Positions 1-45,983 of a stretch of DNA of 45,983 nt are shown piece after piece. This stretch comes from Alphaproteobacteria bacterium MarineAlpha9_Bin7 (GTDB lineage: Bacteria; Pseudomonadota; Alphaproteobacteria; UBA7887): NCBI GenBank assembly GCA_002938115.1, contig PTKD01000001.1, positions 1 to 45,983 of the forward strand, read 5' to 3'. The notes under the pieces are model-generated. The model did no database searches. It was not told where the DNA came from and worked only from the letters and a program-made list of their open reading frames with translations. Numbering within the stretch: position 1 is the stretch's first letter; each line of letters starts with the position of its first letter. The position numbers and the translations under genes were made by a program.

Positions 1-302
1 CTACCAAGTTAACGGGCTGTGTTGGCCCTGGCGATATGCCGCCTTCGCGACGTAGTAGGGGATGCACCCGGAATGAGGATTTTATTTTCTTGCAACAGTA
101 AAGCAGATTGGCGCCAGTTGCGTATTGAATCTTCGAAGATTTTATAGGTTATATTATTTGTTTCTTGGAGGAAGTAGGAAAACCAGCGGCGTGATATAGT
201 GTAGCACTACTTTATTGTAGACGTGGTCAACGTTCCATATTTTTGGACAAGTCAAAATAAGTGGGATGACCATGAGCCCTGATACCAAGAAATGGTGTTC
301 AT

Positions 303-1151
303 ATGAGTGCTAATGGAGCCAGAAAGACTGCCGTCATCACCGGTGCAGCAGGCGGTATTGGCCGTATGCTTGTGTTGGCTGCACTTGACGCCGGCTATCG
401 AGTTGCTTTGCTTGATCGTGACAGGGATGGCCTGGATCGGGTCTGTGCCGAGGTGGTGGAGCCAAATCGACGAAATTGCGTATTGGCCTACCCGACTGAT
501 GTTGCTCGGGAAGAAGATTGCGTGGAGGCCGTGAAGCACGCGGCCGGAGAGTTCGGGGAGATTAGTGCACTAGTAAACGCAGCCGGTATTGGGATGGTCG
601 TAATAAGAGATTCTCACATGGTTGAGCCAGTGCGTTTTGATGAGGTCAGCGTGGAACACTGGGATCATTTTTTTGCCATAAACACCAAAGCCCCCTTTCT
701 GATGGCCAAGGCAGTATTGCCCTATCTTATCGAGTCTGGTTGGGGGCGTATCGTAAATGTGACCACCAGCATGGACACCATGCATCGGGCCGGTTTCTGT
801 CCGTATGGCCCGTCCAAGGCGGCACTTGAGGCAGCGACTGCCATCTGGGCGCAAGAGCTCAACGGGACCGGGGTGACCGTCAACGTTTTAACGCCAGGCG
901 GCCCCACGGACACGGCAATGCTTGGCCAAAAACTGCCTTTCTCTCGCAGTACTATGATAAAACCTGCCGTAATGAAGGCGCCGCTGAAATGGCTTTTGTC
1001 GCGCCATTCTGACGGTGTGAACGGGCGCCGATTTATCGGACGGTACTGGGATCCAAAATTGCCAGCTGACTTAGCCGCAGATGCTGCTGGCGGGCCGGCT
1101 GCTTGGCCGGGGGCCGGGCAGGCTGGAGTATGGCCAACCACGGATGAATGA
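303..1151 (+). CDS. SDR-family NAD(P)-dependent oxidoreductase
   Basis: 282-aa ORF with ATG start. It has the N-terminal dinucleotide-binding motif TGAAGGIG and a catalytic YxxxK (YGPSK), both typical of short-chain dehydrogenases. Confidence 0.85.
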   Translation: MSANGARKTAVITGAAGGIGRMLVLAALDAGYRVALLDRDRDGLDRVCAEVVEPNRRNCVLAYPTDVAREEDCVEAVKHAAGEFGEISALVNAAGIGMVVIRDSHMVEPVRFDEVSVEHWDHFFAINTKAPFLMAKAVLPYLIESGWGRIVNVTTSMDTMHRAGFCPYGPSKAALEAATAIWAQELNGTGVTVNVLTPGGPTDTAMLGQKLPFSRSTMIKPAVMKAPLKWLLSRHSDGVNGRRFIGRYWDPKLPADLAADAAGGPAAWPGAGQAGVWPTTDE

Positions 1152-1205
1152 AGGGCGTCGTGACCGCTTTTTGTATGAGTTGTAAGGCAACGGGGGATTG
1201 GAGAT

Positions 1206-1697
1206 ATGGATATTGAGTCCGCGAGGGGTCGGGCTGTCGTCGTGCAGCCAGAGGAGGGGCCATCCTATTGGCAACCGGTACCCGCAAATGGTTTCAGCAC
1301 AATCAAATTGACACAAGAAAACACTGGGTGCGATGTTCTCTCGTCTGGTTTTCAGACGATTGCTGCAGGTGGTCGTGTACGCGCTCATTCGCATGCCGAT
1401 CAGATTGAATTGCAGATATGCTTTCAGGGTAAAGGTACGGTCGTAGTTGCCGATCAGGAACACCCGCTATGTGCAGGCACCACTTGCTTTTTGGGTCCTG
1501 GCGTTCGCCACGAAATCATAAATGAATCTAGTACTGAGCTAGTTATGTTGTGGGTAATTGCTCCGCCCGGGTTGGATAATTTTTTTGCCGAGATAGGCCG
1601 CGTCAGGCAACCGGGTGAGATGACCCCAGAACCTTTCCCGCGGTCTGCCGATATTCGCTCAATAGAGCAGGAGAGTGGCTTTCGCGACGTAGAATAG
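1206..1697 (+). CDS. cupin domain protein
   Basis: 163-aa ORF preceded by GGAG. Both cupin motifs are visible (GGRVRAHSHADQIE and GPGVRHEIIN). Confidence 0.75.
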   Translation: MDIESARGRAVVVQPEEGPSYWQPVPANGFSTIKLTQENTGCDVLSSGFQTIAAGGRVRAHSHADQIELQICFQGKGTVVVADQEHPLCAGTTCFLGPGVRHEIINESSTELVMLWVIAPPGLDNFFAEIGRVRQPGEMTPEPFPRSADIRSIEQESGFRDVE

Positions 1698-1724
1698 GAA
1701 GTTGTCAACTTTTTTGCTGCAAAA

Positions 1725-2855
1725 CTACCTGCTTAATTTATGTCCCTTGGCTTTGGCTGTCGGGGCATGCTCCGGGAAGAGTGCCTGTAATCCCGACGCA
1801 GAAGCCTCGGAAACCCCGCGTTCTGTTATCAGGCCGCTAATTAAGCGGGCCGGCGTGACGTCAAAGGCGTAATTAGCGGCGTTGGTGCCGTCAGGTGTGA
1901 GTTGGACCGTGGCCAACGACCCATCCACGTTTCGCCCGGTGATATGCGTCACTTCACGGATGGCACGCTGCTCGATGGGTATTTCATTTAAACCATCGCT
2001 TATCGACCAATCGATGGTAGATGACGGCAATGCAACATAGAATGGTATGTCGTTATCCGTTGCTGCTAGAGCCTTTAAGTAAGTCCCAACTTTGTTCGCC
2101 ACATCTCCCTTGGCAGTTGTTCGGTCGGTGCCAACAATACATAAATCTACCTCTCCTTTTTGCATGAGATGACCACCTGCATTGTCGGCAATGACGGTGT
2201 GGGGAACGCCGTGCTGGCCTAGTTCAAAAGCTGTCAAAGCTGCACCTTGATTCCGTGGCCGAGTTTCATCAACCCAAACATGAATTAACAAACCAGCGTT
2301 GTGGGCCGCGTATATGGGAGCCGTTGCGGTGCCCCAGTCGACGGTTGCAAGCCAACCAGCATTGCAGTGAGTGAGAATGTTGATTGGTTTTCCCATCGGT
2401 TTGCGGTCCGAAATTGTTACAAGAAGCCCAAACCCATGGCGTCCAATGGCCTGGTTTGTTTCGATGTCTGCAGTACACATATTGGATGCATGGGTGTATG
2501 CAGTGTCGACACGAAATTTTCCTTCGATATTGCGGAGTACTCGCCGCATTTCGTGAATCGCCCATCGCAGATTTATCGCAGTTGGCCGAGTGTGTTCAAG
2601 CAGCTCGCATACTCGATCCAAACCGCCATCCGATGCGTCTTCGCGCATGCCAAGGCAGATCCCGTATGCCGCAGTGGCACCAATTAGCGGAGCGCCGCGC
2701 ACCATCATAGTGCTGATGGCTCTTGCGGCGTCGTCTGCTGTTTCTAGTGTGCTGATCTTGAAGTTGTGTGGCAATTGGGTTTGGTCGATGACGTTGACGC
2801 GCCACCCATCGTCCCCGACCCAAATAGTGCGATACTGCGTGCCATTCACTTTCAT
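1725..2855 (-). CDS. mtnA: S-methyl-5-thioribose-1-phosphate isomerase-like protein (eIF-2B alpha/beta/delta-related family)
   Basis: 376-aa ORF. The segments [23 protein letters not shown] and [18 protein letters not shown] match the MtnA family as I remember it. Its ATG overlaps the stop of the upstream glucan synthase gene (ATGA at 2852-2855). Confidence 0.8.
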
Positions 2856-5560
2856 GCGCTGGCTTTCTTTGGTGAGCTAGTGCTGGCGGTTGTCGATTTT
2901 TTATACGTGTGCACGTCTTTCTCTACAAAACCTTCGTCGATATGGTCGCGGGCGGTGGTCCAATTTTCAGTGGCGTTGTTGGCGGTCATCCATAATGCTG
3001 CCATATAAGGGATCGCCTGTATTGTTAAAATTAACAACCACAAACCGTTGGCAGGCTCGGTTATATCGCAGCGCAAGAAATAACCTACGGATACGACCAC
3101 AATTAAGAGGAGTAAGGCGGATTCCGTTGCGACCATTTTAAATGCCTCGCGCAGGCCGATATTAGATACATCCTTCGGGGTTCTTCGAAAAGGTGTACCG
3201 CTTGTTATTAAGCCGCTCAGGACAGCACGGGCTACGGTATGGCTGAGCGCTAGCCCTGCCAATGCTGCTCGACACCGGTCTGCCTTGGTGCAATTCAATC
3301 GCATTGAGTAAAGCGCGTAACTGCACGCCTGTTTTGCCAGGAAGATGAACAGAACTGGTACTAAGAATATTGCCGGTGGAGTCGGAAACTGAGCGGACAT
3401 TGTTGTCATCACAACGGTCCAAACCAATGCGCTGATGGTGAAGAGGAGGCCGCCTGCATCCGCGAGCCAAGGAAGCCAGCCAGCAATGAAATGGTAACGT
3501 TGGGCTGGACTTAGCTGGCAAGGACGTAATCCGAGCAAGGCTAGACCGTGGTGCTTAAGAATTTGCATGGCGCCGTAAACCCATCGAAAACGTTGGCTTT
3601 TGTATGCGCCAAAGTCATTGGGCAATTGTCCTCGGCCGAATGAATGGGGTACGTAAGCTGAATGCCAGCCGGACTCAAGTAGGCGAAGCCCTAATTCGGC
3701 GTCTTCTGTGATACACCATTCACCCCAGCCACCGACGCGCTCGAGCGCCATTTTTCGAATTAGGGTCATTGTGCCGTGCTGTATAATGGCGTCGGCTTCG
3801 TTACGTTGCACCATGCCTATCTGAAAAAACCCTGCGTATTCCCAAAAGCATTTTCGTTTGAAGTTGTTGAGGTGAGGCGACAAGTGGTCTTGCGGGGCTT
3901 GTACTAACGCTATGGATTCATCTTCAAATAGAGGGACAAGTGTGCGTAACCAGTCCGGTTCCACTACATAGTCGCTATCCACTACGGCAATAATTTCGGC
4001 TCTATTGTCGGCAAATTCGTGAGCTAGATTTAGTGCGCCGGCCTTAAAGCCCGGGCAATGATCGCGGTGAATAAAACGAAACCGAGACCCTAGATGTGCG
4101 CAGGCGGATTCAATTGGGCGCCAGCGGCTTGGGTATCGGCAATTATTGCTTATCACAATCACTTCAAAATTTGGATATTCAAGGCCAGACAAGGAAGTGA
4201 GGGTTCGTACTACAATTTCGGGTGGTTCATCGCTGCATGGTACATGTATGGAGACGAACGGAGCATGCGCCAGGGGTGAGGAACTGGTGTTATGAAACCG
4301 GCGCTGTGGCTTACGCCAAGCAACGTTAGCAACCTGGACGAGATCAGAAATGAAAAGCGCATACAATATCCATTGGCTGATTATGAGGATTAGCCAGATT
4401 GTCAAACCAAGTGGGCTCAAATAGTAGTCTGTGAGCATCATTGATGGGCACAACATCGCCGCCACGCAACCTTGGAAACAAATTCCAATCAACAGTGCTT
4501 GTTGTATGGATATCTTTGGAAAATACTGCAGATAAATTGTCTGAATGGTTCCGCCTATAACAAGCGCAAAGAGTGCCCAATAGGCCCAGTTGGTGCGCTC
4601 CCTCACGGGGCCAATCAGCTCCCATTTAGGGTTCCGGCGAGAATCAAATATCCCCCAGTGTGCACCCACCCTGCCTTCTATGGCTGTTTTCCAGGGTTGG
4701 TCATAAGCTTCAAGTAACACGTAGTCGATATTGTTTTCTTCGGCATAGGAAAGAAAATTGCGAACAAAATAGGCTTGATTGGTACGGGAAGGTTTTGCAC
4801 CTCCGATGCGCCTACCCGCCGAGGGCCAACCGACTTCTGTTAGCACAATCGGTTTGTCTGGATACGCTTCCCGCAGCTGTTGTAGGCGGTGATCGATGTA
4901 CGGGATTGCTTGGTTGACCGGAACACCTTCCCAATAGGGCAAAATGTGCACCGCAAGAAAATCTGTGGCGGCAGCCAGCATCGGATGGTCAAGCCAAATA
5001 TGCCAGGGCTCCGCAGTGCTCACAGGTTTTCTGGTGGCAGCACGTACCAGTCTGATGTGGCTTCGAAGTGTATCTGGTGTAACTGAGTTGCGGAGTAGTG
5101 CCTCATTCCCGACCAGTACGCGTGTAACATTTTCTTGCCCTTGTGCAAGCCCAATCAGAGCTGAAAGTTCACCTCTATCGTGTTCCGGATCCACCCCAAT
5201 CCAAGCGCCAGCCAACACTTGAATGCCCATATCGGCCGCTTGTTCAGCAAGATCGAGCATAGGCCCCTGCATACTATATGTTCGGATCAGGTTGGTGATA
5301 CCAGCCAGCTGCCGGGTGTCACGGGCAACCGTGGACGCTTGCGGTAGCGTGTCGGTAGGGCTTTGATGATGTTCGTAGGGGCTGTAGGCAATCCCGCCAA
5401 TCGGTCCATTCCAACTTGGAAAGAAATTTGGAGGATTGAATGTGAACCACAAGATGAAGCTGGCTACCGCAGGCAGTAAAACGGCGACACCATTCTTTAT
5501 GACTTTGTGGCTCGGTGTGGAGCAGCGCCCGTTGTGAGGATTTGCGTGTCGGGAAGGCAC
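2852..5560 (-). CDS. NdvB-type bifunctional beta-1,3-glucan synthase (GH17-like domain fused to a processive GT2 domain, multi-pass membrane protein)
   Basis: 902-aa ORF. The N-terminal TM helix is followed by a GH17-like domain with the VGNEAL and LTEVGWPS glutamate contexts. A hydrophobic multi-TM block follows, then a GT2 domain ([34 protein letters not shown] = QxxRW) and C-terminal TM helices. Confidence 0.8.
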
Positions 5561-5564
5561 TTCG

Positions 5565-7181
5565 CTATTGCCTTATTGCTTGCCAACTCGAATCAAAGCT
5601 TTGCAGCAAAAGCGTGTGTAATTCGTCTAATCGGCCGAGTGCCGGTCGTGCCGGGCGGAGCCCTCTTTGGAAACCGGAAATTGTGAATGGCTCCAAAAGA
5701 GCTTCATCACGCACAAAAATATGCACCGGTGTGACCCAACGCGCATCCGCGCCAGCCACCAATGAAGGAGGTTGGTGGTCGCCGACCGCGATGACGATGG
5801 GATTTTGATCAGCGGTTATTCGCAGAAGACCACCCAGTAACTCTAGGTCATACTTTATTGCTGTGGTGTAGGCAGGTTGAAAATTGCTCCAGTCAAGGGA
5901 GTTCTGTAACGCATTTGAGAGCGTTTCCTCCTCATAGGGTGTAGACGAGAGTACGCGCCACCAGTCGGATTGGTAGGGAGGCATTGGGGCGAATGGCATG
6001 TGGCTACTAATAGTAGCGAAGAAAGTAAAGAGTGGGCGTCGATTTCTCTTGTGACCCTCGGCTCGGTAGAATTGGGCAAAACTATATTGGTCTGGTATTT
6101 CCCACCAACCAAAGGCAGGACCCCGATATTTAAGTGAAGCGGCGTCCCAGATTTTGTTGTAGTTATAAAATGCGCCCTCAGGCCATGCCATCTTTAGTCC
6201 CGGCATCAACGCAACCGCGCGATACCCTGCATTTTGGAAATATTTTGCAAGCGTTTGGCGATCGGTGGTTAGCAAAAGTTGATACTCATGTTGCGTAGTA
6301 ATCCAGGTCCCAGTCATCAGTGTGGCATGTGAGAGCCATGAGGCGCCGCCGAACGTTGGGCTCTCATACAGAGCCGTTACTGCATGCCAGCCATCTTTCT
6401 CTACGTTCTTTGCAAGGGCATCAATAGATGGTGCCAGTGCTTTGTCATGGTCCAACGTGTCAAAAACTACTGCCCCGTACGACTCGAGGAAAATCAGATA
6501 GGCATCCTTACCTTCGAGTCGAGAAAGATCGGAACTTAGGTTCGGTTGTGCCGCAAACTGATCATTTACTGAGTGGCCCGTGACGGCATCGTAAATAAAA
6601 TTCAACTGACGGATGTAGGTCAAGCTCACTGGAACTGAGAACCATCTTTCGGTGGTGATTGTCCGACTCGTCATCCCAACGACATAAAGCGTCAATGCCG
6701 ACGCTGCCAAGCCGATTAGGCTGGCGCGCAGTAACGGTTTTTCTGTAGCTTTGATGATTACGGTTATTGCCCACCAAAGGCCAAAGAATAAAGCGGTGAT
6801 ACCAACGATGATGCCCAGCACAATAGTGACGATTAACCACAATTCGTTGGCATCTAAGATCATTAACGCCACTCGCGGAAAGTGTTTTGCATCCCAGTAG
6901 AGGTTGATAGGGCGACCGTACAGGGCGGGCGCTATCACATCAGCGTATCGGCCAAGAGCCAGTATTACGAACGTTATCGCCATAATTTGCTGAGCACGCA
7001 CTTGCGTGCCTCCAAACCAAGTGCGTCGTACAGCAAGGAGCAGTAAAATCGCTGACATCTCCACCGATAATTCCGGCCTGAGCTGAATCCACGGCGTAGG
7101 CCAAACGTTATGAAAACTTAGTGAGAAATTTAGCGCTGACACAGCAAAAAGCACCAAGAACGCTTGCAACCAACCAAACAT
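5565..7181 (-). CDS. membrane-anchored sulfatase/LTA-synthase-like (alkaline phosphatase superfamily) phosphotransferase
   Basis: 538-aa ORF. About 5 N-terminal TM helices precede a soluble domain with motifs typical of LtaS/OpgB/EptA-type enzymes (LIFLESYG, TISSHMPF, AVGDHQP). It ends 4 nt upstream of the glucan synthase start. Confidence 0.7.
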   Translation of the reverse strand: MFGWLQAFLVLFAVSALNFSLSFHNVWPTPWIQLRPELSVEMSAILLLLAVRRTWFGGTQVRAQQIMAITFVILALGRYADVIAPALYGRPINLYWDAKHFPRVALMILDANELWLIVTIVLGIIVGITALFFGLWWAITVIIKATEKPLLRASLIGLAASALTLYVVGMTSRTITTERWFSVPVSLTYIRQLNFIYDAVTGHSVNDQFAAQPNLSSDLSRLEGKDAYLIFLESYGAVVFDTLDHDKALAPSIDALAKNVEKDGWHAVTALYESPTFGGASWLSHATLMTGTWITTQHEYQLLLTTDRQTLAKYFQNAGYRAVALMPGLKMAWPEGAFYNYNKIWDAASLKYRGPAFGWWEIPDQYSFAQFYRAEGHKRNRRPLFTFFATISSHMPFAPMPPYQSDWWRVLSSTPYEEETLSNALQNSLDWSNFQPAYTTAIKYDLELLGGLLRITADQNPIVIAVGDHQPPSLVAGADARWVTPVHIFVRDEALLEPFTISGFQRGLRPARPALGRLDELHTLLLQSFDSSWQAIRQ

Positions 7182-7213
7182 ATCAGGTCAATTCGGCTGT
7201 TTTCTCGGGGTCG

Positions 7214-7825
7214 CTATTGTTGGACCGCTTCAAGTTCGATGATCAATTGGATTTCATCTCCCACCCACCCGTTGGCTACCGCATAATTCATATCGTAGGA
7301 GCTGCGCCGAAAGGAGCCACGTGCTGAAATGCCGATGGTGTACTTCTTGTGACCGAATGGGTAGATCCCACTTTTGTTCCAGGTTATATCTAGGTTCATG
7401 GGCAGAGTTTTTCCGGTGAGCGTTAAAAGTCCGTTTACTATGCCAGTACGCTCCCCGGTTCGTTTACTTGAGGTGCTAGAAAAGGTCATCTCCGGAAATT
7501 CTCGGACATTTAAAAAGTCAGCGCTACGTAGATGATCATCTCGTTTTTTGTGGTTTGTGAATAGGCTATCAGTATGGATCAGCACGTTGAGTTCTGATAG
7601 CAACAAAGAATCTTCATCGAAAATAAATTGGCCTTCTGCTTTCCGAAACATGCCAAGTATTTTTGCGTAACCAATATGCTCAACTAAAAAACCGATACTG
7701 AAGTGATCTGAGTCAATAATATATTCGGCTGGCGCCGCTTGTGGTTGGCTGAGTCTTATGCCTAAAAGAAAAGCCGCGGTGATTGTGCAAGCGGCTAAGG
7801 TGAAAAATCGATTGATTGCACTCAT
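7214..7825 (-). CDS. YceI-like periplasmic (polyisoprenoid-binding family) protein
   Basis: 203-aa ORF with a signal-peptide-like N-terminus. The YceI-like pattern is present: IDSDHFSIGFLVEH...GMFRK..G.F.FDE ... RDDHLRSADFLNVREFPEMTF. Its start overlaps the upstream stop (ATGA at 7822-7825). Confidence 0.8.
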   Translation of the reverse strand: MSAINRFFTLAACTITAAFLLGIRLSQPQAAPAEYIIDSDHFSIGFLVEHIGYAKILGMFRKAEGQFIFDEDSLLLSELNVLIHTDSLFTNHKKRDDHLRSADFLNVREFPEMTFSSTSSKRTGERTGIVNGLLTLTGKTLPMNLDITWNKSGIYPFGHKKYTIGISARGSFRRSSYDMNYAVANGWVGDEIQLIIELEAVQQ

Positions 7826-8592
7826 AAGGAATCTCCCGTCGGGGAAGTGGTAGTGAGTAGGAAAAATATATCTCGTCCAAATGATATAATTAGAAAACTC
7901 AGTGCAACACCGTTGACGCTACTGGCCGTAAATGGTTCTACGATGGGGCAAAGGGCAAATAATAGTGCCATGGATTGAGTTGCACATGCTGCCTGGCGAA
8001 GTCGGCTTGGCGGCAAGGATCGTCGAAGTGCGTGCACGGGCCAACTTGCGATCATGAACAGATAACGCATGACGCCTGCTAGCAACACCCAGGCGCCTAC
8101 TTTGTCGTATTCCCAAACAAGTACAGCGAGGATCAAAATAAACGCAGCATCAACCTCCATATCAAAGCCCGCGCCAAAAGCACTTTGTATGTTTAACCGA
8201 CGGGCGATCCAGCCATCGATCCCATCGAATACAAAAGCCGTTGCCGCAAGCGATAGTAACAACCACAAGCCTGCGTCGGTGATCATTGAAGAATGTCCAA
8301 CTACGCCTGCAAAAAGAGCTACTATAACAGCGCGGGCGAGCGTGATGCGATTCGCCGCTCCAAATTCTTTTCGTGGAACGTGGTGCCGCAGTTGAATCAA
8401 CACCAATATACTTATCGCCGCGTACACCCCAAGAGCTTGAAATAAGGATTGTAAAGGGAGGCCCCATAGAAACTGGAATGCGTGAACTCCTGCAAACAAT
8501 GCCACCATACCGAGGCCAAAGTTTGCAAGAGTGCCTGCGTTGGGCGAGTACAGCACTGAAAATATGACCCAGTTTCTTGTTAAGAGTGGCAA
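7822..8592 (-). CDS. CDP-alcohol phosphatidyltransferase family protein (substrate unknown)
   Basis: 256-aa polytopic ORF. It carries a perfect DG(x)2AR(x)8G(x)3D(x)3D signature: DGWIARRLNIQSAFGAGFDMEVD. Confidence 0.8.
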   Translation of the reverse strand: MPLLTRNWVIFSVLYSPNAGTLANFGLGMVALFAGVHAFQFLWGLPLQSLFQALGVYAAISILVLIQLRHHVPRKEFGAANRITLARAVIVALFAGVVGHSSMITDAGLWLLLSLAATAFVFDGIDGWIARRLNIQSAFGAGFDMEVDAAFILILAVLVWEYDKVGAWVLLAGVMRYLFMIASWPVHALRRSLPPSRLRQAACATQSMALLFALCPIVEPFTASSVNGVALSFLIISFGRDIFFLLTTTSPTGDSL

Positions 8593-8663
8593 AGTAGCTC
8601 CAATCCCAGTTAAGGGCGACTAACATGCCGCTTATTTTGCTCCGAAGACAAGAGTTAGTGGCT

Positions 8664-8698
8664 ACTGTGACAGTGTGATTCGTCGACGCTGATCGACG
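8664..8698. promoter_or_regulatory. two short palindromes in the divergent intergenic region (candidate operator sites)
   Basis: ACTGT-G-ACAGT lies at 8664-8674. CGTCGA-N6-TCGACG lies at 8681-8698. Both sit in the roughly 113-125 bp spacer between the divergent 7822-8592 and 8718-9743 genes. Confidence 0.3.
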
Positions 8699-8717
8699 GG
8701 TAACTTTGTGGAGGCAT

Positions 8718-9743
8718 ATGCTTATGAAGAACGAAAATGGCGCCTGGGCGTATTGGGTGCAGGAGCCTGGAAGGAGTAAATTGGTATCCATGTCGTTGGC
8801 GAAGCCAGCGGAACACGAAGTGAGAATTCGAACACTTTATAGCGCTATCAGTTTAGGTACGGAACGACTCGTCTTTTCCGGCGCCGTTCCGGAGAGTCAG
8901 TACGAGTCCATGCGTGCGCCCTTCCAAGACGGAGATTTCCCTGGTCCTGTAAAGTACGGCTACTCAAACGTAGGGCGTGTCGAAGCAGGGCCACAGGAGT
9001 TGATCGGGCGCGTTGTGTTTTGTCTTTATCCGCATCAAGATAATTATGTTGTGCCGCAGGATGCCGTGGTGCCGGTGCCGAAAACAGTGCCTGCAACACG
9101 CGCTGTATTAGCCGCAAATATGGAAACTGCCATCAACGGGTTGTGGGATGTGCCACCAGTCGTTGGTAGCAAGGTCATTGTAGTGGGAGCCGGTGTGTTA
9201 GGATGTTTGATGGCGTATCTTGTGAGCAAGATACCTGGTGTCGAAGTACAGCTGGTCGACATTGATTCGGAAAAAGCATCAGTGGCCAAGGCGTTTGGCA
9301 TTCAGTTCGCTGAACCTGGCTTGGCGTCAAGTGAAGCAGACATGGTAATTCACGCATCCGGTACCTCTGAAGGCCTGGCTACGGCCTTCCAGTTGGCGGG
9401 TTTTGAGGCAACGATTTTAGAGATGAGTTGGTTTGGGAGTCACACTGTTTCCTTGCCTCTGGGTGAATCATTCCATGTGAAAAGATTGCGACTGCAATCC
9501 TCCCAGGTTGGTACTTTGGGAACAACACAACGCGCGCGTTGGGATCGTCGCCGGCGTCTCATTTTAGCACTTGAACTCCTTACTGATGAAATGCTTGACA
9601 AGTTGTTTTCCGGCCAGAGTGACTTTGAAAATTTACCTTCGACGATGGAAAGGCTGATGTTGGAGCCGCAGGGGCACTTATGCCACAGAGTTGTTTATCC
9701 TGGGGCAGATGTGAATGCTTCTTCAGGTGAGGGGGGTGAGTAA
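8718..9743 (+). CDS. MDR-superfamily dehydrogenase, zinc-less BchC-like subgroup
   Basis: The ORF opens at TTG 8706, but ATG 8718 or 8724 follows a GGAGG and is the likelier start. [14 protein letters not shown] and [10 protein letters not shown] replace the Cys and GHE zinc ligands of classic Zn-ADHs, as in BchC-type enzymes. The Rossmann motif VVGAGVLG is present. Confidence 0.7.
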
Positions 9744-10156
9744 TGTACAGTTTATCAGTCCGCGATCATTTTATGGTTGCGCACAGTTTTGATGGAAGAG
9801 TTTTTGGTCCTGCACAAAGATTACACGGCGCGACATACGTGGTTGATTTGGTGTTCAAGCGACGAGAGCTCGACGACAATGGCTTGGTAGTTGATATTGG
9901 ACTAGCTGGCACTGTTTTGCGGGAGGTATTAGACGATTTGAATTATCGCAATCTTGATGATGAGCCCGATTTCTCTGGCTCCAATACTACTACGGAAATG
10001 CTTGCTGGGGTGATTTTTGGGCGAATGCGTCAACGAATTGAGGTGGGAGCACTTGGCCCAGAAGGTTCCACCCTAACTGGAATGTCAGTTACTCTGCATG
10101 AGTCTCATCTGGCGTGGGCGCGTTATGAGGCCGACTTCAGCATTCCAAGCGAATAA
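9743..10156 (+). CDS. COG0720 (6-pyruvoyl-tetrahydropterin synthase / QueD)-like protein with divergent active site
   Basis: 137-aa ORF whose ATG overlaps the upstream TAA (TAATG). The fold signature FMVAHSF ... [11 protein letters not shown] resembles the PTPS/QueD pattern AAH ... CxxxHGH. The Cys and the second His of HGH are replaced. Confidence 0.7.
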
Positions 10157-10208
10157 AGATGCTACTGGGTATAAACCTAAGTTGCCCGATTTCTGAAATG
10201 ATTTCGCG

Positions 10209-11285
10209 TTGGGTGTAGGGTGTGTGGGTGTGCGTTCGCTTCATTTCGTTTTGCCCGGTGATCCTGATGCCCTAACGGGTGGATATATTTACGATAAGCG
10301 CATTATCGATGGATTGCGGAGCAACGGTCGGAAAGTTTACCGTCATTTACTGCCAAATGGTTTCCCGTTCCCCAACGCCCGTACCCTGGAGGAGTCATCA
10401 AGAATTATTCGTAGAATTCCAGACGATAGTCTTGTGGTGGTTGATGGACTTGCGCTGGCGCCTCTGTATCAGCTAATCGGTGAGGAAGCAGCGCGCCTCA
10501 TTTTGATTGGATTGATTCACCACCCGCTTTCCGAGGAAACAGGCATCTCTGCCGCTCAAAACTCCTTTCTTCGAATCCAGGAGCAACGCGCCTTAGCCGC
10601 TTGCGCACACATTGTCGTGACAAGTTCGACCACGGCGTCCACCTTGATCTCGGACTATGATGTTACCCCGCATCGTTTGACAGTGATCGAGCCAGGAGTC
10701 GATCTAGCACCTCTTGCATCGGGATCCTGTGACGACACCCTAAATCTTCTCTGCGTGGCTACCCTAACCCCGCGTAAAGGTCATGAGTTGCTACTCAATG
10801 CTTTAGCGCCGCTGCAGGACTACTCATGGCGAATGTCTTGTGTGGGTGATCTAGAGAGAGATATGGCGACGGCCACCCGAGCACAGCAGTGTGTTACGAG
10901 ACTTGGGCTTGCCGATAGAGTTGTGTTCCACGGAGCACTTGGCCGATCTGAGCTTGCCGAACAATATCACTCTGCCGATCTATTTGTATTGGCTTCGAGA
11001 TACGAGGGTTATGGTATGGCTTTGGCCGAGGCGTTGGCGTGTGGCCTGCCTATTGTGGCCACTTGCGTTGGCGCGGTTCCAATCACTGTGCCGTCCAACG
11101 CAGGTCTATTGGTCCGACCGGACAAGAGTAAGGCGTTGACTTTTGCCCTCAAGAGATTTTTTACGGAGCCAAGGCTCCGTGAACGTTTAAGGGCAGGAGC
11201 TAGGGCTAGCCGGGTGCGACGTAGGTCGTGGGATGTCGCTGTGCGGGGGATGGAAAAGCAGGTATTTGGTTTGTTTATAAAATGA
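10209..11285 (+). CDS. glycosyltransferase, GT4 (group 1) family
   Basis: 358-aa ORF. The true start may be GTG 10230, giving VRSLHFVLPGD. The C-terminal retaining-GT motif is SRYEGYGMALAEALACGLPIVAT (E-x7-E). Confidence 0.8.
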   Translation: MGVGCVGVRSLHFVLPGDPDALTGGYIYDKRIIDGLRSNGRKVYRHLLPNGFPFPNARTLEESSRIIRRIPDDSLVVVDGLALAPLYQLIGEEAARLILIGLIHHPLSEETGISAAQNSFLRIQEQRALAACAHIVVTSSTTASTLISDYDVTPHRLTVIEPGVDLAPLASGSCDDTLNLLCVATLTPRKGHELLLNALAPLQDYSWRMSCVGDLERDMATATRAQQCVTRLGLADRVVFHGALGRSELAEQYHSADLFVLASRYEGYGMALAEALACGLPIVATCVGAVPITVPSNAGLLVRPDKSKALTFALKRFFTEPRLRERLRAGARASRVRRRSWDVAVRGMEKQVFGLFIK

Positions 11286-12148
11286 ACGGTTTTTCCGCGG
11301 CATGGCTAGATTTGCGGGAGCCCGCCGATGTAGCGGCCCGTGCACCCGAGCTATTAGAGAGGCTAAGCGAGTGGTCGGGTCAACACGAGCACGTTACTGT
11401 GGCTGATCTTGGTTCAGGAACAGGGAGTTGCTTGCGTGCGATTGCGCCGCACATGAGTCCGCGTCAGAGTTGGCGGCTAATAGACCGTTCAGGTGTGCTG
11501 CTGGACGAGGCCGTGACGCGCCTCTCGAAGTGGGCGCATCAGAGATCATTGTCGGCCCGAGTGGAGCAAAATGTCTGGCGATTTATGGGAAAGATTTCAG
11601 ACTATTCTGTTGTGTTTGAGGAACAAGATCTGGCAACTGGACCTGGCAATACTGGATCCGTGGTTGATCTTGTTACTGTTTCTGCGGTGCTTGATTTGGT
11701 GTCGAAGGAATGGTGCAGTAATTTAGCACGGTGGTGTTCAGAAAAAGGTGCTGCTTTGTACACCTGCCTGAATTATGACGGGCAATTCCATTTTGCTCCG
11801 TCGCATCCTGATGATTCAGATGTGCGTAGCGTGGTCAATACACACCAGCGAAGCGATAAAGGAATGGGTCCGGCACTTGGTTCTAGCGCGATTGAGGTGT
11901 TGGCTGAAGCGTTGTCGGCAGCGAAATATCAATTCGTAGTTGCACCTAGTCCGTGGCTGCTCGGGTCGGATAACAGTGCTTTGCAGTCGGCTTTAGTTAG
12001 AGATTGGAGCGACTTAGTTTTTCGGCAAGGAGATAAGTACGCGGCACGAGTGTCCAGGTGGAGAAATTTTCGGATGGCCGCAATCAAAGCCCGTCAATCG
12101 CATCTGAGTGTAGGCCACGTAGATCTCTGGGCGTGGCCCAAAGCATGA
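11282..12148 (+). CDS. class I SAM-dependent methyltransferase
   Basis: The internal ATG at 11282 overlaps the GT4 stop (ATGA). SAM-binding motif I is VADLGSGTGSCL. Confidence 0.75.
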   Translation: MNGFSAAWLDLREPADVAARAPELLERLSEWSGQHEHVTVADLGSGTGSCLRAIAPHMSPRQSWRLIDRSGVLLDEAVTRLSKWAHQRSLSARVEQNVWRFMGKISDYSVVFEEQDLATGPGNTGSVVDLVTVSAVLDLVSKEWCSNLARWCSEKGAALYTCLNYDGQFHFAPSHPDDSDVRSVVNTHQRSDKGMGPALGSSAIEVLAEALSAAKYQFVVAPSPWLLGSDNSALQSALVRDWSDLVFRQGDKYAARVSRWRNFRMAAIKARQSHLSVGHVDLWAWPKA

Positions 12149-12172
12149 TAGGCGCATTCTAGAGTATTCGAT

Positions 12173-13006
12173 TTAGAGAACGTCCTCGGAAAGTGTGCAA
12201 TCGAACAAAATGTCGTTTCCTAGACGAAATTGGCGGGAATTTGGACGAAATGCCTTGTTAGCTTTCGTAGCTGCACGCAATCGAAGGCCTGGTTGACCGG
12301 CGCCAAAAAGCACCGGTGCAATAGTGATTTGGAGGCGGTCTACGGCGCCTGCTCTTACAAAGCGTGAAACAGTATCTCCGCCGCCTTCAATAAAAAGACG
12401 TTTTAGGCCGAGAGTGCACAACGCGTCTATACACGCGCTTGCGGGTAGGTTCTGTGTTTTGGAGGGCACTACCACGATTTCTACATGATTGCCCATGCGA
12501 CTGTGATTGTTTTTGGCACTTGAAGCGCAAAGTACCAAGGTGCGTGCTGACGGATCCCTGAATAATGCATGCTGTGACTGAAGCCGGCGCCTGGGATCTA
12601 TAACCACTCGGACTGGGTTGGCCCCCGGAACATGTCGTGTTGTAAGTTGTGGATCATCGTGACGTACGGTGTTCGCGCCAACTATAACTGCGTCAAATAA
12701 AGCGCGCATGCGATGCAGGTGAATAATATTTTCTGTCCCCGTGACGTAGTGAGAGTCTCCACTAGCGGTTGCGATGAAACCGTCCAGACTTTGGCCAAGG
12801 TGTGCGACCACAAGTTTAGAACTTTTTGGTCCACCAACTAGCGGCGAATAGAGATCGAGTAATTGGACGGCATCGTCGGATAAAGGATGTGAACAGTGCC
12901 AAACGCCTAGGCCATCAATCTTGATCATACTCGAAGTGTTGTTGAGAAGTTTGCCGCAAACTGACGACCACGCGACATCGGTGTCAATTATCGGATCAGC
13001 GTTCAT
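12173..13006 (-). CDS. RibD C-terminal domain (pyrimidine reductase / DHFR-like fold) protein without a deaminase domain
   Basis: Motifs GQSLDGFIATASGDSHYVTG, VGANTVRHDDPQLTTR and IEGGGDTV fit RibD_C. The start is either ATG 13006 or 13042, and both overlap the end of the upstream creatininase-family gene. Confidence 0.75.
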   Translation of the reverse strand: MNADPIIDTDVAWSSVCGKLLNNTSSMIKIDGLGVWHCSHPLSDDAVQLLDLYSPLVGGPKSSKLVVAHLGQSLDGFIATASGDSHYVTGTENIIHLHRMRALFDAVIVGANTVRHDDPQLTTRHVPGANPVRVVIDPRRRLQSQHALFRDPSARTLVLCASSAKNNHSRMGNHVEIVVVPSKTQNLPASACIDALCTLGLKRLFIEGGGDTVSRFVRAGAVDRLQITIAPVLFGAGQPGLRLRAATKANKAFRPNSRQFRLGNDILFDCTLSEDVL

Positions 13007-13829
13007 CTTGTAAATCGGTAAGCGGGAACCGTGCCATATCATCTAGGATAAAGATTAATTCATTCACCATGTGTTCTATGGTGGTCTCTCCCCGTTTTGC
13101 ATCGGCACGTGCAGCGTTTCCGCATGCGCCAGATTTGTGCAAGTCTTGTGCCTGCCATGCAAATCGTGCTGGGCCATTTGGTGCAATTCGATTGTATGGT
13201 TTGTCCAGCCTTATCGTGTTTGGTACGAAATTTTGCGCATGCTCCATGCGCACAGATTCAGGGCGCAAATGAAGCATCATTGATGTTTCTACCTCTCCCG
13301 CGTGCAACCCGTAACGGAGCTCGTCGTCGCTGAAAAGGCCCGACGGCGCGCCCAGTCGGAACGTGTCTGTGCCGACTACGAGCAGTTGATTTTTTGCACG
13401 TAAACGCTGTGCCACGATGTCAACGATCTGTGGCTGGCCACCATGGCTATTAAGAATCAGTATTTTTCGAATCCCTGTTTTACATACTTGTTCGCCGATT
13501 TGGACCCATAGCTTAATGAGGGTCTCCGCAGTTGCAGTTAATGTACCTGGGAAATCGCTGTGCTCGCTGCTTTCGCCAATTAACATTGGTGGGAGCGCCA
13601 AAAGAGTTAAGGTTTTGGGCGTTTTTGCTATGAGGTCGCGGACTATGCCCTCACTGATGCAGGTATCGGTATCAAGTGGCAGATGGGGACCATGTTGTTC
13701 AATAGCAGAGACAGGTAAAAGTGCAATTGTTCGTGCGGGTTCCAAAATCATAAAATCATTGGTCGTGAGATCCCGCCAATAACCGCTGGAGAGCACGGTT
13801 AGATATTTGTCTCTCGGATTTCCGACCAT
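12996..13829 (-). CDS. creatininase-family metal-dependent amidohydrolase
   Basis: 277-aa ORF. The family metal and catalytic motifs appear intact: SAIEQHGPHLPLDTD, LNSHGGQ, HAGEVETS. Confidence 0.8.
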   Translation of the reverse strand: MVGNPRDKYLTVLSSGYWRDLTTNDFMILEPARTIALLPVSAIEQHGPHLPLDTDTCISEGIVRDLIAKTPKTLTLLALPPMLIGESSEHSDFPGTLTATAETLIKLWVQIGEQVCKTGIRKILILNSHGGQPQIVDIVAQRLRAKNQLLVVGTDTFRLGAPSGLFSDDELRYGLHAGEVETSMMLHLRPESVRMEHAQNFVPNTIRLDKPYNRIAPNGPARFAWQAQDLHKSGACGNAARADAKRGETTIEHMVNELIFILDDMARFPLTDLQDER

Positions 13830-14388
13830 TGTTGCTCATCTTCAAAAGAATTTTGTGTCATTTCTGCAATTAACGTTTACTCTAACTCATCCCAAAGGTT
13901 GTCAAATGCGTCTTGCAAATCAGGCTGTTGGTCCCCAGGCTTGAGGTACATTTATAGAAACTTAAGTAACTTTCGGTCTACCGGTGCTAACTCTACTACG
14001 CTCAAAGCTGTTTCGCCGTCTTCATACGGTACCCTGGAAGGGAAATAGGGCGAGTCATTAACTGGGCCGAGCGTATGGTATAGCTCCTGGGCTGATACTC
14101 AAAGATCCCCTTAAAATAGGTTCGTATTTAGAGAATCGCTTTCGTATAGTTGGTGGAAATGAGTGGACCGAGCATGGCACCCGGCCCACTACAAGTAAAC
14201 GAGGGAAGTATGATCATGTTTCGGCTTGAACCATCAAACTCGAACACTAAAGATAGAGCATAATGCGAATGCGACTTAAATGCAATGAGAATAATTCGCA
14301 ATTTGGGTAGTTAACGGCGCCCCAGGCGGATCACAGGGAGGAGTGCTCATTACTTTGCGATATATACAGTCTAGGCTTAGGTGATTTC

Positions 14389-15351
14389 ATGGTGTCTTCC
14401 AAATACAGCAGAGTTCTCATACTCGGTTCGGGACCTGCAGGTCTCACGGCGTCAATTTATGCGGCGCGCGCCAATTTACATCCCGTCTTGGTTCACGGAC
14501 TACAGCCGGGCGGGCAAATGACAATTACGACGGACGTTGAAAATTATCCTGGGTTTGCAGACGTAGTGCAGGGTCCGTGGCTGATGGAACAAATGAAAAG
14601 GCAGGCGACTGCGGTCGGAACTGATATGGTGACCGACATCATTACAGAAGTAGATTTTACTCAACGGCCATTCGTCTGTGTTGGAGATTCTGGAGGGCAT
14701 TATCAGGGAGAAAGCTTAGTCATATCTACCGGAGCACAGGCACGTTGGCTTGGTCTGGAGAGTGAGGAGCGGTATCAAGGTTTTGGGGTCTCGGCTTGTG
14801 CAACTTGCGATGGATTTTTTTTCCGCGAAAAAACGGTGGCGGTGGTTGGTGGAGGTAATACAGCGGTGGAGGAGGCACTCTTTCTAACAAACTTCGCATC
14901 CAAAGTTTGGCTCATACATCGACGCAATAAATTGAGAGCGGAAAAAATTTTGCAGGACCGATTGTTTGTGAATGAAAACATCGAGGTGATCTGGAACCAT
15001 CGTGTCGAAGAAGTATTGGGTGGGATTGATCCGAAGGTTGTTACCGGCGTACAACTCAGAAACGTCCATGACGGAGTTATGCGCAATCTTTCAGTAGATG
15101 GGCTGTTTGTTGCGATAGGCCACACACCAAATACGTCATTATTTAGAGGCCATTTGGAGATGGATCAGGAAGGATATATTAATACCGAGTCCGGCAGCAC
15201 CCGGACGAGTATCTCAGGTGTGTTCGCCGCTGGCGATGTCCAGGACAAGGTCTACAGGCAGGCCGTGACTGCAGCGGGCTCTGGGTGTATGGCCGCTCTT
15301 GAGGCGGAGAAATACTTGGCCAGTCGTGATAGCGCACAAGCAGCCGAGTGA
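14389..15351 (+). CDS. trxB: thioredoxin-disulfide reductase
   Basis: 320-aa ORF with FAD motif GSGPAG, redox-active CATCDG and NADPH motif GGGNTAVEEA. Confidence 0.95.
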   Translation: MVSSKYSRVLILGSGPAGLTASIYAARANLHPVLVHGLQPGGQMTITTDVENYPGFADVVQGPWLMEQMKRQATAVGTDMVTDIITEVDFTQRPFVCVGDSGGHYQGESLVISTGAQARWLGLESEERYQGFGVSACATCDGFFFREKTVAVVGGGNTAVEEALFLTNFASKVWLIHRRNKLRAEKILQDRLFVNENIEVIWNHRVEEVLGGIDPKVVTGVQLRNVHDGVMRNLSVDGLFVAIGHTPNTSLFRGHLEMDQEGYINTESGSTRTSISGVFAAGDVQDKVYRQAVTAAGSGCMAALEAEKYLASRDSAQAAE

Positions 15352-15416
15352 CGCAATCCAGTCCTGCCGTCATTTTAGCTAGGCCGTGACCAAGGATAAC
15401 TTAGCAATCGAAAAAG

Positions 15417-16307
15417 ATGAATTGGGATAAGCTCAGAATTTTTCATGTTGTTGCGGAAACCGGCAGTTTTACTCGTGCTGGCGGTGTGCTTAATTTGAGC
15501 CAATCTGCGGTGAGTCGACAGATTCGCGGTCTGGAGGAATCCCTAAACCTAACACTCTTCCATCGTCATGCACGGGGTTTACTTCTAACCGAGCAGGGAG
15601 AGGAGTTGTTTCAAACCGCTCGAGACGTTTTTGCAAAGCTGGCTATGACAGAAGCGAGGTTGACGGAAAGTAAGGAGCGTCCTAAGGGTCCACTGCGTAT
15701 TACCACTACTGTGGGGTTTGGCTCCTTGTGGCTGACCGAACACATTGGTGAGTTTCTAGATTTGTATCCCGATATTACCGTTAGTCTTTTAGTTGCGGAT
15801 GTGGAGCTTGATTTGACTATGAGGGAGGCTGACGTTGCTATCCGAGTGCAGCCACCAACGCAACCAGACTTAATACAACGCCATTTGTTTACTGGGCATT
15901 TGGGTATCTATGCAGCCCCATCGTATTTGAATCGCTTTGGCGCTCCATCGAGTGTATCGGAGTTGACGCACCATCGGGTCATTAGTTTCGGCTCGGAAAT
16001 GCCGTCACCGTTCGCAGGCCACAACTGGTTGGTTGACGAAATTCATGCCATATCACCGGCGTTTGAGGCGTCTTTAACGGTCAATAATGTATACGGTATG
16101 CTTCGTTCCGTTCAGAACGGGATCGGAATTGCCACACTCCCGTCTTTTTTGTCCGATCAACAAGAAAATCTTGTGCGCATCCTAGACCGTCTCGACATCC
16201 CGTCTGCAGATGCCTATTTTGTTTATCCGTCTGAACTAAAGGATTCACGGCGCATCACAGCGTTTCGGGATTTTCTGCTGCGAAAGGTTGCCCAAACATC
16301 ATTTTAA
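15417..16307 (+). CDS. LysR-family transcriptional regulator
   Basis: 296-aa ORF. The N-terminal wHTH is FTRAGGVLNLSQSAVSRQIRGLEESL, followed by a LysR substrate-binding-type C-terminal domain. Confidence 0.9.
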   Translation: MNWDKLRIFHVVAETGSFTRAGGVLNLSQSAVSRQIRGLEESLNLTLFHRHARGLLLTEQGEELFQTARDVFAKLAMTEARLTESKERPKGPLRITTTVGFGSLWLTEHIGEFLDLYPDITVSLLVADVELDLTMREADVAIRVQPPTQPDLIQRHLFTGHLGIYAAPSYLNRFGAPSSVSELTHHRVISFGSEMPSPFAGHNWLVDEIHAISPAFEASLTVNNVYGMLRSVQNGIGIATLPSFLSDQQENLVRILDRLDIPSADAYFVYPSELKDSRRITAFRDFLLRKVAQTSF

Positions 16308-16324
16308 AAAATATGTTTGGCTCT

Positions 16325-17233
16325 CTAAGATAGTTTCTCGATAGGTGTCCCGTGCCAACCAGAACCACGTTTTTCCCAGTAAAGATCACGTAACGCTCGA
16401 GTGATGGGGCCTACCAGTCCGTCACCAATAATCTGGTTGTTTACAGTGGTGACTGGAATGATGCCGCCAGCTGTTGTTGATATAAACACTTCTCCGCTGC
16501 TTGTGATTTGCGTTGCAGGGATTGATGTGGCCGTACATCGTATCTCCAATTCAGCGCAAAGCTCGAACAATGTTCGTCGGGTCATGCCGTCCAACACGCC
16601 GCTTTCCGGCGTGGTTATGCTGCCGTTTTGGACTAAAAACAGATTGAATCCAGGGCCTTCTGTTATGTGGCCATCTCGATCTTGGAGGACGACGGTATCG
16701 CCACCGCGATCGAAGGCATCTAACAGCCCCATTTCAAAATCCAACCAGTGATAATGCTTAATTGTTGGATCAACGGACTCAGGCGGGATGCGGCAAATCG
16801 AACTAACGATCAAATGCAGGCCTTTATCTTGTTGCTGTGGGGTCGCTATCCAAACATAAGGAATACAAAAGGCGTAGAACTGGTTTTTGCAACGCCTTGG
16901 ATCTCGAATTCCGAGTGGTGGCACCCCTCGAGTCATGATGATTTGCACGTACGCATCCTTGAGACCTGTGCGGCAAACACACTCGTTCATTATGGAATGA
17001 ATCTGGTTGCGGCTGTACGGACAAGTCATTCTTAGTTTGGCAACGTTTCTTTCAAATCGATCCAGGTGATCATCTAGTCTGAAAAAAAGCCCGTCCCAAA
17101 CCGATATTGTGTCCTGATTGGCATCAGAGCGTAAGAAACCCCAGTCTAGAATAGGAATTCGCGCCTGGTTTATCGGCTGGTATTCTCCGTCGATGAAGGC
17201 GACCCCGGCTTTGTGCTGGTTTGACATCGGCAT
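16325..17233 (-). CDS. class IV (branched-chain / D-amino-acid type) aminotransferase
   Basis: 302-aa ORF with fold-type IV PLP enzyme features (RLDDHLDRFERN..., ITEGPGFNLFLV, TRRTLFEL). Confidence 0.75.
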   Translation of the reverse strand: MPMSNQHKAGVAFIDGEYQPINQARIPILDWGFLRSDANQDTISVWDGLFFRLDDHLDRFERNVAKLRMTCPYSRNQIHSIMNECVCRTGLKDAYVQIIMTRGVPPLGIRDPRRCKNQFYAFCIPYVWIATPQQQDKGLHLIVSSICRIPPESVDPTIKHYHWLDFEMGLLDAFDRGGDTVVLQDRDGHITEGPGFNLFLVQNGSITTPESGVLDGMTRRTLFELCAELEIRCTATSIPATQITSSGEVFISTTAGGIIPVTTVNNQIIGDGLVGPITRALRDLYWEKRGSGWHGTPIEKLS

Positions 17234-17274
17234 CCCTACGCCCGCGCATGCGTTGTTAGATAAATTGTTTCAAA

Positions 17275-18006
17275 TTATCCCGTATTTTTGCAATCCGCTT
17301 CGTAGCATTTTCTAAAATAATTGATCAGCAGGCCCGGTAGCAGGTCCATTTCGAAAAAGGGTTCTGCGCCAGCCTGAGACAAAGAGTGCGCAAGATCGGA
17401 GGACGCATGTTCGGCACCCGAGTAGCCAAATACCTTCATGCCGGCGGCTCGCGCGCCGGTGACGCCAGGCACGCTGTCCTCTATCACTACGCAGGCATGA
17501 GGTCTGATATCGAACTGAAGTGCAGCATGCAGAAATAAATCGGGATATGGCTTTCCACGGCGCACTTGCTGAGTGCTAAATAGTGCGTCTCCAAAGTGGT
17601 GTCGCAGTCCTGTTACAGTCAATGAAAGTTGAATTTTTTCAGGAGCACCTGATGACGCAACGCATTTCGGGAACAGGATCCGGTCGAGAGCCCCACTAAT
17701 CCCAGAAACTGGCTCGAGGTGTTTGCGAAAAGCTGCATAGGTCTCGGCACGAAGGCGTTCGCAAAAACCATCTGAAAGTTTTCGACCCAAGTCCCCTTCT
17801 ACCTGATCAATTATCGAGGCCAGATCTCGGCCCACAAAGCGCAAGATGGATTCTTCAAAAGTACATGGGTACCCCTCATGGGTTAGCGCTCTCGCCAATA
17901 TACGATTTGCAATAGGCTCCGAGTTTACAAGCACACCATCACAATCAAAAATTACCAGAGCGGAATTCCTCGGAAGCGTTCCGACTGAGTCGGTGACGTT
18001 TGTCAC
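17275..18006 (-). CDS. HAD-IA family hydrolase/phosphatase
   Basis: 243-aa ORF. Motif I is VIFDCDGVLVNSE and the late motif is VIEDSVPGV. Its GTG start overlaps the msrP stop (GTGA). Confidence 0.8.
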   Translation of the reverse strand: MTNVTDSVGTLPRNSALVIFDCDGVLVNSEPIANRILARALTHEGYPCTFEESILRFVGRDLASIIDQVEGDLGRKLSDGFCERLRAETYAAFRKHLEPVSGISGALDRILFPKCVASSGAPEKIQLSLTVTGLRHHFGDALFSTQQVRRGKPYPDLFLHAALQFDIRPHACVVIEDSVPGVTGARAAGMKVFGYSGAEHASSDLAHSLSQAGAEPFFEMDLLPGLLINYFRKCYEADCKNTG

Positions 18007-18983
18007 ATATAGAGGCTTTCGTTCTTTAGGTCCGCGTACAGATGCGCCACAAATTCGCCGTACCCGTTGTAGAGCTGGGTGGGGATACGCTCATTAGAGC
18101 CCAACATTTTTTCTGTCGACTGGCTCCAGCGTGGGTGCGGGATCTGTGGATTGACATTGGCCCAGAACCCGTATTCTTTGCTCGCAATTTCTTGCCAAAA
18201 GTTCACTGGACGTTCATCCGTGAAGGTAAATTGTTGTATCGATTTGATCGATTTGAAGCCGTACTTCCAGGGCACAATTAGTCGCAGTGGGGCGCCGTTC
18301 TGGTGGGGCAGGGGTTTGCCATACGCGCCGACTACGAGCATCGACATCTCATTAACCGCTTCGTTTATTGTTAAGCCCTCCACATAAGGCCATGGCAACC
18401 ATGTTTGGCGCTGGCCTGGGGCGATGTCTGGCAAATGAAAACCGGTCATTTTTAAGTACTTTGCTCCGCTCAGTGGTCTAGCCATATCAACGAGAGATTT
18501 TAACGGAAACCCAGTCCATGGCACCGCAATCGACCAGGCTTCAACACAACGATGGCGAAGCAGACGCTCTTCAAGACCCATCTTCTGAATTAACTCGTCG
18601 GCACCAAGTGTGATGGGTTTTTCAACTAACCCGTCCAGACGTAACTGCCATGGTCGAAGAGGCAGTTGCATCGCGCTTTTCCAAACATTTTTATGAGAGC
18701 CAAATTCAAAAAAATTGTTGTAAGTGGTTACGAGATGTTCTGGAGTTAGCGGACGATCCAACACATAACGATCGTTGGTGGGTGCGGGAAAAAGATTAGA
18801 GAGGGGACCTTCGGCAGCATATCCTGTAGACACGCAGAGTTTCTTTCCCAGGCTGATTCCTGTCGTGCCTAGCAGTGTTCCCGCGGCAGCGCGCTTGGCA
18901 AAATCACGGCGGTTCCAGAAAATTGTTTCCGGAGTTGCCTTGTGTTCGGGTAAAAACCAGCCTGGCGTTGTTTTTACGAGCAT
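18003..18983 (-). CDS. msrP: protein-methionine-sulfoxide reductase catalytic subunit (YedY/MsrP, sulfite-oxidase-fold molybdoenzyme)
   Basis: 326-aa ORF. It has a twin-arginine signal (NRRDFAKRAAAG) and the conserved HRCVEAWS and LIVPWKYGFKSIK segments of YedY-type enzymes. Confidence 0.85.
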   Translation of the reverse strand: MLVKTTPGWFLPEHKATPETIFWNRRDFAKRAAAGTLLGTTGISLGKKLCVSTGYAAEGPLSNLFPAPTNDRYVLDRPLTPEHLVTTYNNFFEFGSHKNVWKSAMQLPLRPWQLRLDGLVEKPITLGADELIQKMGLEERLLRHRCVEAWSIAVPWTGFPLKSLVDMARPLSGAKYLKMTGFHLPDIAPGQRQTWLPWPYVEGLTINEAVNEMSMLVVGAYGKPLPHQNGAPLRLIVPWKYGFKSIKSIQQFTFTDERPVNFWQEIASKEYGFWANVNPQIPHPRWSQSTEKMLGSNERIPTQLYNGYGEFVAHLYADLKNESLYM

Positions 18984-19061
18984 ATCGGAACGATCGTCAT
19001 GGTGGGGTTAGGTATTGTTCCGACTTTACTGACATTGGTTGGCCATGTCGCCGGACGTCCC

Positions 19062-21128
19062 TTAAGCATTTTTGATCCATACGGCGGAATCATGAAATAC
19101 ACCACCGCCGTTCGGTGGCCCAGCGTCAGCGCCAATAAGAGTATTGACTCCCAGACCGTTTTCAAAGGCGTGGTTGGGCCAAACGCTCTCAATCACCGCG
19201 ACCCCGGATTGTTGACCACTGGCGACTTCGACGTGGACAATTATTTCTCCGCGCTTATTTCCAACTCGCACCTTCCTACCATCCTTTAGGTGTAAGCGTT
19301 CAACGTCGGCACCACAGAGTTTGACGGTTGGACGCGATTCCTTCTTAATCGAGGTCGTAGTCTCCGTGAAAGAGGTGTTGAGATAGTTGTGGGCGGGAGC
19401 AGTCACTAACCGAAAAGGATGCGTATCGTCAGCTGACTCAATTAGTTCCACATGATCTGGCAGTGTTGGTAGCTCACTGTGATCGGGTCCCTGCTCGGAC
19501 CAATTGGGAGCAAATCTAAATTTTCCATCCTGGAACGCGAAGCCGCCCAAAAAGTGGGCTTCTTCAAAACTCGGCTGACAGTCAATCCAACGGCTTTCTT
19601 TAAGTGCGTCTGCGCCGCTCCAACCTGACTCCTTGAGGGTCTCATCGATAATTTCCCACTCCGTCATAGTAAATCCACGGTGCTGTGCGCCGAGGCGCTC
19701 GGCCAACCCACAGATTACCTCGTGGTTGGAGCGAGACTGACCGACAGGCTCGATTAGCCTAGGGCCAATCGTAATATGCTGGTGTCCCCCGGCTTGGTAG
19801 ATGTCATTATGTTCAAGGAAGGTGGTCGCCGGCAGCAAAATGTCGGCATACGTGGCCGTATCGGTCATGAATTGTTCGTGTACGCAAAAAAACAGGTCTT
19901 TACGAAGCAAGCCCTCTCGCACTTTCGCCGATTCCGGCGCTACCACCGCTGGGTTGGTATTCTGCACCAACATCGCGGTCACGGGGGGCCCGTCTCCTAA
20001 ATCCGTCTTATTGCCGGTCAAAATGGGACCAATTCGACATTGATCGAGCATCCGGATTGAAGGGTCGTGAGCATCGAGTCCTTCTATGAGTGTTTTGTCC
20101 CAATGATAAATGTCCTTGTTCGAATAAAATGCACCGCCCCCGGGGTGGACCCATGCGCCTGTAATTGTTGGCAGACACGCGACAGCATGGGTGTTCACGG
20201 CTCCGTTGCGAGAGCGAGAAAATCCGTAACCAACGCGAATGTAGGTGCGTTTTGTTTCACCATATAGTTTGGCGAAGTCTTCTATCTCGGATTCGTCTAG
20301 GCCCGTAATTCCGGCGGCCCACTGTGGTGAGCGGGATTTCAGGTGTTCTTCCAATCGGCTCGGGCAATCGGCAAATTTAGCCATGTAATCTCTGTTCGCA
20401 TGGCCATCGCGAAATAGTACATGCATGACCGCGCATGCGAGGGCGCCGTCGGTACCGGGCATTAGAGCCAAATGCATATCGGCAACCTGGGCCGTTCGGG
20501 TGCGGTAGGGATCTACGACCACGAACTTCGCATTACGATTCTTACGCGCTTTCTGAACGTGTGTCATGACATTGACTTGGGTGGAAGCCGGGTTTCCTCC
20601 CCAAGAGACGATTAGATCTGACTCAGCCATCTCCCTGGGGTCAGGGCCGCGGAATGCTCCTACTGCGGCGTTCCATCCGGCTCCAACCAGGGTCACACAA
20701 ATTGTGCTGTGTTGGCCTGAATACTTCATCACATGCCGCAAGCGGTTTATTCCGTCCCGCTGCAAAAGGCCCATAGTGCCGGCATAGTAGTGGGGCCACA
20801 CTGTCTCTGGTCCATGCCGCTGAGAAGCCGTTACAAAGGCATTAGCCACTTCGTCGAGAGCACTTTCCCAGGAAATCGGTTTGAACTCTCCCAATCCTTT
20901 TTCGCCGGTACGCCGCATTGGGAAAGTCAATCTGTCTGGATGATGGGTACGCTCTGCGTAACGCGCGACTTTGGCGCACACTACGCCTGACGTATAGCTA
21001 TTTTCACGTGCCCCTCGCACTTTCCCTATCCGATATTGATTGAGTACTTCCACCTCAAGCGCACATGTGCTTGGGCAGTCGTGCGGGCAAGCGGAATAAC
21101 CGACGTGAATTGGCGTATCCTGATCCAT
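19062..21128 (-). CDS. cytoplasmic molybdopterin (bis-MGD) oxidoreductase family protein, substrate unknown
   Basis: 688-aa ORF with no signal peptide. The N-terminal Fe-S cysteine cluster is SACPHDCPSTCAL. The length and C-terminal beta-barrel-like region are typical of DMSO-reductase-family enzymes. Confidence 0.8.
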   Translation of the reverse strand: MDQDTPIHVGYSACPHDCPSTCALEVEVLNQYRIGKVRGARENSYTSGVVCAKVARYAERTHHPDRLTFPMRRTGEKGLGEFKPISWESALDEVANAFVTASQRHGPETVWPHYYAGTMGLLQRDGINRLRHVMKYSGQHSTICVTLVGAGWNAAVGAFRGPDPREMAESDLIVSWGGNPASTQVNVMTHVQKARKNRNAKFVVVDPYRTRTAQVADMHLALMPGTDGALACAVMHVLFRDGHANRDYMAKFADCPSRLEEHLKSRSPQWAAGITGLDESEIEDFAKLYGETKRTYIRVGYGFSRSRNGAVNTHAVACLPTITGAWVHPGGGAFYSNKDIYHWDKTLIEGLDAHDPSIRMLDQCRIGPILTGNKTDLGDGPPVTAMLVQNTNPAVVAPESAKVREGLLRKDLFFCVHEQFMTDTATYADILLPATTFLEHNDIYQAGGHQHITIGPRLIEPVGQSRSNHEVICGLAERLGAQHRGFTMTEWEIIDETLKESGWSGADALKESRWIDCQPSFEEAHFLGGFAFQDGKFRFAPNWSEQGPDHSELPTLPDHVELIESADDTHPFRLVTAPAHNYLNTSFTETTTSIKKESRPTVKLCGADVERLHLKDGRKVRVGNKRGEIIVHVEVASGQQSGVAVIESVWPNHAFENGLGVNTLIGADAGPPNGGGVFHDSAVWIKNA

Positions 21129-21132
21129 TCTT

Positions 21133-22431
<1,299 letters not shown>

Positions 22432-22488
22432 TTATGCTTGACGCATACTTGGCCTTCAACAATTAAATTGGTGAAAAAGGAGAAGCTT

Positions 22489-23676
22489 GTGCAATTAGCT
22501 GCAGGTCTGGCTCGGCTTGGCACCGAAAGCGCATTTGAGCTGTTGGCCCGCGCCAAGGCTCTGGAAGCGCAAGGCCACGACATAATTAATTTGGGGATTG
22601 GACAGCCAGATTTTCGAACTCCGGATCATATAGTAGAGGCGGCGCAGCGGGCCCTTTCTGACGGTCATCATGGATACACGCCCGGGAACGGAATTTTGCC
22701 CTTGCGTGAGGCAGTGGCTGCAGACATTTCGGCATTTAGGGGCGTGGAGATAAACCCTGATCAGGTGGTCATCGTCCCAGGCGGTAAAGTTACTATGTGG
22801 TATGCGATACTCATGTTTGGCGAGCCAGGAGCTGAAATCATGTATCCCAACCCAGGTTTTCCGATCTACGAGTCTGTTATTAACTACTCCGGCGCTAAGG
22901 CAGTTCCTATCCCTCTGCGCGAAGCAAACCAATTTGCTTTCGATGCGGAAGAGGTTTTGGATAAAGTTACATCCGCAACCCGACTAGTCATTTTGAATAG
23001 TCCGGCTAATCCTACTGGTGGGGTAGTGCCACGCGATCAGTTTGATCGTTTGGTGCGTGGATTAGAGGCATATCCAGAGGTTGTGGTGCTATCAGATGAA
23101 ATATACTCGAGATTGCTTTATGACGACGCTGAGTTTGTCTCTCTTCTGGAGTACGAATCCTTGCGCGATCGATTGATTATTTTAGACGGTTGGAGCAAAA
23201 CTTACGCCATGACTGGTTGGCGGATTGGGTATGGGGTTTGGCCAAAGTCGCTCGTTGATTTGGTTACCCGATTGAATATCAATTCCGTTTCGTGCACAAA
23301 CGCGGCGACCCAGTTTGCTGCTATTGCCGCCCTATCGGGCCCACAGGATTCAGTTGTGGAAATGGCAAGGGCGTTCGATGATCGACGTAAATTGATTGTC
23401 CGGGAAACAAACACGATACCTGGTTTTACGTGTATCTTGCCTCAGGGAGCATTTTACACCATGCCAAACATTACAGGGACAGGGTTTTCGTCGAAAGAAA
23501 TGGAAAATTTTCTTTTGGACGAGCTACGTATTGCAGCGGTTGCTGGTACAAGTTTTGGGGCGTACGGAGAGGGCTATATGAGGTTTTCATATGCAAATAG
23601 TTCTGAAAATATTCAACGAGCCATGGGACGCATCCGCGAACGCGCAATCGCTGAAAACTGGGGTAGGGTAAATTAA
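22489..23676 (+). CDS. class I PLP-dependent aminotransferase (paralogue, divergent)
   Basis: GTG 22489 lies 6 nt after AGGAG, while the ORF opens at 22426. The PLP-lysine context is [13 protein letters not shown] and GIGQPDF is near the N-terminus. Confidence 0.8.
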   Translation: MQLAAGLARLGTESAFELLARAKALEAQGHDIINLGIGQPDFRTPDHIVEAAQRALSDGHHGYTPGNGILPLREAVAADISAFRGVEINPDQVVIVPGGKVTMWYAILMFGEPGAEIMYPNPGFPIYESVINYSGAKAVPIPLREANQFAFDAEEVLDKVTSATRLVILNSPANPTGGVVPRDQFDRLVRGLEAYPEVVVLSDEIYSRLLYDDAEFVSLLEYESLRDRLIILDGWSKTYAMTGWRIGYGVWPKSLVDLVTRLNINSVSCTNAATQFAAIAALSGPQDSVVEMARAFDDRRKLIVRETNTIPGFTCILPQGAFYTMPNITGTGFSSKEMENFLLDELRIAAVAGTSFGAYGEGYMRFSYANSSENIQRAMGRIRERAIAENWGRVN

Positions 23677-23744
23677 GTAACAAAACTCAGTGTCAACTAG
23701 GTTTCTCAGTGTTGTAAATCCGAACGCCTCAAGTTTTCGTTAAA

Positions 23745-25814
23745 ATGAAGTGGAACAAAAGTCCCAGCGTGGAAATGCAAGTTGATAGTATAGCAGGGGC
23801 CGGCTCACCGGCGCAGCAATTCGAGCTTAATTCTGATTTTGCGCCATCGGGTGATCAGCCGTACGCCATTAAGGCGCTGATGGATGGCCTCGGCCGAGGT
23901 GAGCGAGAGCAGGTTTTGCTTGGGGTCACCGGTTCCGGGAAGACGTTCACTATGGCCCAAGTGATCGAGAAATCGCAAAGGCCGAGTTTAATTCTTGCTC
24001 CGAATAAGACACTGGCAGCTCAACTGTATGGGGAGATGGCGCAGTTCTTCCCTCAAAATGCTGTGGAATACTTTGTGTCTTATTATGACTATTACCAGCC
24101 CGAGGCATATGTGCCGCGCTCCGATACTTATATCGAGAAAGATGCCTCGATCAATGAGCAGATCGATCGGATGCGTCATTCTGCCACACGTGCGCTTTTG
24201 GAAAATGATGACGTCGTTATTGTCGCAAGTGTGTCGTGCATATACGGCATTGGGTCCCTTGAGACATATTCCCAGATGGTCATTGATTTGACTACAGGTG
24301 GCAGCGTTGATCGAAATCAACTGCTTCGTCAGTTGGTTGAGTTGCAATACAAACGAAATGACACAAATTTTTTGAGGGGCGTGTTTCGTGTTCGGGGTGA
24401 CAGCGTAGAGATATTTCCAGCTCACTACGAGGACAGGGCATGGCGTTTGTCATTGTTTGGTAATGAAATAGAATCCATCGTTGAATTTGATCCACTTACC
24501 GGTGAGAAAATGGCTCACCTGGGTTCGATCCGAGTTTATGCAAATAGCCACTACGTAACGCCACGACCAACGATGCAGCAGGCTGTTAAGGGCATTCGAT
24601 CAGAGCTCCGTAATCGGGTGGAAGAATTTGTGTCTGCAGGAAAATTGGTAGAAGCGCAGCGGCTGCAACAGCGTACAACTTTTGACCTTGAAATGATGGA
24701 AACAACGGGTTCTTGTGCCGGGATTGAAAACTACTCCCGATATCTAACGGGCCGTAGCCCTGGCGAGCCGCCGCCTACGCTGTTTGAGTATTTGCCAGAG
24801 AATGCACTGGTCATTGTCGACGAAAGCCACGTAACAGTGCCACAGCTAGGCGGCATGTTCCGAGGTGATTTTAAACGAAAATCTACACTTGCCGAGTACG
24901 GTTTTCGGCTTCCGTCCTGCGTTGATAATCGGCCACTAAAGTTTGAGGAATGGGATGCTATGCGTCCACAGACCTTGTTTGTATCGGCAACGCCCGGACC
25001 TTGGGAGCTCGACCGGACCCACGGTGTCTTTGTCGAACAGATCATCCGCCCCACCGGCTTGATCGACCCGGTCTGCCTCGTGCGCCCCGCGTCATCTCAG
25101 GTGGACGACCTTCTCGGTGAGTGTCGATCTTGTGCTGCTGAGGGCAAACGAACCCTTGTGACCACCTTAACGAAACGTATGGCGGAGGACTTAACTGAAT
25201 ATTTGAGTGAGAATGGATTGCGAGTGCGTTATTTGCATTCGGACATCGACACCATCGAGCGGATAGAAATTATTCGTGATCTACGTTTAGGCGTCTTTGA
25301 TGTGCTTGTTGGCATTAATTTATTGCGAGAAGGGCTGGACATACCGGAATGCGCTCTAGTCGCAATACTGGATGCTGACAAGGAAGGGTTTCTGCGCTCG
25401 AAGACCTCGTTGATCCAGACCATCGGTCGCGCTGCGCGAAATGTCGAAGGCCGTTGCATTTTATATGCCGAGAAAAGAACAAATTCTCTCCAGGCTGCGC
25501 TCAATGAAACCGACCGCCGACGAGAAAAACAACAGAGATACAATGAGGCCCATGGGATCACACCAATTAGCATCCAAAAATCGATCAGCCGCATTCTGCA
25601 AAATGTTAGTGAGTCAGATTATCTGACGGTCGATATAGGTCTGGAGGGCGTCGATAATAGAATTGGCCATAATTTGAGTAGTCACATTGATGATCTGGAG
25701 AAACGAATGCGTGAAGCGGCAGCAGACCTAGAGTTTGAGGAGGCGGCGCGTTTGCGAGATGAAGTCCGAAGACTCCAAGCTATCGATCTGGGTTTGCCTG
25801 GGAAGTCGAGTTAG
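23745..25814 (+). CDS. uvrB: excinuclease ABC subunit B
   Basis: 689-aa ORF with Walker [11 protein letters not shown], the [10 protein letters not shown] beta-hairpin region, helicase motifs and a C-terminal UVR domain ([13 protein letters not shown]). Confidence 0.97.
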
Positions 25815-25898
25815 TGCTCAGATTAAATTTGGCGATTGCGATTTCTTCGTCGGGGGCGTTTCTTGCACCAAGTAAGAGATTAGGCCAAGTTCTATAAT

Positions 25899-26663
25899 AT
25901 GGGTCCGGGAATAGTTCTAGTTACTGGCGCCGCAACCCGAATAGGCCGTGCCATTGCACTTGCGCTCGGCGTGGCTGGCTGGGGCGTTGTGGTGCATCAT
26001 AATCGATCGAAGGAAGCGGCAGCTGACGTTGTTGCAGAGATTGAAAATGCTGGCTCACGTGCAATTTCTCTTGCTGCCGACCTCACGGATCCACAACAGA
26101 CCTTGGATTTAGTGCCTCTGGCGGTAAAAGCATTGGGCCCCATCGATTGTTTGATCAACAATGCGGCGTTTTTTGAGCACGACGATATTGAATCGCTGGA
26201 TAGCGTAAGTTGGGGCGCGCATCTGAGCGTTAATTTGACGGCGCCTCTAATGCTCACACAAGCTTTTGCGTCACAACTGCCAACAGGGGTTATTGAGGGC
26301 AACGTCATTAATATTATTGATCAGCGCGTGTGGAATCCCACCCCATATTTCGTGTCTTACACGCTGAGCAAAGCGGGTCTTTGGACGATGACCCGGACTT
26401 TGGCGCTGGCGTTGGCACCTCGGATACGAGTTAATGGCATTGGGCCGGGCCCAACTTTGGCCAGCGTGCGACAAAGTCAGGCCGATTTTGAGCAACAATG
26501 GCGATCTGTGCCTTTGCAACGCAGGACTGACCTGCAAGATATTTGCGAAGCTGTGATTTACATTTTGGGCGCCCGTGCCATGACTGGACAAATGATTGCG
26601 TTAGATAACGGCCAACATTTGAGTTGGTCTCCAGCGCATTGCAGTCAACCGGCGAAGGAGTAA
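25899..26663 (+). CDS. SDR-family oxidoreductase, pteridine-reductase / FolM-like
   Basis: 254-aa ORF with VTGAATRIGRAIA and YTLSK (YxxxK). It lies directly upstream of folB, an arrangement I recall for pteridine-reductase-type SDRs. Confidence 0.7.
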   Translation: MGPGIVLVTGAATRIGRAIALALGVAGWGVVVHHNRSKEAAADVVAEIENAGSRAISLAADLTDPQQTLDLVPLAVKALGPIDCLINNAAFFEHDDIESLDSVSWGAHLSVNLTAPLMLTQAFASQLPTGVIEGNVINIIDQRVWNPTPYFVSYTLSKAGLWTMTRTLALALAPRIRVNGIGPGPTLASVRQSQADFEQQWRSVPLQRRTDLQDICEAVIYILGARAMTGQMIALDNGQHLSWSPAHCSQPAKE

Positions 26664-26670
26664 AATAGGC

Positions 26671-27102
26671 GTGGTTGGAACCAAATCTGGCAGAGGCGAC
26701 CGTGCTTCCCTAGTTACGGCTCCATTGCCATCCTCATGTGCACTAAAGCACCGGCTATTCGTGCGCGGATTGGTTTTGCCTTGCAGAATTGGTGTCCATC
26801 GACACGAGCGGGATGTGCCGCAACGTGTCAGAATAAATGTGGAATTGGAGATTCGTGATCTTCAGTCGCCGAGGCGGGATGCAATCAGTGAGGTGGTTAG
26901 CTATGACGACGTCGTTGCAGGCGTCAAACAAATGGTCGGGAGTGACCACATAAATTTGGTAGAAAGCCTCGCCGATAGAATTGCCGAATTTTGTCTGAAG
27001 GACCTGCGTGTTGAGCGGGTCAAAATAATGGTTGAGAAATTAGATGTTTTTAATGATGGCGCAATCGTTGGCGTTGAGATTGAGCGGATATCCAGGGCGT
27101 AG
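26671..27102 (+). CDS. folB: dihydroneopterin aldolase
   Basis: The LFVRGLVLPCRIGVHRHERDVPQRVRINVELEI pattern is typical of FolB. The start is uncertain: GTG 26671 or TTG 26725. Confidence 0.75.
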   Translation: MVGTKSGRGDRASLVTAPLPSSCALKHRLFVRGLVLPCRIGVHRHERDVPQRVRINVELEIRDLQSPRRDAISEVVSYDDVVAGVKQMVGSDHINLVESLADRIAEFCLKDLRVERVKIMVEKLDVFNDGAIVGVEIERISRA

Positions 27103-27415
27103 ATTTTGTTAAGGCGTTTTTCGCTACGAGCGCTTGCTTTCGCCTAACGGTTTGGATTGCAAGAAGGCCAGGATTCGGCCCAGAGACAACGGATTCTAGC
27201 GGGAAAATACCAAGCATTGAGAAATTTGTTCACAAGCGCCAATCATGAGGAGCATCTGCTGCCCCTTTACTTCTCTCTCATTTTCTGGTCACCAATGAGA
27301 AAAATTGGCCTACCTCAATAATCAATTAAATCAATACGTTATGATATTTGATGAAATTTTAGGCAAACCTGTAGAAAGACCCTGCTTCCGCCTTACCACG
27401 TGCTCGTACCGCTAT

Positions 27416-27450
27416 TTATCCACACACTTTCCCACAGGTTTCGTGGATAT
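27416..27450. promoter_or_regulatory. cluster of DnaA-box-like sites upstream of uvrC
   Basis: A perfect TTATCCACA lies at 27416-27424. TTTCCCACA (7/9) lies at 27428-27436. The inverted ATATCCACG (7/9) lies at 27442-27450. Confidence 0.45.
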
Positions 27451-27539
27451 CCGCATGTTCGTTAGCGCTTAACTCACCAAAATCTCACCTTGGCGTCAAA
27501 AATTAATGTCTTGTATGAACTTCACGGGCCTGTCTCACG

Positions 27540-29507
27540 TTGACGGGACCTCTCTTGGGATTGATATTTGATATCGTGAACATAGCACGGAGCGAGCGAA
27601 AGGGGCATCCGGAAGTGGTTGTTGCTGGAGGTCAGGAGCAAGATATCGTCGGCGTGGAAGTGATCCGCAGGAACGTTGGCACTCTGCCAAGCCAGCCTGG
27701 GGTATATCGAATGCTCGATGCGCGTGGAAAGGCACTTTATGTCGGGAAAGCCCGAAATCTCAAGCGAAGGGTATCTAGTTATGCGAGGGGAGCGTCTCAT
27801 GGTGGTCGTATCGCTCAGATGGTTTGCCAAATCAGCACCCTTGAAATCATCACTACTCACACTGAGGCAGAGGCACTCTTACTTGAGGCGAATCTGATAA
27901 AGAAATTAAAGCCACGCTATAACGTTGTCCTGAGGGATGATAAATCACATCCATATATTTTACTTTCTGGCGACCACGCTTGGCCCAAATTGGTCAAACA
28001 TCGTGGTGCTCGATCACGCAAAGGGGAGTATTTTGGCCCCTTCGCGTCGGCTGGTGCCGTTAACCGTACTTTAAATGCCCTGCAACGCGCGTTTCCCTTG
28101 CGAACTTGCTCCGACAGCGTGTTCTCAAATCGATCGCGCCCGTGCTTGCAATATCAGATTAAGCGGTGCACAGCACCGTGCGTAGATTACATCTCTCGCG
28201 AAGAATACGCGTATTTGGTCGGAGAAACACGAGACTTTCTTTCAGGCAAAAGCGCTAAGGTAGCTAACGGCCTCGCTGCTCGTATGCAGGAAGCCGGCGA
28301 GCAACTTGAATTTGAGACTGCATCTATTCTGAGGGACCGGATTCGTGCGCTTGCCCACATACAATCACATCAGGGTATTAACGTTAGGTCAGTTGATGAT
28401 GCGGATGTGATAGCAGTGGATCAACAGGCTGGACAAACTTGTATCCAAGTATTCTTTTTCAGGGGAGGCAGTAATTATGGCAATCGCGCCCATTTCCCCA
28501 CACACCACCGGGAGAATTCGGTTGCCGAAGTCCTGGGGCCCTTTGTCGGTCAATTTTACGAAGGCCGCAACGCTCCCAAGAGTGTGCTTTTAAGCCACGA
28601 TATTGAACATGTGAAGCTTGTCGAAGAGGCTCTGAACATACAGAGTAGTCACCGGGTGCGATTGCTTGTTCCGCGCCGCGGTGAAAAGCGTCGACTCGTC
28701 CAGCACGCCTTAACAAATGCTCGTCATGCTCTGGACCGTAGGCTGTCGGAGAGCGCTTCGCAACGACGTTTGCTGGAAGGCTTGGCCGAGACCTTGGAGC
28801 TAGACTTTCCGCCGAATCGTATAGAGGTTTATGACAATAGCCATACCTCCGGCTCCCAGGCCGTAGGTGCCATGATCGTTGCAGGTTTGGGTGGGCTGAC
28901 TAAGAATGCGTACCGAAAATTTAATATTCGCGTCGATTCTAAACCTGGAAGTGGTGCCGAGATCAAACCTGGTGATGACTATGGCATGATGCGACAGGTG
29001 CTTACGAGGCGGTTCGCGCGTTTGCAAAAAGAGGATCCAGATCGCACCGATAAGCAGTGGCCGGACTTGGTGCTGGTCGATGGAGGTGCGGGGCAGCTTT
29101 CGGTCGCGGGCGAGGAGTTTGCGGATTTGGGCGTTCGTGATGTGGCCCTAGCTGCGGTAGCTAAGGGTCCCGAGCGAGCTGCTGGACGTGAACGTATCTA
29201 CCTTCCGGGACGTGCTCCAATAATGCTACCCCCCTCAGATCCGGTGCTTTATTTTCTACAGCGTTTACGAGATGAGGCTCATCGCTTCGCGATAGGGACG
29301 CATCGAACCCGACGTTCGCGTGATCTCCGGCGCTCTGAGCTGGACGAAATTCTGGGCGTCGGGTCAAAAAGGAAACGTGCACTTTTGCATCGTTTTGGCT
29401 CGGTTAGAGCAGTTGCGGATGCGGGGTTGCAAGATCTTCAGGAGGTAGTTGGCATTAACCACAAGGTAGCGCAACTGATATACAATCATTTTCACAGCAA
29501 TGACTGA
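27540..29507 (+). CDS. uvrC: excinuclease ABC subunit C
   Basis: GIY-YIG domain ([29 protein letters not shown]), UVR domain ([16 protein letters not shown]) and a C-terminal HhH region. The exact start is uncertain; TTG 27540 is the earliest option. Confidence 0.95.
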
Positions 29508-29576
29508 GCTCTGCACATGCGGAGCTTTTTGCCACGCAATAAACTCTTTTTTTATGAGGTGCGCGACTACACCACT

Positions 29577-30143
29577 ATGATCCATCGTCTTCCAAATATT
29601 CTGACAATTCTTCGAATAATTTTGATCCCTTTGCTCGTTTTGGGTTTTCAGCTTCCGGGTATGTGGTGTAACTGGGTGACCTTATCTATTTTCGTGATTG
29701 CGGGAGCCACAGATTATTTTGATGGCCTTTTGGCGCGGCGGCTGGAAGCAACGACGGATTTTGGGCGTATGTTAGACCCTATCGCGGACAAGATGCTGGC
29801 TGTCGCAGCTATTGCGATGCTTCTGTCAGTCGGAAATATACCTTTAATACCGGCGTTGATAATAGTTTGTCGGGAAATCCTGGTTTCAGGCCTTCGAGAG
29901 TATTTGGCCAACCTGTCAATAGGGATACCGGTAACCTCACTTGCCAAATGGAAAACCGCTGTGCAATTTGCTGCATTGGCGATGTTGCTGGCTGGTGATG
30001 CAGTCCGCTGGCCTGCCGGAGAAGTTGTCGGCATGTCTGAGATTGGCTCGGGTTTTATTTGGCTAGCAGCGGCGTTAACTGTGGTCACGGGCTACGGGTA
30101 CTGGAGAACAGGATATCGTCATATAATCCGCGATAAAAATTAG
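29577..30143 (+). CDS. pgsA: CDP-diacylglycerol--glycerol-3-phosphate 3-phosphatidyltransferase
   Basis: The internal ATG at 29577 (MIHRLPNILTILR) gives 188 aa. The signature is DGLLARRLEATTDFGRMLDPIAD. Position after uvrC is typical. Confidence 0.85.
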   Translation: MIHRLPNILTILRIILIPLLVLGFQLPGMWCNWVTLSIFVIAGATDYFDGLLARRLEATTDFGRMLDPIADKMLAVAAIAMLLSVGNIPLIPALIIVCREILVSGLREYLANLSIGIPVTSLAKWKTAVQFAALAMLLAGDAVRWPAGEVVGMSEIGSGFIWLAAALTVVTGYGYWRTGYRHIIRDKN

Positions 30144-30154
30144 GGTGCCTGTCT

Positions 30155-30673
30155 GTGAATGTGCTTGGTATTGCTGGTTGGAGTGGTAGTGGGAAAACTA
30201 CGTTGGTCACGCGGTTGCTTGTGGAGTTAGTCGGGAGAGGAGTTTCGGTATCGACAGTAAAACATGCCCATCATGACTTTGACATTGATCAGGTGGGGAA
30301 AGATTCCCATAAACACAGGCAAGCCGGCGCCCGCCAAGTGATGGTTAGTTCACGGGTGCGGTGGGCGTTGATCGAAGAATTAGGGGCGTCACCCGAACTT
30401 GGCTTAGATGAACTGCTGAAGCAAATGAGCCCTGTCGATTTGGTTTTGGTTGAAGGTTTTAAATTCGGCCATCACGAAAAAATTGAGGTCTATCGGAAGG
30501 GTTGCAGTAATTCACAATTGTTTCCGGATGACCCAAATATAATTGCTGTCGCGAGCGATGTCCCCTTGTCTGGGGTCAACCGGCCGGTCCTCGATTTAAA
30601 CAACGTAGCTGCGATTGGGGAGTTTATCGTTGCTCGTTGGGATTTGAGTGTCCAAAAAAATGACTCAACTTAG
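30155..30673 (+). CDS. mobB: molybdopterin-guanine dinucleotide biosynthesis adaptor protein
   Basis: 172-aa ORF with Walker A GWSGSGKTT and KHAHH. Confidence 0.85.
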   Translation: MNVLGIAGWSGSGKTTLVTRLLVELVGRGVSVSTVKHAHHDFDIDQVGKDSHKHRQAGARQVMVSSRVRWALIEELGASPELGLDELLKQMSPVDLVLVEGFKFGHHEKIEVYRKGCSNSQLFPDDPNIIAVASDVPLSGVNRPVLDLNNVAAIGEFIVARWDLSVQKNDST

Positions 30674-31940
30674 CGAAGATTGTTTCGCGCACGGCGGCGC
30701 TCTCATGAGACTGGATGAGGCCTTGTCATTGGTTGCAGAACGTGTTCAGCCAATTCCAGGCATAGAGAGTATTCCGCTAACGATGGCATATGGCCGAATT
30801 CTCGCATGTGATTTAATTTCGTCCAACGATGTACCGCCACATGCGAACTCGGCTGTTGATGGTTATGCAGTTTATTACGATGATCTTCTCCCCGGTCGGG
30901 AGACCGTTCTAACGTTAGTTGGGCGGATTACGGCTGGCCGTCCCTTTGCTCGTCGCATCCGCAGAGGCGAAGTGTTGCGGGTTTTTACCGGGGCGATTAT
31001 GCCGGTCGGAGAAAGCGACGATGGGCCAGACACGGTGTTTATGCAGGAGGACTGCGAGGTAAATGGGACTAGGGTGACTTTCCCGAGTGGCATAGAGCGC
31101 GGTGCTAACCACCGGTTACAGGGTGAAGATGTTGCCGTCGGTAAGAAGCTGTTTTCCACTGGTCGTCGGCTGCGTGCTGTAGATCTAGGATTAGCTGCGG
31201 CTATAGGTCACGAAGTGCTGACAGTTCGGGCGCGACTGCGCGTTGCGCTTTTTTCGACAGGGGATGAGGTTCAGGAACCGGGTACAGATCTGGAACCTGG
31301 GCAGATCTACGATTCAAATCGGGTAGCGCTCGGAGCGCTTTTGACCTCCCTTGGTTGCGCAGTGAGTGATTTCGGCATTTTGGCTGATGATCCGCAAAAA
31401 ACTGCTGACGCCATTGCAGAGGCTGCAAGAGATCATGACCTAATAATCAGTTCGGGCGGCGTATCAGTGGGTGAAGAAGATCATGTTCGGGCGGTTTTGG
31501 AGTCCCAAGGAAACGTCGATATATGGCGGCTGGCAATTAAGCCGGGTCGACCATTACTTCTAGGAACGGTGCGAACAGCTGTTTGCCCAGTTCCCTATCT
31601 TGGGCTGCCGGGCAACCCCGCTGCTGTAATGGTCACTTTTCTGAAATTTGCGCGTCCATTAATTTTACGTCTTGCTGGCGCAAACGAGCAATCCCCACGA
31701 GTGTATCCTGTGCGGGCTGGCTTCTCACATAAGAAAAAGAAGGAGCGCCGTGAATACATCCGGTGTGTCCTAACTGCTGGCGCGGGCGGTTCATTTACTG
31801 CGAGCAAGGCGGGGCGCCAGGGAGCTGGGATTTTATCGGTTGTGTCAGCGGCGGATGGGTTGGTCGAATTGCCGGAGGAAATGGAGTATGTTAGGCGCGG
31901 TTCGATGGTTGATTTTTTGCCATTCAGCGAGGTTGAGTGA
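30660..31940 (+). CDS. moeA: molybdopterin molybdotransferase
   Basis: The ATG at 30660 overlaps the mobB end. MoeA-type segments are present: NSAVDGYAV, TGDE, SGGVSVGEEDH, GLPGNP. Confidence 0.9.
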   Translation: MTQLSEDCFAHGGALMRLDEALSLVAERVQPIPGIESIPLTMAYGRILACDLISSNDVPPHANSAVDGYAVYYDDLLPGRETVLTLVGRITAGRPFARRIRRGEVLRVFTGAIMPVGESDDGPDTVFMQEDCEVNGTRVTFPSGIERGANHRLQGEDVAVGKKLFSTGRRLRAVDLGLAAAIGHEVLTVRARLRVALFSTGDEVQEPGTDLEPGQIYDSNRVALGALLTSLGCAVSDFGILADDPQKTADAIAEAARDHDLIISSGGVSVGEEDHVRAVLESQGNVDIWRLAIKPGRPLLLGTVRTAVCPVPYLGLPGNPAAVMVTFLKFARPLILRLAGANEQSPRVYPVRAGFSHKKKKERREYIRCVLTAGAGGSFTASKAGRQGAGILSVVSAADGLVELPEEMEYVRRGSMVDFLPFSEVE

Positions 31941-31972
31941 CTTTTTATAAAGTGGAGCACAAGTAAGAACCT

Positions 31973-32239
31973 ATGCAGCTGTTGTATTTTGCCTGGTTAC
32001 GCTTAAAGATTGGTGTTGGTGAGGAGCAGCTCGAGCCGCCGCCAGAAGTCGCCACCGTCACTGATCTCTTGGATTGGCTGAGCGAGAAGGGTGATGGGTA
32101 TGCTGAGGCACTGCTTGACCGGTCGGTAGTCCGTGTTGCCGTCAATCAAGAATATGTTGGGTTTGATCACCCATTATCTCCTGAAGATGAGGTGGCTTTG
32201 TTTCCTCCTGTAACTGGTGGTTGCGGAGGCCCGGGATGA
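31973..32239 (+). CDS. moaD: molybdopterin synthase sulfur-carrier subunit with a 5-residue extension after the Gly-Gly terminus
   Basis: 88-aa ubiquitin-like ThiS/MoaD ORF. It ends ...LFPPVTGG-CGGPG and its stop overlaps the moaE ATG (ATGA). Confidence 0.85.
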   Translation: MQLLYFAWLRLKIGVGEEQLEPPPEVATVTDLLDWLSEKGDGYAEALLDRSVVRVAVNQEYVGFDHPLSPEDEVALFPPVTGGCGGPG

Positions 32240-32706
32240 TTAGGATCCAACGAGAGGATTTTGACGTTGGTGTTGAGCTATCTGCACTTTCCCGCGGGCA
32301 GCATAATATTGGTGGCATTGCCGCCTTCGTTGGCGTGGTTCGCGAGATTGGCTCTGATGGTGCCCCTGGCGCGATGACGTTGGAACACTACCCGGGAATG
32401 ACGGAACGAAAACTAATTGAAATAGAGGCCGATGCATTGTCGCGTTGGCCCTTGGACGCTGTCTCGATCATCCACCGTTATGGTCGCCTGGAACCGGGCG
32501 AACAAATAGTGCTTGTAATCACCGCTTCAGCACACCGGACAGCGGCGCTTGAGGCTTGCCAATTTTTGATTGATTGGTTGAAGACGAAGGCGCCGTTTTG
32601 GAAGTTTGAGGAAACTGCCGGAGGCGGGAAATGGGTCGATGCGAGGTCTAGCGATGAACTGGCCACCACGCGTTGGCTCGAGATGGATGGGAGAGGTGCG
32701 GGCTAA
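32236..32706 (+). CDS. moaE: molybdopterin synthase catalytic subunit
   Basis: ATG at 32236. MoaE family segments are present (GAIAAFVG-like GGIAAFVGVVRE, LEHYPGMTE, KAPFWK). Confidence 0.9.
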   Translation: MIRIQREDFDVGVELSALSRGQHNIGGIAAFVGVVREIGSDGAPGAMTLEHYPGMTERKLIEIEADALSRWPLDAVSIIHRYGRLEPGEQIVLVITASAHRTAALEACQFLIDWLKTKAPFWKFEETAGGGKWVDARSSDELATTRWLEMDGRGAG

Positions 32707-32754
32707 CAGACCCACGGTGAGATCTAGAGCATACCGCTTGTAGGATGTATGTGC

Positions 32755-33663
32755 TCAGCTGGCGCCGACTTGGGCAGGCAATGGGGTTTCGGCCTCACTG
32801 TTAGTAAGTGCAGTGTAATCTTCTATCAGTTGCTTGGTGACAGGACCCACCTGAAAATTTAAGTCGTCGCCAATTTGGCCCACTGGTGTAACTTCGGCAG
32901 CAGTTCCCGTAACGAATACCTCATCAGCATTTGACAATTCTTCTGGCATAATTATCCGTTCTACGGTTTCTATGCCACGAGTACGCGCAAGGTGGATTAC
33001 CGTGCGCCGAGTGATGCCATCAAGGAAGCAGTCAGCAATGGGGGTGTGAAGAACGCCATTAATGACCAAGAAAATATTCGCGCCAGTGGTCTCAGCCACG
33101 CGACCACGCCAATCGAGCATCAACGCGTCATCGAAACCGTCTGCTTCGGCATCGTGCTTGCTAAGCGTGCAGATCATATACAAACCCGCCGCCTTCGTTT
33201 TGGCGGGTATCGTTTCAGGTGATGGCCGTTTCCACTTCGACCATTGGAGTCGTATCCCTTTGAGACGCGCCTCCGGAGTATAATAGGAGGGCCATTCCCA
33301 TGCAGCAATGGACACGTGAATCGAACATTTTTGAGCCGAGACTCCCATCATTTCACTGCCACGCCAGGCCACTGGGCGCAAATATCCGTCTGCGATATTG
33401 TTTGCTTCAAGGACCGTATAGTTAGCAGCATTTATTTCGGCCGCAGAAAAGGGCAATTCGAAACCGAGCGTTGTTGCTGAGTGGATCAAACGCTCCGTGT
33501 GCTCTTCGAGCTTAAATATTTTTCCGTTGTAAGAGCGTTGGCCTTCGAATACCGCACTGGCGTAATGAAGACCGTGGGTCAGCACGTGAACTTTAGCGTC
33601 CCTCCACGGCACCATTGTTCCGTCAAACCAAATCAGACCATTGTTGTCATCATAACTTTGCAT
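32755..33663 (-). CDS. ilvE: branched-chain amino acid aminotransferase
   Basis: The internal ATG at 33663 (MQSYDDNNGLIWFDG) gives about 302 aa. Class IV PLP enzyme patterns are present (FEGQRSYNGKIFKLEEHTERL, GITRRTVIHLA). Confidence 0.85.
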   Translation of the reverse strand: MQSYDDNNGLIWFDGTMVPWRDAKVHVLTHGLHYASAVFEGQRSYNGKIFKLEEHTERLIHSATTLGFELPFSAAEINAANYTVLEANNIADGYLRPVAWRGSEMMGVSAQKCSIHVSIAAWEWPSYYTPEARLKGIRLQWSKWKRPSPETIPAKTKAAGLYMICTLSKHDAEADGFDDALMLDWRGRVAETTGANIFLVINGVLHTPIADCFLDGITRRTVIHLARTRGIETVERIIMPEELSNADEVFVTGTAAEVTPVGQIGDDLNFQVGPVTKQLIEDYTALTNSEAETPLPAQVGAS

Positions 33664-33761
33664 TGCAGTTGCCGGGGTTGACGGGTGTTTGCGGCCTTGC
33701 CAAATGACGGTTGCGTTGGCTAACACCCACCATCATATGTTGTCAACAACAGGCCATTTAC

Positions 33762-34925
33762 TTATTCCCAAATGTTCTCGTAGATCGCGACGATCTCTTG
33801 AGCATTTGGCACTCTTGGGTTGTTGGCGGGTGATCCAGAGGCGAGTGCCTGTTCGGCCATGGTTTCAAGTAGGCTAAAATATGTGTTGTCGCCGATACCG
33901 TAAGCTTTTGGACTTGGCACCTTAAGATCCTGATTTAGGCTCGTCAGCTCATTGAGCAACTTCTTAACGGCGGTATCATCATTGTCCCGATCATCAGCGG
34001 TGCCCATGGCGCGGGCGCAGTCGGCATAGCGGCCTACTGCGTGCGGCGCAGAAAAAGCGGTTACGGCTGGTAGCAGCATGGCATTCGAAAGCCCATGTGG
34101 TACATGGAAGTGAGCGCCAATTGGGCGGCTCATACCGTGGACCATGCATACTGACGCATTGGAAAAAGCCATTCCGCCCTGGGTTGCTGCAAGCATCATT
34201 GCTTCACGCGACGAGGTATTGTCCGGTTGATTGCATGCAGTTCGGAGATGACGGGACACTAGCGCCATGCAGGATTTAGCTATGCTGTCAGTGAACGGGT
34301 TCTGTTTTTTGCTGACATAAGCCTCAATTGCGTGCGTTAAGGTGTCAATTCCTGTATCGGCAGTTAGCCGCCATGGCATAGTGACGGTAAGGGTGTAGTC
34401 CACCAATGCTGCTTGTGGAACGTAGGCAAGGCCCATGCACAGCATTTTTTCATCTGTTTCTGTGTCGGTAATTACGGTAAATCGGGTTACTTCGGAGCCC
34501 GTGCCTGCGGTGGTTGGAATCGCGATTATCGGATAGTCACAGTGATCTACCTGATGAGGGACTTTGTAGTCGCGCATGGCACCGCCATGGGTCGCTAAAA
34601 CAGCCATCGCTTTGGCTGTATCTATTGGGCTACCACCTCCGAGTGCGATCAAACAATCAAAATCACCTTTGGTTAAGATATCAACACCAGCTGATATTGC
34701 GTCCGTGGTAGGGTCAGGGACAGTGTCGGTGAACGCGACCCAAGCCACACTCGCATCATCGAGTACTGACGTAATCTTGGTTAGCGTTCCAGATTCCCGC
34801 ATAAAATTGTCGCTAACGATTAAAGGTTTTGTTACTCCAAGTTTTTCAAGCGTGGCATGAACTTCCGTGTGTGCATCCGCTCCAATCATCATCAGTTTTG
34901 GAAGTGTGATCATCGCAGCGGTCAT
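33762..34925 (-). CDS. iron-containing (group III) alcohol dehydrogenase
   Basis: 387-aa ORF with GGGSPIDTAKA and the His-rich metal site HGMSRPIGAHFHVPHG. Confidence 0.9.
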   Translation of the reverse strand: MTAAMITLPKLMMIGADAHTEVHATLEKLGVTKPLIVSDNFMRESGTLTKITSVLDDASVAWVAFTDTVPDPTTDAISAGVDILTKGDFDCLIALGGGSPIDTAKAMAVLATHGGAMRDYKVPHQVDHCDYPIIAIPTTAGTGSEVTRFTVITDTETDEKMLCMGLAYVPQAALVDYTLTVTMPWRLTADTGIDTLTHAIEAYVSKKQNPFTDSIAKSCMALVSRHLRTACNQPDNTSSREAMMLAATQGGMAFSNASVCMVHGMSRPIGAHFHVPHGLSNAMLLPAVTAFSAPHAVGRYADCARAMGTADDRDNDDTAVKKLLNELTSLNQDLKVPSPKAYGIGDNTYFSLLETMAEQALASGSPANNPRVPNAQEIVAIYENIWE

Positions 34926-34958
34926 AATTGGTGGTTCCTATTTTGTCGGCGATGAAAT

Positions 34959-35062
34959 TTTGATACCGCAGTGTAGCTATATCCCATGCGGATGTCGCTT
35001 GTCAGTTTGTGTGCAGTCAGTTTTTACTTCGCGCAGATCAAACAGCGAGCTTCGGTATCAAA
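34959..35062. repeat. 10-bp perfect inverted repeat bracketing an 84-nt spacer
   Basis: TTTGATACCG (34959-34968) pairs with CGGTATCAAA (35053-35062). The repeat lies between the small ORF at 35063-35272 and the Fe-ADH start. Confidence 0.5.
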
Positions 35063-35272
35063 CTATTGCAATGCGACTTCGCCATCGATTTCAAGATCAA
35101 GTGTAGTACCTTTCAAAGTAATCCGGGCCTTGGCGGTGAGGGTTTCATCACCTTTGAGTTGGCCATTAGCAATTCCTTCTAGGACCGCCCGTTCGATTTC
35201 CCGTTGGGCCGTAATGCCAAGTTTTTTAAGGAATTTCCGCACGTTCATATTGAAAGATTCTTCATTCATCAT
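35063..35272 (-). CDS. small conserved-looking hypothetical protein (69 aa)
   Basis: ATG-initiated ORF with balanced, non-repetitive composition (MMNEESFNMNVRKFLKKLGITAQREIERAV...). It fills the gap between Fe-ADH and ccmA. Confidence 0.5.
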   Translation of the reverse strand: MMNEESFNMNVRKFLKKLGITAQREIERAVLEGIANGQLKGDETLTAKARITLKGTTLDLEIDGEVALQ

Positions 35273-35356
35273 TTTATCCTTTCTTTGTTAACGCCTGGTC
35301 CGATGCCAACTGCTATGCTAAGCGAACACCATGCACGTGTGGCGCAAAATAATCCA

Positions 35357-35986
35357 ATGGTACCGCCGGTGAGTAATTCAATCCTGGAGGCGAGAGACTT
35401 GGCTTTGTGGAGAGGTGAGCGGCTCCTCTTTCAGAAACTTAGTTTTTCGTTGGGTGCCAGCGAAGCATTGCTGCTCAGCGGGCCGAACGGAAGCGGTAAA
35501 ACAAGCTTGTTGCGACTGATCGCGGGTCTTATTCGGCCAACTTCTGGCGTTGTATTCTGGTGCGGTGCTCCCACAAACAAACACGAACGGTTTCACAATG
35601 ATCTCAACTATATTGGCCATCTTGATGCGGTCAAACCGTTACTCACGGTCGCCGAGAACGTTGAGTTTTGGTCCACTCTGAGAGGGGGGGATGCCGTGCA
35701 AGAGGCGCTTAATCATTTTTGTCTGAGAGAGATTGCTAATTTACCTGCTCGTTTTCTTTCTGCGGGACAGAGGCGGCGGGTAGGCCTTGCGCGACTTTTG
35801 GCGGCGCCGGGTAAATTATGGCTTTTAGATGAGCCTGCCGTAGGATTGGATGAAGACTCGGTGTCTGCCCTTTTCGACGCAATCCGCAAACACCGCGCTG
35901 TCGGAGGACTGGTTGTGGCGGCTAGCCACGGCGATTTACCGCTCGAAAATGCGCAAAAATTGGTGCTCCCAGAGATTCATTCATGA
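35357..35986 (+). CDS. ccmA: heme ABC exporter ATP-binding protein
   Basis: Walker A GPNGSGKTS, signature LSAGQRRRV and Walker B LWLLDEP. ATG 35357 is chosen because ORF start 35204 would overlap the opposite-strand small ORF. ATG 35303 is also possible. Confidence 0.9.
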   Translation: MVPPVSNSILEARDLALWRGERLLFQKLSFSLGASEALLLSGPNGSGKTSLLRLIAGLIRPTSGVVFWCGAPTNKHERFHNDLNYIGHLDAVKPLLTVAENVEFWSTLRGGDAVQEALNHFCLREIANLPARFLSAGQRRRVGLARLLAAPGKLWLLDEPAVGLDEDSVSALFDAIRKHRAVGGLVVAASHGDLPLENAQKLVLPEIHS

Positions 35987-36648
35987 ATATCTTTTTTGCA
36001 ATTGTACGTCGGGATGTGATGCTGGCGTTACGCCGCATGAGCGACACCATGTCCGTGTTGCTGTTTTTTATTCTCGCGATAGTGTTGTTTCCGCTGGGTA
36101 TTGGCCCAGAATTGAATGTGTTGTCTCGAATTGCTGCTGGCACAATTTGGGTGGTAGCGTTGTTGGCAGCGATGCTGTCCCTTGATCGCCTTTTCCAAAT
36201 TGACGCTGACGAAGGTGGCTTAGATTTACTTATTTTGGCTCCCTTGCCACTCGAGGTAGTCGTGATCGCTAAATGCTTGGCGCATTGGCTTGTGACCGGG
36301 GTGCCTTTAATTGTTTCGGCTCCCATCTTGTCGGTTCTCCTGAATATGAGCAGTGATGGTTTTTTGGTAATGATAGTTGCGATGGTGCTCGCTACACCTA
36401 CATTGAGCTTAATCGGTGCAGTAGGGGCTGCGCTCACCGTTGGCACGCGCCGTGGCGGCGTCCTCGTTTCTCTCTTGGTATTGCCTCTGCTTACACCCGT
36501 CCTGATCTTGGGCGCGAGTGCAGTTGACTTGGCCTTGGCGGGTCTAAACGCAGTTCCACTGTTGATGCTACTCGGCGCTGTGTTATTGGTGGCGGCGTTA
36601 CTATGCCCTTGGGCGGCTGCCTCGGGCTTGCGTCTGACTATCGAATAA
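35983..36648 (+). CDS. ccmB: heme exporter membrane protein
   Basis: 221-aa polytopic ORF that overlaps the ccmA stop. Its position between ccmA and ccmC supports the call. Confidence 0.9.
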   Translation: MNIFFAIVRRDVMLALRRMSDTMSVLLFFILAIVLFPLGIGPELNVLSRIAAGTIWVVALLAAMLSLDRLFQIDADEGGLDLLILAPLPLEVVVIAKCLAHWLVTGVPLIVSAPILSVLLNMSSDGFLVMIVAMVLATPTLSLIGAVGAALTVGTRRGGVLVSLLVLPLLTPVLILGASAVDLALAGLNAVPLLMLLGAVLLVAALLCPWAAASGLRLTIE

Positions 36649-36665
36649 CGTTAGGTCTTGCTATC

Positions 36666-37433
36666 ATGGTAAACCTACATCGATTTGCGAATCCCAACCG
36701 ATTCATGCGGCTTTCCGGTTTCGTTCTGCCGTGGGTATCGGGGATCGCTGCTATCACTTTCGCGGTGGGTTTATATTTGGCCTTGGTCGTTTCACCGCCC
36801 GATTACGAACAACGTGAGACAGTCCGGATCATGTACATACACGTGCCGGCTGCCTGGATGGCGCTCTTCAGTTATACTTTGATGGCTGCTTCTTGTGCGG
36901 TGGCTCTGATATGGCGACACCCGCTGGCTGATGTAGCTGCCAAATCCATTGCACCAATCGGTGCGGGCTTTACCTTCATTTGTTTGGTGACTGGATCGCT
37001 ATGGGGACACCCCACATGGGGTACTTGGTGGGTTTGGGATGCACGGCTAACGTCGGTCTTAATCTTATTTTTTCTGTTTATGGGTTATATGGTGCTCTTT
37101 GATGCGTTTGATGATCCTACCAAAGGTGCTCGCGCGGCAGGGGTCTTAGCGATGGTGGGATTTGTATTCGTGCCTATAATTAAATTCTCCGTGGATATCC
37201 TTGAGCTACGTACTTTGCATCAGGGGGCGAGCGTATCGAAGTTGTCGACCCCGTCCATACATGAGTCAATGTTATGGCCGTTGCTGATCATGGCGTTGGC
37301 ATACCTAGCGTACTTTATTGCTTTGCTGCTTGTCCGAATGCGGTCAGCGATCCTAGGTGCTCGAGTACGCTCTCTACGAATGATGCAGGCAGAGCGGGCA
37401 TCTAGGGTGGCCATCGCTCCGGAACGCTTATGA
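36666..37433 (+). CDS. ccmC: heme exporter / heme-handling protein
   Basis: ATG at 36666 (MVNLHRFANP). The WWD motif is WGTWWVWDARLTS. Confidence 0.9.
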   Translation: MVNLHRFANPNRFMRLSGFVLPWVSGIAAITFAVGLYLALVVSPPDYEQRETVRIMYIHVPAAWMALFSYTLMAASCAVALIWRHPLADVAAKSIAPIGAGFTFICLVTGSLWGHPTWGTWWVWDARLTSVLILFFLFMGYMVLFDAFDDPTKGARAAGVLAMVGFVFVPIIKFSVDILELRTLHQGASVSKLSTPSIHESMLWPLLIMALAYLAYFIALLLVRMRSAILGARVRSLRMMQAERASRVAIAPERL

Positions 37434-37627
37434 ACGGACTTGCGGAATATTTGTCTATGGAGGGAGATGGCCGTTTTATATGGTCTGCGTATGCGGTCGC
37501 GTTGTTGGTTCTGATAGGATTAGTTGTTGTTTCTGTACGGAATTATAGATTGCGACAGACAGAATTGAATGTGCTGCGGGAAGTTGATGGCGACAACCGT
37601 CACTCGGACGATGGCGAGCGCCGGTAA
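37430..37627 (+). CDS. ccmD: heme exporter protein D
   Basis: 65-aa single-TM ORF. It overlaps the ccmC stop and abuts the ccmE start. Confidence 0.8.
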   Translation: MNGLAEYLSMEGDGRFIWSAYAVALLVLIGLVVVSVRNYRLRQTELNVLREVDGDNRHSDDGERR

Positions 37628-38070
37628 TGACACGTAAGAAACGACGACTATACGTGTTGTTGGTAGCAGCCGTTCTTCTGGGGGGTGCAACGGCGCTAGT
37701 GATTGGGGCTTTTCGTGGCAATCTGGTTTTCTTTTTCAGTCCGACGGAAATTTTCGAAAAGAGCGTCGAGCCGGGCCAACGCATTCGTGTTGGCGGATTG
37801 GTGGAGGAAGATAGTGTTGTCCACGATGCGGATGGTCTGACCGTGCACTTCCGCGTAACCGATCTGAGTCATGCCGTTATGGTTACCTATCGTGGTATCT
37901 TGCCAAGCTTGTTTCGGGAAGGCCAAGGAGTTGTTATCCAAGGGCGTTTGGATGAGACGGCGCATTTCATCGCAGATGAAGTAATGGCCAAGCACGATGA
38001 GAATTATATGCCGCCTGAGGTGGCCGAAGCTTTGAAAAAATCAGGTCAATGGAAGGGTGACGACGAATGA
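37627..38070 (+). CDS. ccmE: cytochrome c maturation heme chaperone
   Basis: 147-aa ORF with an N-terminal anchor and the heme-binding His context MAKHDENYMPPE. Confidence 0.92.
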   Translation: MTRKKRRLYVLLVAAVLLGGATALVIGAFRGNLVFFFSPTEIFEKSVEPGQRIRVGGLVEEDSVVHDADGLTVHFRVTDLSHAVMVTYRGILPSLFREGQGVVIQGRLDETAHFIADEVMAKHDENYMPPEVAEALKKSGQWKGDDE

Positions 38071-40064
38071 TCGTCGAAATCGGCCACATTGCCTTAATAA
38101 TGGCGCTCGCCGTAGCGTTGGTTCAGGCGGTTGTCCCTATGATAGGTGCGTCGCGAGGCGACGGACGGCTAATGGCGCTCGCGAGTACGGCGGCGGGTAT
38201 TCAATGGTTGTTCATTGTAATTGCGTTTTTGGCGTTGATGAATGCGTACATCACGTCAGATTTTTCTGTATTTAATGTGGCCAGCAATTCCCATTCTGCC
38301 AAACCAATCCTCTATAAAATAGCCGGTGTGTGGGGAAATCACGAAGGTTCGCTCGTGTTATGGGTACTGATTCTTGCTACATTTGGCGGCGCGATCGTGC
38401 TGTTTGGCGGAAATTTACCACCTGCTCTGCGGGCACGGGTGTTGTCCGTGCAGGCATTAATTGCAGTTGGGTTTCTCTCTTTTAGCCTGTTTACTTCCAA
38501 TCCATTTCAACGTGTTTCTCCGGCCCCGTTAGATGGCAATGGTCTGAATCCGTTGCTGCAGGATCCTGGGCTCGCTTTTCATCCACCGTTTCTCTATCTC
38601 GGCTACGTCGGTTTCTCTGTCGCATTTGCATTTGCTGTTGCGGCTTTGATCGAGGGTCGTGTTGATGCCGCGTGGGCGCGCTGGGTAAGGCCGTGGGCCC
38701 TAATAGCCTGGAGTTTTCTTACGGTCGGCATTGCCCTGGGAAGTTGGTGGGCTTATTACGAGCTCGGTTGGGGCGGATGGTGGTTTTGGGACCCGGTGGA
38801 AAATGCGTCTTTCATGCCCTGGCTCGCTGGCACGGCACTTCTGCACTCCGCAATTGTGTGTGAAAAGCGCGATGCCCTGAAGGCATGGACTATTCTGCTT
38901 GCCATTGTCGCGTTTTCACTAAGCCTGCTTGGAACCTTCTTGGTTCGTTCCGGCGTGTTGACCTCGGTTCATGCTTTTGCCACCGATCCGGCACGAGGCG
39001 TTTTCATTTTGGGTTTTTTGGTGGTCGTAGTTGGTGGGTCTCTAGCCTTATTCGCCATACGAGCTCCTCGACTGAAAGCAGGCGGTCTTTTTGCCCCCGT
39101 GTCCCGAGAGGGGGGTATCGTGCTTAATAATCTTTTGTTCAGTGCAGCGGCCGCCACGGTGCTGCTGGGGACGCTATATCCGTTGTTTATCGATGCCTTA
39201 GGGGCAGGCAAGGTTTCCGTCGGACCACCTTACTTTAATACCGTTTTTGTCCCTTTGATGTCGCCACTGGTAGTGCTGGCCGGAATTGCCCCAATGCTTT
39301 CTTGGAAACGTGCAGACCTAGGGGGTATTGTTGATAGACTTAAAATCATCGCGGCTTTGACAGCGTTGGTTTTGGTGTGGACCGTGTATCAGGTGTGGGG
39401 CAATGCGGTCTTTGGTGCGTTTGGCATTGCGCTCAGTGCTTGGCTTGCGTCCTCAGTGCTGTTGGATTGGGCGCTGCGGATTCGCCTGTTTCGCGCTTCG
39501 CCACTTGATAGCATGCGACGTGCCATGAGAATTCCTCGGGCAGCGTATGGCATGAATTTCGCCCATTTTGGAGTAGCCTTACTTGTGGCCGGCGTCACGG
39601 CATCTAGTGCGTGGCGGACCGAATCGCTTCAGGTAATGCGCGAAGGTGAAAGCATCTCTGTTGCTGGCTTCGAGTTTCTATTTCACGGTGTCGACCGTGC
39701 CGAGGGCCCCAACTACGCAGTCGATCGGGGCCACTTTACGGTAACACGCGGAGCTAAATTTACGGTTGAACTATGGCCTGAGAATCGATTTTACCCTGTC
39801 CAACAGCAGCCGACCACCGAAGCCGCTATTCACACTATGTGGAATGCTGATCTATATGCTGTAGTTGGTGACCCTGATGGGAACGGGGGATGGGCAACAC
39901 GTATTTATTACAACCCGCTCGTTCCCTGGATTTGGTTGGGGGCGTTGGTGATGGCTTTGGGCGGCGCAGTTTCGCTAAGTGATCGTCGTCATCGTGTGGG
40001 TGCACCAAAACGGAGTCAAAGTACTCCAATGCCGCGTCATGCCGCCGCGGACATAGTTCGTTAG
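38067..40064 (+). CDS. ccmF: cytochrome c-type biogenesis heme lyase subunit
   Basis: 665-aa polytopic ORF with the WWD motif WGGWWFWDPVENAS. Confidence 0.95.
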   Translation: MIVEIGHIALIMALAVALVQAVVPMIGASRGDGRLMALASTAAGIQWLFIVIAFLALMNAYITSDFSVFNVASNSHSAKPILYKIAGVWGNHEGSLVLWVLILATFGGAIVLFGGNLPPALRARVLSVQALIAVGFLSFSLFTSNPFQRVSPAPLDGNGLNPLLQDPGLAFHPPFLYLGYVGFSVAFAFAVAALIEGRVDAAWARWVRPWALIAWSFLTVGIALGSWWAYYELGWGGWWFWDPVENASFMPWLAGTALLHSAIVCEKRDALKAWTILLAIVAFSLSLLGTFLVRSGVLTSVHAFATDPARGVFILGFLVVVVGGSLALFAIRAPRLKAGGLFAPVSREGGIVLNNLLFSAAAATVLLGTLYPLFIDALGAGKVSVGPPYFNTVFVPLMSPLVVLAGIAPMLSWKRADLGGIVDRLKIIAALTALVLVWTVYQVWGNAVFGAFGIALSAWLASSVLLDWALRIRLFRASPLDSMRRAMRIPRAAYGMNFAHFGVALLVAGVTASSAWRTESLQVMREGESISVAGFEFLFHGVDRAEGPNYAVDRGHFTVTRGAKFTVELWPENRFYPVQQQPTTEAAIHTMWNADLYAVVGDPDGNGGWATRIYYNPLVPWIWLGALVMALGGAVSLSDRRHRVGAPKRSQSTPMPRHAAADIVR

Positions 40065-40068
40065 GCTG

Positions 40069-40605
40069 ATGAATTCACGTCGTTTGTTTTTTTTGTTGCC
40101 GGTTATAGTATTTGGTGTGTTGTGCGCTTTTTTCTTACGCGGGTTGTCCCTCGACCCTTCCACAGTACCGACTGCACTGGCTGATAAGCCGGTGCCGTTT
40201 TTCGACTTGCCGCCTTTAGATGATGAAACAATAGCGTTAGCATCGTCTGACCTAGTAGGTGAGGTCGCGTTGGTCAATGTGTTTGCCTCTTGGTGCTTGC
40301 CATGCCGGGTGGAGCACCCGCTTTTGATGGAGTTGGCGGTGACGGGGAAAGTTGCGCTGCATGGGGTGAACTACAAGGACAAACCTGAGGATGCACGTGC
40401 CTGGCTCGATGAGCTCGGCGATCCGTTTCTCCGCATTGGTGCAGATCGGGATGGCCGCGTTGGGATCGATCTTGGAGTCTACGGTGTTCCCGAGACGTTC
40501 GTAGTCGATAGAACCGGCCGAATTCGGTACAAGCATGTTGGTCCCATTTCCCAAAGTGACTTAGAAAAATACTTGTTGCCGCTTGTAGAGAAACTTCGCC
40601 AATGA
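40069..40605 (+). CDS. ccmG: thiol:disulfide oxidoreductase DsbE/CcmG
   Basis: 178-aa ORF with an N-terminal anchor and a thioredoxin fold carrying WCLPC and the GVYGVPETF segment. Confidence 0.92.
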   Translation: MNSRRLFFLLPVIVFGVLCAFFLRGLSLDPSTVPTALADKPVPFFDLPPLDDETIALASSDLVGEVALVNVFASWCLPCRVEHPLLMELAVTGKVALHGVNYKDKPEDARAWLDELGDPFLRIGADRDGRVGIDLGVYGVPETFVVDRTGRIRYKHVGPISQSDLEKYLLPLVEKLRQ

Positions 40606-41075
40606 AGCACTGGTTTATCGGCGTACTTCTCTCAGTAACAATCGCTATCCCCGAGGCAGTTTCTTTTGAAAATGATGCACCGCTAGACGACCCTGTCCTT
40701 GAAGTTCGGGCTCGTGAGCTCGCAAAGCACATCCGTTGTTTGGTGTGCCAAAATCAATCGATTTTCGATTCGGATGCTGACCTAGCCAAGGATCTGAGGC
40801 AAATAGTCCGAGAGAGAATAATGTCGGGTGAAAGCGATCGTGCCGTCACCGGCTATTTAGTGGAACGCTATGGGGATTTTGTTTTATTGCGACCACCAGT
40901 TAAACCAAAAACCTACCTGCTTTGGTTCGGTCCAGCGATAATCATTCTTTTCGCTGGGGCCGGAGTTGTGAGATTTTTGCGGCGGACCGGCGCAAGTAGT
41001 GGTAGTCCGGAGGCACTCAATTCCGCGGAACGCAGACGGGTGAAATCCCTAATCTCTGACGAGGAAGTCGACTAA
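40602..41075 (+). CDS. ccmH: cytochrome c-type biogenesis protein CcmH
   Basis: 157-aa ORF with the motif IRCLVCQNQSI (RCxxCQ). Confidence 0.9.
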   Translation: MKHWFIGVLLSVTIAIPEAVSFENDAPLDDPVLEVRARELAKHIRCLVCQNQSIFDSDADLAKDLRQIVRERIMSGESDRAVTGYLVERYGDFVLLRPPVKPKTYLLWFGPAIIILFAGAGVVRFLRRTGASSGSPEALNSAERRRVKSLISDEEVD

Positions 41076-41079
41076 TCAC

Positions 41080-42498
41080 ATGAGTCCTTGGTGGCTACTA
41101 GCGATTATGGCTGCGGTTTCGGTGGTGTTACTTGTTCGCCCTTTGGTCCGAGTGCGGGGGCGACCCATTGCTCGGGCCGACTACGATTTGGAGGTATACC
41201 GCCAGCAATTGAAAGAGTTGGCGCTGGATCAACAAAGGGGGCTTATTTCAGAGGAGGAATATGAAGCCTCTTTAACCGAGGTCGAGCGACGCATTCTCGC
41301 AGCTGGTGGCGCGCGCGACTTGGCCACGCACATGCCCATCGTCATCGAGAGAGGGAACTGGAAGCTCATTTTTGCGTTGGTGTTGATGGTTCCTATGTTG
41401 GGGGGTGGCCTTTACTACAAGCTTGGCAGCCCGCAATTGCCGGATCAGCCTCTGGCAGGTCGCGGTATTGCGCCAGAGATGCAGGATGGTAGCGAGTTCG
41501 ATAATGCGATTGCCAGTTTGATTTCTCGGCTTGAAGAAAACCCTAACGATGGGGAGGGGTGGACCCTTCTGGCGCGTTCGTACGTCTTCATGGGGCGATT
41601 TAATGATGCGGTTGGAGCCTATCGGGAGGCAGAAGCATTGTCTCCCGGAGACAACAACATTGCGATTGCGCTCGGTGAATCAATCGTCTTTAGTCGGGAC
41701 GGGATGGTTACGCCAGCGGCGCTCCAACAATTTGAAGTGGTGTTGGCTCGTGAGCGGGAACACCCGATTGCGCGTTATTATATCGGCCTTGCTAGGGCAC
41801 AGAGTGGGGCCGGTGAGGAAGCTCTGGCAATTTGGCGCAAACTCGCCAGCGAGGCGGATCCATCGGAGGAATGGCTTCCTCAGCTGCGGTCGCAACTGCA
41901 GGTCTTAGCGGAGGAACTTGGTACAGATGTTCCCGAGGTAACGGCAACGGCAACGTCAACCGAGAACGAGAGCCAATCAGGGCGTTCTCCCGATGCCAGC
42001 CCGAGTGGCCCAAGCGCTGCTGATATCGAGGCCGCCGGCGAGATGACTTCAGGCGATAGAGCGAACATGATTCAAGGCATGGTAGAGCGCCTAGCAGCGC
42101 GGCTTGAGGAAAACCCCGGTGACGTTGAGGGATGGAAACGACTTGGAAACGCTCGTCGAGTTCTTGGCGAGCTCGCTGCCGCTGAGCTGGCCTATGGTCG
42201 AGCGCTCGAGATTGCGCCAACAGATGTTGATGCCTTAGTTGCCCAGGCTGAAATTGTAATCGAGAAGGTCGGCGGCGGTTTGATTCCCGAGTTAGCGGTG
42301 GCCAATTATCGGAAGGTGCGTGAGCTTGATGCGTCTCATTTGGAGGCTATGTGGTACCTTGGTCTCGCTGCCTCCCAACAGGGGCGGCACAGTGAGGCGC
42401 GGGAACTGTGGCAACATTTGCTGGAGTTGGTACCCCCTGATAGCGAAGATGCGCGCACGCTACAGGCGCGTATCGAATCGTTGGGTGAAGTCGAATGA
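41080..42498 (+). CDS. ccmI: c-type cytochrome biogenesis TPR protein CcmI/CycH, internally duplicated
   Basis: 472-aa ORF with an N-terminal TM, a charged loop and a second TM. Two TPR blocks follow, each beginning RLEENPxDxEGW, separated by a Ser/Thr/Ala/Glu-rich linker. Confidence 0.8.
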   Translation: MSPWWLLAIMAAVSVVLLVRPLVRVRGRPIARADYDLEVYRQQLKELALDQQRGLISEEEYEASLTEVERRILAAGGARDLATHMPIVIERGNWKLIFALVLMVPMLGGGLYYKLGSPQLPDQPLAGRGIAPEMQDGSEFDNAIASLISRLEENPNDGEGWTLLARSYVFMGRFNDAVGAYREAEALSPGDNNIAIALGESIVFSRDGMVTPAALQQFEVVLAREREHPIARYYIGLARAQSGAGEEALAIWRKLASEADPSEEWLPQLRSQLQVLAEELGTDVPEVTATATSTENESQSGRSPDASPSGPSAADIEAAGEMTSGDRANMIQGMVERLAARLEENPGDVEGWKRLGNARRVLGELAAAELAYGRALEIAPTDVDALVAQAEIVIEKVGGGLIPELAVANYRKVRELDASHLEAMWYLGLAASQQGRHSEARELWQHLLELVPPDSEDARTLQARIESLGEVE

Positions 42499-42519
42499 TG
42501 TTCGGTATAAGAAGTAAAT

Positions 42520-44070
42520 TTAGATTGCGCGTTTACGCCCAGCCCAAAACTTTTCTCTCACACTGCGTCTAAGCACTTTGCCTACCGGGCTGCGCGGCAA
42601 GCTATCCCAGAAGAGAACAGTCTTCGGTGCCTTAACGCTCCCTAGTTTTGCCTTGCAGTGTGAGATAATGGTTTTCTCTTCTATGACCGCTCCCTCCACG
42701 AGTTCAACTACAGCCGTAACTGCTTCGCCCCATTTGTCATGGGGAACACCTACCACGGCGCAATCTTGAACCTCTGGCAACGCCCATAGAACTTGTTCGA
42801 TTTCTCCTGGATATATGTTGAATCCGCCAGAAATGATCATGTCATTTTTGCGGTCGAGGATATAGACATACCCGGCCGAATCTACTTCGCCAATATCCCC
42901 AGTGTGATGCCACCCGTAAGCGCGGGCTGCGGCGCTTGCCTCCTGGTTTTTGTAATAGCCCGCCATTACTAGGTTGCCTCGTACGACAATTTCCCCGCGT
43001 TCGTCGGGTCCAAGCAGCGTCCCTGAATCACTCATAATGGCAAGATCGGTAAAGAGGCAGGGCCGCCCACAACTCGCCAGGCGATTTTGTTTTCCCGTTT
43101 CAAGCCATCGAACGTGTTCGGACGGTGACATCACCGTGCACATCATTGGAGCTTCCGCCTGACCGTATAGTTGTGTAAGGACTGGGCCAAAAGCCGTAAT
43201 AGCTTGCTTCAGTTTGTCGACCGACATGGGGGCCGCACCATAAATCAGATAATCGAGCGAACTGTAATTAAATTCATTTAGTCGCGGGTGGGTAAGCATC
43301 ATGTAAATCATGGTGGGTGGGAGAAACACAGTAGTAACTTTATATCGTGAAATTGCTGCCATCACAGTTTCTGGGTCGGGGCGGGCAACTATTACGTTGG
43401 TCGCACCGAGAGGCAGCAGCCAGAGAGCAGCCAGTCCTGCCGCGTGAGTGAATGGGGCTGCAACCAGGTGTACAGGCGGCCTCTGGTGCGGCATTGCCGT
43501 GTTCGCGTTGGCAATCATAGTCTCGAACACCTGATTCGTAAGCATGGCGGCTTTAGATCGGCCCGTTGTGCCTCCAGTAGAAAAAAGACAAGCTACATCA
43601 CTTGGTTGCCGCGGAATGTCGGGATCCGTTTCAGGATGTCTCGAGAGCCAACTTCCTAAGGAGTGAGTTCCTTTGAACGGCTGATCAATCCCAACGGATT
43701 GGACTATCTTGGGGGCCTGATCGGCAATAATACCAAGGTGTCGTTCAAACTCACTGTGAATAAAAAGAAACCGGGCATCCCGGTTTTTAAGCACGTACAC
43801 GTTTTCTGCGATTGGGCTCAGTCCATTGAGGTTTACGTAAATTGCCCCTGCCCTCAGGATGCCGAGCATGCACAAAAAGGCACGGGCGTCGTTAGGACTA
43901 TAAATAGCGACTACGTCACCTGGTTTGATGCCATGAGACATCAAAGCATTGGCTATCTGATAAGTTTGAAGTTGTGTTTCCCGATACGTGAGGGCTCCGT
44001 TTTCATCAATGAATGCGGGGCGAGTAGGTGCAATTAAAACGCCTCTGTCAAAAAAATCGATTAGCCGCAT
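42520..44070 (-). CDS. AMP-dependent synthetase/ligase (acyl-CoA synthetase family)
   Basis: 516-aa ORF. AMP-binding motifs are present: FSTGGTTGRSKAA, YGQAE, WHHTGDIG. Confidence 0.9.
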   Translation of the reverse strand: MRLIDFFDRGVLIAPTRPAFIDENGALTYRETQLQTYQIANALMSHGIKPGDVVAIYSPNDARAFLCMLGILRAGAIYVNLNGLSPIAENVYVLKNRDARFLFIHSEFERHLGIIADQAPKIVQSVGIDQPFKGTHSLGSWLSRHPETDPDIPRQPSDVACLFSTGGTTGRSKAAMLTNQVFETMIANANTAMPHQRPPVHLVAAPFTHAAGLAALWLLPLGATNVIVARPDPETVMAAISRYKVTTVFLPPTMIYMMLTHPRLNEFNYSSLDYLIYGAAPMSVDKLKQAITAFGPVLTQLYGQAEAPMMCTVMSPSEHVRWLETGKQNRLASCGRPCLFTDLAIMSDSGTLLGPDERGEIVVRGNLVMAGYYKNQEASAAARAYGWHHTGDIGEVDSAGYVYILDRKNDMIISGGFNIYPGEIEQVLWALPEVQDCAVVGVPHDKWGEAVTAVVELVEGAVIEEKTIISHCKAKLGSVKAPKTVLFWDSLPRSPVGKVLRRSVREKFWAGRKRAI

Positions 44071-44093
44071 GGTCCCATCCGAATCTTACGACG

Positions 44094-44780
44094 CTAGCGA
44101 ACGATCAAAGGAAGTTCCGCTGCGTCCTCCCAGGTAAAGTGATCATTGCGCTTAATAAGTTCGGGGAAATGACCGGGAACAATACGGTCCGCCATGTCCA
44201 ACATCCTTTTGATAGTGGCGGTACCCTTTGCAATTGTATCAAACGCCATGTCACATTTTTGTGCTATGGCCTCCTTGGGATATTTGAGTGCATCCCCTGC
44301 TATTACGACGCAGCCGGATTTCTCTGTGTCAAGCTTCAGTGCAAACGAGCCCGGCGTGTGACCAGGCGCTGGGAAGTAGTGGACGCCTTCCGTGATCCGG
44401 TTCTCTCCATCGATTAGCTTTAGGTCGTGTTTGCGCAATTGTTCTTTCACCATCCAGGGAATGTACATATCGTTTTCGTGCGGGTTGCTTGCGTACTCCC
44501 ACTCCCGCTGGCTTACTAGAATCTTTGCATTTGGAAAAAGATCCACGTTGTTGCAGTGATCGAAATGTAAATGAGACAGAAATACAACTTTGACGTCCTG
44601 GGGTGTCATGTTTTGCGTCGCTAGCCCTTCCAGCAGGGTTGCGCGGTTGCAGTAATGGCCAACATCAAACAGAATCGGCCCAGCATCACAAGTGATTAAG
44701 GTGGCATTGGCGAGTGCGAGAAATCCACTTCGTAACCTTAGATTGTTTCCATGAACAATAATTTTGTATTCGACTGTCAT
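44094..44780 (-). CDS. MBL-fold metallo-hydrolase (lactonase-like)
   Basis: 228-aa ORF with HLHFDHCNN (HxHxDH) and PAPGHTPGS. Confidence 0.8.
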   Translation of the reverse strand: MTVEYKIIVHGNNLRLRSGFLALANATLITCDAGPILFDVGHYCNRATLLEGLATQNMTPQDVKVVFLSHLHFDHCNNVDLFPNAKILVSQREWEYASNPHENDMYIPWMVKEQLRKHDLKLIDGENRITEGVHYFPAPGHTPGSFALKLDTEKSGCVVIAGDALKYPKEAIAQKCDMAFDTIAKGTATIKRMLDMADRIVPGHFPELIKRNDHFTWEDAAELPLIVR

Positions 44781-44796
44781 TGTAGATCTTTCCGTT

Positions 44797-45768
44797 TTAA
44801 CTAAGATTGTTGGCGGAAATAATACCCCTCGCTAACAGGTCTTTAAAAGCGGAGAAAGTTTCTCTTATTCCGAATTCGAGATCGATAGTTCCGTAATCCC
44901 CCAAAAAATCTCGAAGCGGTTTGTCTGACAGGTCTCCTGGAAAAGGCAAGGCGGCTCCTTCCACATTTATACGCACTTCGGGTTGTGCTTGATGCAGGAG
45001 TTTGACCCAGTGTTCCACAGTGGTTGCAACACCGTTAATATCGAATACGGGAGCTCCCTCCCGTTCTTTTGACACCGCCTTAATAAATGCTGATGCGACT
45101 TCCCCCGCATGCAGTGCTCCCATTTGTCCTGAAAATGGTACCGTATAGTCAAGTCCAGCGGCTGCTGCCAGCAGGGCCGTGGTCGGTTTCGAGCTCATTC
45201 CCTGATCTCTGCCTACTCCGTATACGATACTGGGTCGCATGCCGACACTTGATACTCCCCAGTCCTGATAATAGACGCGTGCGATCGTTTCATCGCAGAG
45301 TTTGTATGCTCCATAAAGAGTGGCCAGGAAGGGGCTGTCGCTCGGCGCACCGTGAGCAGCGACGGAGCTAGCATATGCTAAACGCTTTACCTCGTTGTGG
45401 CGTGCCGCCTCAAGGACATTTACTGTTCCAACCACATTTGCGCGCGCACCAGCGACGGGGTCTGCAGCGCAAAATGGGACTTGTAGAGCGGCGAGGTGGA
45501 TTATTGCTTTTGCGGCGTTGTCGCGTACCACCATGGATACATCTTCGGTATTTGCGATATCACCGGTAATCCATGTCACCTTTGCTAGGGTGTCCTCGTC
45601 CATTAATAATCTTGGTCGTTGTTTGTCTTCACTCAAGTCGAATGCGATAATGGGGACTCGGGCCTTGGTAAGTAGAGCCAGAACCCAGCTTCCGATACAG
45701 CCTCCTGCACCGGTAACCAACACAGGTCCATCAAAGTCATTTGCATCAACCGGAAATTGTTCGAGCAT
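44797..45768 (-). CDS. NAD-dependent epimerase/dehydratase family protein
   Basis: The internal ATG at 45768 is preceded by AGGAG, while the ORF opens at 45870. It has the Rossmann motif VTGAGGCIGSW and the catalytic YGAYK. Confidence 0.85.
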   Translation of the reverse strand: MLEQFPVDANDFDGPVLVTGAGGCIGSWVLALLTKARVPIIAFDLSEDKQRPRLLMDEDTLAKVTWITGDIANTEDVSMVVRDNAAKAIIHLAALQVPFCAADPVAGARANVVGTVNVLEAARHNEVKRLAYASSVAAHGAPSDSPFLATLYGAYKLCDETIARVYYQDWGVSSVGMRPSIVYGVGRDQGMSSKPTTALLAAAAGLDYTVPFSGQMGALHAGEVASAFIKAVSKEREGAPVFDINGVATTVEHWVKLLHQAQPEVRINVEGAALPFPGDLSDKPLRDFLGDYGTIDLEFGIRETFSAFKDLLARGIISANNLS

Positions 45769-45983
45769 AATTTCTCTCCTATAAACGCCGCGTATCGATT
45801 TTCCTGCGGAATGTTTTTTTATAATTCGCACAGTTTGCGGAGGGTCGGGACCACGATGCCGAAGTTCCATACTTTATAGCAATCCGAAATAAATCGAAAT
45901 TTTCTATTGGATGATGAAATGAAAATCGTGAAACGGACACTTGTGATGGCAATTTTAGCAGGGCCAAGAGCAATTGGTACCCT

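Follow-up and report, generated by a model that had tools for sequence, protein, structure and literature searches.

The question raised by this locus is why the gene of an NdvB-type glucan synthase is packed into one row with genes for lipid and phospho-head-group chemistry, and which molecule their products act on. The analysed window is a stretch of 45,983 nucleotides from Alphaproteobacteria bacterium MarineAlpha9_Bin7. NdvB glucans of P. aeruginosa are tied to biofilm antibiotic tolerance and reportedly carry phosphoglycerol (Sadovskaya et al. 2010). The substituent of the Bradyrhizobium glucan is phosphocholine (Rolin et al. 1992, as cited in PMC4881576). In the literature searched, no enzymes adding phospho-substituents to NdvB-type β-1,3-glucans have been identified. 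The substitution is expected from a membrane MdoB-like enzyme, and the authors of that proposal know of one case in which such a gene is adjacent to ndvB (PMC10237404).

Five closely packed genes occupy positions 1725–8592 of the minus strand (Table 1). Direct reading of the sequence gives ATGA overlaps at 7825–7822 and 2855–2852 and gaps of 4 nt (5564–5561) and 32 nt (7213–7182), exactly as reported in a preliminary description of the locus. The sole uncertain start codons are TTG 8592 of the first gene and GTG 5560 of ndvB, for which TTG 5452 is the next in-frame alternative. Between positions 1 and 10000, neither terminator-like consensus matches (11 vs 10.2 expected from shuffles) nor promoter-like matches (3 vs 11.2) are in excess. 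The counts thus give no sequence sign of internal transcription breaks, and likewise none of a single transcript. Palindromes in the divergent spacer were considered as a shared operator; this is unsupported, since L031, the closest relative with about 90% identity, is the only one to share them. Conservation of the neighbourhood, proposed in the preliminary description as a check, holds at close range, as five genomes of the same genus and a second genus of its family retain the gene order and tight spacing. In the 80 species loci that form the survey sample, the conserved set of genes described below usually comes without ndvB.

Table 1. Features of the locus, with positions in the window and the main match or motif of each.
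Feature	Position	Strand	Match or motif
mtnA, S-methyl-5-thioribose-1-phosphate isomerase	1725..2855	-	TIGR00512 409 bits (cutoff 279), NF004326 474 (cutoff 271)
NdvB-type GH17-GT2 β-1,3-glucan synthase, 902 aa, GTG start	2852..5560	-	Pfam PF00332 + PF13641/PF13632/PF00535
S, membrane-anchored AlkP-superfamily phospho-head-group transferase-like enzyme	5565..7181	-	PF00884 25.0 bits, exactly at cutoff
YceI-family periplasmic β-barrel protein with signal peptide	7214..7825	-	PF04264 121 bits
Specialised CDP-alcohol phosphotransferase (CDP-OH) paralog, polytopic, first gene of minus-strand operon	7822..8592	-	PF01066 63.6 bits (cutoff 22)
Divergent intergenic region between two operons	8593..8723		
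MDR/Zn-ADH-like dehydrogenase, first gene of module A	8706..9743	+	weak Pfam/NCBIfam matches only, e.g. BchC 3.5e-10
PTPS-IV subfamily T-fold protein, SCO6650 homolog	9743..10156	+	PDB 3D7J, E 4e-49
GT4 glycosyltransferase	10209..11285	+	PF00534 98 bits
Probable SAM-dependent methyltransferase (orf11228)	11282..12148	+	motif I VADLGSGTGS
RibD_C-type pyrimidine/pterin reductase	12173..13042	-	PF01872 127 bits
Creatininase-family amidohydrolase	12996..13829	-	PF02633 226 bits

The synthase itself is intact, and its first assignment as an NdvB-type GH17-GT2 fusion is borne out by both domains and motifs. A single polypeptide shows the expected architecture, with an N-terminal GH17 domain (PF00332, residues 233–315, 28.8 bits, cutoff 28.2) and a C-terminal GT2 domain (PF13641, residues 436–663, 114 bits). 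The motif set is complete, comprising VGNE150 and EVGWP242 with the GH17 glutamates, and DSD528, TED618, and QRFRW656 of a processive GT2. The NdvB proteins of Pseudomonas and Bradyrhizobium, which are cyclic β-1,3-glucan synthases, share these two Pfam domains, the motifs in both, and an N-terminal anchor with a transmembrane region flanking GT2; here, the anchor is accompanied by about six more hydrophobic stretches. More than 2000 homologs with identities of 40–66% were found. The product is likely a periplasmic β-1,3-glucan, as predicted from the gene. The 'orphan' ndvB of pseudomonads is found in synteny with dapE (PMC10237404) and has no decorating enzyme nearby, whereas ndvB in the window is tied both to an AlkP-type transferase and to a lipid-head-group cluster. 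The closest parallel is Desulfofustis glycolicus DSM 9705, in which the immediate neighbour of ndvB likewise encodes an AlkP/MdoB-like membrane enzyme, the only example known to the authors who noted it (PMC10237404). The gene order differs, with ndvB upstream of the MdoB homolog in Desulfofustis and S upstream of ndvB in the window.

The gene at the downstream end of the row is of a different kind. The supposed sugar-phosphate isomerase is MtnA, which passes two equivalog cutoffs in addition to a match of 195 bits at the level of the IF-2B/MtnA family. Its start overlaps the stop of ndvB in the window and the closest relatives, and this ATGA junction is what speaks for the initial idea of one dedicated five-gene unit built around NdvB. 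The junction loosens to gaps of 54–65 nt in same-genus relatives and 134 nt in genus g2. Furthermore, mtnA is single-copy in the window's genome (G000) and all relatives, is kept in relatives without ndvB, and in G011 lies 550 kb away from it. The gene adjoins ndvB in just 2 of the 80 loci, and beyond two genera no locus of ndvB or S contains it. A role of mtnA in the envelope locus is therefore rejected, and a unit of all five genes is very improbable. mtnA is a housekeeping gene, functionally unrelated to the system and a neighbour by position only, although probably co-transcribed from its shared location.

The gene upstream of ndvB encodes S, which consists of about five N-terminal helices followed by a C-terminal catalytic domain. 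An AF2 model (pLDDT 86) places the helices at residues 2–171 and an alpha/beta domain at 227–538. Foldseek searches with this model returned LtaP/LtaS, full-length MCR-1, EptC, and GacH (E 3e-9 to 1e-5), together with PbgA, as best matches, and the similarity in fold suggests a periplasmic catalytic domain. Residues E233, T276, H394, and D468-H469 are invariant among 32 homologs; their pattern suggests that they may be the equivalents of the metal ligands and threonine nucleophile of LtaS and EptA. Sequence searches of S against the PDB, by phmmer and by profile, gave no meaningful match (the sole profile match being encapsulin, E 0.17), and NCBIfam gave none. S is thus predicted to resemble transferases of the LtaS/EptA type in its way of working but forms a separate family, lacking sequence-detectable similarity to the solved members of the LtaS/OpgB/EptA group and an NCBIfam family.

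The first gene of the row encodes a CDP-OH enzyme with an intact signature motif (DGIDGWIARRLNIQSAFGAGFDMEVD; pattern D-x2-DG-x2-AR-x8-G-x3-D-x3-D). The protein falls far below the cutoffs of the NCBIfam equivalogs PgsA, PssA, Pcs, and ClsA, the best being PgsA with 31.7 vs 109 bits. Since the housekeeping PgsA is encoded elsewhere (29517–30143, 139.8 bits), this CDP-OH enzyme is a dedicated paralog. CDP-OH and S also occur as natural fusion proteins, namely P0226 and P0211. In P0226, residues 24–203 match the CDP-OH paralog of the window (E 4e-33), and residues 224–744 match S (E 8e-148). Three further single-frame fusions were found in species representatives from two phyla, and fusion has taken place in at least two independent lineages. 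These proteins argue that CDP-OH and S act together. Between the two genes lies that of the YceI protein, which has a hydrophobic N-terminus with an AXA-type site and scores 139.8 bits against the NCBIfam equivalog PRK03757, under the cutoff of 232. YceI is present in 20 of the 80 loci, and in three (L123, L124, and L128) accompanies module A where CDP-OH and S are both missing. It is an optional accessory of the cluster described below.

Divergent from CDP-OH runs an operon that belongs to an orphan cluster, comprising genes for an MDR dehydrogenase, a PTPS-IV protein (SCO6650-like), a GT4 glycosyltransferase, a SAM-dependent methyltransferase, and a RibD_C reductase, together with CDP-OH, S, and sometimes YceI. 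The cluster ranges over Alpha-, Beta-, and Gammaproteobacteria and Acidobacteriota, often in genomes without NdvB. The dehydrogenase, whose true start is likely ATG 8724, has identities of 46–60% among typical copies across phyla and 29–34% among divergent versions. The PTPS-IV gene overlaps it by TAATG. Its product has the FGPAQ signature of PTPS-IV (PMC5445326), while HGA replaces HGH and the CxxxHGH catalytic/zinc motif is absent. The nearest solved relatives of the GT4 protein are MshA (7qsg, 2e-20), PimB, and BshA. The start of orf11228 overlaps the GT4 stop by ATGA, and its product gave no match in Pfam, NCBIfam, or the PDB. It is a probable methyltransferase by virtue of motif I and a weak Methyltransf_25 match of its homolog in locus L025. 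The RibD_C reductase is a conserved member of the cluster (found in 44 of the 80 loci and in all 12 relocated clusters), and the creatininase-family gene, under the cutoff of all NCBIfam equivalogs, is an occasional one (about 12 related loci). No dedicated GTP cyclohydrolase II gene lies within the window, and the sole homolog of the genome is encoded on a different contig (C146). With its FGPAQ signature and RibD_C neighbour, the PTPS-IV protein of the window resembles the PTPS-IV subfamily of COG0720, to which Streptomyces coelicolor SCO6650 (PDB 3D7J) belongs. The published analysis of PTPS-IV neighbourhoods is confined to PF00925 and RibD_C (PF01872) (PMC5445326), whereas CDP-OH, an AlkP transferase, and the NdvB link are added here. 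No such link of PTPS-IV was found in the literature searched, and searches of the open literature gave nothing relevant on the gene combination and SCO6650.

The survey shows which of these genes belong together. What is conserved among the 80 loci is a unit of CDP-OH/(YceI)/AlkP transferase facing the PTPS-IV/GT4/dehydrogenase/methyltransferase/RibD_C operon; this unit occurs without ndvB in 34 loci and together with it in 5. PTPS-IV was found in 21 of 22 sampled genomes with S compared with 20 of 379 others (Fisher p 1e-22, statistics that ignore kinship). Where S lies away from the cluster, the block of module A and CDP-OH is intact elsewhere, with a homolog of the ADH-like dehydrogenase in 20 of 20 genomes and the module in 12 of 12 regions fetched. 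S therefore appears to depend on module A. The preliminary description, which had the operon built around NdvB, is revised on this point. Its phosphotransferase-like enzyme does have the fold of a lipid-head-group transferase, and its lipid-head-group transferase is genuinely linked, but both belong to the orphan cluster rather than to NdvB as accessories; nor is YceI an accessory of NdvB.

A connection with ndvB is nevertheless apparent, and S is the hub gene that ties it to the cluster. S lies directly beside ndvB in 20 of the 80 loci, which fall into at least three clades of the S tree that are separate and well supported. In 16 loci, S directly precedes ndvB in the same orientation, with near-zero spacing, and in 4 the two genes are convergent. 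The idea that ndvB-linked and cluster-linked S are separate paralog families was rejected, as both are intermixed in this tree (a quick IQ-TREE run). At genome level, ndvB is enriched among genomes with S (12/22 vs 67/379, odds ratio 5.6, p 2e-4, again ignoring kinship). The five genes of the row are a lineage-specific join of ndvB, two or three orphan-cluster genes, and an ordinary methionine-salvage gene.

Two readings compete with a glucan decorated through the cluster. The cluster might build or decorate another part of the envelope, such as LPS, a lipid end-product, or a different polymer, with ndvB adjacency reflecting shared envelope-stress regulation or chance synteny. Of 20 genomes with the full cluster, 12 lack NdvB, among them all 5 of the Acidobacteriota, so that the glucan is not the general acceptor, and only 3 of 12 alphaproteobacterial genomes with both genes have S and ndvB adjacent. 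Recurrence of the adjacency in separate clades with such tight spacing, far above that of chance neighbours, and the genome-level enrichment make this reading rather unlikely. Alternatively, S could be OpgB/OpgE-like and move phosphoglycerol or phosphoethanolamine from bulk phospholipid onto the NdvB glucan, with the CDP-OH paralog and PTPS-IV module merely adjacent and serving another purpose. Use of bulk phospholipid is suggested by the distance of CDP-OH in many S-ndvB loci; about 13 of the 80 have neither it nor module A nearby. The fold of S, the phosphoglycerol said to occur on P. aeruginosa glucans, and the proposal of an MdoB-like enzyme all accord with this. It is unlikely in view of the near-constant presence of PTPS-IV with S, the CDP-OH::S fusions, and the retention of module A and CDP-OH in every genome with S apart. 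In addition, 67 of 79 NdvB genomes (85%) lack S, which indicates that NdvB does not need it.

The reading with an even chance of being correct is a composite envelope-decoration system, in which CDP-OH attaches a head group, probably derived from GTP, to a lipid for periplasmic transfer by S, the acceptor being β-1,3-glucan where ndvB is attached. From the gene families, motifs, fold, fusions, synteny, and co-occurrence described, we infer its chemical steps, topology, donor, and acceptor as follows. The products of the plus-strand operon and of the two genes convergent with it (dehydrogenase, PTPS-IV, GT4, methyltransferase, RibD_C reductase, and creatininase-family hydrolase) would make an alcohol, probably of GTP origin and modified by glycosylation and methylation. 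CDP-OH would place this alcohol onto a lipid on the cytoplasmic side of the membrane. Once the lipid has flipped, S would transfer the phospho-head group to a periplasmic acceptor in the manner of LtaS, OpgB, GacH, and EptA, and YceI may handle the lipid donor or a by-product. Here, as on separate occasions in other lineages, ndvB has come to lie right behind S, and the acceptor in this case is most likely the periplasmic β-1,3-glucan of NdvB. The joining of ndvB to the S/CDP-OH cluster is what makes the glucan a likely target of the orphan pathway. The same logic applies to phosphoglycerol on the osmoregulated glucans of E. coli, where the CDP-alcohol transferase PgsA provides phosphatidylglycerol as donor lipid for OpgB/MdoB. 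As with LtaS, GacH, and EptA/MCR-1, OpgB/MdoB is a five-helix AlkP-fold enzyme that moves a phospho-head group to an extracytoplasmic acceptor, and S matches this fold. In contrast to the E. coli route, a dedicated paralog distinct from PgsA would be used here, and the obligate link to the PTPS-IV module makes glycerol an improbable head group of the donor. A more specific version is offered tentatively, and is doubtful as it stands: the PTPS-IV pathway would yield a new phospholipid whose pyrimidine- or pterin-like head group is derived from GTP, glycosylated, and methylated, and S would move this head group onto cyclic β-1,3-glucan in the periplasm. The decorated periplasmic glucan first suggested for this locus is hence reasonable, given the intact NdvB, the fold of S, and the linked CDP-OH, though not as the product of a single NdvB-centred five-gene system.

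This locus and about 20 similar species loci name a candidate transferase family for the phospho-substituents of NdvB glucans. Adjacency of S and ndvB in 20 of 80 species loci compares with the one example known previously of ndvB beside an MdoB homolog (PMC10237404). The orphan PTPS-IV/CDP-OH/AlkP cluster, present in hundreds of species from several phyla, gains its first candidate acceptor, and through the link to ndvB a hypothesis open to testing replaces a cluster that could not be annotated. If a pyrimidine- or pterin-like head group is indeed moved by S onto the glucan, glucan substituents would gain a new class, and the export of a cytoplasmic metabolite to the periplasm would follow a lipid-carrier route that is likewise new.

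Both the ORF listing and a direct reading of the minus strand bear out the five tightly joined genes with ATGA overlaps that were proposed in the preliminary description. The genes are consecutive (1725-8592), starting from the CDP-alcohol phosphotransferase paralog CDP-OH. The first and last junctions are ATGA overlaps (7825-7822 and 2855-2852), and the two in between are gaps of 32 and 4 nt. Consensus promoter and terminator scans gave nothing beyond the shuffled background. The YceI protein carries an export signal. The MAG that contains the window as contig C1 is 1.7 Mb in size and 70% complete; marine "Rhodospirillaceae / MarineAlpha9" MAGs are the closest relatives with a name. Elsewhere in the window, an Oxidored_molyb gene overlaps a HAD hydrolase gene, and the annotated window ORFs include no YedZ-like partner for it.

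Features of the window, in order of position
Feature	Position	Strand	Remarks
IF-2B/MtnA family	1725-2855	-	376 aa
GH17-GT2 (NdvB)	2852-5560	-	902 aa, GTG start
Sulfatase/AlkP family (S)	5565-7181	-	538 aa
YceI	7214-7825	-	203 aa
CDP-OH_P_transf (CDP-OH)	7822-8592	-	256 aa, TTG start
MDR-type dehydrogenase	8706-9743	+	divergent from CDP-OH
PTPS-like protein	9743-10156	+	SCO6650 homolog
GT4	10209-11285	+	
Probable SAM methyltransferase	11282-12148	+	
RibD_C reductase	12173-13042		converges on plus-strand operon
Creatininase-family hydrolase	12996-13829		converges on plus-strand operon
Oxidored_molyb (MsrP/YedY-like) and HAD hydrolase	17275-18983	-	overlapping genes
uvrC	27540-29507		
pgsA	29517-30143	+	housekeeping, directly after uvrC

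NdvB combines PF00332 and PF13641, and contains the GH17 motifs VGNE and EVGWP as well as the GT2 motifs DSD, TED and QRFRW. The same architecture and motif set define the NdvB/"Orphan" cyclic beta-1,3-glucan synthases (PMC10237404). The claimed NdvB-type GH17-GT2 identity is supported, and NdvB by itself is an ordinary family member. A second, GH17-only gene adjoins ndvB in L021 (G025:C8, about 35234-36091), G050:C6 and G060:C28. These genes share approximately 37-40% identity with the N-terminal domain of NdvB, and their position recalls the ndvB-ndvC pair of Bradyrhizobium; the genome of the window lacks a counterpart. G005, a single MAG with 6% contamination, contains two distinct ndvB-mtnA copies (contigs C63 and C5; L016 and L024), which are 53% and 56% identical to the window NdvB and probably reflect a mixed bin, not a duplication. 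The ndvB homologs of the same-genus MAGs G001:C54 (L013) and G003:C5 (L015) are each broken by a single in-frame stop (TAG in the former, TGA in the latter), which may be due to assembly error or pseudogenisation.

The isomerase was originally included in a glucan unit built around NdvB. The protein far exceeds the curated MtnA cutoffs, and mtnA is single-copy in every relative, is kept with unrelated neighbours where ndvB is missing, and is found within 2 of the best 80 S loci from species-representative genomes. Its place in the glucan unit was therefore abandoned, and a functional unit of all five adjoining genes, MtnA included, is highly improbable. L145 (G012:C45) comes from a same-family relative that has no ndvB. 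Directly upstream of mtnA it carries a homolog of the window's creatininase-family gene (55% identity), and hence the proximity of mtnA to the PTPS-IV cluster may predate the arrival of ndvB.

The AlkP-fold membrane enzyme S only just reaches PF00884 and has no NCBIfam family, and neither its sequence nor a profile of 32 sequences found a relative in the PDB. In its AlphaFold model (pLDDT 86), some five helices at the N-terminus are followed by an alpha/beta domain; LtaP/LtaS, full-length MCR-1, PbgA, EptC and GacH are the best fold matches. E233, T276, H394 and D468-H469 are invariant in the homolog alignment. The CDP-OH protein is polytopic and has the complete CDP-alcohol phosphotransferase signature, and it fails every equivalog model. 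Housekeeping pgsA, which passes the PgsA equivalog cutoff, resembles this paralog only in the signature-motif region. That S draws on bulk PG or PE is considered unlikely; single-protein CDP-OH::S fusions are represented by the metagenomic proteins P0226 and P0211 and also occur in three species loci that belong to two phyla. L135 (G101:C1, about 2469633-2472725) has a distant homolog of S, 29% identical, that is directly divergent from the module A dehydrogenase (module A is defined below), with no CDP-OH gene detectable between the two. Either the architecture differs there or the CDP-OH may have diverged strongly.

TAATG and ATGA overlaps connect the genes of the divergent plus-strand operon. 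The dehydrogenase, PTPS-like, GT4 and methyltransferase genes are referred to here as module A. The PTPS-like protein is close to SCO6650 (PDB 3D7J, E 4e-49) and contains FGPAQ, the signature of the PTPS-IV subfamily. RibD_C is among the published neighbourhoods of this subfamily (PMC5445326), and for a link of the subfamily to F420, a 2016 review cites nothing but unpublished work (PMC5041015). The stretch from 8706 to 13829 represents a complete orphan PTPS-IV cluster, creatininase-family gene included. No GTP cyclohydrolase gene was found in the cluster; the genome's single PF00925 homolog lies on contig C146.

The whole block, from RibD_C/creatininase through mtnA-cupin-SDR, is kept in the same genus and one further genus of the family. 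In G011 it is split: S and ndvB stay together, CDP-OH and YceI have remained next to the divergent operon, and a distance of 550 kb separates off mtnA. When species-representative genomes were scanned with a profile, at least 590 species had S; they belong to the Alpha-, Beta- and Gammaproteobacteria and to the Acidobacteriota. Among the best 80 loci from these species, 34 contain module A, CDP-OH (with or without YceI) and S without ndvB, about 13 contain S and ndvB alone, and 5 contain everything. S and ndvB adjoin in 20 of these 80: in 16, S directly precedes ndvB in the same orientation, and in 4 the two genes converge. In a quick-search tree of S, ndvB-linked and cluster-linked members interleave, and well-supported branches force at least three switches. 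In genomes whose S is separated from the cluster, another region holds module A, CDP-OH and RibD_C intact (ADH-like homolog in 20/20, module in 12/12 fetched regions), and the gammaproteobacterial clade has a divergent version of the relocated cluster.

A class-wide sample of 401 evenly drawn genomes, in an analysis covering mostly MAGs, yielded NdvB in 79, PTPS-IV in 41 and S in 22. PTPS-IV is present in 21 of the 22 S genomes (p 1e-22), and NdvB in 12 of the 22 versus 67 of the 379 others (odds ratio 5.6, p 2e-4), both tests ignoring phylogeny. All 12 fetched PTPS-IV genomes without S have module A and no CDP-OH gene nearby; CDP-OH and S therefore constitute an add-on pair. NdvB is missing in 12 of 20 cluster-bearing genomes tested, including all five Acidobacteriota. 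Cultivable strains that have both the cluster and, at another genomic site, ndvB are Peristeroidobacter agariperforans KA5-B, Thiocystis violacea DSM 208, Thiorhodococcus minor DSM 11518 and T. mannitoliphagus DSM 18266. That the glucan is not the acceptor where ndvB adjoins S is considered unlikely.

In the literature searched, no description was found of the S family, of its link, here called obligate, to the PTPS-IV module and a dedicated CDP-OH paralog, or of the recurrent S-NdvB coupling; the relevant paper reports a single NdvB-MdoB adjacency, in Desulfofustis glycolicus (PMC10237404). The evidence supports a layered system, in which each chemical step is inferred from family membership and analogy. 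Module A would make some alcohol. The only hints that the head group may derive from GTP are the families (RibD_C pyrimidine reductase, creatininase/ArfB-type fold, PTPS T-fold) and the SCO6655 paralog of the S. coelicolor locus, which forms a formylaminopyrimidine from GTP. The add-on pair of CDP-OH and S would then put the alcohol on a lipid and transfer the phospho-head group outside the cytoplasm, by analogy with the route from PgsA via PG to OpgB/LtaS/GacH. The general logic, in which a periplasmic glucan is decorated by an AlkP-fold transferase with the help of a donor lipid, has a precedent in the E. coli OPGs. In several lineages, recruitment has placed ndvB directly behind S, a position that suggests beta-1,3-glucan as the acceptor there.

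Follow-up and report, generated by a model that had tools for sequence, protein, structure and literature searches.

A conserved PTPS-IV gene cluster in a marine alphaproteobacterium and its proposed role in forming a GTP-derived lipid head group

Parts of the gene cluster described here have been noted before, as its PTPS-like subfamily already carries a name, PTPS-IV, and the structure of one member, Streptomyces coelicolor SCO6650, has been solved (PDB 3D7J, deposited as an uncharacterized protein). The FGPAQ motif of PTPS-IV is named in PMC5445326 and PMC5041015, and a 2016 review, citing unpublished work, assigns PTPS-IV a part in F420 synthesis, which the present model leaves unexplained. 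For its creatininase-family gene the bacterial precedent is BrbF, an AFRPP formamidase established by experiment and required by Sinorhizobium and Brucella to make riboflavin (PMC9478397). In the literature open to search we found no paper describing the pathway of the cluster, and the view that none of the pathways for folate, queuosine, riboflavin, biopterin-glucoside and toxoflavin corresponds to it was supported. We give an even chance to the reading that the cluster uses a precursor derived from GTP to make a methylated, sugar-carrying head group of a membrane lipid that decorates the cell envelope.

Organization and conservation of the locus

The first-pass annotation of the window (the whole 46-kb stretch of DNA analysed) had described six open reading frames, two start/stop overlaps and a 24-nt convergent gap, all of which are present (Table 1). 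Pfam and NCBIfam profiles, together with AlphaFold and Foldseek for the methyltransferase (MT), confirmed all six family assignments. As read from the sequence, TAATG at 9741-9745 contains both the stop codon of the dehydrogenase gene (MDR, for medium-chain dehydrogenase/reductase) and the start codon of the PTPS-IV gene, so that these two are translationally coupled, while ATGA at 11282-11285 joins the GT4 stop to the MT start and 24 nt (12149-12172) separate the convergent stop codons of MT and RibD_C. Between the RibD_C and creatininase genes the listed coordinates give an overlap of 47 nt, which shrinks to 11 nt if the second ATG of RibD_C is its start, and alignment of homologs places the true MDR start probably at ATG 8718 or 8724. 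The assignment of the plus-strand genes to one operon was likewise supported.

The unit had been drawn too narrowly, as a minus-strand operon (1725-8592, genes spaced by -4 to +32 nt) that diverges from position 8593 is at least partly of the same system. Both promoters presumably lie in the divergent intergenic region; its alignment with that of three related loci (L003, L037 and L006) revealed no convincing conserved motif, and no match to the sigma-70 consensus was found within it.

Table 1. Features of the locus, with profile matches or remarks
Feature	Position	Strand	Remark
S-methyl-5-thioribose-1-phosphate isomerase (MtnA)	1725..2855	-	NCBIfam PRK05720 474 bits, cut-off 271
GH17 + GT2 membrane glycosyltransferase	2852..5560	-	Glyco_tranf_2_3 1.2e-32, Glyco_hydro_17 1.3e-06
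Membrane-anchored alkaline-phosphatase-superfamily protein (sulfatase-like)	5565..7181	-	Pfam Sulfatase 1.4e-05
YceI-family protein	7214..7825	-	PF04264 6.2e-35; 4-nt overlap with upstream gene
CDP-alcohol phosphatidyltransferase (CDP-OH PT) paralog	7822..8592	-	PF01066 3.5e-17
Divergent intergenic region between CDP-OH PT and dehydrogenase operons	8593..8723	.	
MDR	8724..9743	+	Listed ORF from TTG 8706 (8706-9743)
PTPS-IV T-fold protein	9743..10156	+	
GT4-family (GT-B) glycosyltransferase	10209..11285	+	Start codon uncertain by a few codons
Divergent class I SAM-dependent methyltransferase (MT)	11282..12148	+	
Stand-alone RibD_C pyrimidine-nucleotide reductase	12173..13042	-	
Creatininase-family amidohydrolase	12996..13829	-	

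At 335 genomic places we found PTPS-IV homologs with 60-76% identity, and the best 80, which span Actinomycetes, Proteobacteria and Gemmatimonadota, were fetched; all counts given here refer to these best 80 of 335 loci. The six families co-localised with PTPS-IV in many genomes, and the recurrence of identical genes in identical order across phyla argues that the arrangement is not due to chance. The clusters are compact and leave no room for additional genes. MDR adjoins PTPS-IV in 79 of the 80 loci, and GT4 is present in 74. Conservation extends beyond the ‘six-gene cluster’ first proposed: CDP-OH PT is conserved like MT (64 versus 63 of 80 loci), and a flippase-like or YceI protein and an LtaS/EptA-fold transferase join it. 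We give even odds to the proposal that the six genes make up the biosynthetic half of a larger conserved system, some ten genes in all. Ten loci carry the MDR-PTPS core with no gene of the GTP module (GTP cyclohydrolase II or GCH II, creatininase, RibD_C) or of the lipid module within 10 kb; four of these, from Thiohalocapsa (L005, L009, L012 and L017), consist of MDR-PTPS-GT4-MT.

The core pair and the GTP module

MDR gave only weak ADH_zinc_N/Rossmann matches in Pfam. Its reported resemblance to BchC exists but is distant, at 39.5 bits where the cut-off is 291; the enzyme is instead a zinc-less member of the polyol-dehydrogenase branch of the MDRs. Alignment of homologs showed that its catalytic zinc ligands are substituted (Ser43, Tyr78-Gly-Tyr80) and that the motifs SxGTE, KYGY, PHQ and ETA are invariant, and the top PDB matches in a profile search were RspB, iditol 2-DH, galactitol-1-P 5-DH, threonine DH and sorbitol DH. 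The PTPS-like protein matched the Pfam PTPS family (2.5e-24), fell below the cut-off of the QueD model (43.4 bits, cut-off 89.25) and matched SCO6650 at 4.1e-49; judged by sequence, it is the ortholog of SCO6650 in the zinc-less PTPS-IV subfamily. Its description as a degenerate PTPS holds in that alignment with canonical PTPS revealed loss of the catalytic Cys and a change of HGH to HGA, but with a named subfamily and a crystal structure it is no orphan. The FGPAQ motif and the pterin-anchoring Glu85 are invariant, and His14 and His28 are kept.

At least one GTP-module gene was found in 70 of the 80 loci, namely GCH II in 52, RibD_C in 41 and creatininase in 38. The idea that three of the six families speak for chemistry on pyrimidines or pterins derived from GTP was supported and, by the GCH II genes inside the cluster, reinforced. 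Across the 46-kb window itself no GTP cyclohydrolase gene is encoded, as had been stated for the cluster, so that the source of the substrate in this organism is assumed. Alignment with E. coli RibA showed that Tyr105 of the cluster GCH II is replaced by Met, His, Leu, Lys or Cys in 33 loci and kept in 19. Creatininase accompanies 31 of the 33 loci without the Tyr (the other two being truncated contigs) and 3 of the 19 that keep it, an association that is strong within the best 80 of 335 loci when phylogeny is ignored (Fisher p = 1.2e-8); it is absent from two more Tyr-type loci (Xanthomonas sp. and Agaricicola). The pairing of creatininase with GCH II enzymes that lack the catalytic Tyr agrees with a formamidase role on the formylated GTP product. 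The window protein (Pfam Creatininase 4.5e-67; invariant E44, H46, D55, E89, H90, H129, H176 and E181) is accordingly predicted to be an ArfB/BrbF-like formamidase for 2-amino-5-formylamino-6-ribosylaminopyrimidinone 5'-phosphate.

The RibD_C protein (Pfam 9.4e-37) is extended at its N-terminus by a conserved stretch of ~75 residues, lacks a deaminase domain and has the conserved motifs GQSLDG, DDPQLTVR and VEGGG. Its nearest solved structures are 2,5-diamino-6-ribosylamino-pyrimidinone 5'-phosphate reductases (6P8C, 4.6e-25; 2AZN, 1e-21), and pyrimidine-nucleotide reductases outscore the DHFR-like Rv2671 by a wide margin (91.8 versus 38.4 bits). RibD_C is absent from 26 of 31 creatininase-bearing clusters of the Streptomyces/Actinomadura type, so a ribityl intermediate may not be general; RibD_C and creatininase are not both universal and replace each other in part according to the type of GCH II.

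Could RibD_C and creatininase be a housekeeping BrbF-type riboflavin module, as alphaproteobacteria are known to have, lying beside an unrelated glycolipid or polyol head-group operon, with a non-pterin role for PTPS-IV? The essential role of BrbF in riboflavin synthesis, the lack of GCH II in the window, the placement of the pair on the opposite strand and the ten loci without any GTP-module gene would agree with this. We consider it very unlikely, given that the same RibD_C subfamily (N-terminal extension, 43-49% identity) occurs in clusters of Actinomycetes, Beta- and Gammaproteobacteria and Gemmatimonadota, that GCH II lies within 52 clusters, that creatininase follows the GCH II active-site variant and that BrbF genes stand in another context (see below).

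The loss of zinc and Cys, and with them hydrolytic/triphosphate chemistry, from a PTPS-IV that keeps His14, His28 and the pterin-anchoring Glu also suggests a split GCH I route, in which GCH II, with the formamidase where needed, would yield a diaminopyrimidine nucleotide that becomes a neopterin-phosphate-type pterin, glycosylated, methylated and possibly lipid-linked. GCH I is a T-fold enzyme in which Amadori rearrangement and ring closure follow formate release; PTPS-IV would perform these two steps, or else reduction by RibD_C and C2' oxidation by MDR would take their place, and RibD_C may alternatively act as a pterin reductase. The 26 creatininase-type clusters without RibD_C are consistent with such a route, as is the polyol-dehydrogenase affinity of MDR, since on chemical reasoning oxidation of the ribityl C2' would restore the Amadori ketone. 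The route is nevertheless purely inferential and in our opinion clearly unlikely: we know of no T-fold enzyme that performs Amadori rearrangement or ring closure on a GCH II-derived nucleotide, RibD_C scores far higher against pyrimidine-nucleotide reductases than against Rv2671, and MDR is found in every variant, including those without RibD_C.

Glycosyltransferase, methyltransferase and membrane genes

GT4 matched Glycos_transf_1 (5.6e-28) and Glyco_transf_4 (7.9e-09) in Pfam and remained under the cut-off of every NCBIfam equivalog, MshA and EpsE included. MT, with only weak Pfam matches (E ~0.002), gave an AlphaFold model (pLDDT 95.1) of a class I SAM methyltransferase, whose Foldseek matches comprised class I enzymes including phosphoethanolamine N-MTs, mycolic-acid MTs and RebM; its GxGxG motif reads DLGSGTGS.

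The CDP-OH PT paralog, usually divergent from the dehydrogenase gene, has an intact catalytic motif as read from the translation (DGIDGWIAR-x8-G-x3-D-x3-D), matches the PgsA, ClsA and PssA models only weakly and is distinct from a canonical pgsA-like gene at 29517-30143. In one natural fusion (P0235) a CDP-OH PT domain, 40% identical to the window protein, precedes a sulfatase-like protein, which ties the CDP-OH PT and LtaS-like genes to lipid head-group chemistry. A flippase-like LPG_synthase_TM gene occurs in 56 of the 80 loci, within the plus-strand operon between MT and the creatininase or GCH II genes, and in proteobacteria YceI takes its place. The window YceI protein, with a signal-peptide-like N-terminus and a score under the NCBIfam YceI cut-off (139.8 versus 232), is a probable periplasmic lipid-binding protein; the trio of CDP-OH PT, YceI and sulfatase-like genes recurs in five proteobacterial loci (L003, L004, L006, L037 and L086).

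The sulfatase-like protein (21 of 80 loci) has invariant GGxSW...H and GDHQP motifs. Its AlphaFold model (pLDDT 88.7) comprises N-terminal transmembrane helices and a catalytic domain, and the top Foldseek matches were LtaP, LtaS, MCR-1, EptA, PbgA and GacH with moderate TM-scores (0.35-0.5), so that in the model the protein shares its fold with phospholipid head-group transferases (LtaS, LtaP, EptA, MCR-1, GacH). One homolog is labelled ‘phosphoglycerol transferase MdoB-like’ by JGI. The GH17-GT2 gene begins 4 nt past the end of the sulfatase-like gene and encodes a putative beta-glucan synthase of NdvB-type architecture, which possibly produces the glycan that serves as acceptor; it would belong to the system in a lineage-specific way, with synteny only in L006 and L037. 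This pair also occurs away from PTPS clusters (L083 and L084; 44% and 48% identity), and the sulfatase-like enzyme could thus use an ordinary phospholipid. The minus-strand run ends with MtnA, which overlaps the previous gene by 4 nt, is syntenic only in close relatives and is probably an operon passenger.

These genes bear on whether the product might be a pterin or ribitylaminopyrimidine that carries sugar and methyl groups and stays free and soluble, for instance as a cofactor, pigment or signal, with adjacent membrane genes that are unrelated or serve export only. Known pterin glycosides are soluble, pterin glycosyltransferases are GT-B enzymes of similar size, and CDP-alcohol phosphatidyltransferases can also form soluble phosphodiesters; the four Thiohalocapsa loci and the invariant Glu85 fit as well, and SCO6650 is said, in 2008 work by Spoonamore, to keep its pterin-binding residues. 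We nonetheless regard a soluble product as somewhat unlikely, as CDP-OH PT matches MT in conservation and normally diverges from the same promoter region, LPG_synthase_TM lies inside the plus-strand operon in 56 loci and the fusion protein points to lipid head-group chemistry. With CDP-OH PT, flippase-like or YceI and LtaS/EptA-fold proteins in the cluster, a membrane-lipid or envelope-bound product is likelier than the free small molecule first suggested. On the whole, the first interpretation was supported in part.

Proposed pathway and relation to described systems

Gene content and order, family membership, the lost catalytic residues, the folds and the link between GCH II type and creatininase are observations; for the envelope-lipid reading we infer all substrates and products, the order of the steps from MDR/PTPS-IV to CDP-OH PT, and the acceptor. 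A GCH II-type enzyme, encoded in the cluster in most genomes and presumably elsewhere in this one, would open GTP and, when lacking the catalytic Tyr, release a formylated product (FAPy/AFRPP), which the creatininase-family enzyme would deformylate to 2,5-diamino-6-ribosylamino-pyrimidinone 5'-phosphate. Stand-alone RibD_C would then reduce the ribosyl to a ribityl group, and the NAD-type, zinc-less, polyol-dehydrogenase-like MDR together with the zinc-less T-fold PTPS-IV would remodel a pterin-like polyol, to which GT4 would add a sugar and MT a methyl group. The CDP-OH PT paralog would couple the alcohol so formed to CDP-diacylglycerol; the unusual phospholipid that results may be displayed on the membrane's outer face with the help of LPG_synthase_TM in most actinomycetes and of periplasmic YceI here. 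Finally, the LtaS/EptA-fold enzyme would move the phospho-head group onto an envelope glycan, here probably the beta-glucan of the co-operonic GH17-GT2 synthase.

The early steps of this scheme resemble those of riboflavin synthesis, with RibD_C acting in the archaeal/fungal order, that is, on the ribosyl group without deamination. BrbF genes lie in a MarR/CobW context (PMC9478397), unlike the creatininase gene of the window, a comparison of gene context and not of sequence. In S. coelicolor the corresponding cluster holds SCO6650 (PTPS-IV) and SCO6655 (GCH II), and the window carries its marine alphaproteobacterial version.

Conservation of the six-gene cluster

Open reading frame analysis of the window confirmed all six genes proposed in the first-pass annotation, as well as their arrangement. 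On the plus strand, the genes are linked through TAATG at 9741-9745 and ATGA at 11282-11285, the stop-codons of the SAM methyltransferase (MT) and RibD_C genes lie 24 nt apart in convergent orientation, and the two minus-strand genes, RibD_C and creatininase, overlap. Strong Pfam and NCBIfam scores corroborated the PTPS, glycosyltransferase (GT4), RibD_C and creatininase assignments; the dehydrogenase and the MT gave weak profile matches only. The MT is a class I SAM enzyme according to a confident structural model (pLDDT 95) and a fold search, while a PDB profile search with this protein returned no useful match. The dehydrogenase, originally described as BchC-like, does belong to the medium-chain dehydrogenase (MDR) family, but its match to BchC proved remote (39.5 bits against a TIGR01202 cut-off of 291.25), and no bch photosynthesis genes were found in the window.

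The first-pass annotation had noted no GTP cyclohydrolase gene in the cluster, and none is encoded in the whole window. The exclusion of the toxoflavin, folate and queuosine pathways likewise held, as no ToxA-E, FolB/K/P or QueC/E was present among the conserved cluster families or among the Pfam matches of the window, the scan having covered open reading frames of at least 150 aa (all but four of 42). Rfam detected no RNA families in the window, and thus no FMN or other riboswitch, promoter and terminator scans gave matches not above shuffled expectation, and no motif conserved among relatives was found in the divergent intergenic region. The cluster is bordered by trxB and a LysR regulator gene, both syntenic in two related loci (L006 and L037). 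The remaining features of the window include two class IV aminotransferase genes and an ordinary cytochrome c maturation (ccm) region.

Features of the window, with minus-strand genes given from their higher coordinate
Feature	Position	Strand	Remark
MtnA	2855-1725	-	tight minus-strand run
GH17 plus GT2 synthase (putative beta-glucan synthase)	5560-2852	-	tight minus-strand run
Sulfatase-like protein	7181-5565	-	tight minus-strand run
YceI	7825-7214	-	tight minus-strand run
CDP-alcohol phosphatidyltransferase (CDP-OH PT)	8592-7822	-	tight minus-strand run; upstream of and divergent from the MDR operon
MDR	8724-9743	+	
PTPS-IV	9743-10156	+	
GT4	10209-11285	+	
MT	11282-12148	+	
RibD_C	13042-12173	-	
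Creatininase	13829-12996	-	
Class IV aminotransferase	16325-17233		just past trxB and the LysR regulator
Housekeeping run	27540-32706		uvrC, pgsA-type, mobB, moeA, moaE
Canonical pgsA-type CDP-alcohol phosphatidyltransferase	29517-30143		after uvrC, in the housekeeping run
Class IV aminotransferase	32755-33726		
ccm region	35204-42498		ABC-type ATPase, CcmB, CcmC-like, CcmF, thioredoxin-like, CcmH, TPR CycH-like

A genome scan revealed 335 places encoding a relative of the PTPS protein. The best 80 were fetched and include loci from Streptomyces, Actinomadura, Dactylosporangium, Actinoplanes, Pseudonocardia, Thiohalocapsa, Rhodoferax, Rhodospirillaceae, Competibacter and Gemmatimonadota, among others. 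When the protein families were counted in these best 80 of 335 loci by tblastn, using representatives from the window and from actinomycetes, PTPS was found in all 80, MDR in 79, GT4 in 74, CDP-OH PT in 64, MT in 63, a flippase-like protein (LPG_synthase_TM) in 56, a GTP cyclohydrolase II homolog (GCH II) in 52, RibD_C in 41, creatininase in 38, the sulfatase-like protein in 21 and YceI in six. The RibD_C figure replaces a count of 66 loci obtained by blastp clustering of open reading frames, which was inflated because of high-GC shadow frames. Pfam confirmed the identities of those cluster families that are missing from the window. The first-pass annotation had made its proposal depend on co-localisation of the six families, and these do recur together in other genomes; the cluster is therefore real.

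In a typical Streptomyces locus the genes are arranged as CDP-OH PT / MDR, PTPS, GT4, MT, flippase-like / creatininase / GCH II, compactly and with no spare room, in agreement with the numbering of SCO6648 to SCO6655. The window is of marine alphaproteobacterial origin; an uncultured alphaproteobacterial MAG has a near-identical locus (L003, 99%), and the window PTPS protein was matched exactly in Tara Oceans contigs. Four Thiohalocapsa loci (L005, L009, L012 and L017) carry only MDR, PTPS, GT4 and MT, with no GTP- or lipid-module gene within 10 kb, and in L012 an upstream gene encodes a large GT2 membrane glycosyltransferase. The outlier loci L012, L018, L063, L064 and L077 provided no informative alternative context (P450, cytochrome bd genes, a NACHT protein).

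The PTPS-IV/dehydrogenase pair and a proposed GTP-derived entry

The window PTPS protein matched PDB entry 3D7J (‘Uncharacterized protein SCO6650’ of S. coelicolor) over its full length (4.1e-49, residues 1-130). Alignment with canonical PTPS showed that the catalytic Cys is absent and HGH is changed to HGA; one zinc-binding His is lacking. A canonical PTPS or QueD assignment was rejected, as the catalytic Cys and three zinc-binding His of such enzymes (CxxxHGH or CxxxxxHGH) are not all present and the QueD model gave 43.4 bits (cut-off 89.25). Spoonamore et al. reportedly found, in 2006/2008, that SCO6650 is without zinc and without PTPS activity. The window PTPS protein carries FGPAQ, the signature of the PTPS-IV subfamily of COG0720 (PMC5445326, PMC5041015); across 28 diverse homologs the signature residues F21, G22, P23 and Q25 do not vary, nor do His14, His28 and Glu85. 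The PTPS-IV family is very large, with at least 8,000 clusters (90% identity), all generically named, matching at E <=1e-10; scoring was restricted to the 8,000 candidates with the most words in common with the query, all of which matched. A 2016 review, citing unpublished work, implicates PTPS-IV in F420 synthesis (PMC5041015), a link that nothing in this analysis supports or explains. A fusion search with PTPS-IV yielded only tandem triple-PTPS proteins, with no further domain. Six database proteins of 373-855 aa (P0361, P0367, P0368, P0378, P0398 and P0407) have three or four tandem PTPS-IV-matching stretches with 34-43% identity to the window protein, and the four that were scanned (P0361, P0367, P0368 and P0407) showed PTPS as their only Pfam domain, in two or three copies.

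The MDR gene adjoins the PTPS-IV gene in 79 of the 80 loci, and the pair is translationally coupled in the window. The MDR alignment has a mean column identity of 57%, and Ser43 and Tyr78-Gly-Tyr80 are invariant in 31 sequences, occupying what we take to be the expected zinc-ligand positions as assigned by motif comparison rather than by structural superposition. A zinc-dependent MDR alcohol or polyol dehydrogenase was rejected, as the Cys, His and Glu/Cys catalytic zinc ligands are missing. The acidic residue that comes after its GxGxxG motif suggests NAD as the cofactor. In a profile search the protein lay nearest to polyol dehydrogenases, namely those for iditol, sorbitol, galactitol-1-phosphate, threonine and idonate, and we infer that a polyol resembling a ribityl chain is a natural candidate for the substrate.

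GCH II (PF00925) and RibD_C (PF01872) were previously recorded as PTPS-IV neighbours by AGeNNT (PMC5445326). In the window RibD_C is adjacent and GCH II is absent, the latter being present in 52 of the 80 related loci. The GCH II homologs of these loci were aligned to genuine E. coli RibA and the residue at the position of Tyr105 (E. coli numbering) was read: Tyr is kept in 19 loci, and Met, His, Leu, Lys or Cys is found in 33. According to Spoonamore and Bandarian, a Tyr-to-Met change reportedly converts GCH II into an enzyme that releases FAPy, the formylated product of GTP opening (also AFRPP), and SCO6655, the GCH II homolog near SCO6650, is likewise said by Spoonamore et al. (work of 2006/2008) to release formylated FAPy. 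A creatininase gene accompanies the non-Tyr type in 31 of 33 loci, the two exceptions being truncated contigs, and the Tyr type in only three of 19 (Fisher p = 1.2e-8, not corrected for phylogeny); two further Tyr-type loci from cultured strains also have no creatininase. The coupling of creatininase to GCH II type that an AFRPP formamidase would predict was thus found in related loci, the window itself being without GCH II. RibD_C, on the other hand, is present in all 19 Tyr-type loci and in five of the 33 non-Tyr loci, so that RibD_C and creatininase largely alternate, and the reduction step may consequently be supplied from elsewhere or not be general.

The window creatininase has the creatininase fold (PF02633, 4.5e-67) and keeps all conserved motifs of its family, with EQHG, TD, EH, HGG and HAGExETS invariant, which are presumably metal ligands; with the ArfB model it scored 30.2 bits, the cut-off being 180. 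Within the creatininase family, BrbF has been characterised as an AFRPP deformylase in Sinorhizobium and Brucella (PMC9478397). The RibD_C protein has the fold of its family (PF01872, 9.4e-37) and conserved substrate and NADPH motifs (GQSLDG, DDPQLTVR and VEGGG). Its best PDB matches are DAROPP (diaminopyrimidine-nucleotide) reductases, and it carries a conserved N-terminal extension, common to the alphaproteobacterial and Streptomyces copies, and no deaminase domain. Assignment of RibD_C as a curated riboflavin equivalog was rejected (TIGR00227, 129.9 versus 150.15; TIGR01508, 111.7 versus 186.45). Other riboflavin genes (deaminase, RibH, RibE context) were not found in the window. In an unlikely rival explanation, a housekeeping BrbF-type riboflavin pair just happens to lie next to the PTPS operon; against it, creatininase follows the GCH II type of its locus across the related clusters.

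Taken together, the GCH II types, the creatininase association, the BrbF precedent and the relatives of RibD_C support an entry route that would lead from GTP to a formylated or deformylated diaminopyrimidine nucleotide and, where RibD_C is present, on to its ribityl form. A further, also unlikely rival, a ‘split GTP cyclohydrolase I’ route, starts from the same opening of GTP but has the T-fold protein close the pterin ring. In three loci an extra phosphatase-type gene of the endonuclease/exonuclease/phosphatase family, histidine phosphatase or PAP2 type lies beside the GCH II or RibD_C genes (L004:13108-13875, L032:13307-13969, L088:11778-12536), which would be consistent with the 5'-phosphate or a lipid phosphate being removed. 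The GCH II homologs of Xanthomonas sp. AmX2 (L087:11773-12906) and Agaricicola taiwanensis (L088:10621-11775) have an N-terminal extension of ~170 residues with no Pfam match recorded, which resembles a RibB (DHBP synthase) domain that has degenerated.

Membrane genes and a proposed lipid head group

CDP-alcohol phosphatidyltransferases are multi-pass membrane proteins characterised by the motif D-x2-D-G-x2-A-R-x8-G-x3-D-x3-D, and in the cluster CDP-OH PT (PF01066, 3.5e-17) this catalytic motif is intact, reading DGIDGWIARRLNIQSAFGAGFDMEVD in the translation. Because a canonical pgsA-type gene is present elsewhere in the window, the cluster copy is a second, specialised paralog. The AlphaFold model of the sulfatase-like protein (pLDDT 88.7) comprises N-terminal transmembrane helices and an alkaline-phosphatase-fold domain, and its top Foldseek matches were LtaP, LtaS, MCR-1, EptA, PbgA and GacH (probability 1.0, TM 0.35-0.5). 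Judging from their entry titles, LtaP/LtaS, MCR-1, EptA and GacH take a phospho-alcohol from phospholipids of the membrane and pass it to an acceptor, whereas PbgA, although of the same fold, is presumably different, its entries describing a complex with lipopolysaccharide and a role related to cardiolipin. The modelled fold of the sulfatase-like protein is thus of the LtaS/OpgB/EptA type, for which transfer of a phospho-alcohol is predicted, and S280, invariant in GGxSW, would be the nucleophile.

The CDP-OH PT and the sulfatase-like protein are also associated outside the window. A metagenomic protein of 743 aa (P0235) consists of a CDP-OH PT domain, 40% identical to that encoded at 7822-8592, fused to a sulfatase-like protein; this is a single instance and possibly a gene-calling artefact. 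In a gammaproteobacterial-type locus (L086), the trio of CDP-OH PT, YceI and sulfatase-like genes lies beside RibD_C / MT, GT4, PTPS. Synteny of the GH17-GT2 gene is confined to close relatives of the window, and the gene was therefore rejected as a general cluster member. The sulfatase-like and GH17-GT2 genes are, however, paired again in another lineage with no PTPS cluster nearby (L083 and L084, 10001-14241; 44% and 48% identity), the two genes being adjacent or overlapping in both lineages (2852-7181 in the window). The recurrence suggests an independent glucan-decorating pair, in which the glucan may be the acceptor of the transferase. Cyclic beta-1,3-glucans bearing phosphoglycerol donated by phospholipids are the products of NdvB-type GH17-GT2 synthases.

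The conserved company of CDP-OH PT, flippase-like and LtaS-fold genes, together with the tracking of creatininase with GCH II type, leads to the hypothesis that the product is derived from GTP and serves as a lipid head group or decorates the envelope. The family assignments and their conservation are solid, a GTP origin of the product is well supported by the sequence comparisons, and a lipid destination moderately so. The most economical reading, which has in our judgement an even chance of being correct, is a system of two parts. A cytoplasmic pathway would convert a GTP-derived pyrimidine or pterin into an unusual alcohol bearing one sugar and one methyl group, and a membrane module would install this alcohol as a phospholipid head group and then expose it; in some lineages the head group would be moved on to an envelope glycan. 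The small molecule favoured in the first-pass annotation, taken as a soluble pterin or pyrimidine glycoside, is a less likely rival, and the conservation of the CDP-OH PT gene in 64 of the 80 loci speaks against it. A more specific version of the two-part system is put forward only tentatively, namely that several phyla possess a hitherto unknown class of phospholipids with a glycosylated, methylated, GTP-derived head group of the pterin or ribityl-diaminopyrimidine type, built with the zinc-less T-fold/dehydrogenase pair, attached by the dedicated CDP-OH PT, flipped to the outside and, in certain lineages (this one among them), possibly transferred by the LtaS-like enzyme to a periplasmic beta-glucan or another envelope polymer.

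To our knowledge, the PTPS-IV/SCO6650 family has had a crystal structure and yet no assigned function for more than 10 years, and we know of no purpose for the FAPy-forming GCH II paralogs of Streptomyces. If the proposal is true, it would add a new branch of GTP-derived metabolism and a new membrane or envelope chemistry to abundant soil and marine bacteria, with S. coelicolor, Xanthomonas sp. and Inquilinus limosus as tractable carriers.

Comparison with known systems

No paper describing the pathway of this cluster was found in a full-text literature search. Its proteins have been noticed before, through the SCO6650 structure, the SCO6655 enzymology, the naming of PTPS-IV and the AGeNNT neighbourhoods, and the window is a new proteobacterial version of the cluster. 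In one transcriptome paper SCO6652 is given as a hypothetical protein with induction in differentiated mycelium; by inferred numbering this would be the methyltransferase, a tentative link. The window PTPS protein resembles S. coelicolor SCO6650 and PTPS-IV in the 3D7J match, in FGPAQ and in the loss of the Cys and one zinc His. Compared with the Streptomyces cluster (SCO6648-6655 numbering), the window has neither GCH II nor the flippase-like gene, possesses both RibD_C and creatininase, and adds YceI, the LtaS-fold transferase and the GH17-GT2 synthase.

Riboflavin synthesis of the archaeal/fungal order (ArfA, ArfB, ArfC), together with BrbF, follows the same logic, in that a formylated product passes to a creatininase-family deformylase and a RibD_C-type reductase before deamination. 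In contrast to that pathway, the cluster has no deaminase, lumazine synthase, DHBP synthase or riboflavin synthase, its genes are embedded among glycosyltransferase, methyltransferase and lipid genes, and the window proteins score under the curated cut-offs (ArfB, 30.2 versus 180; archaeal reductase, 111.7 versus 186). The pathways to pterin glycosides (biopterin glucoside, cyanopterin, tepidopterin) likewise combine a PTPS-family protein with a reductase or dehydrogenase and a GT-B glycosyltransferase, and methylated sugars occur in cyanopterin. These pathways need a competent PTPS and GCH I, however, whereas the window PTPS is without the catalytic residues and the related loci use GCH II.

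The decoration of lipoteichoic acid and osmoregulated periplasmic glucans (PgsA with LtaS, OpgB/CgmB, GacH; NdvB glucans with phosphoglycerol) is similar in that a CDP-OH PT makes the donor lipid, from which an enzyme of alkaline-phosphatase fold, anchored in the membrane, transfers the phospho-head group to a glycan, and the window operon shares an NdvB-type GH17-GT2 synthase with it. The sequence identity of the sulfatase-like protein to LtaS and EptA is only 12-16%, and the donor head group here would be the cluster-made alcohol, rather than glycerol or ethanolamine.
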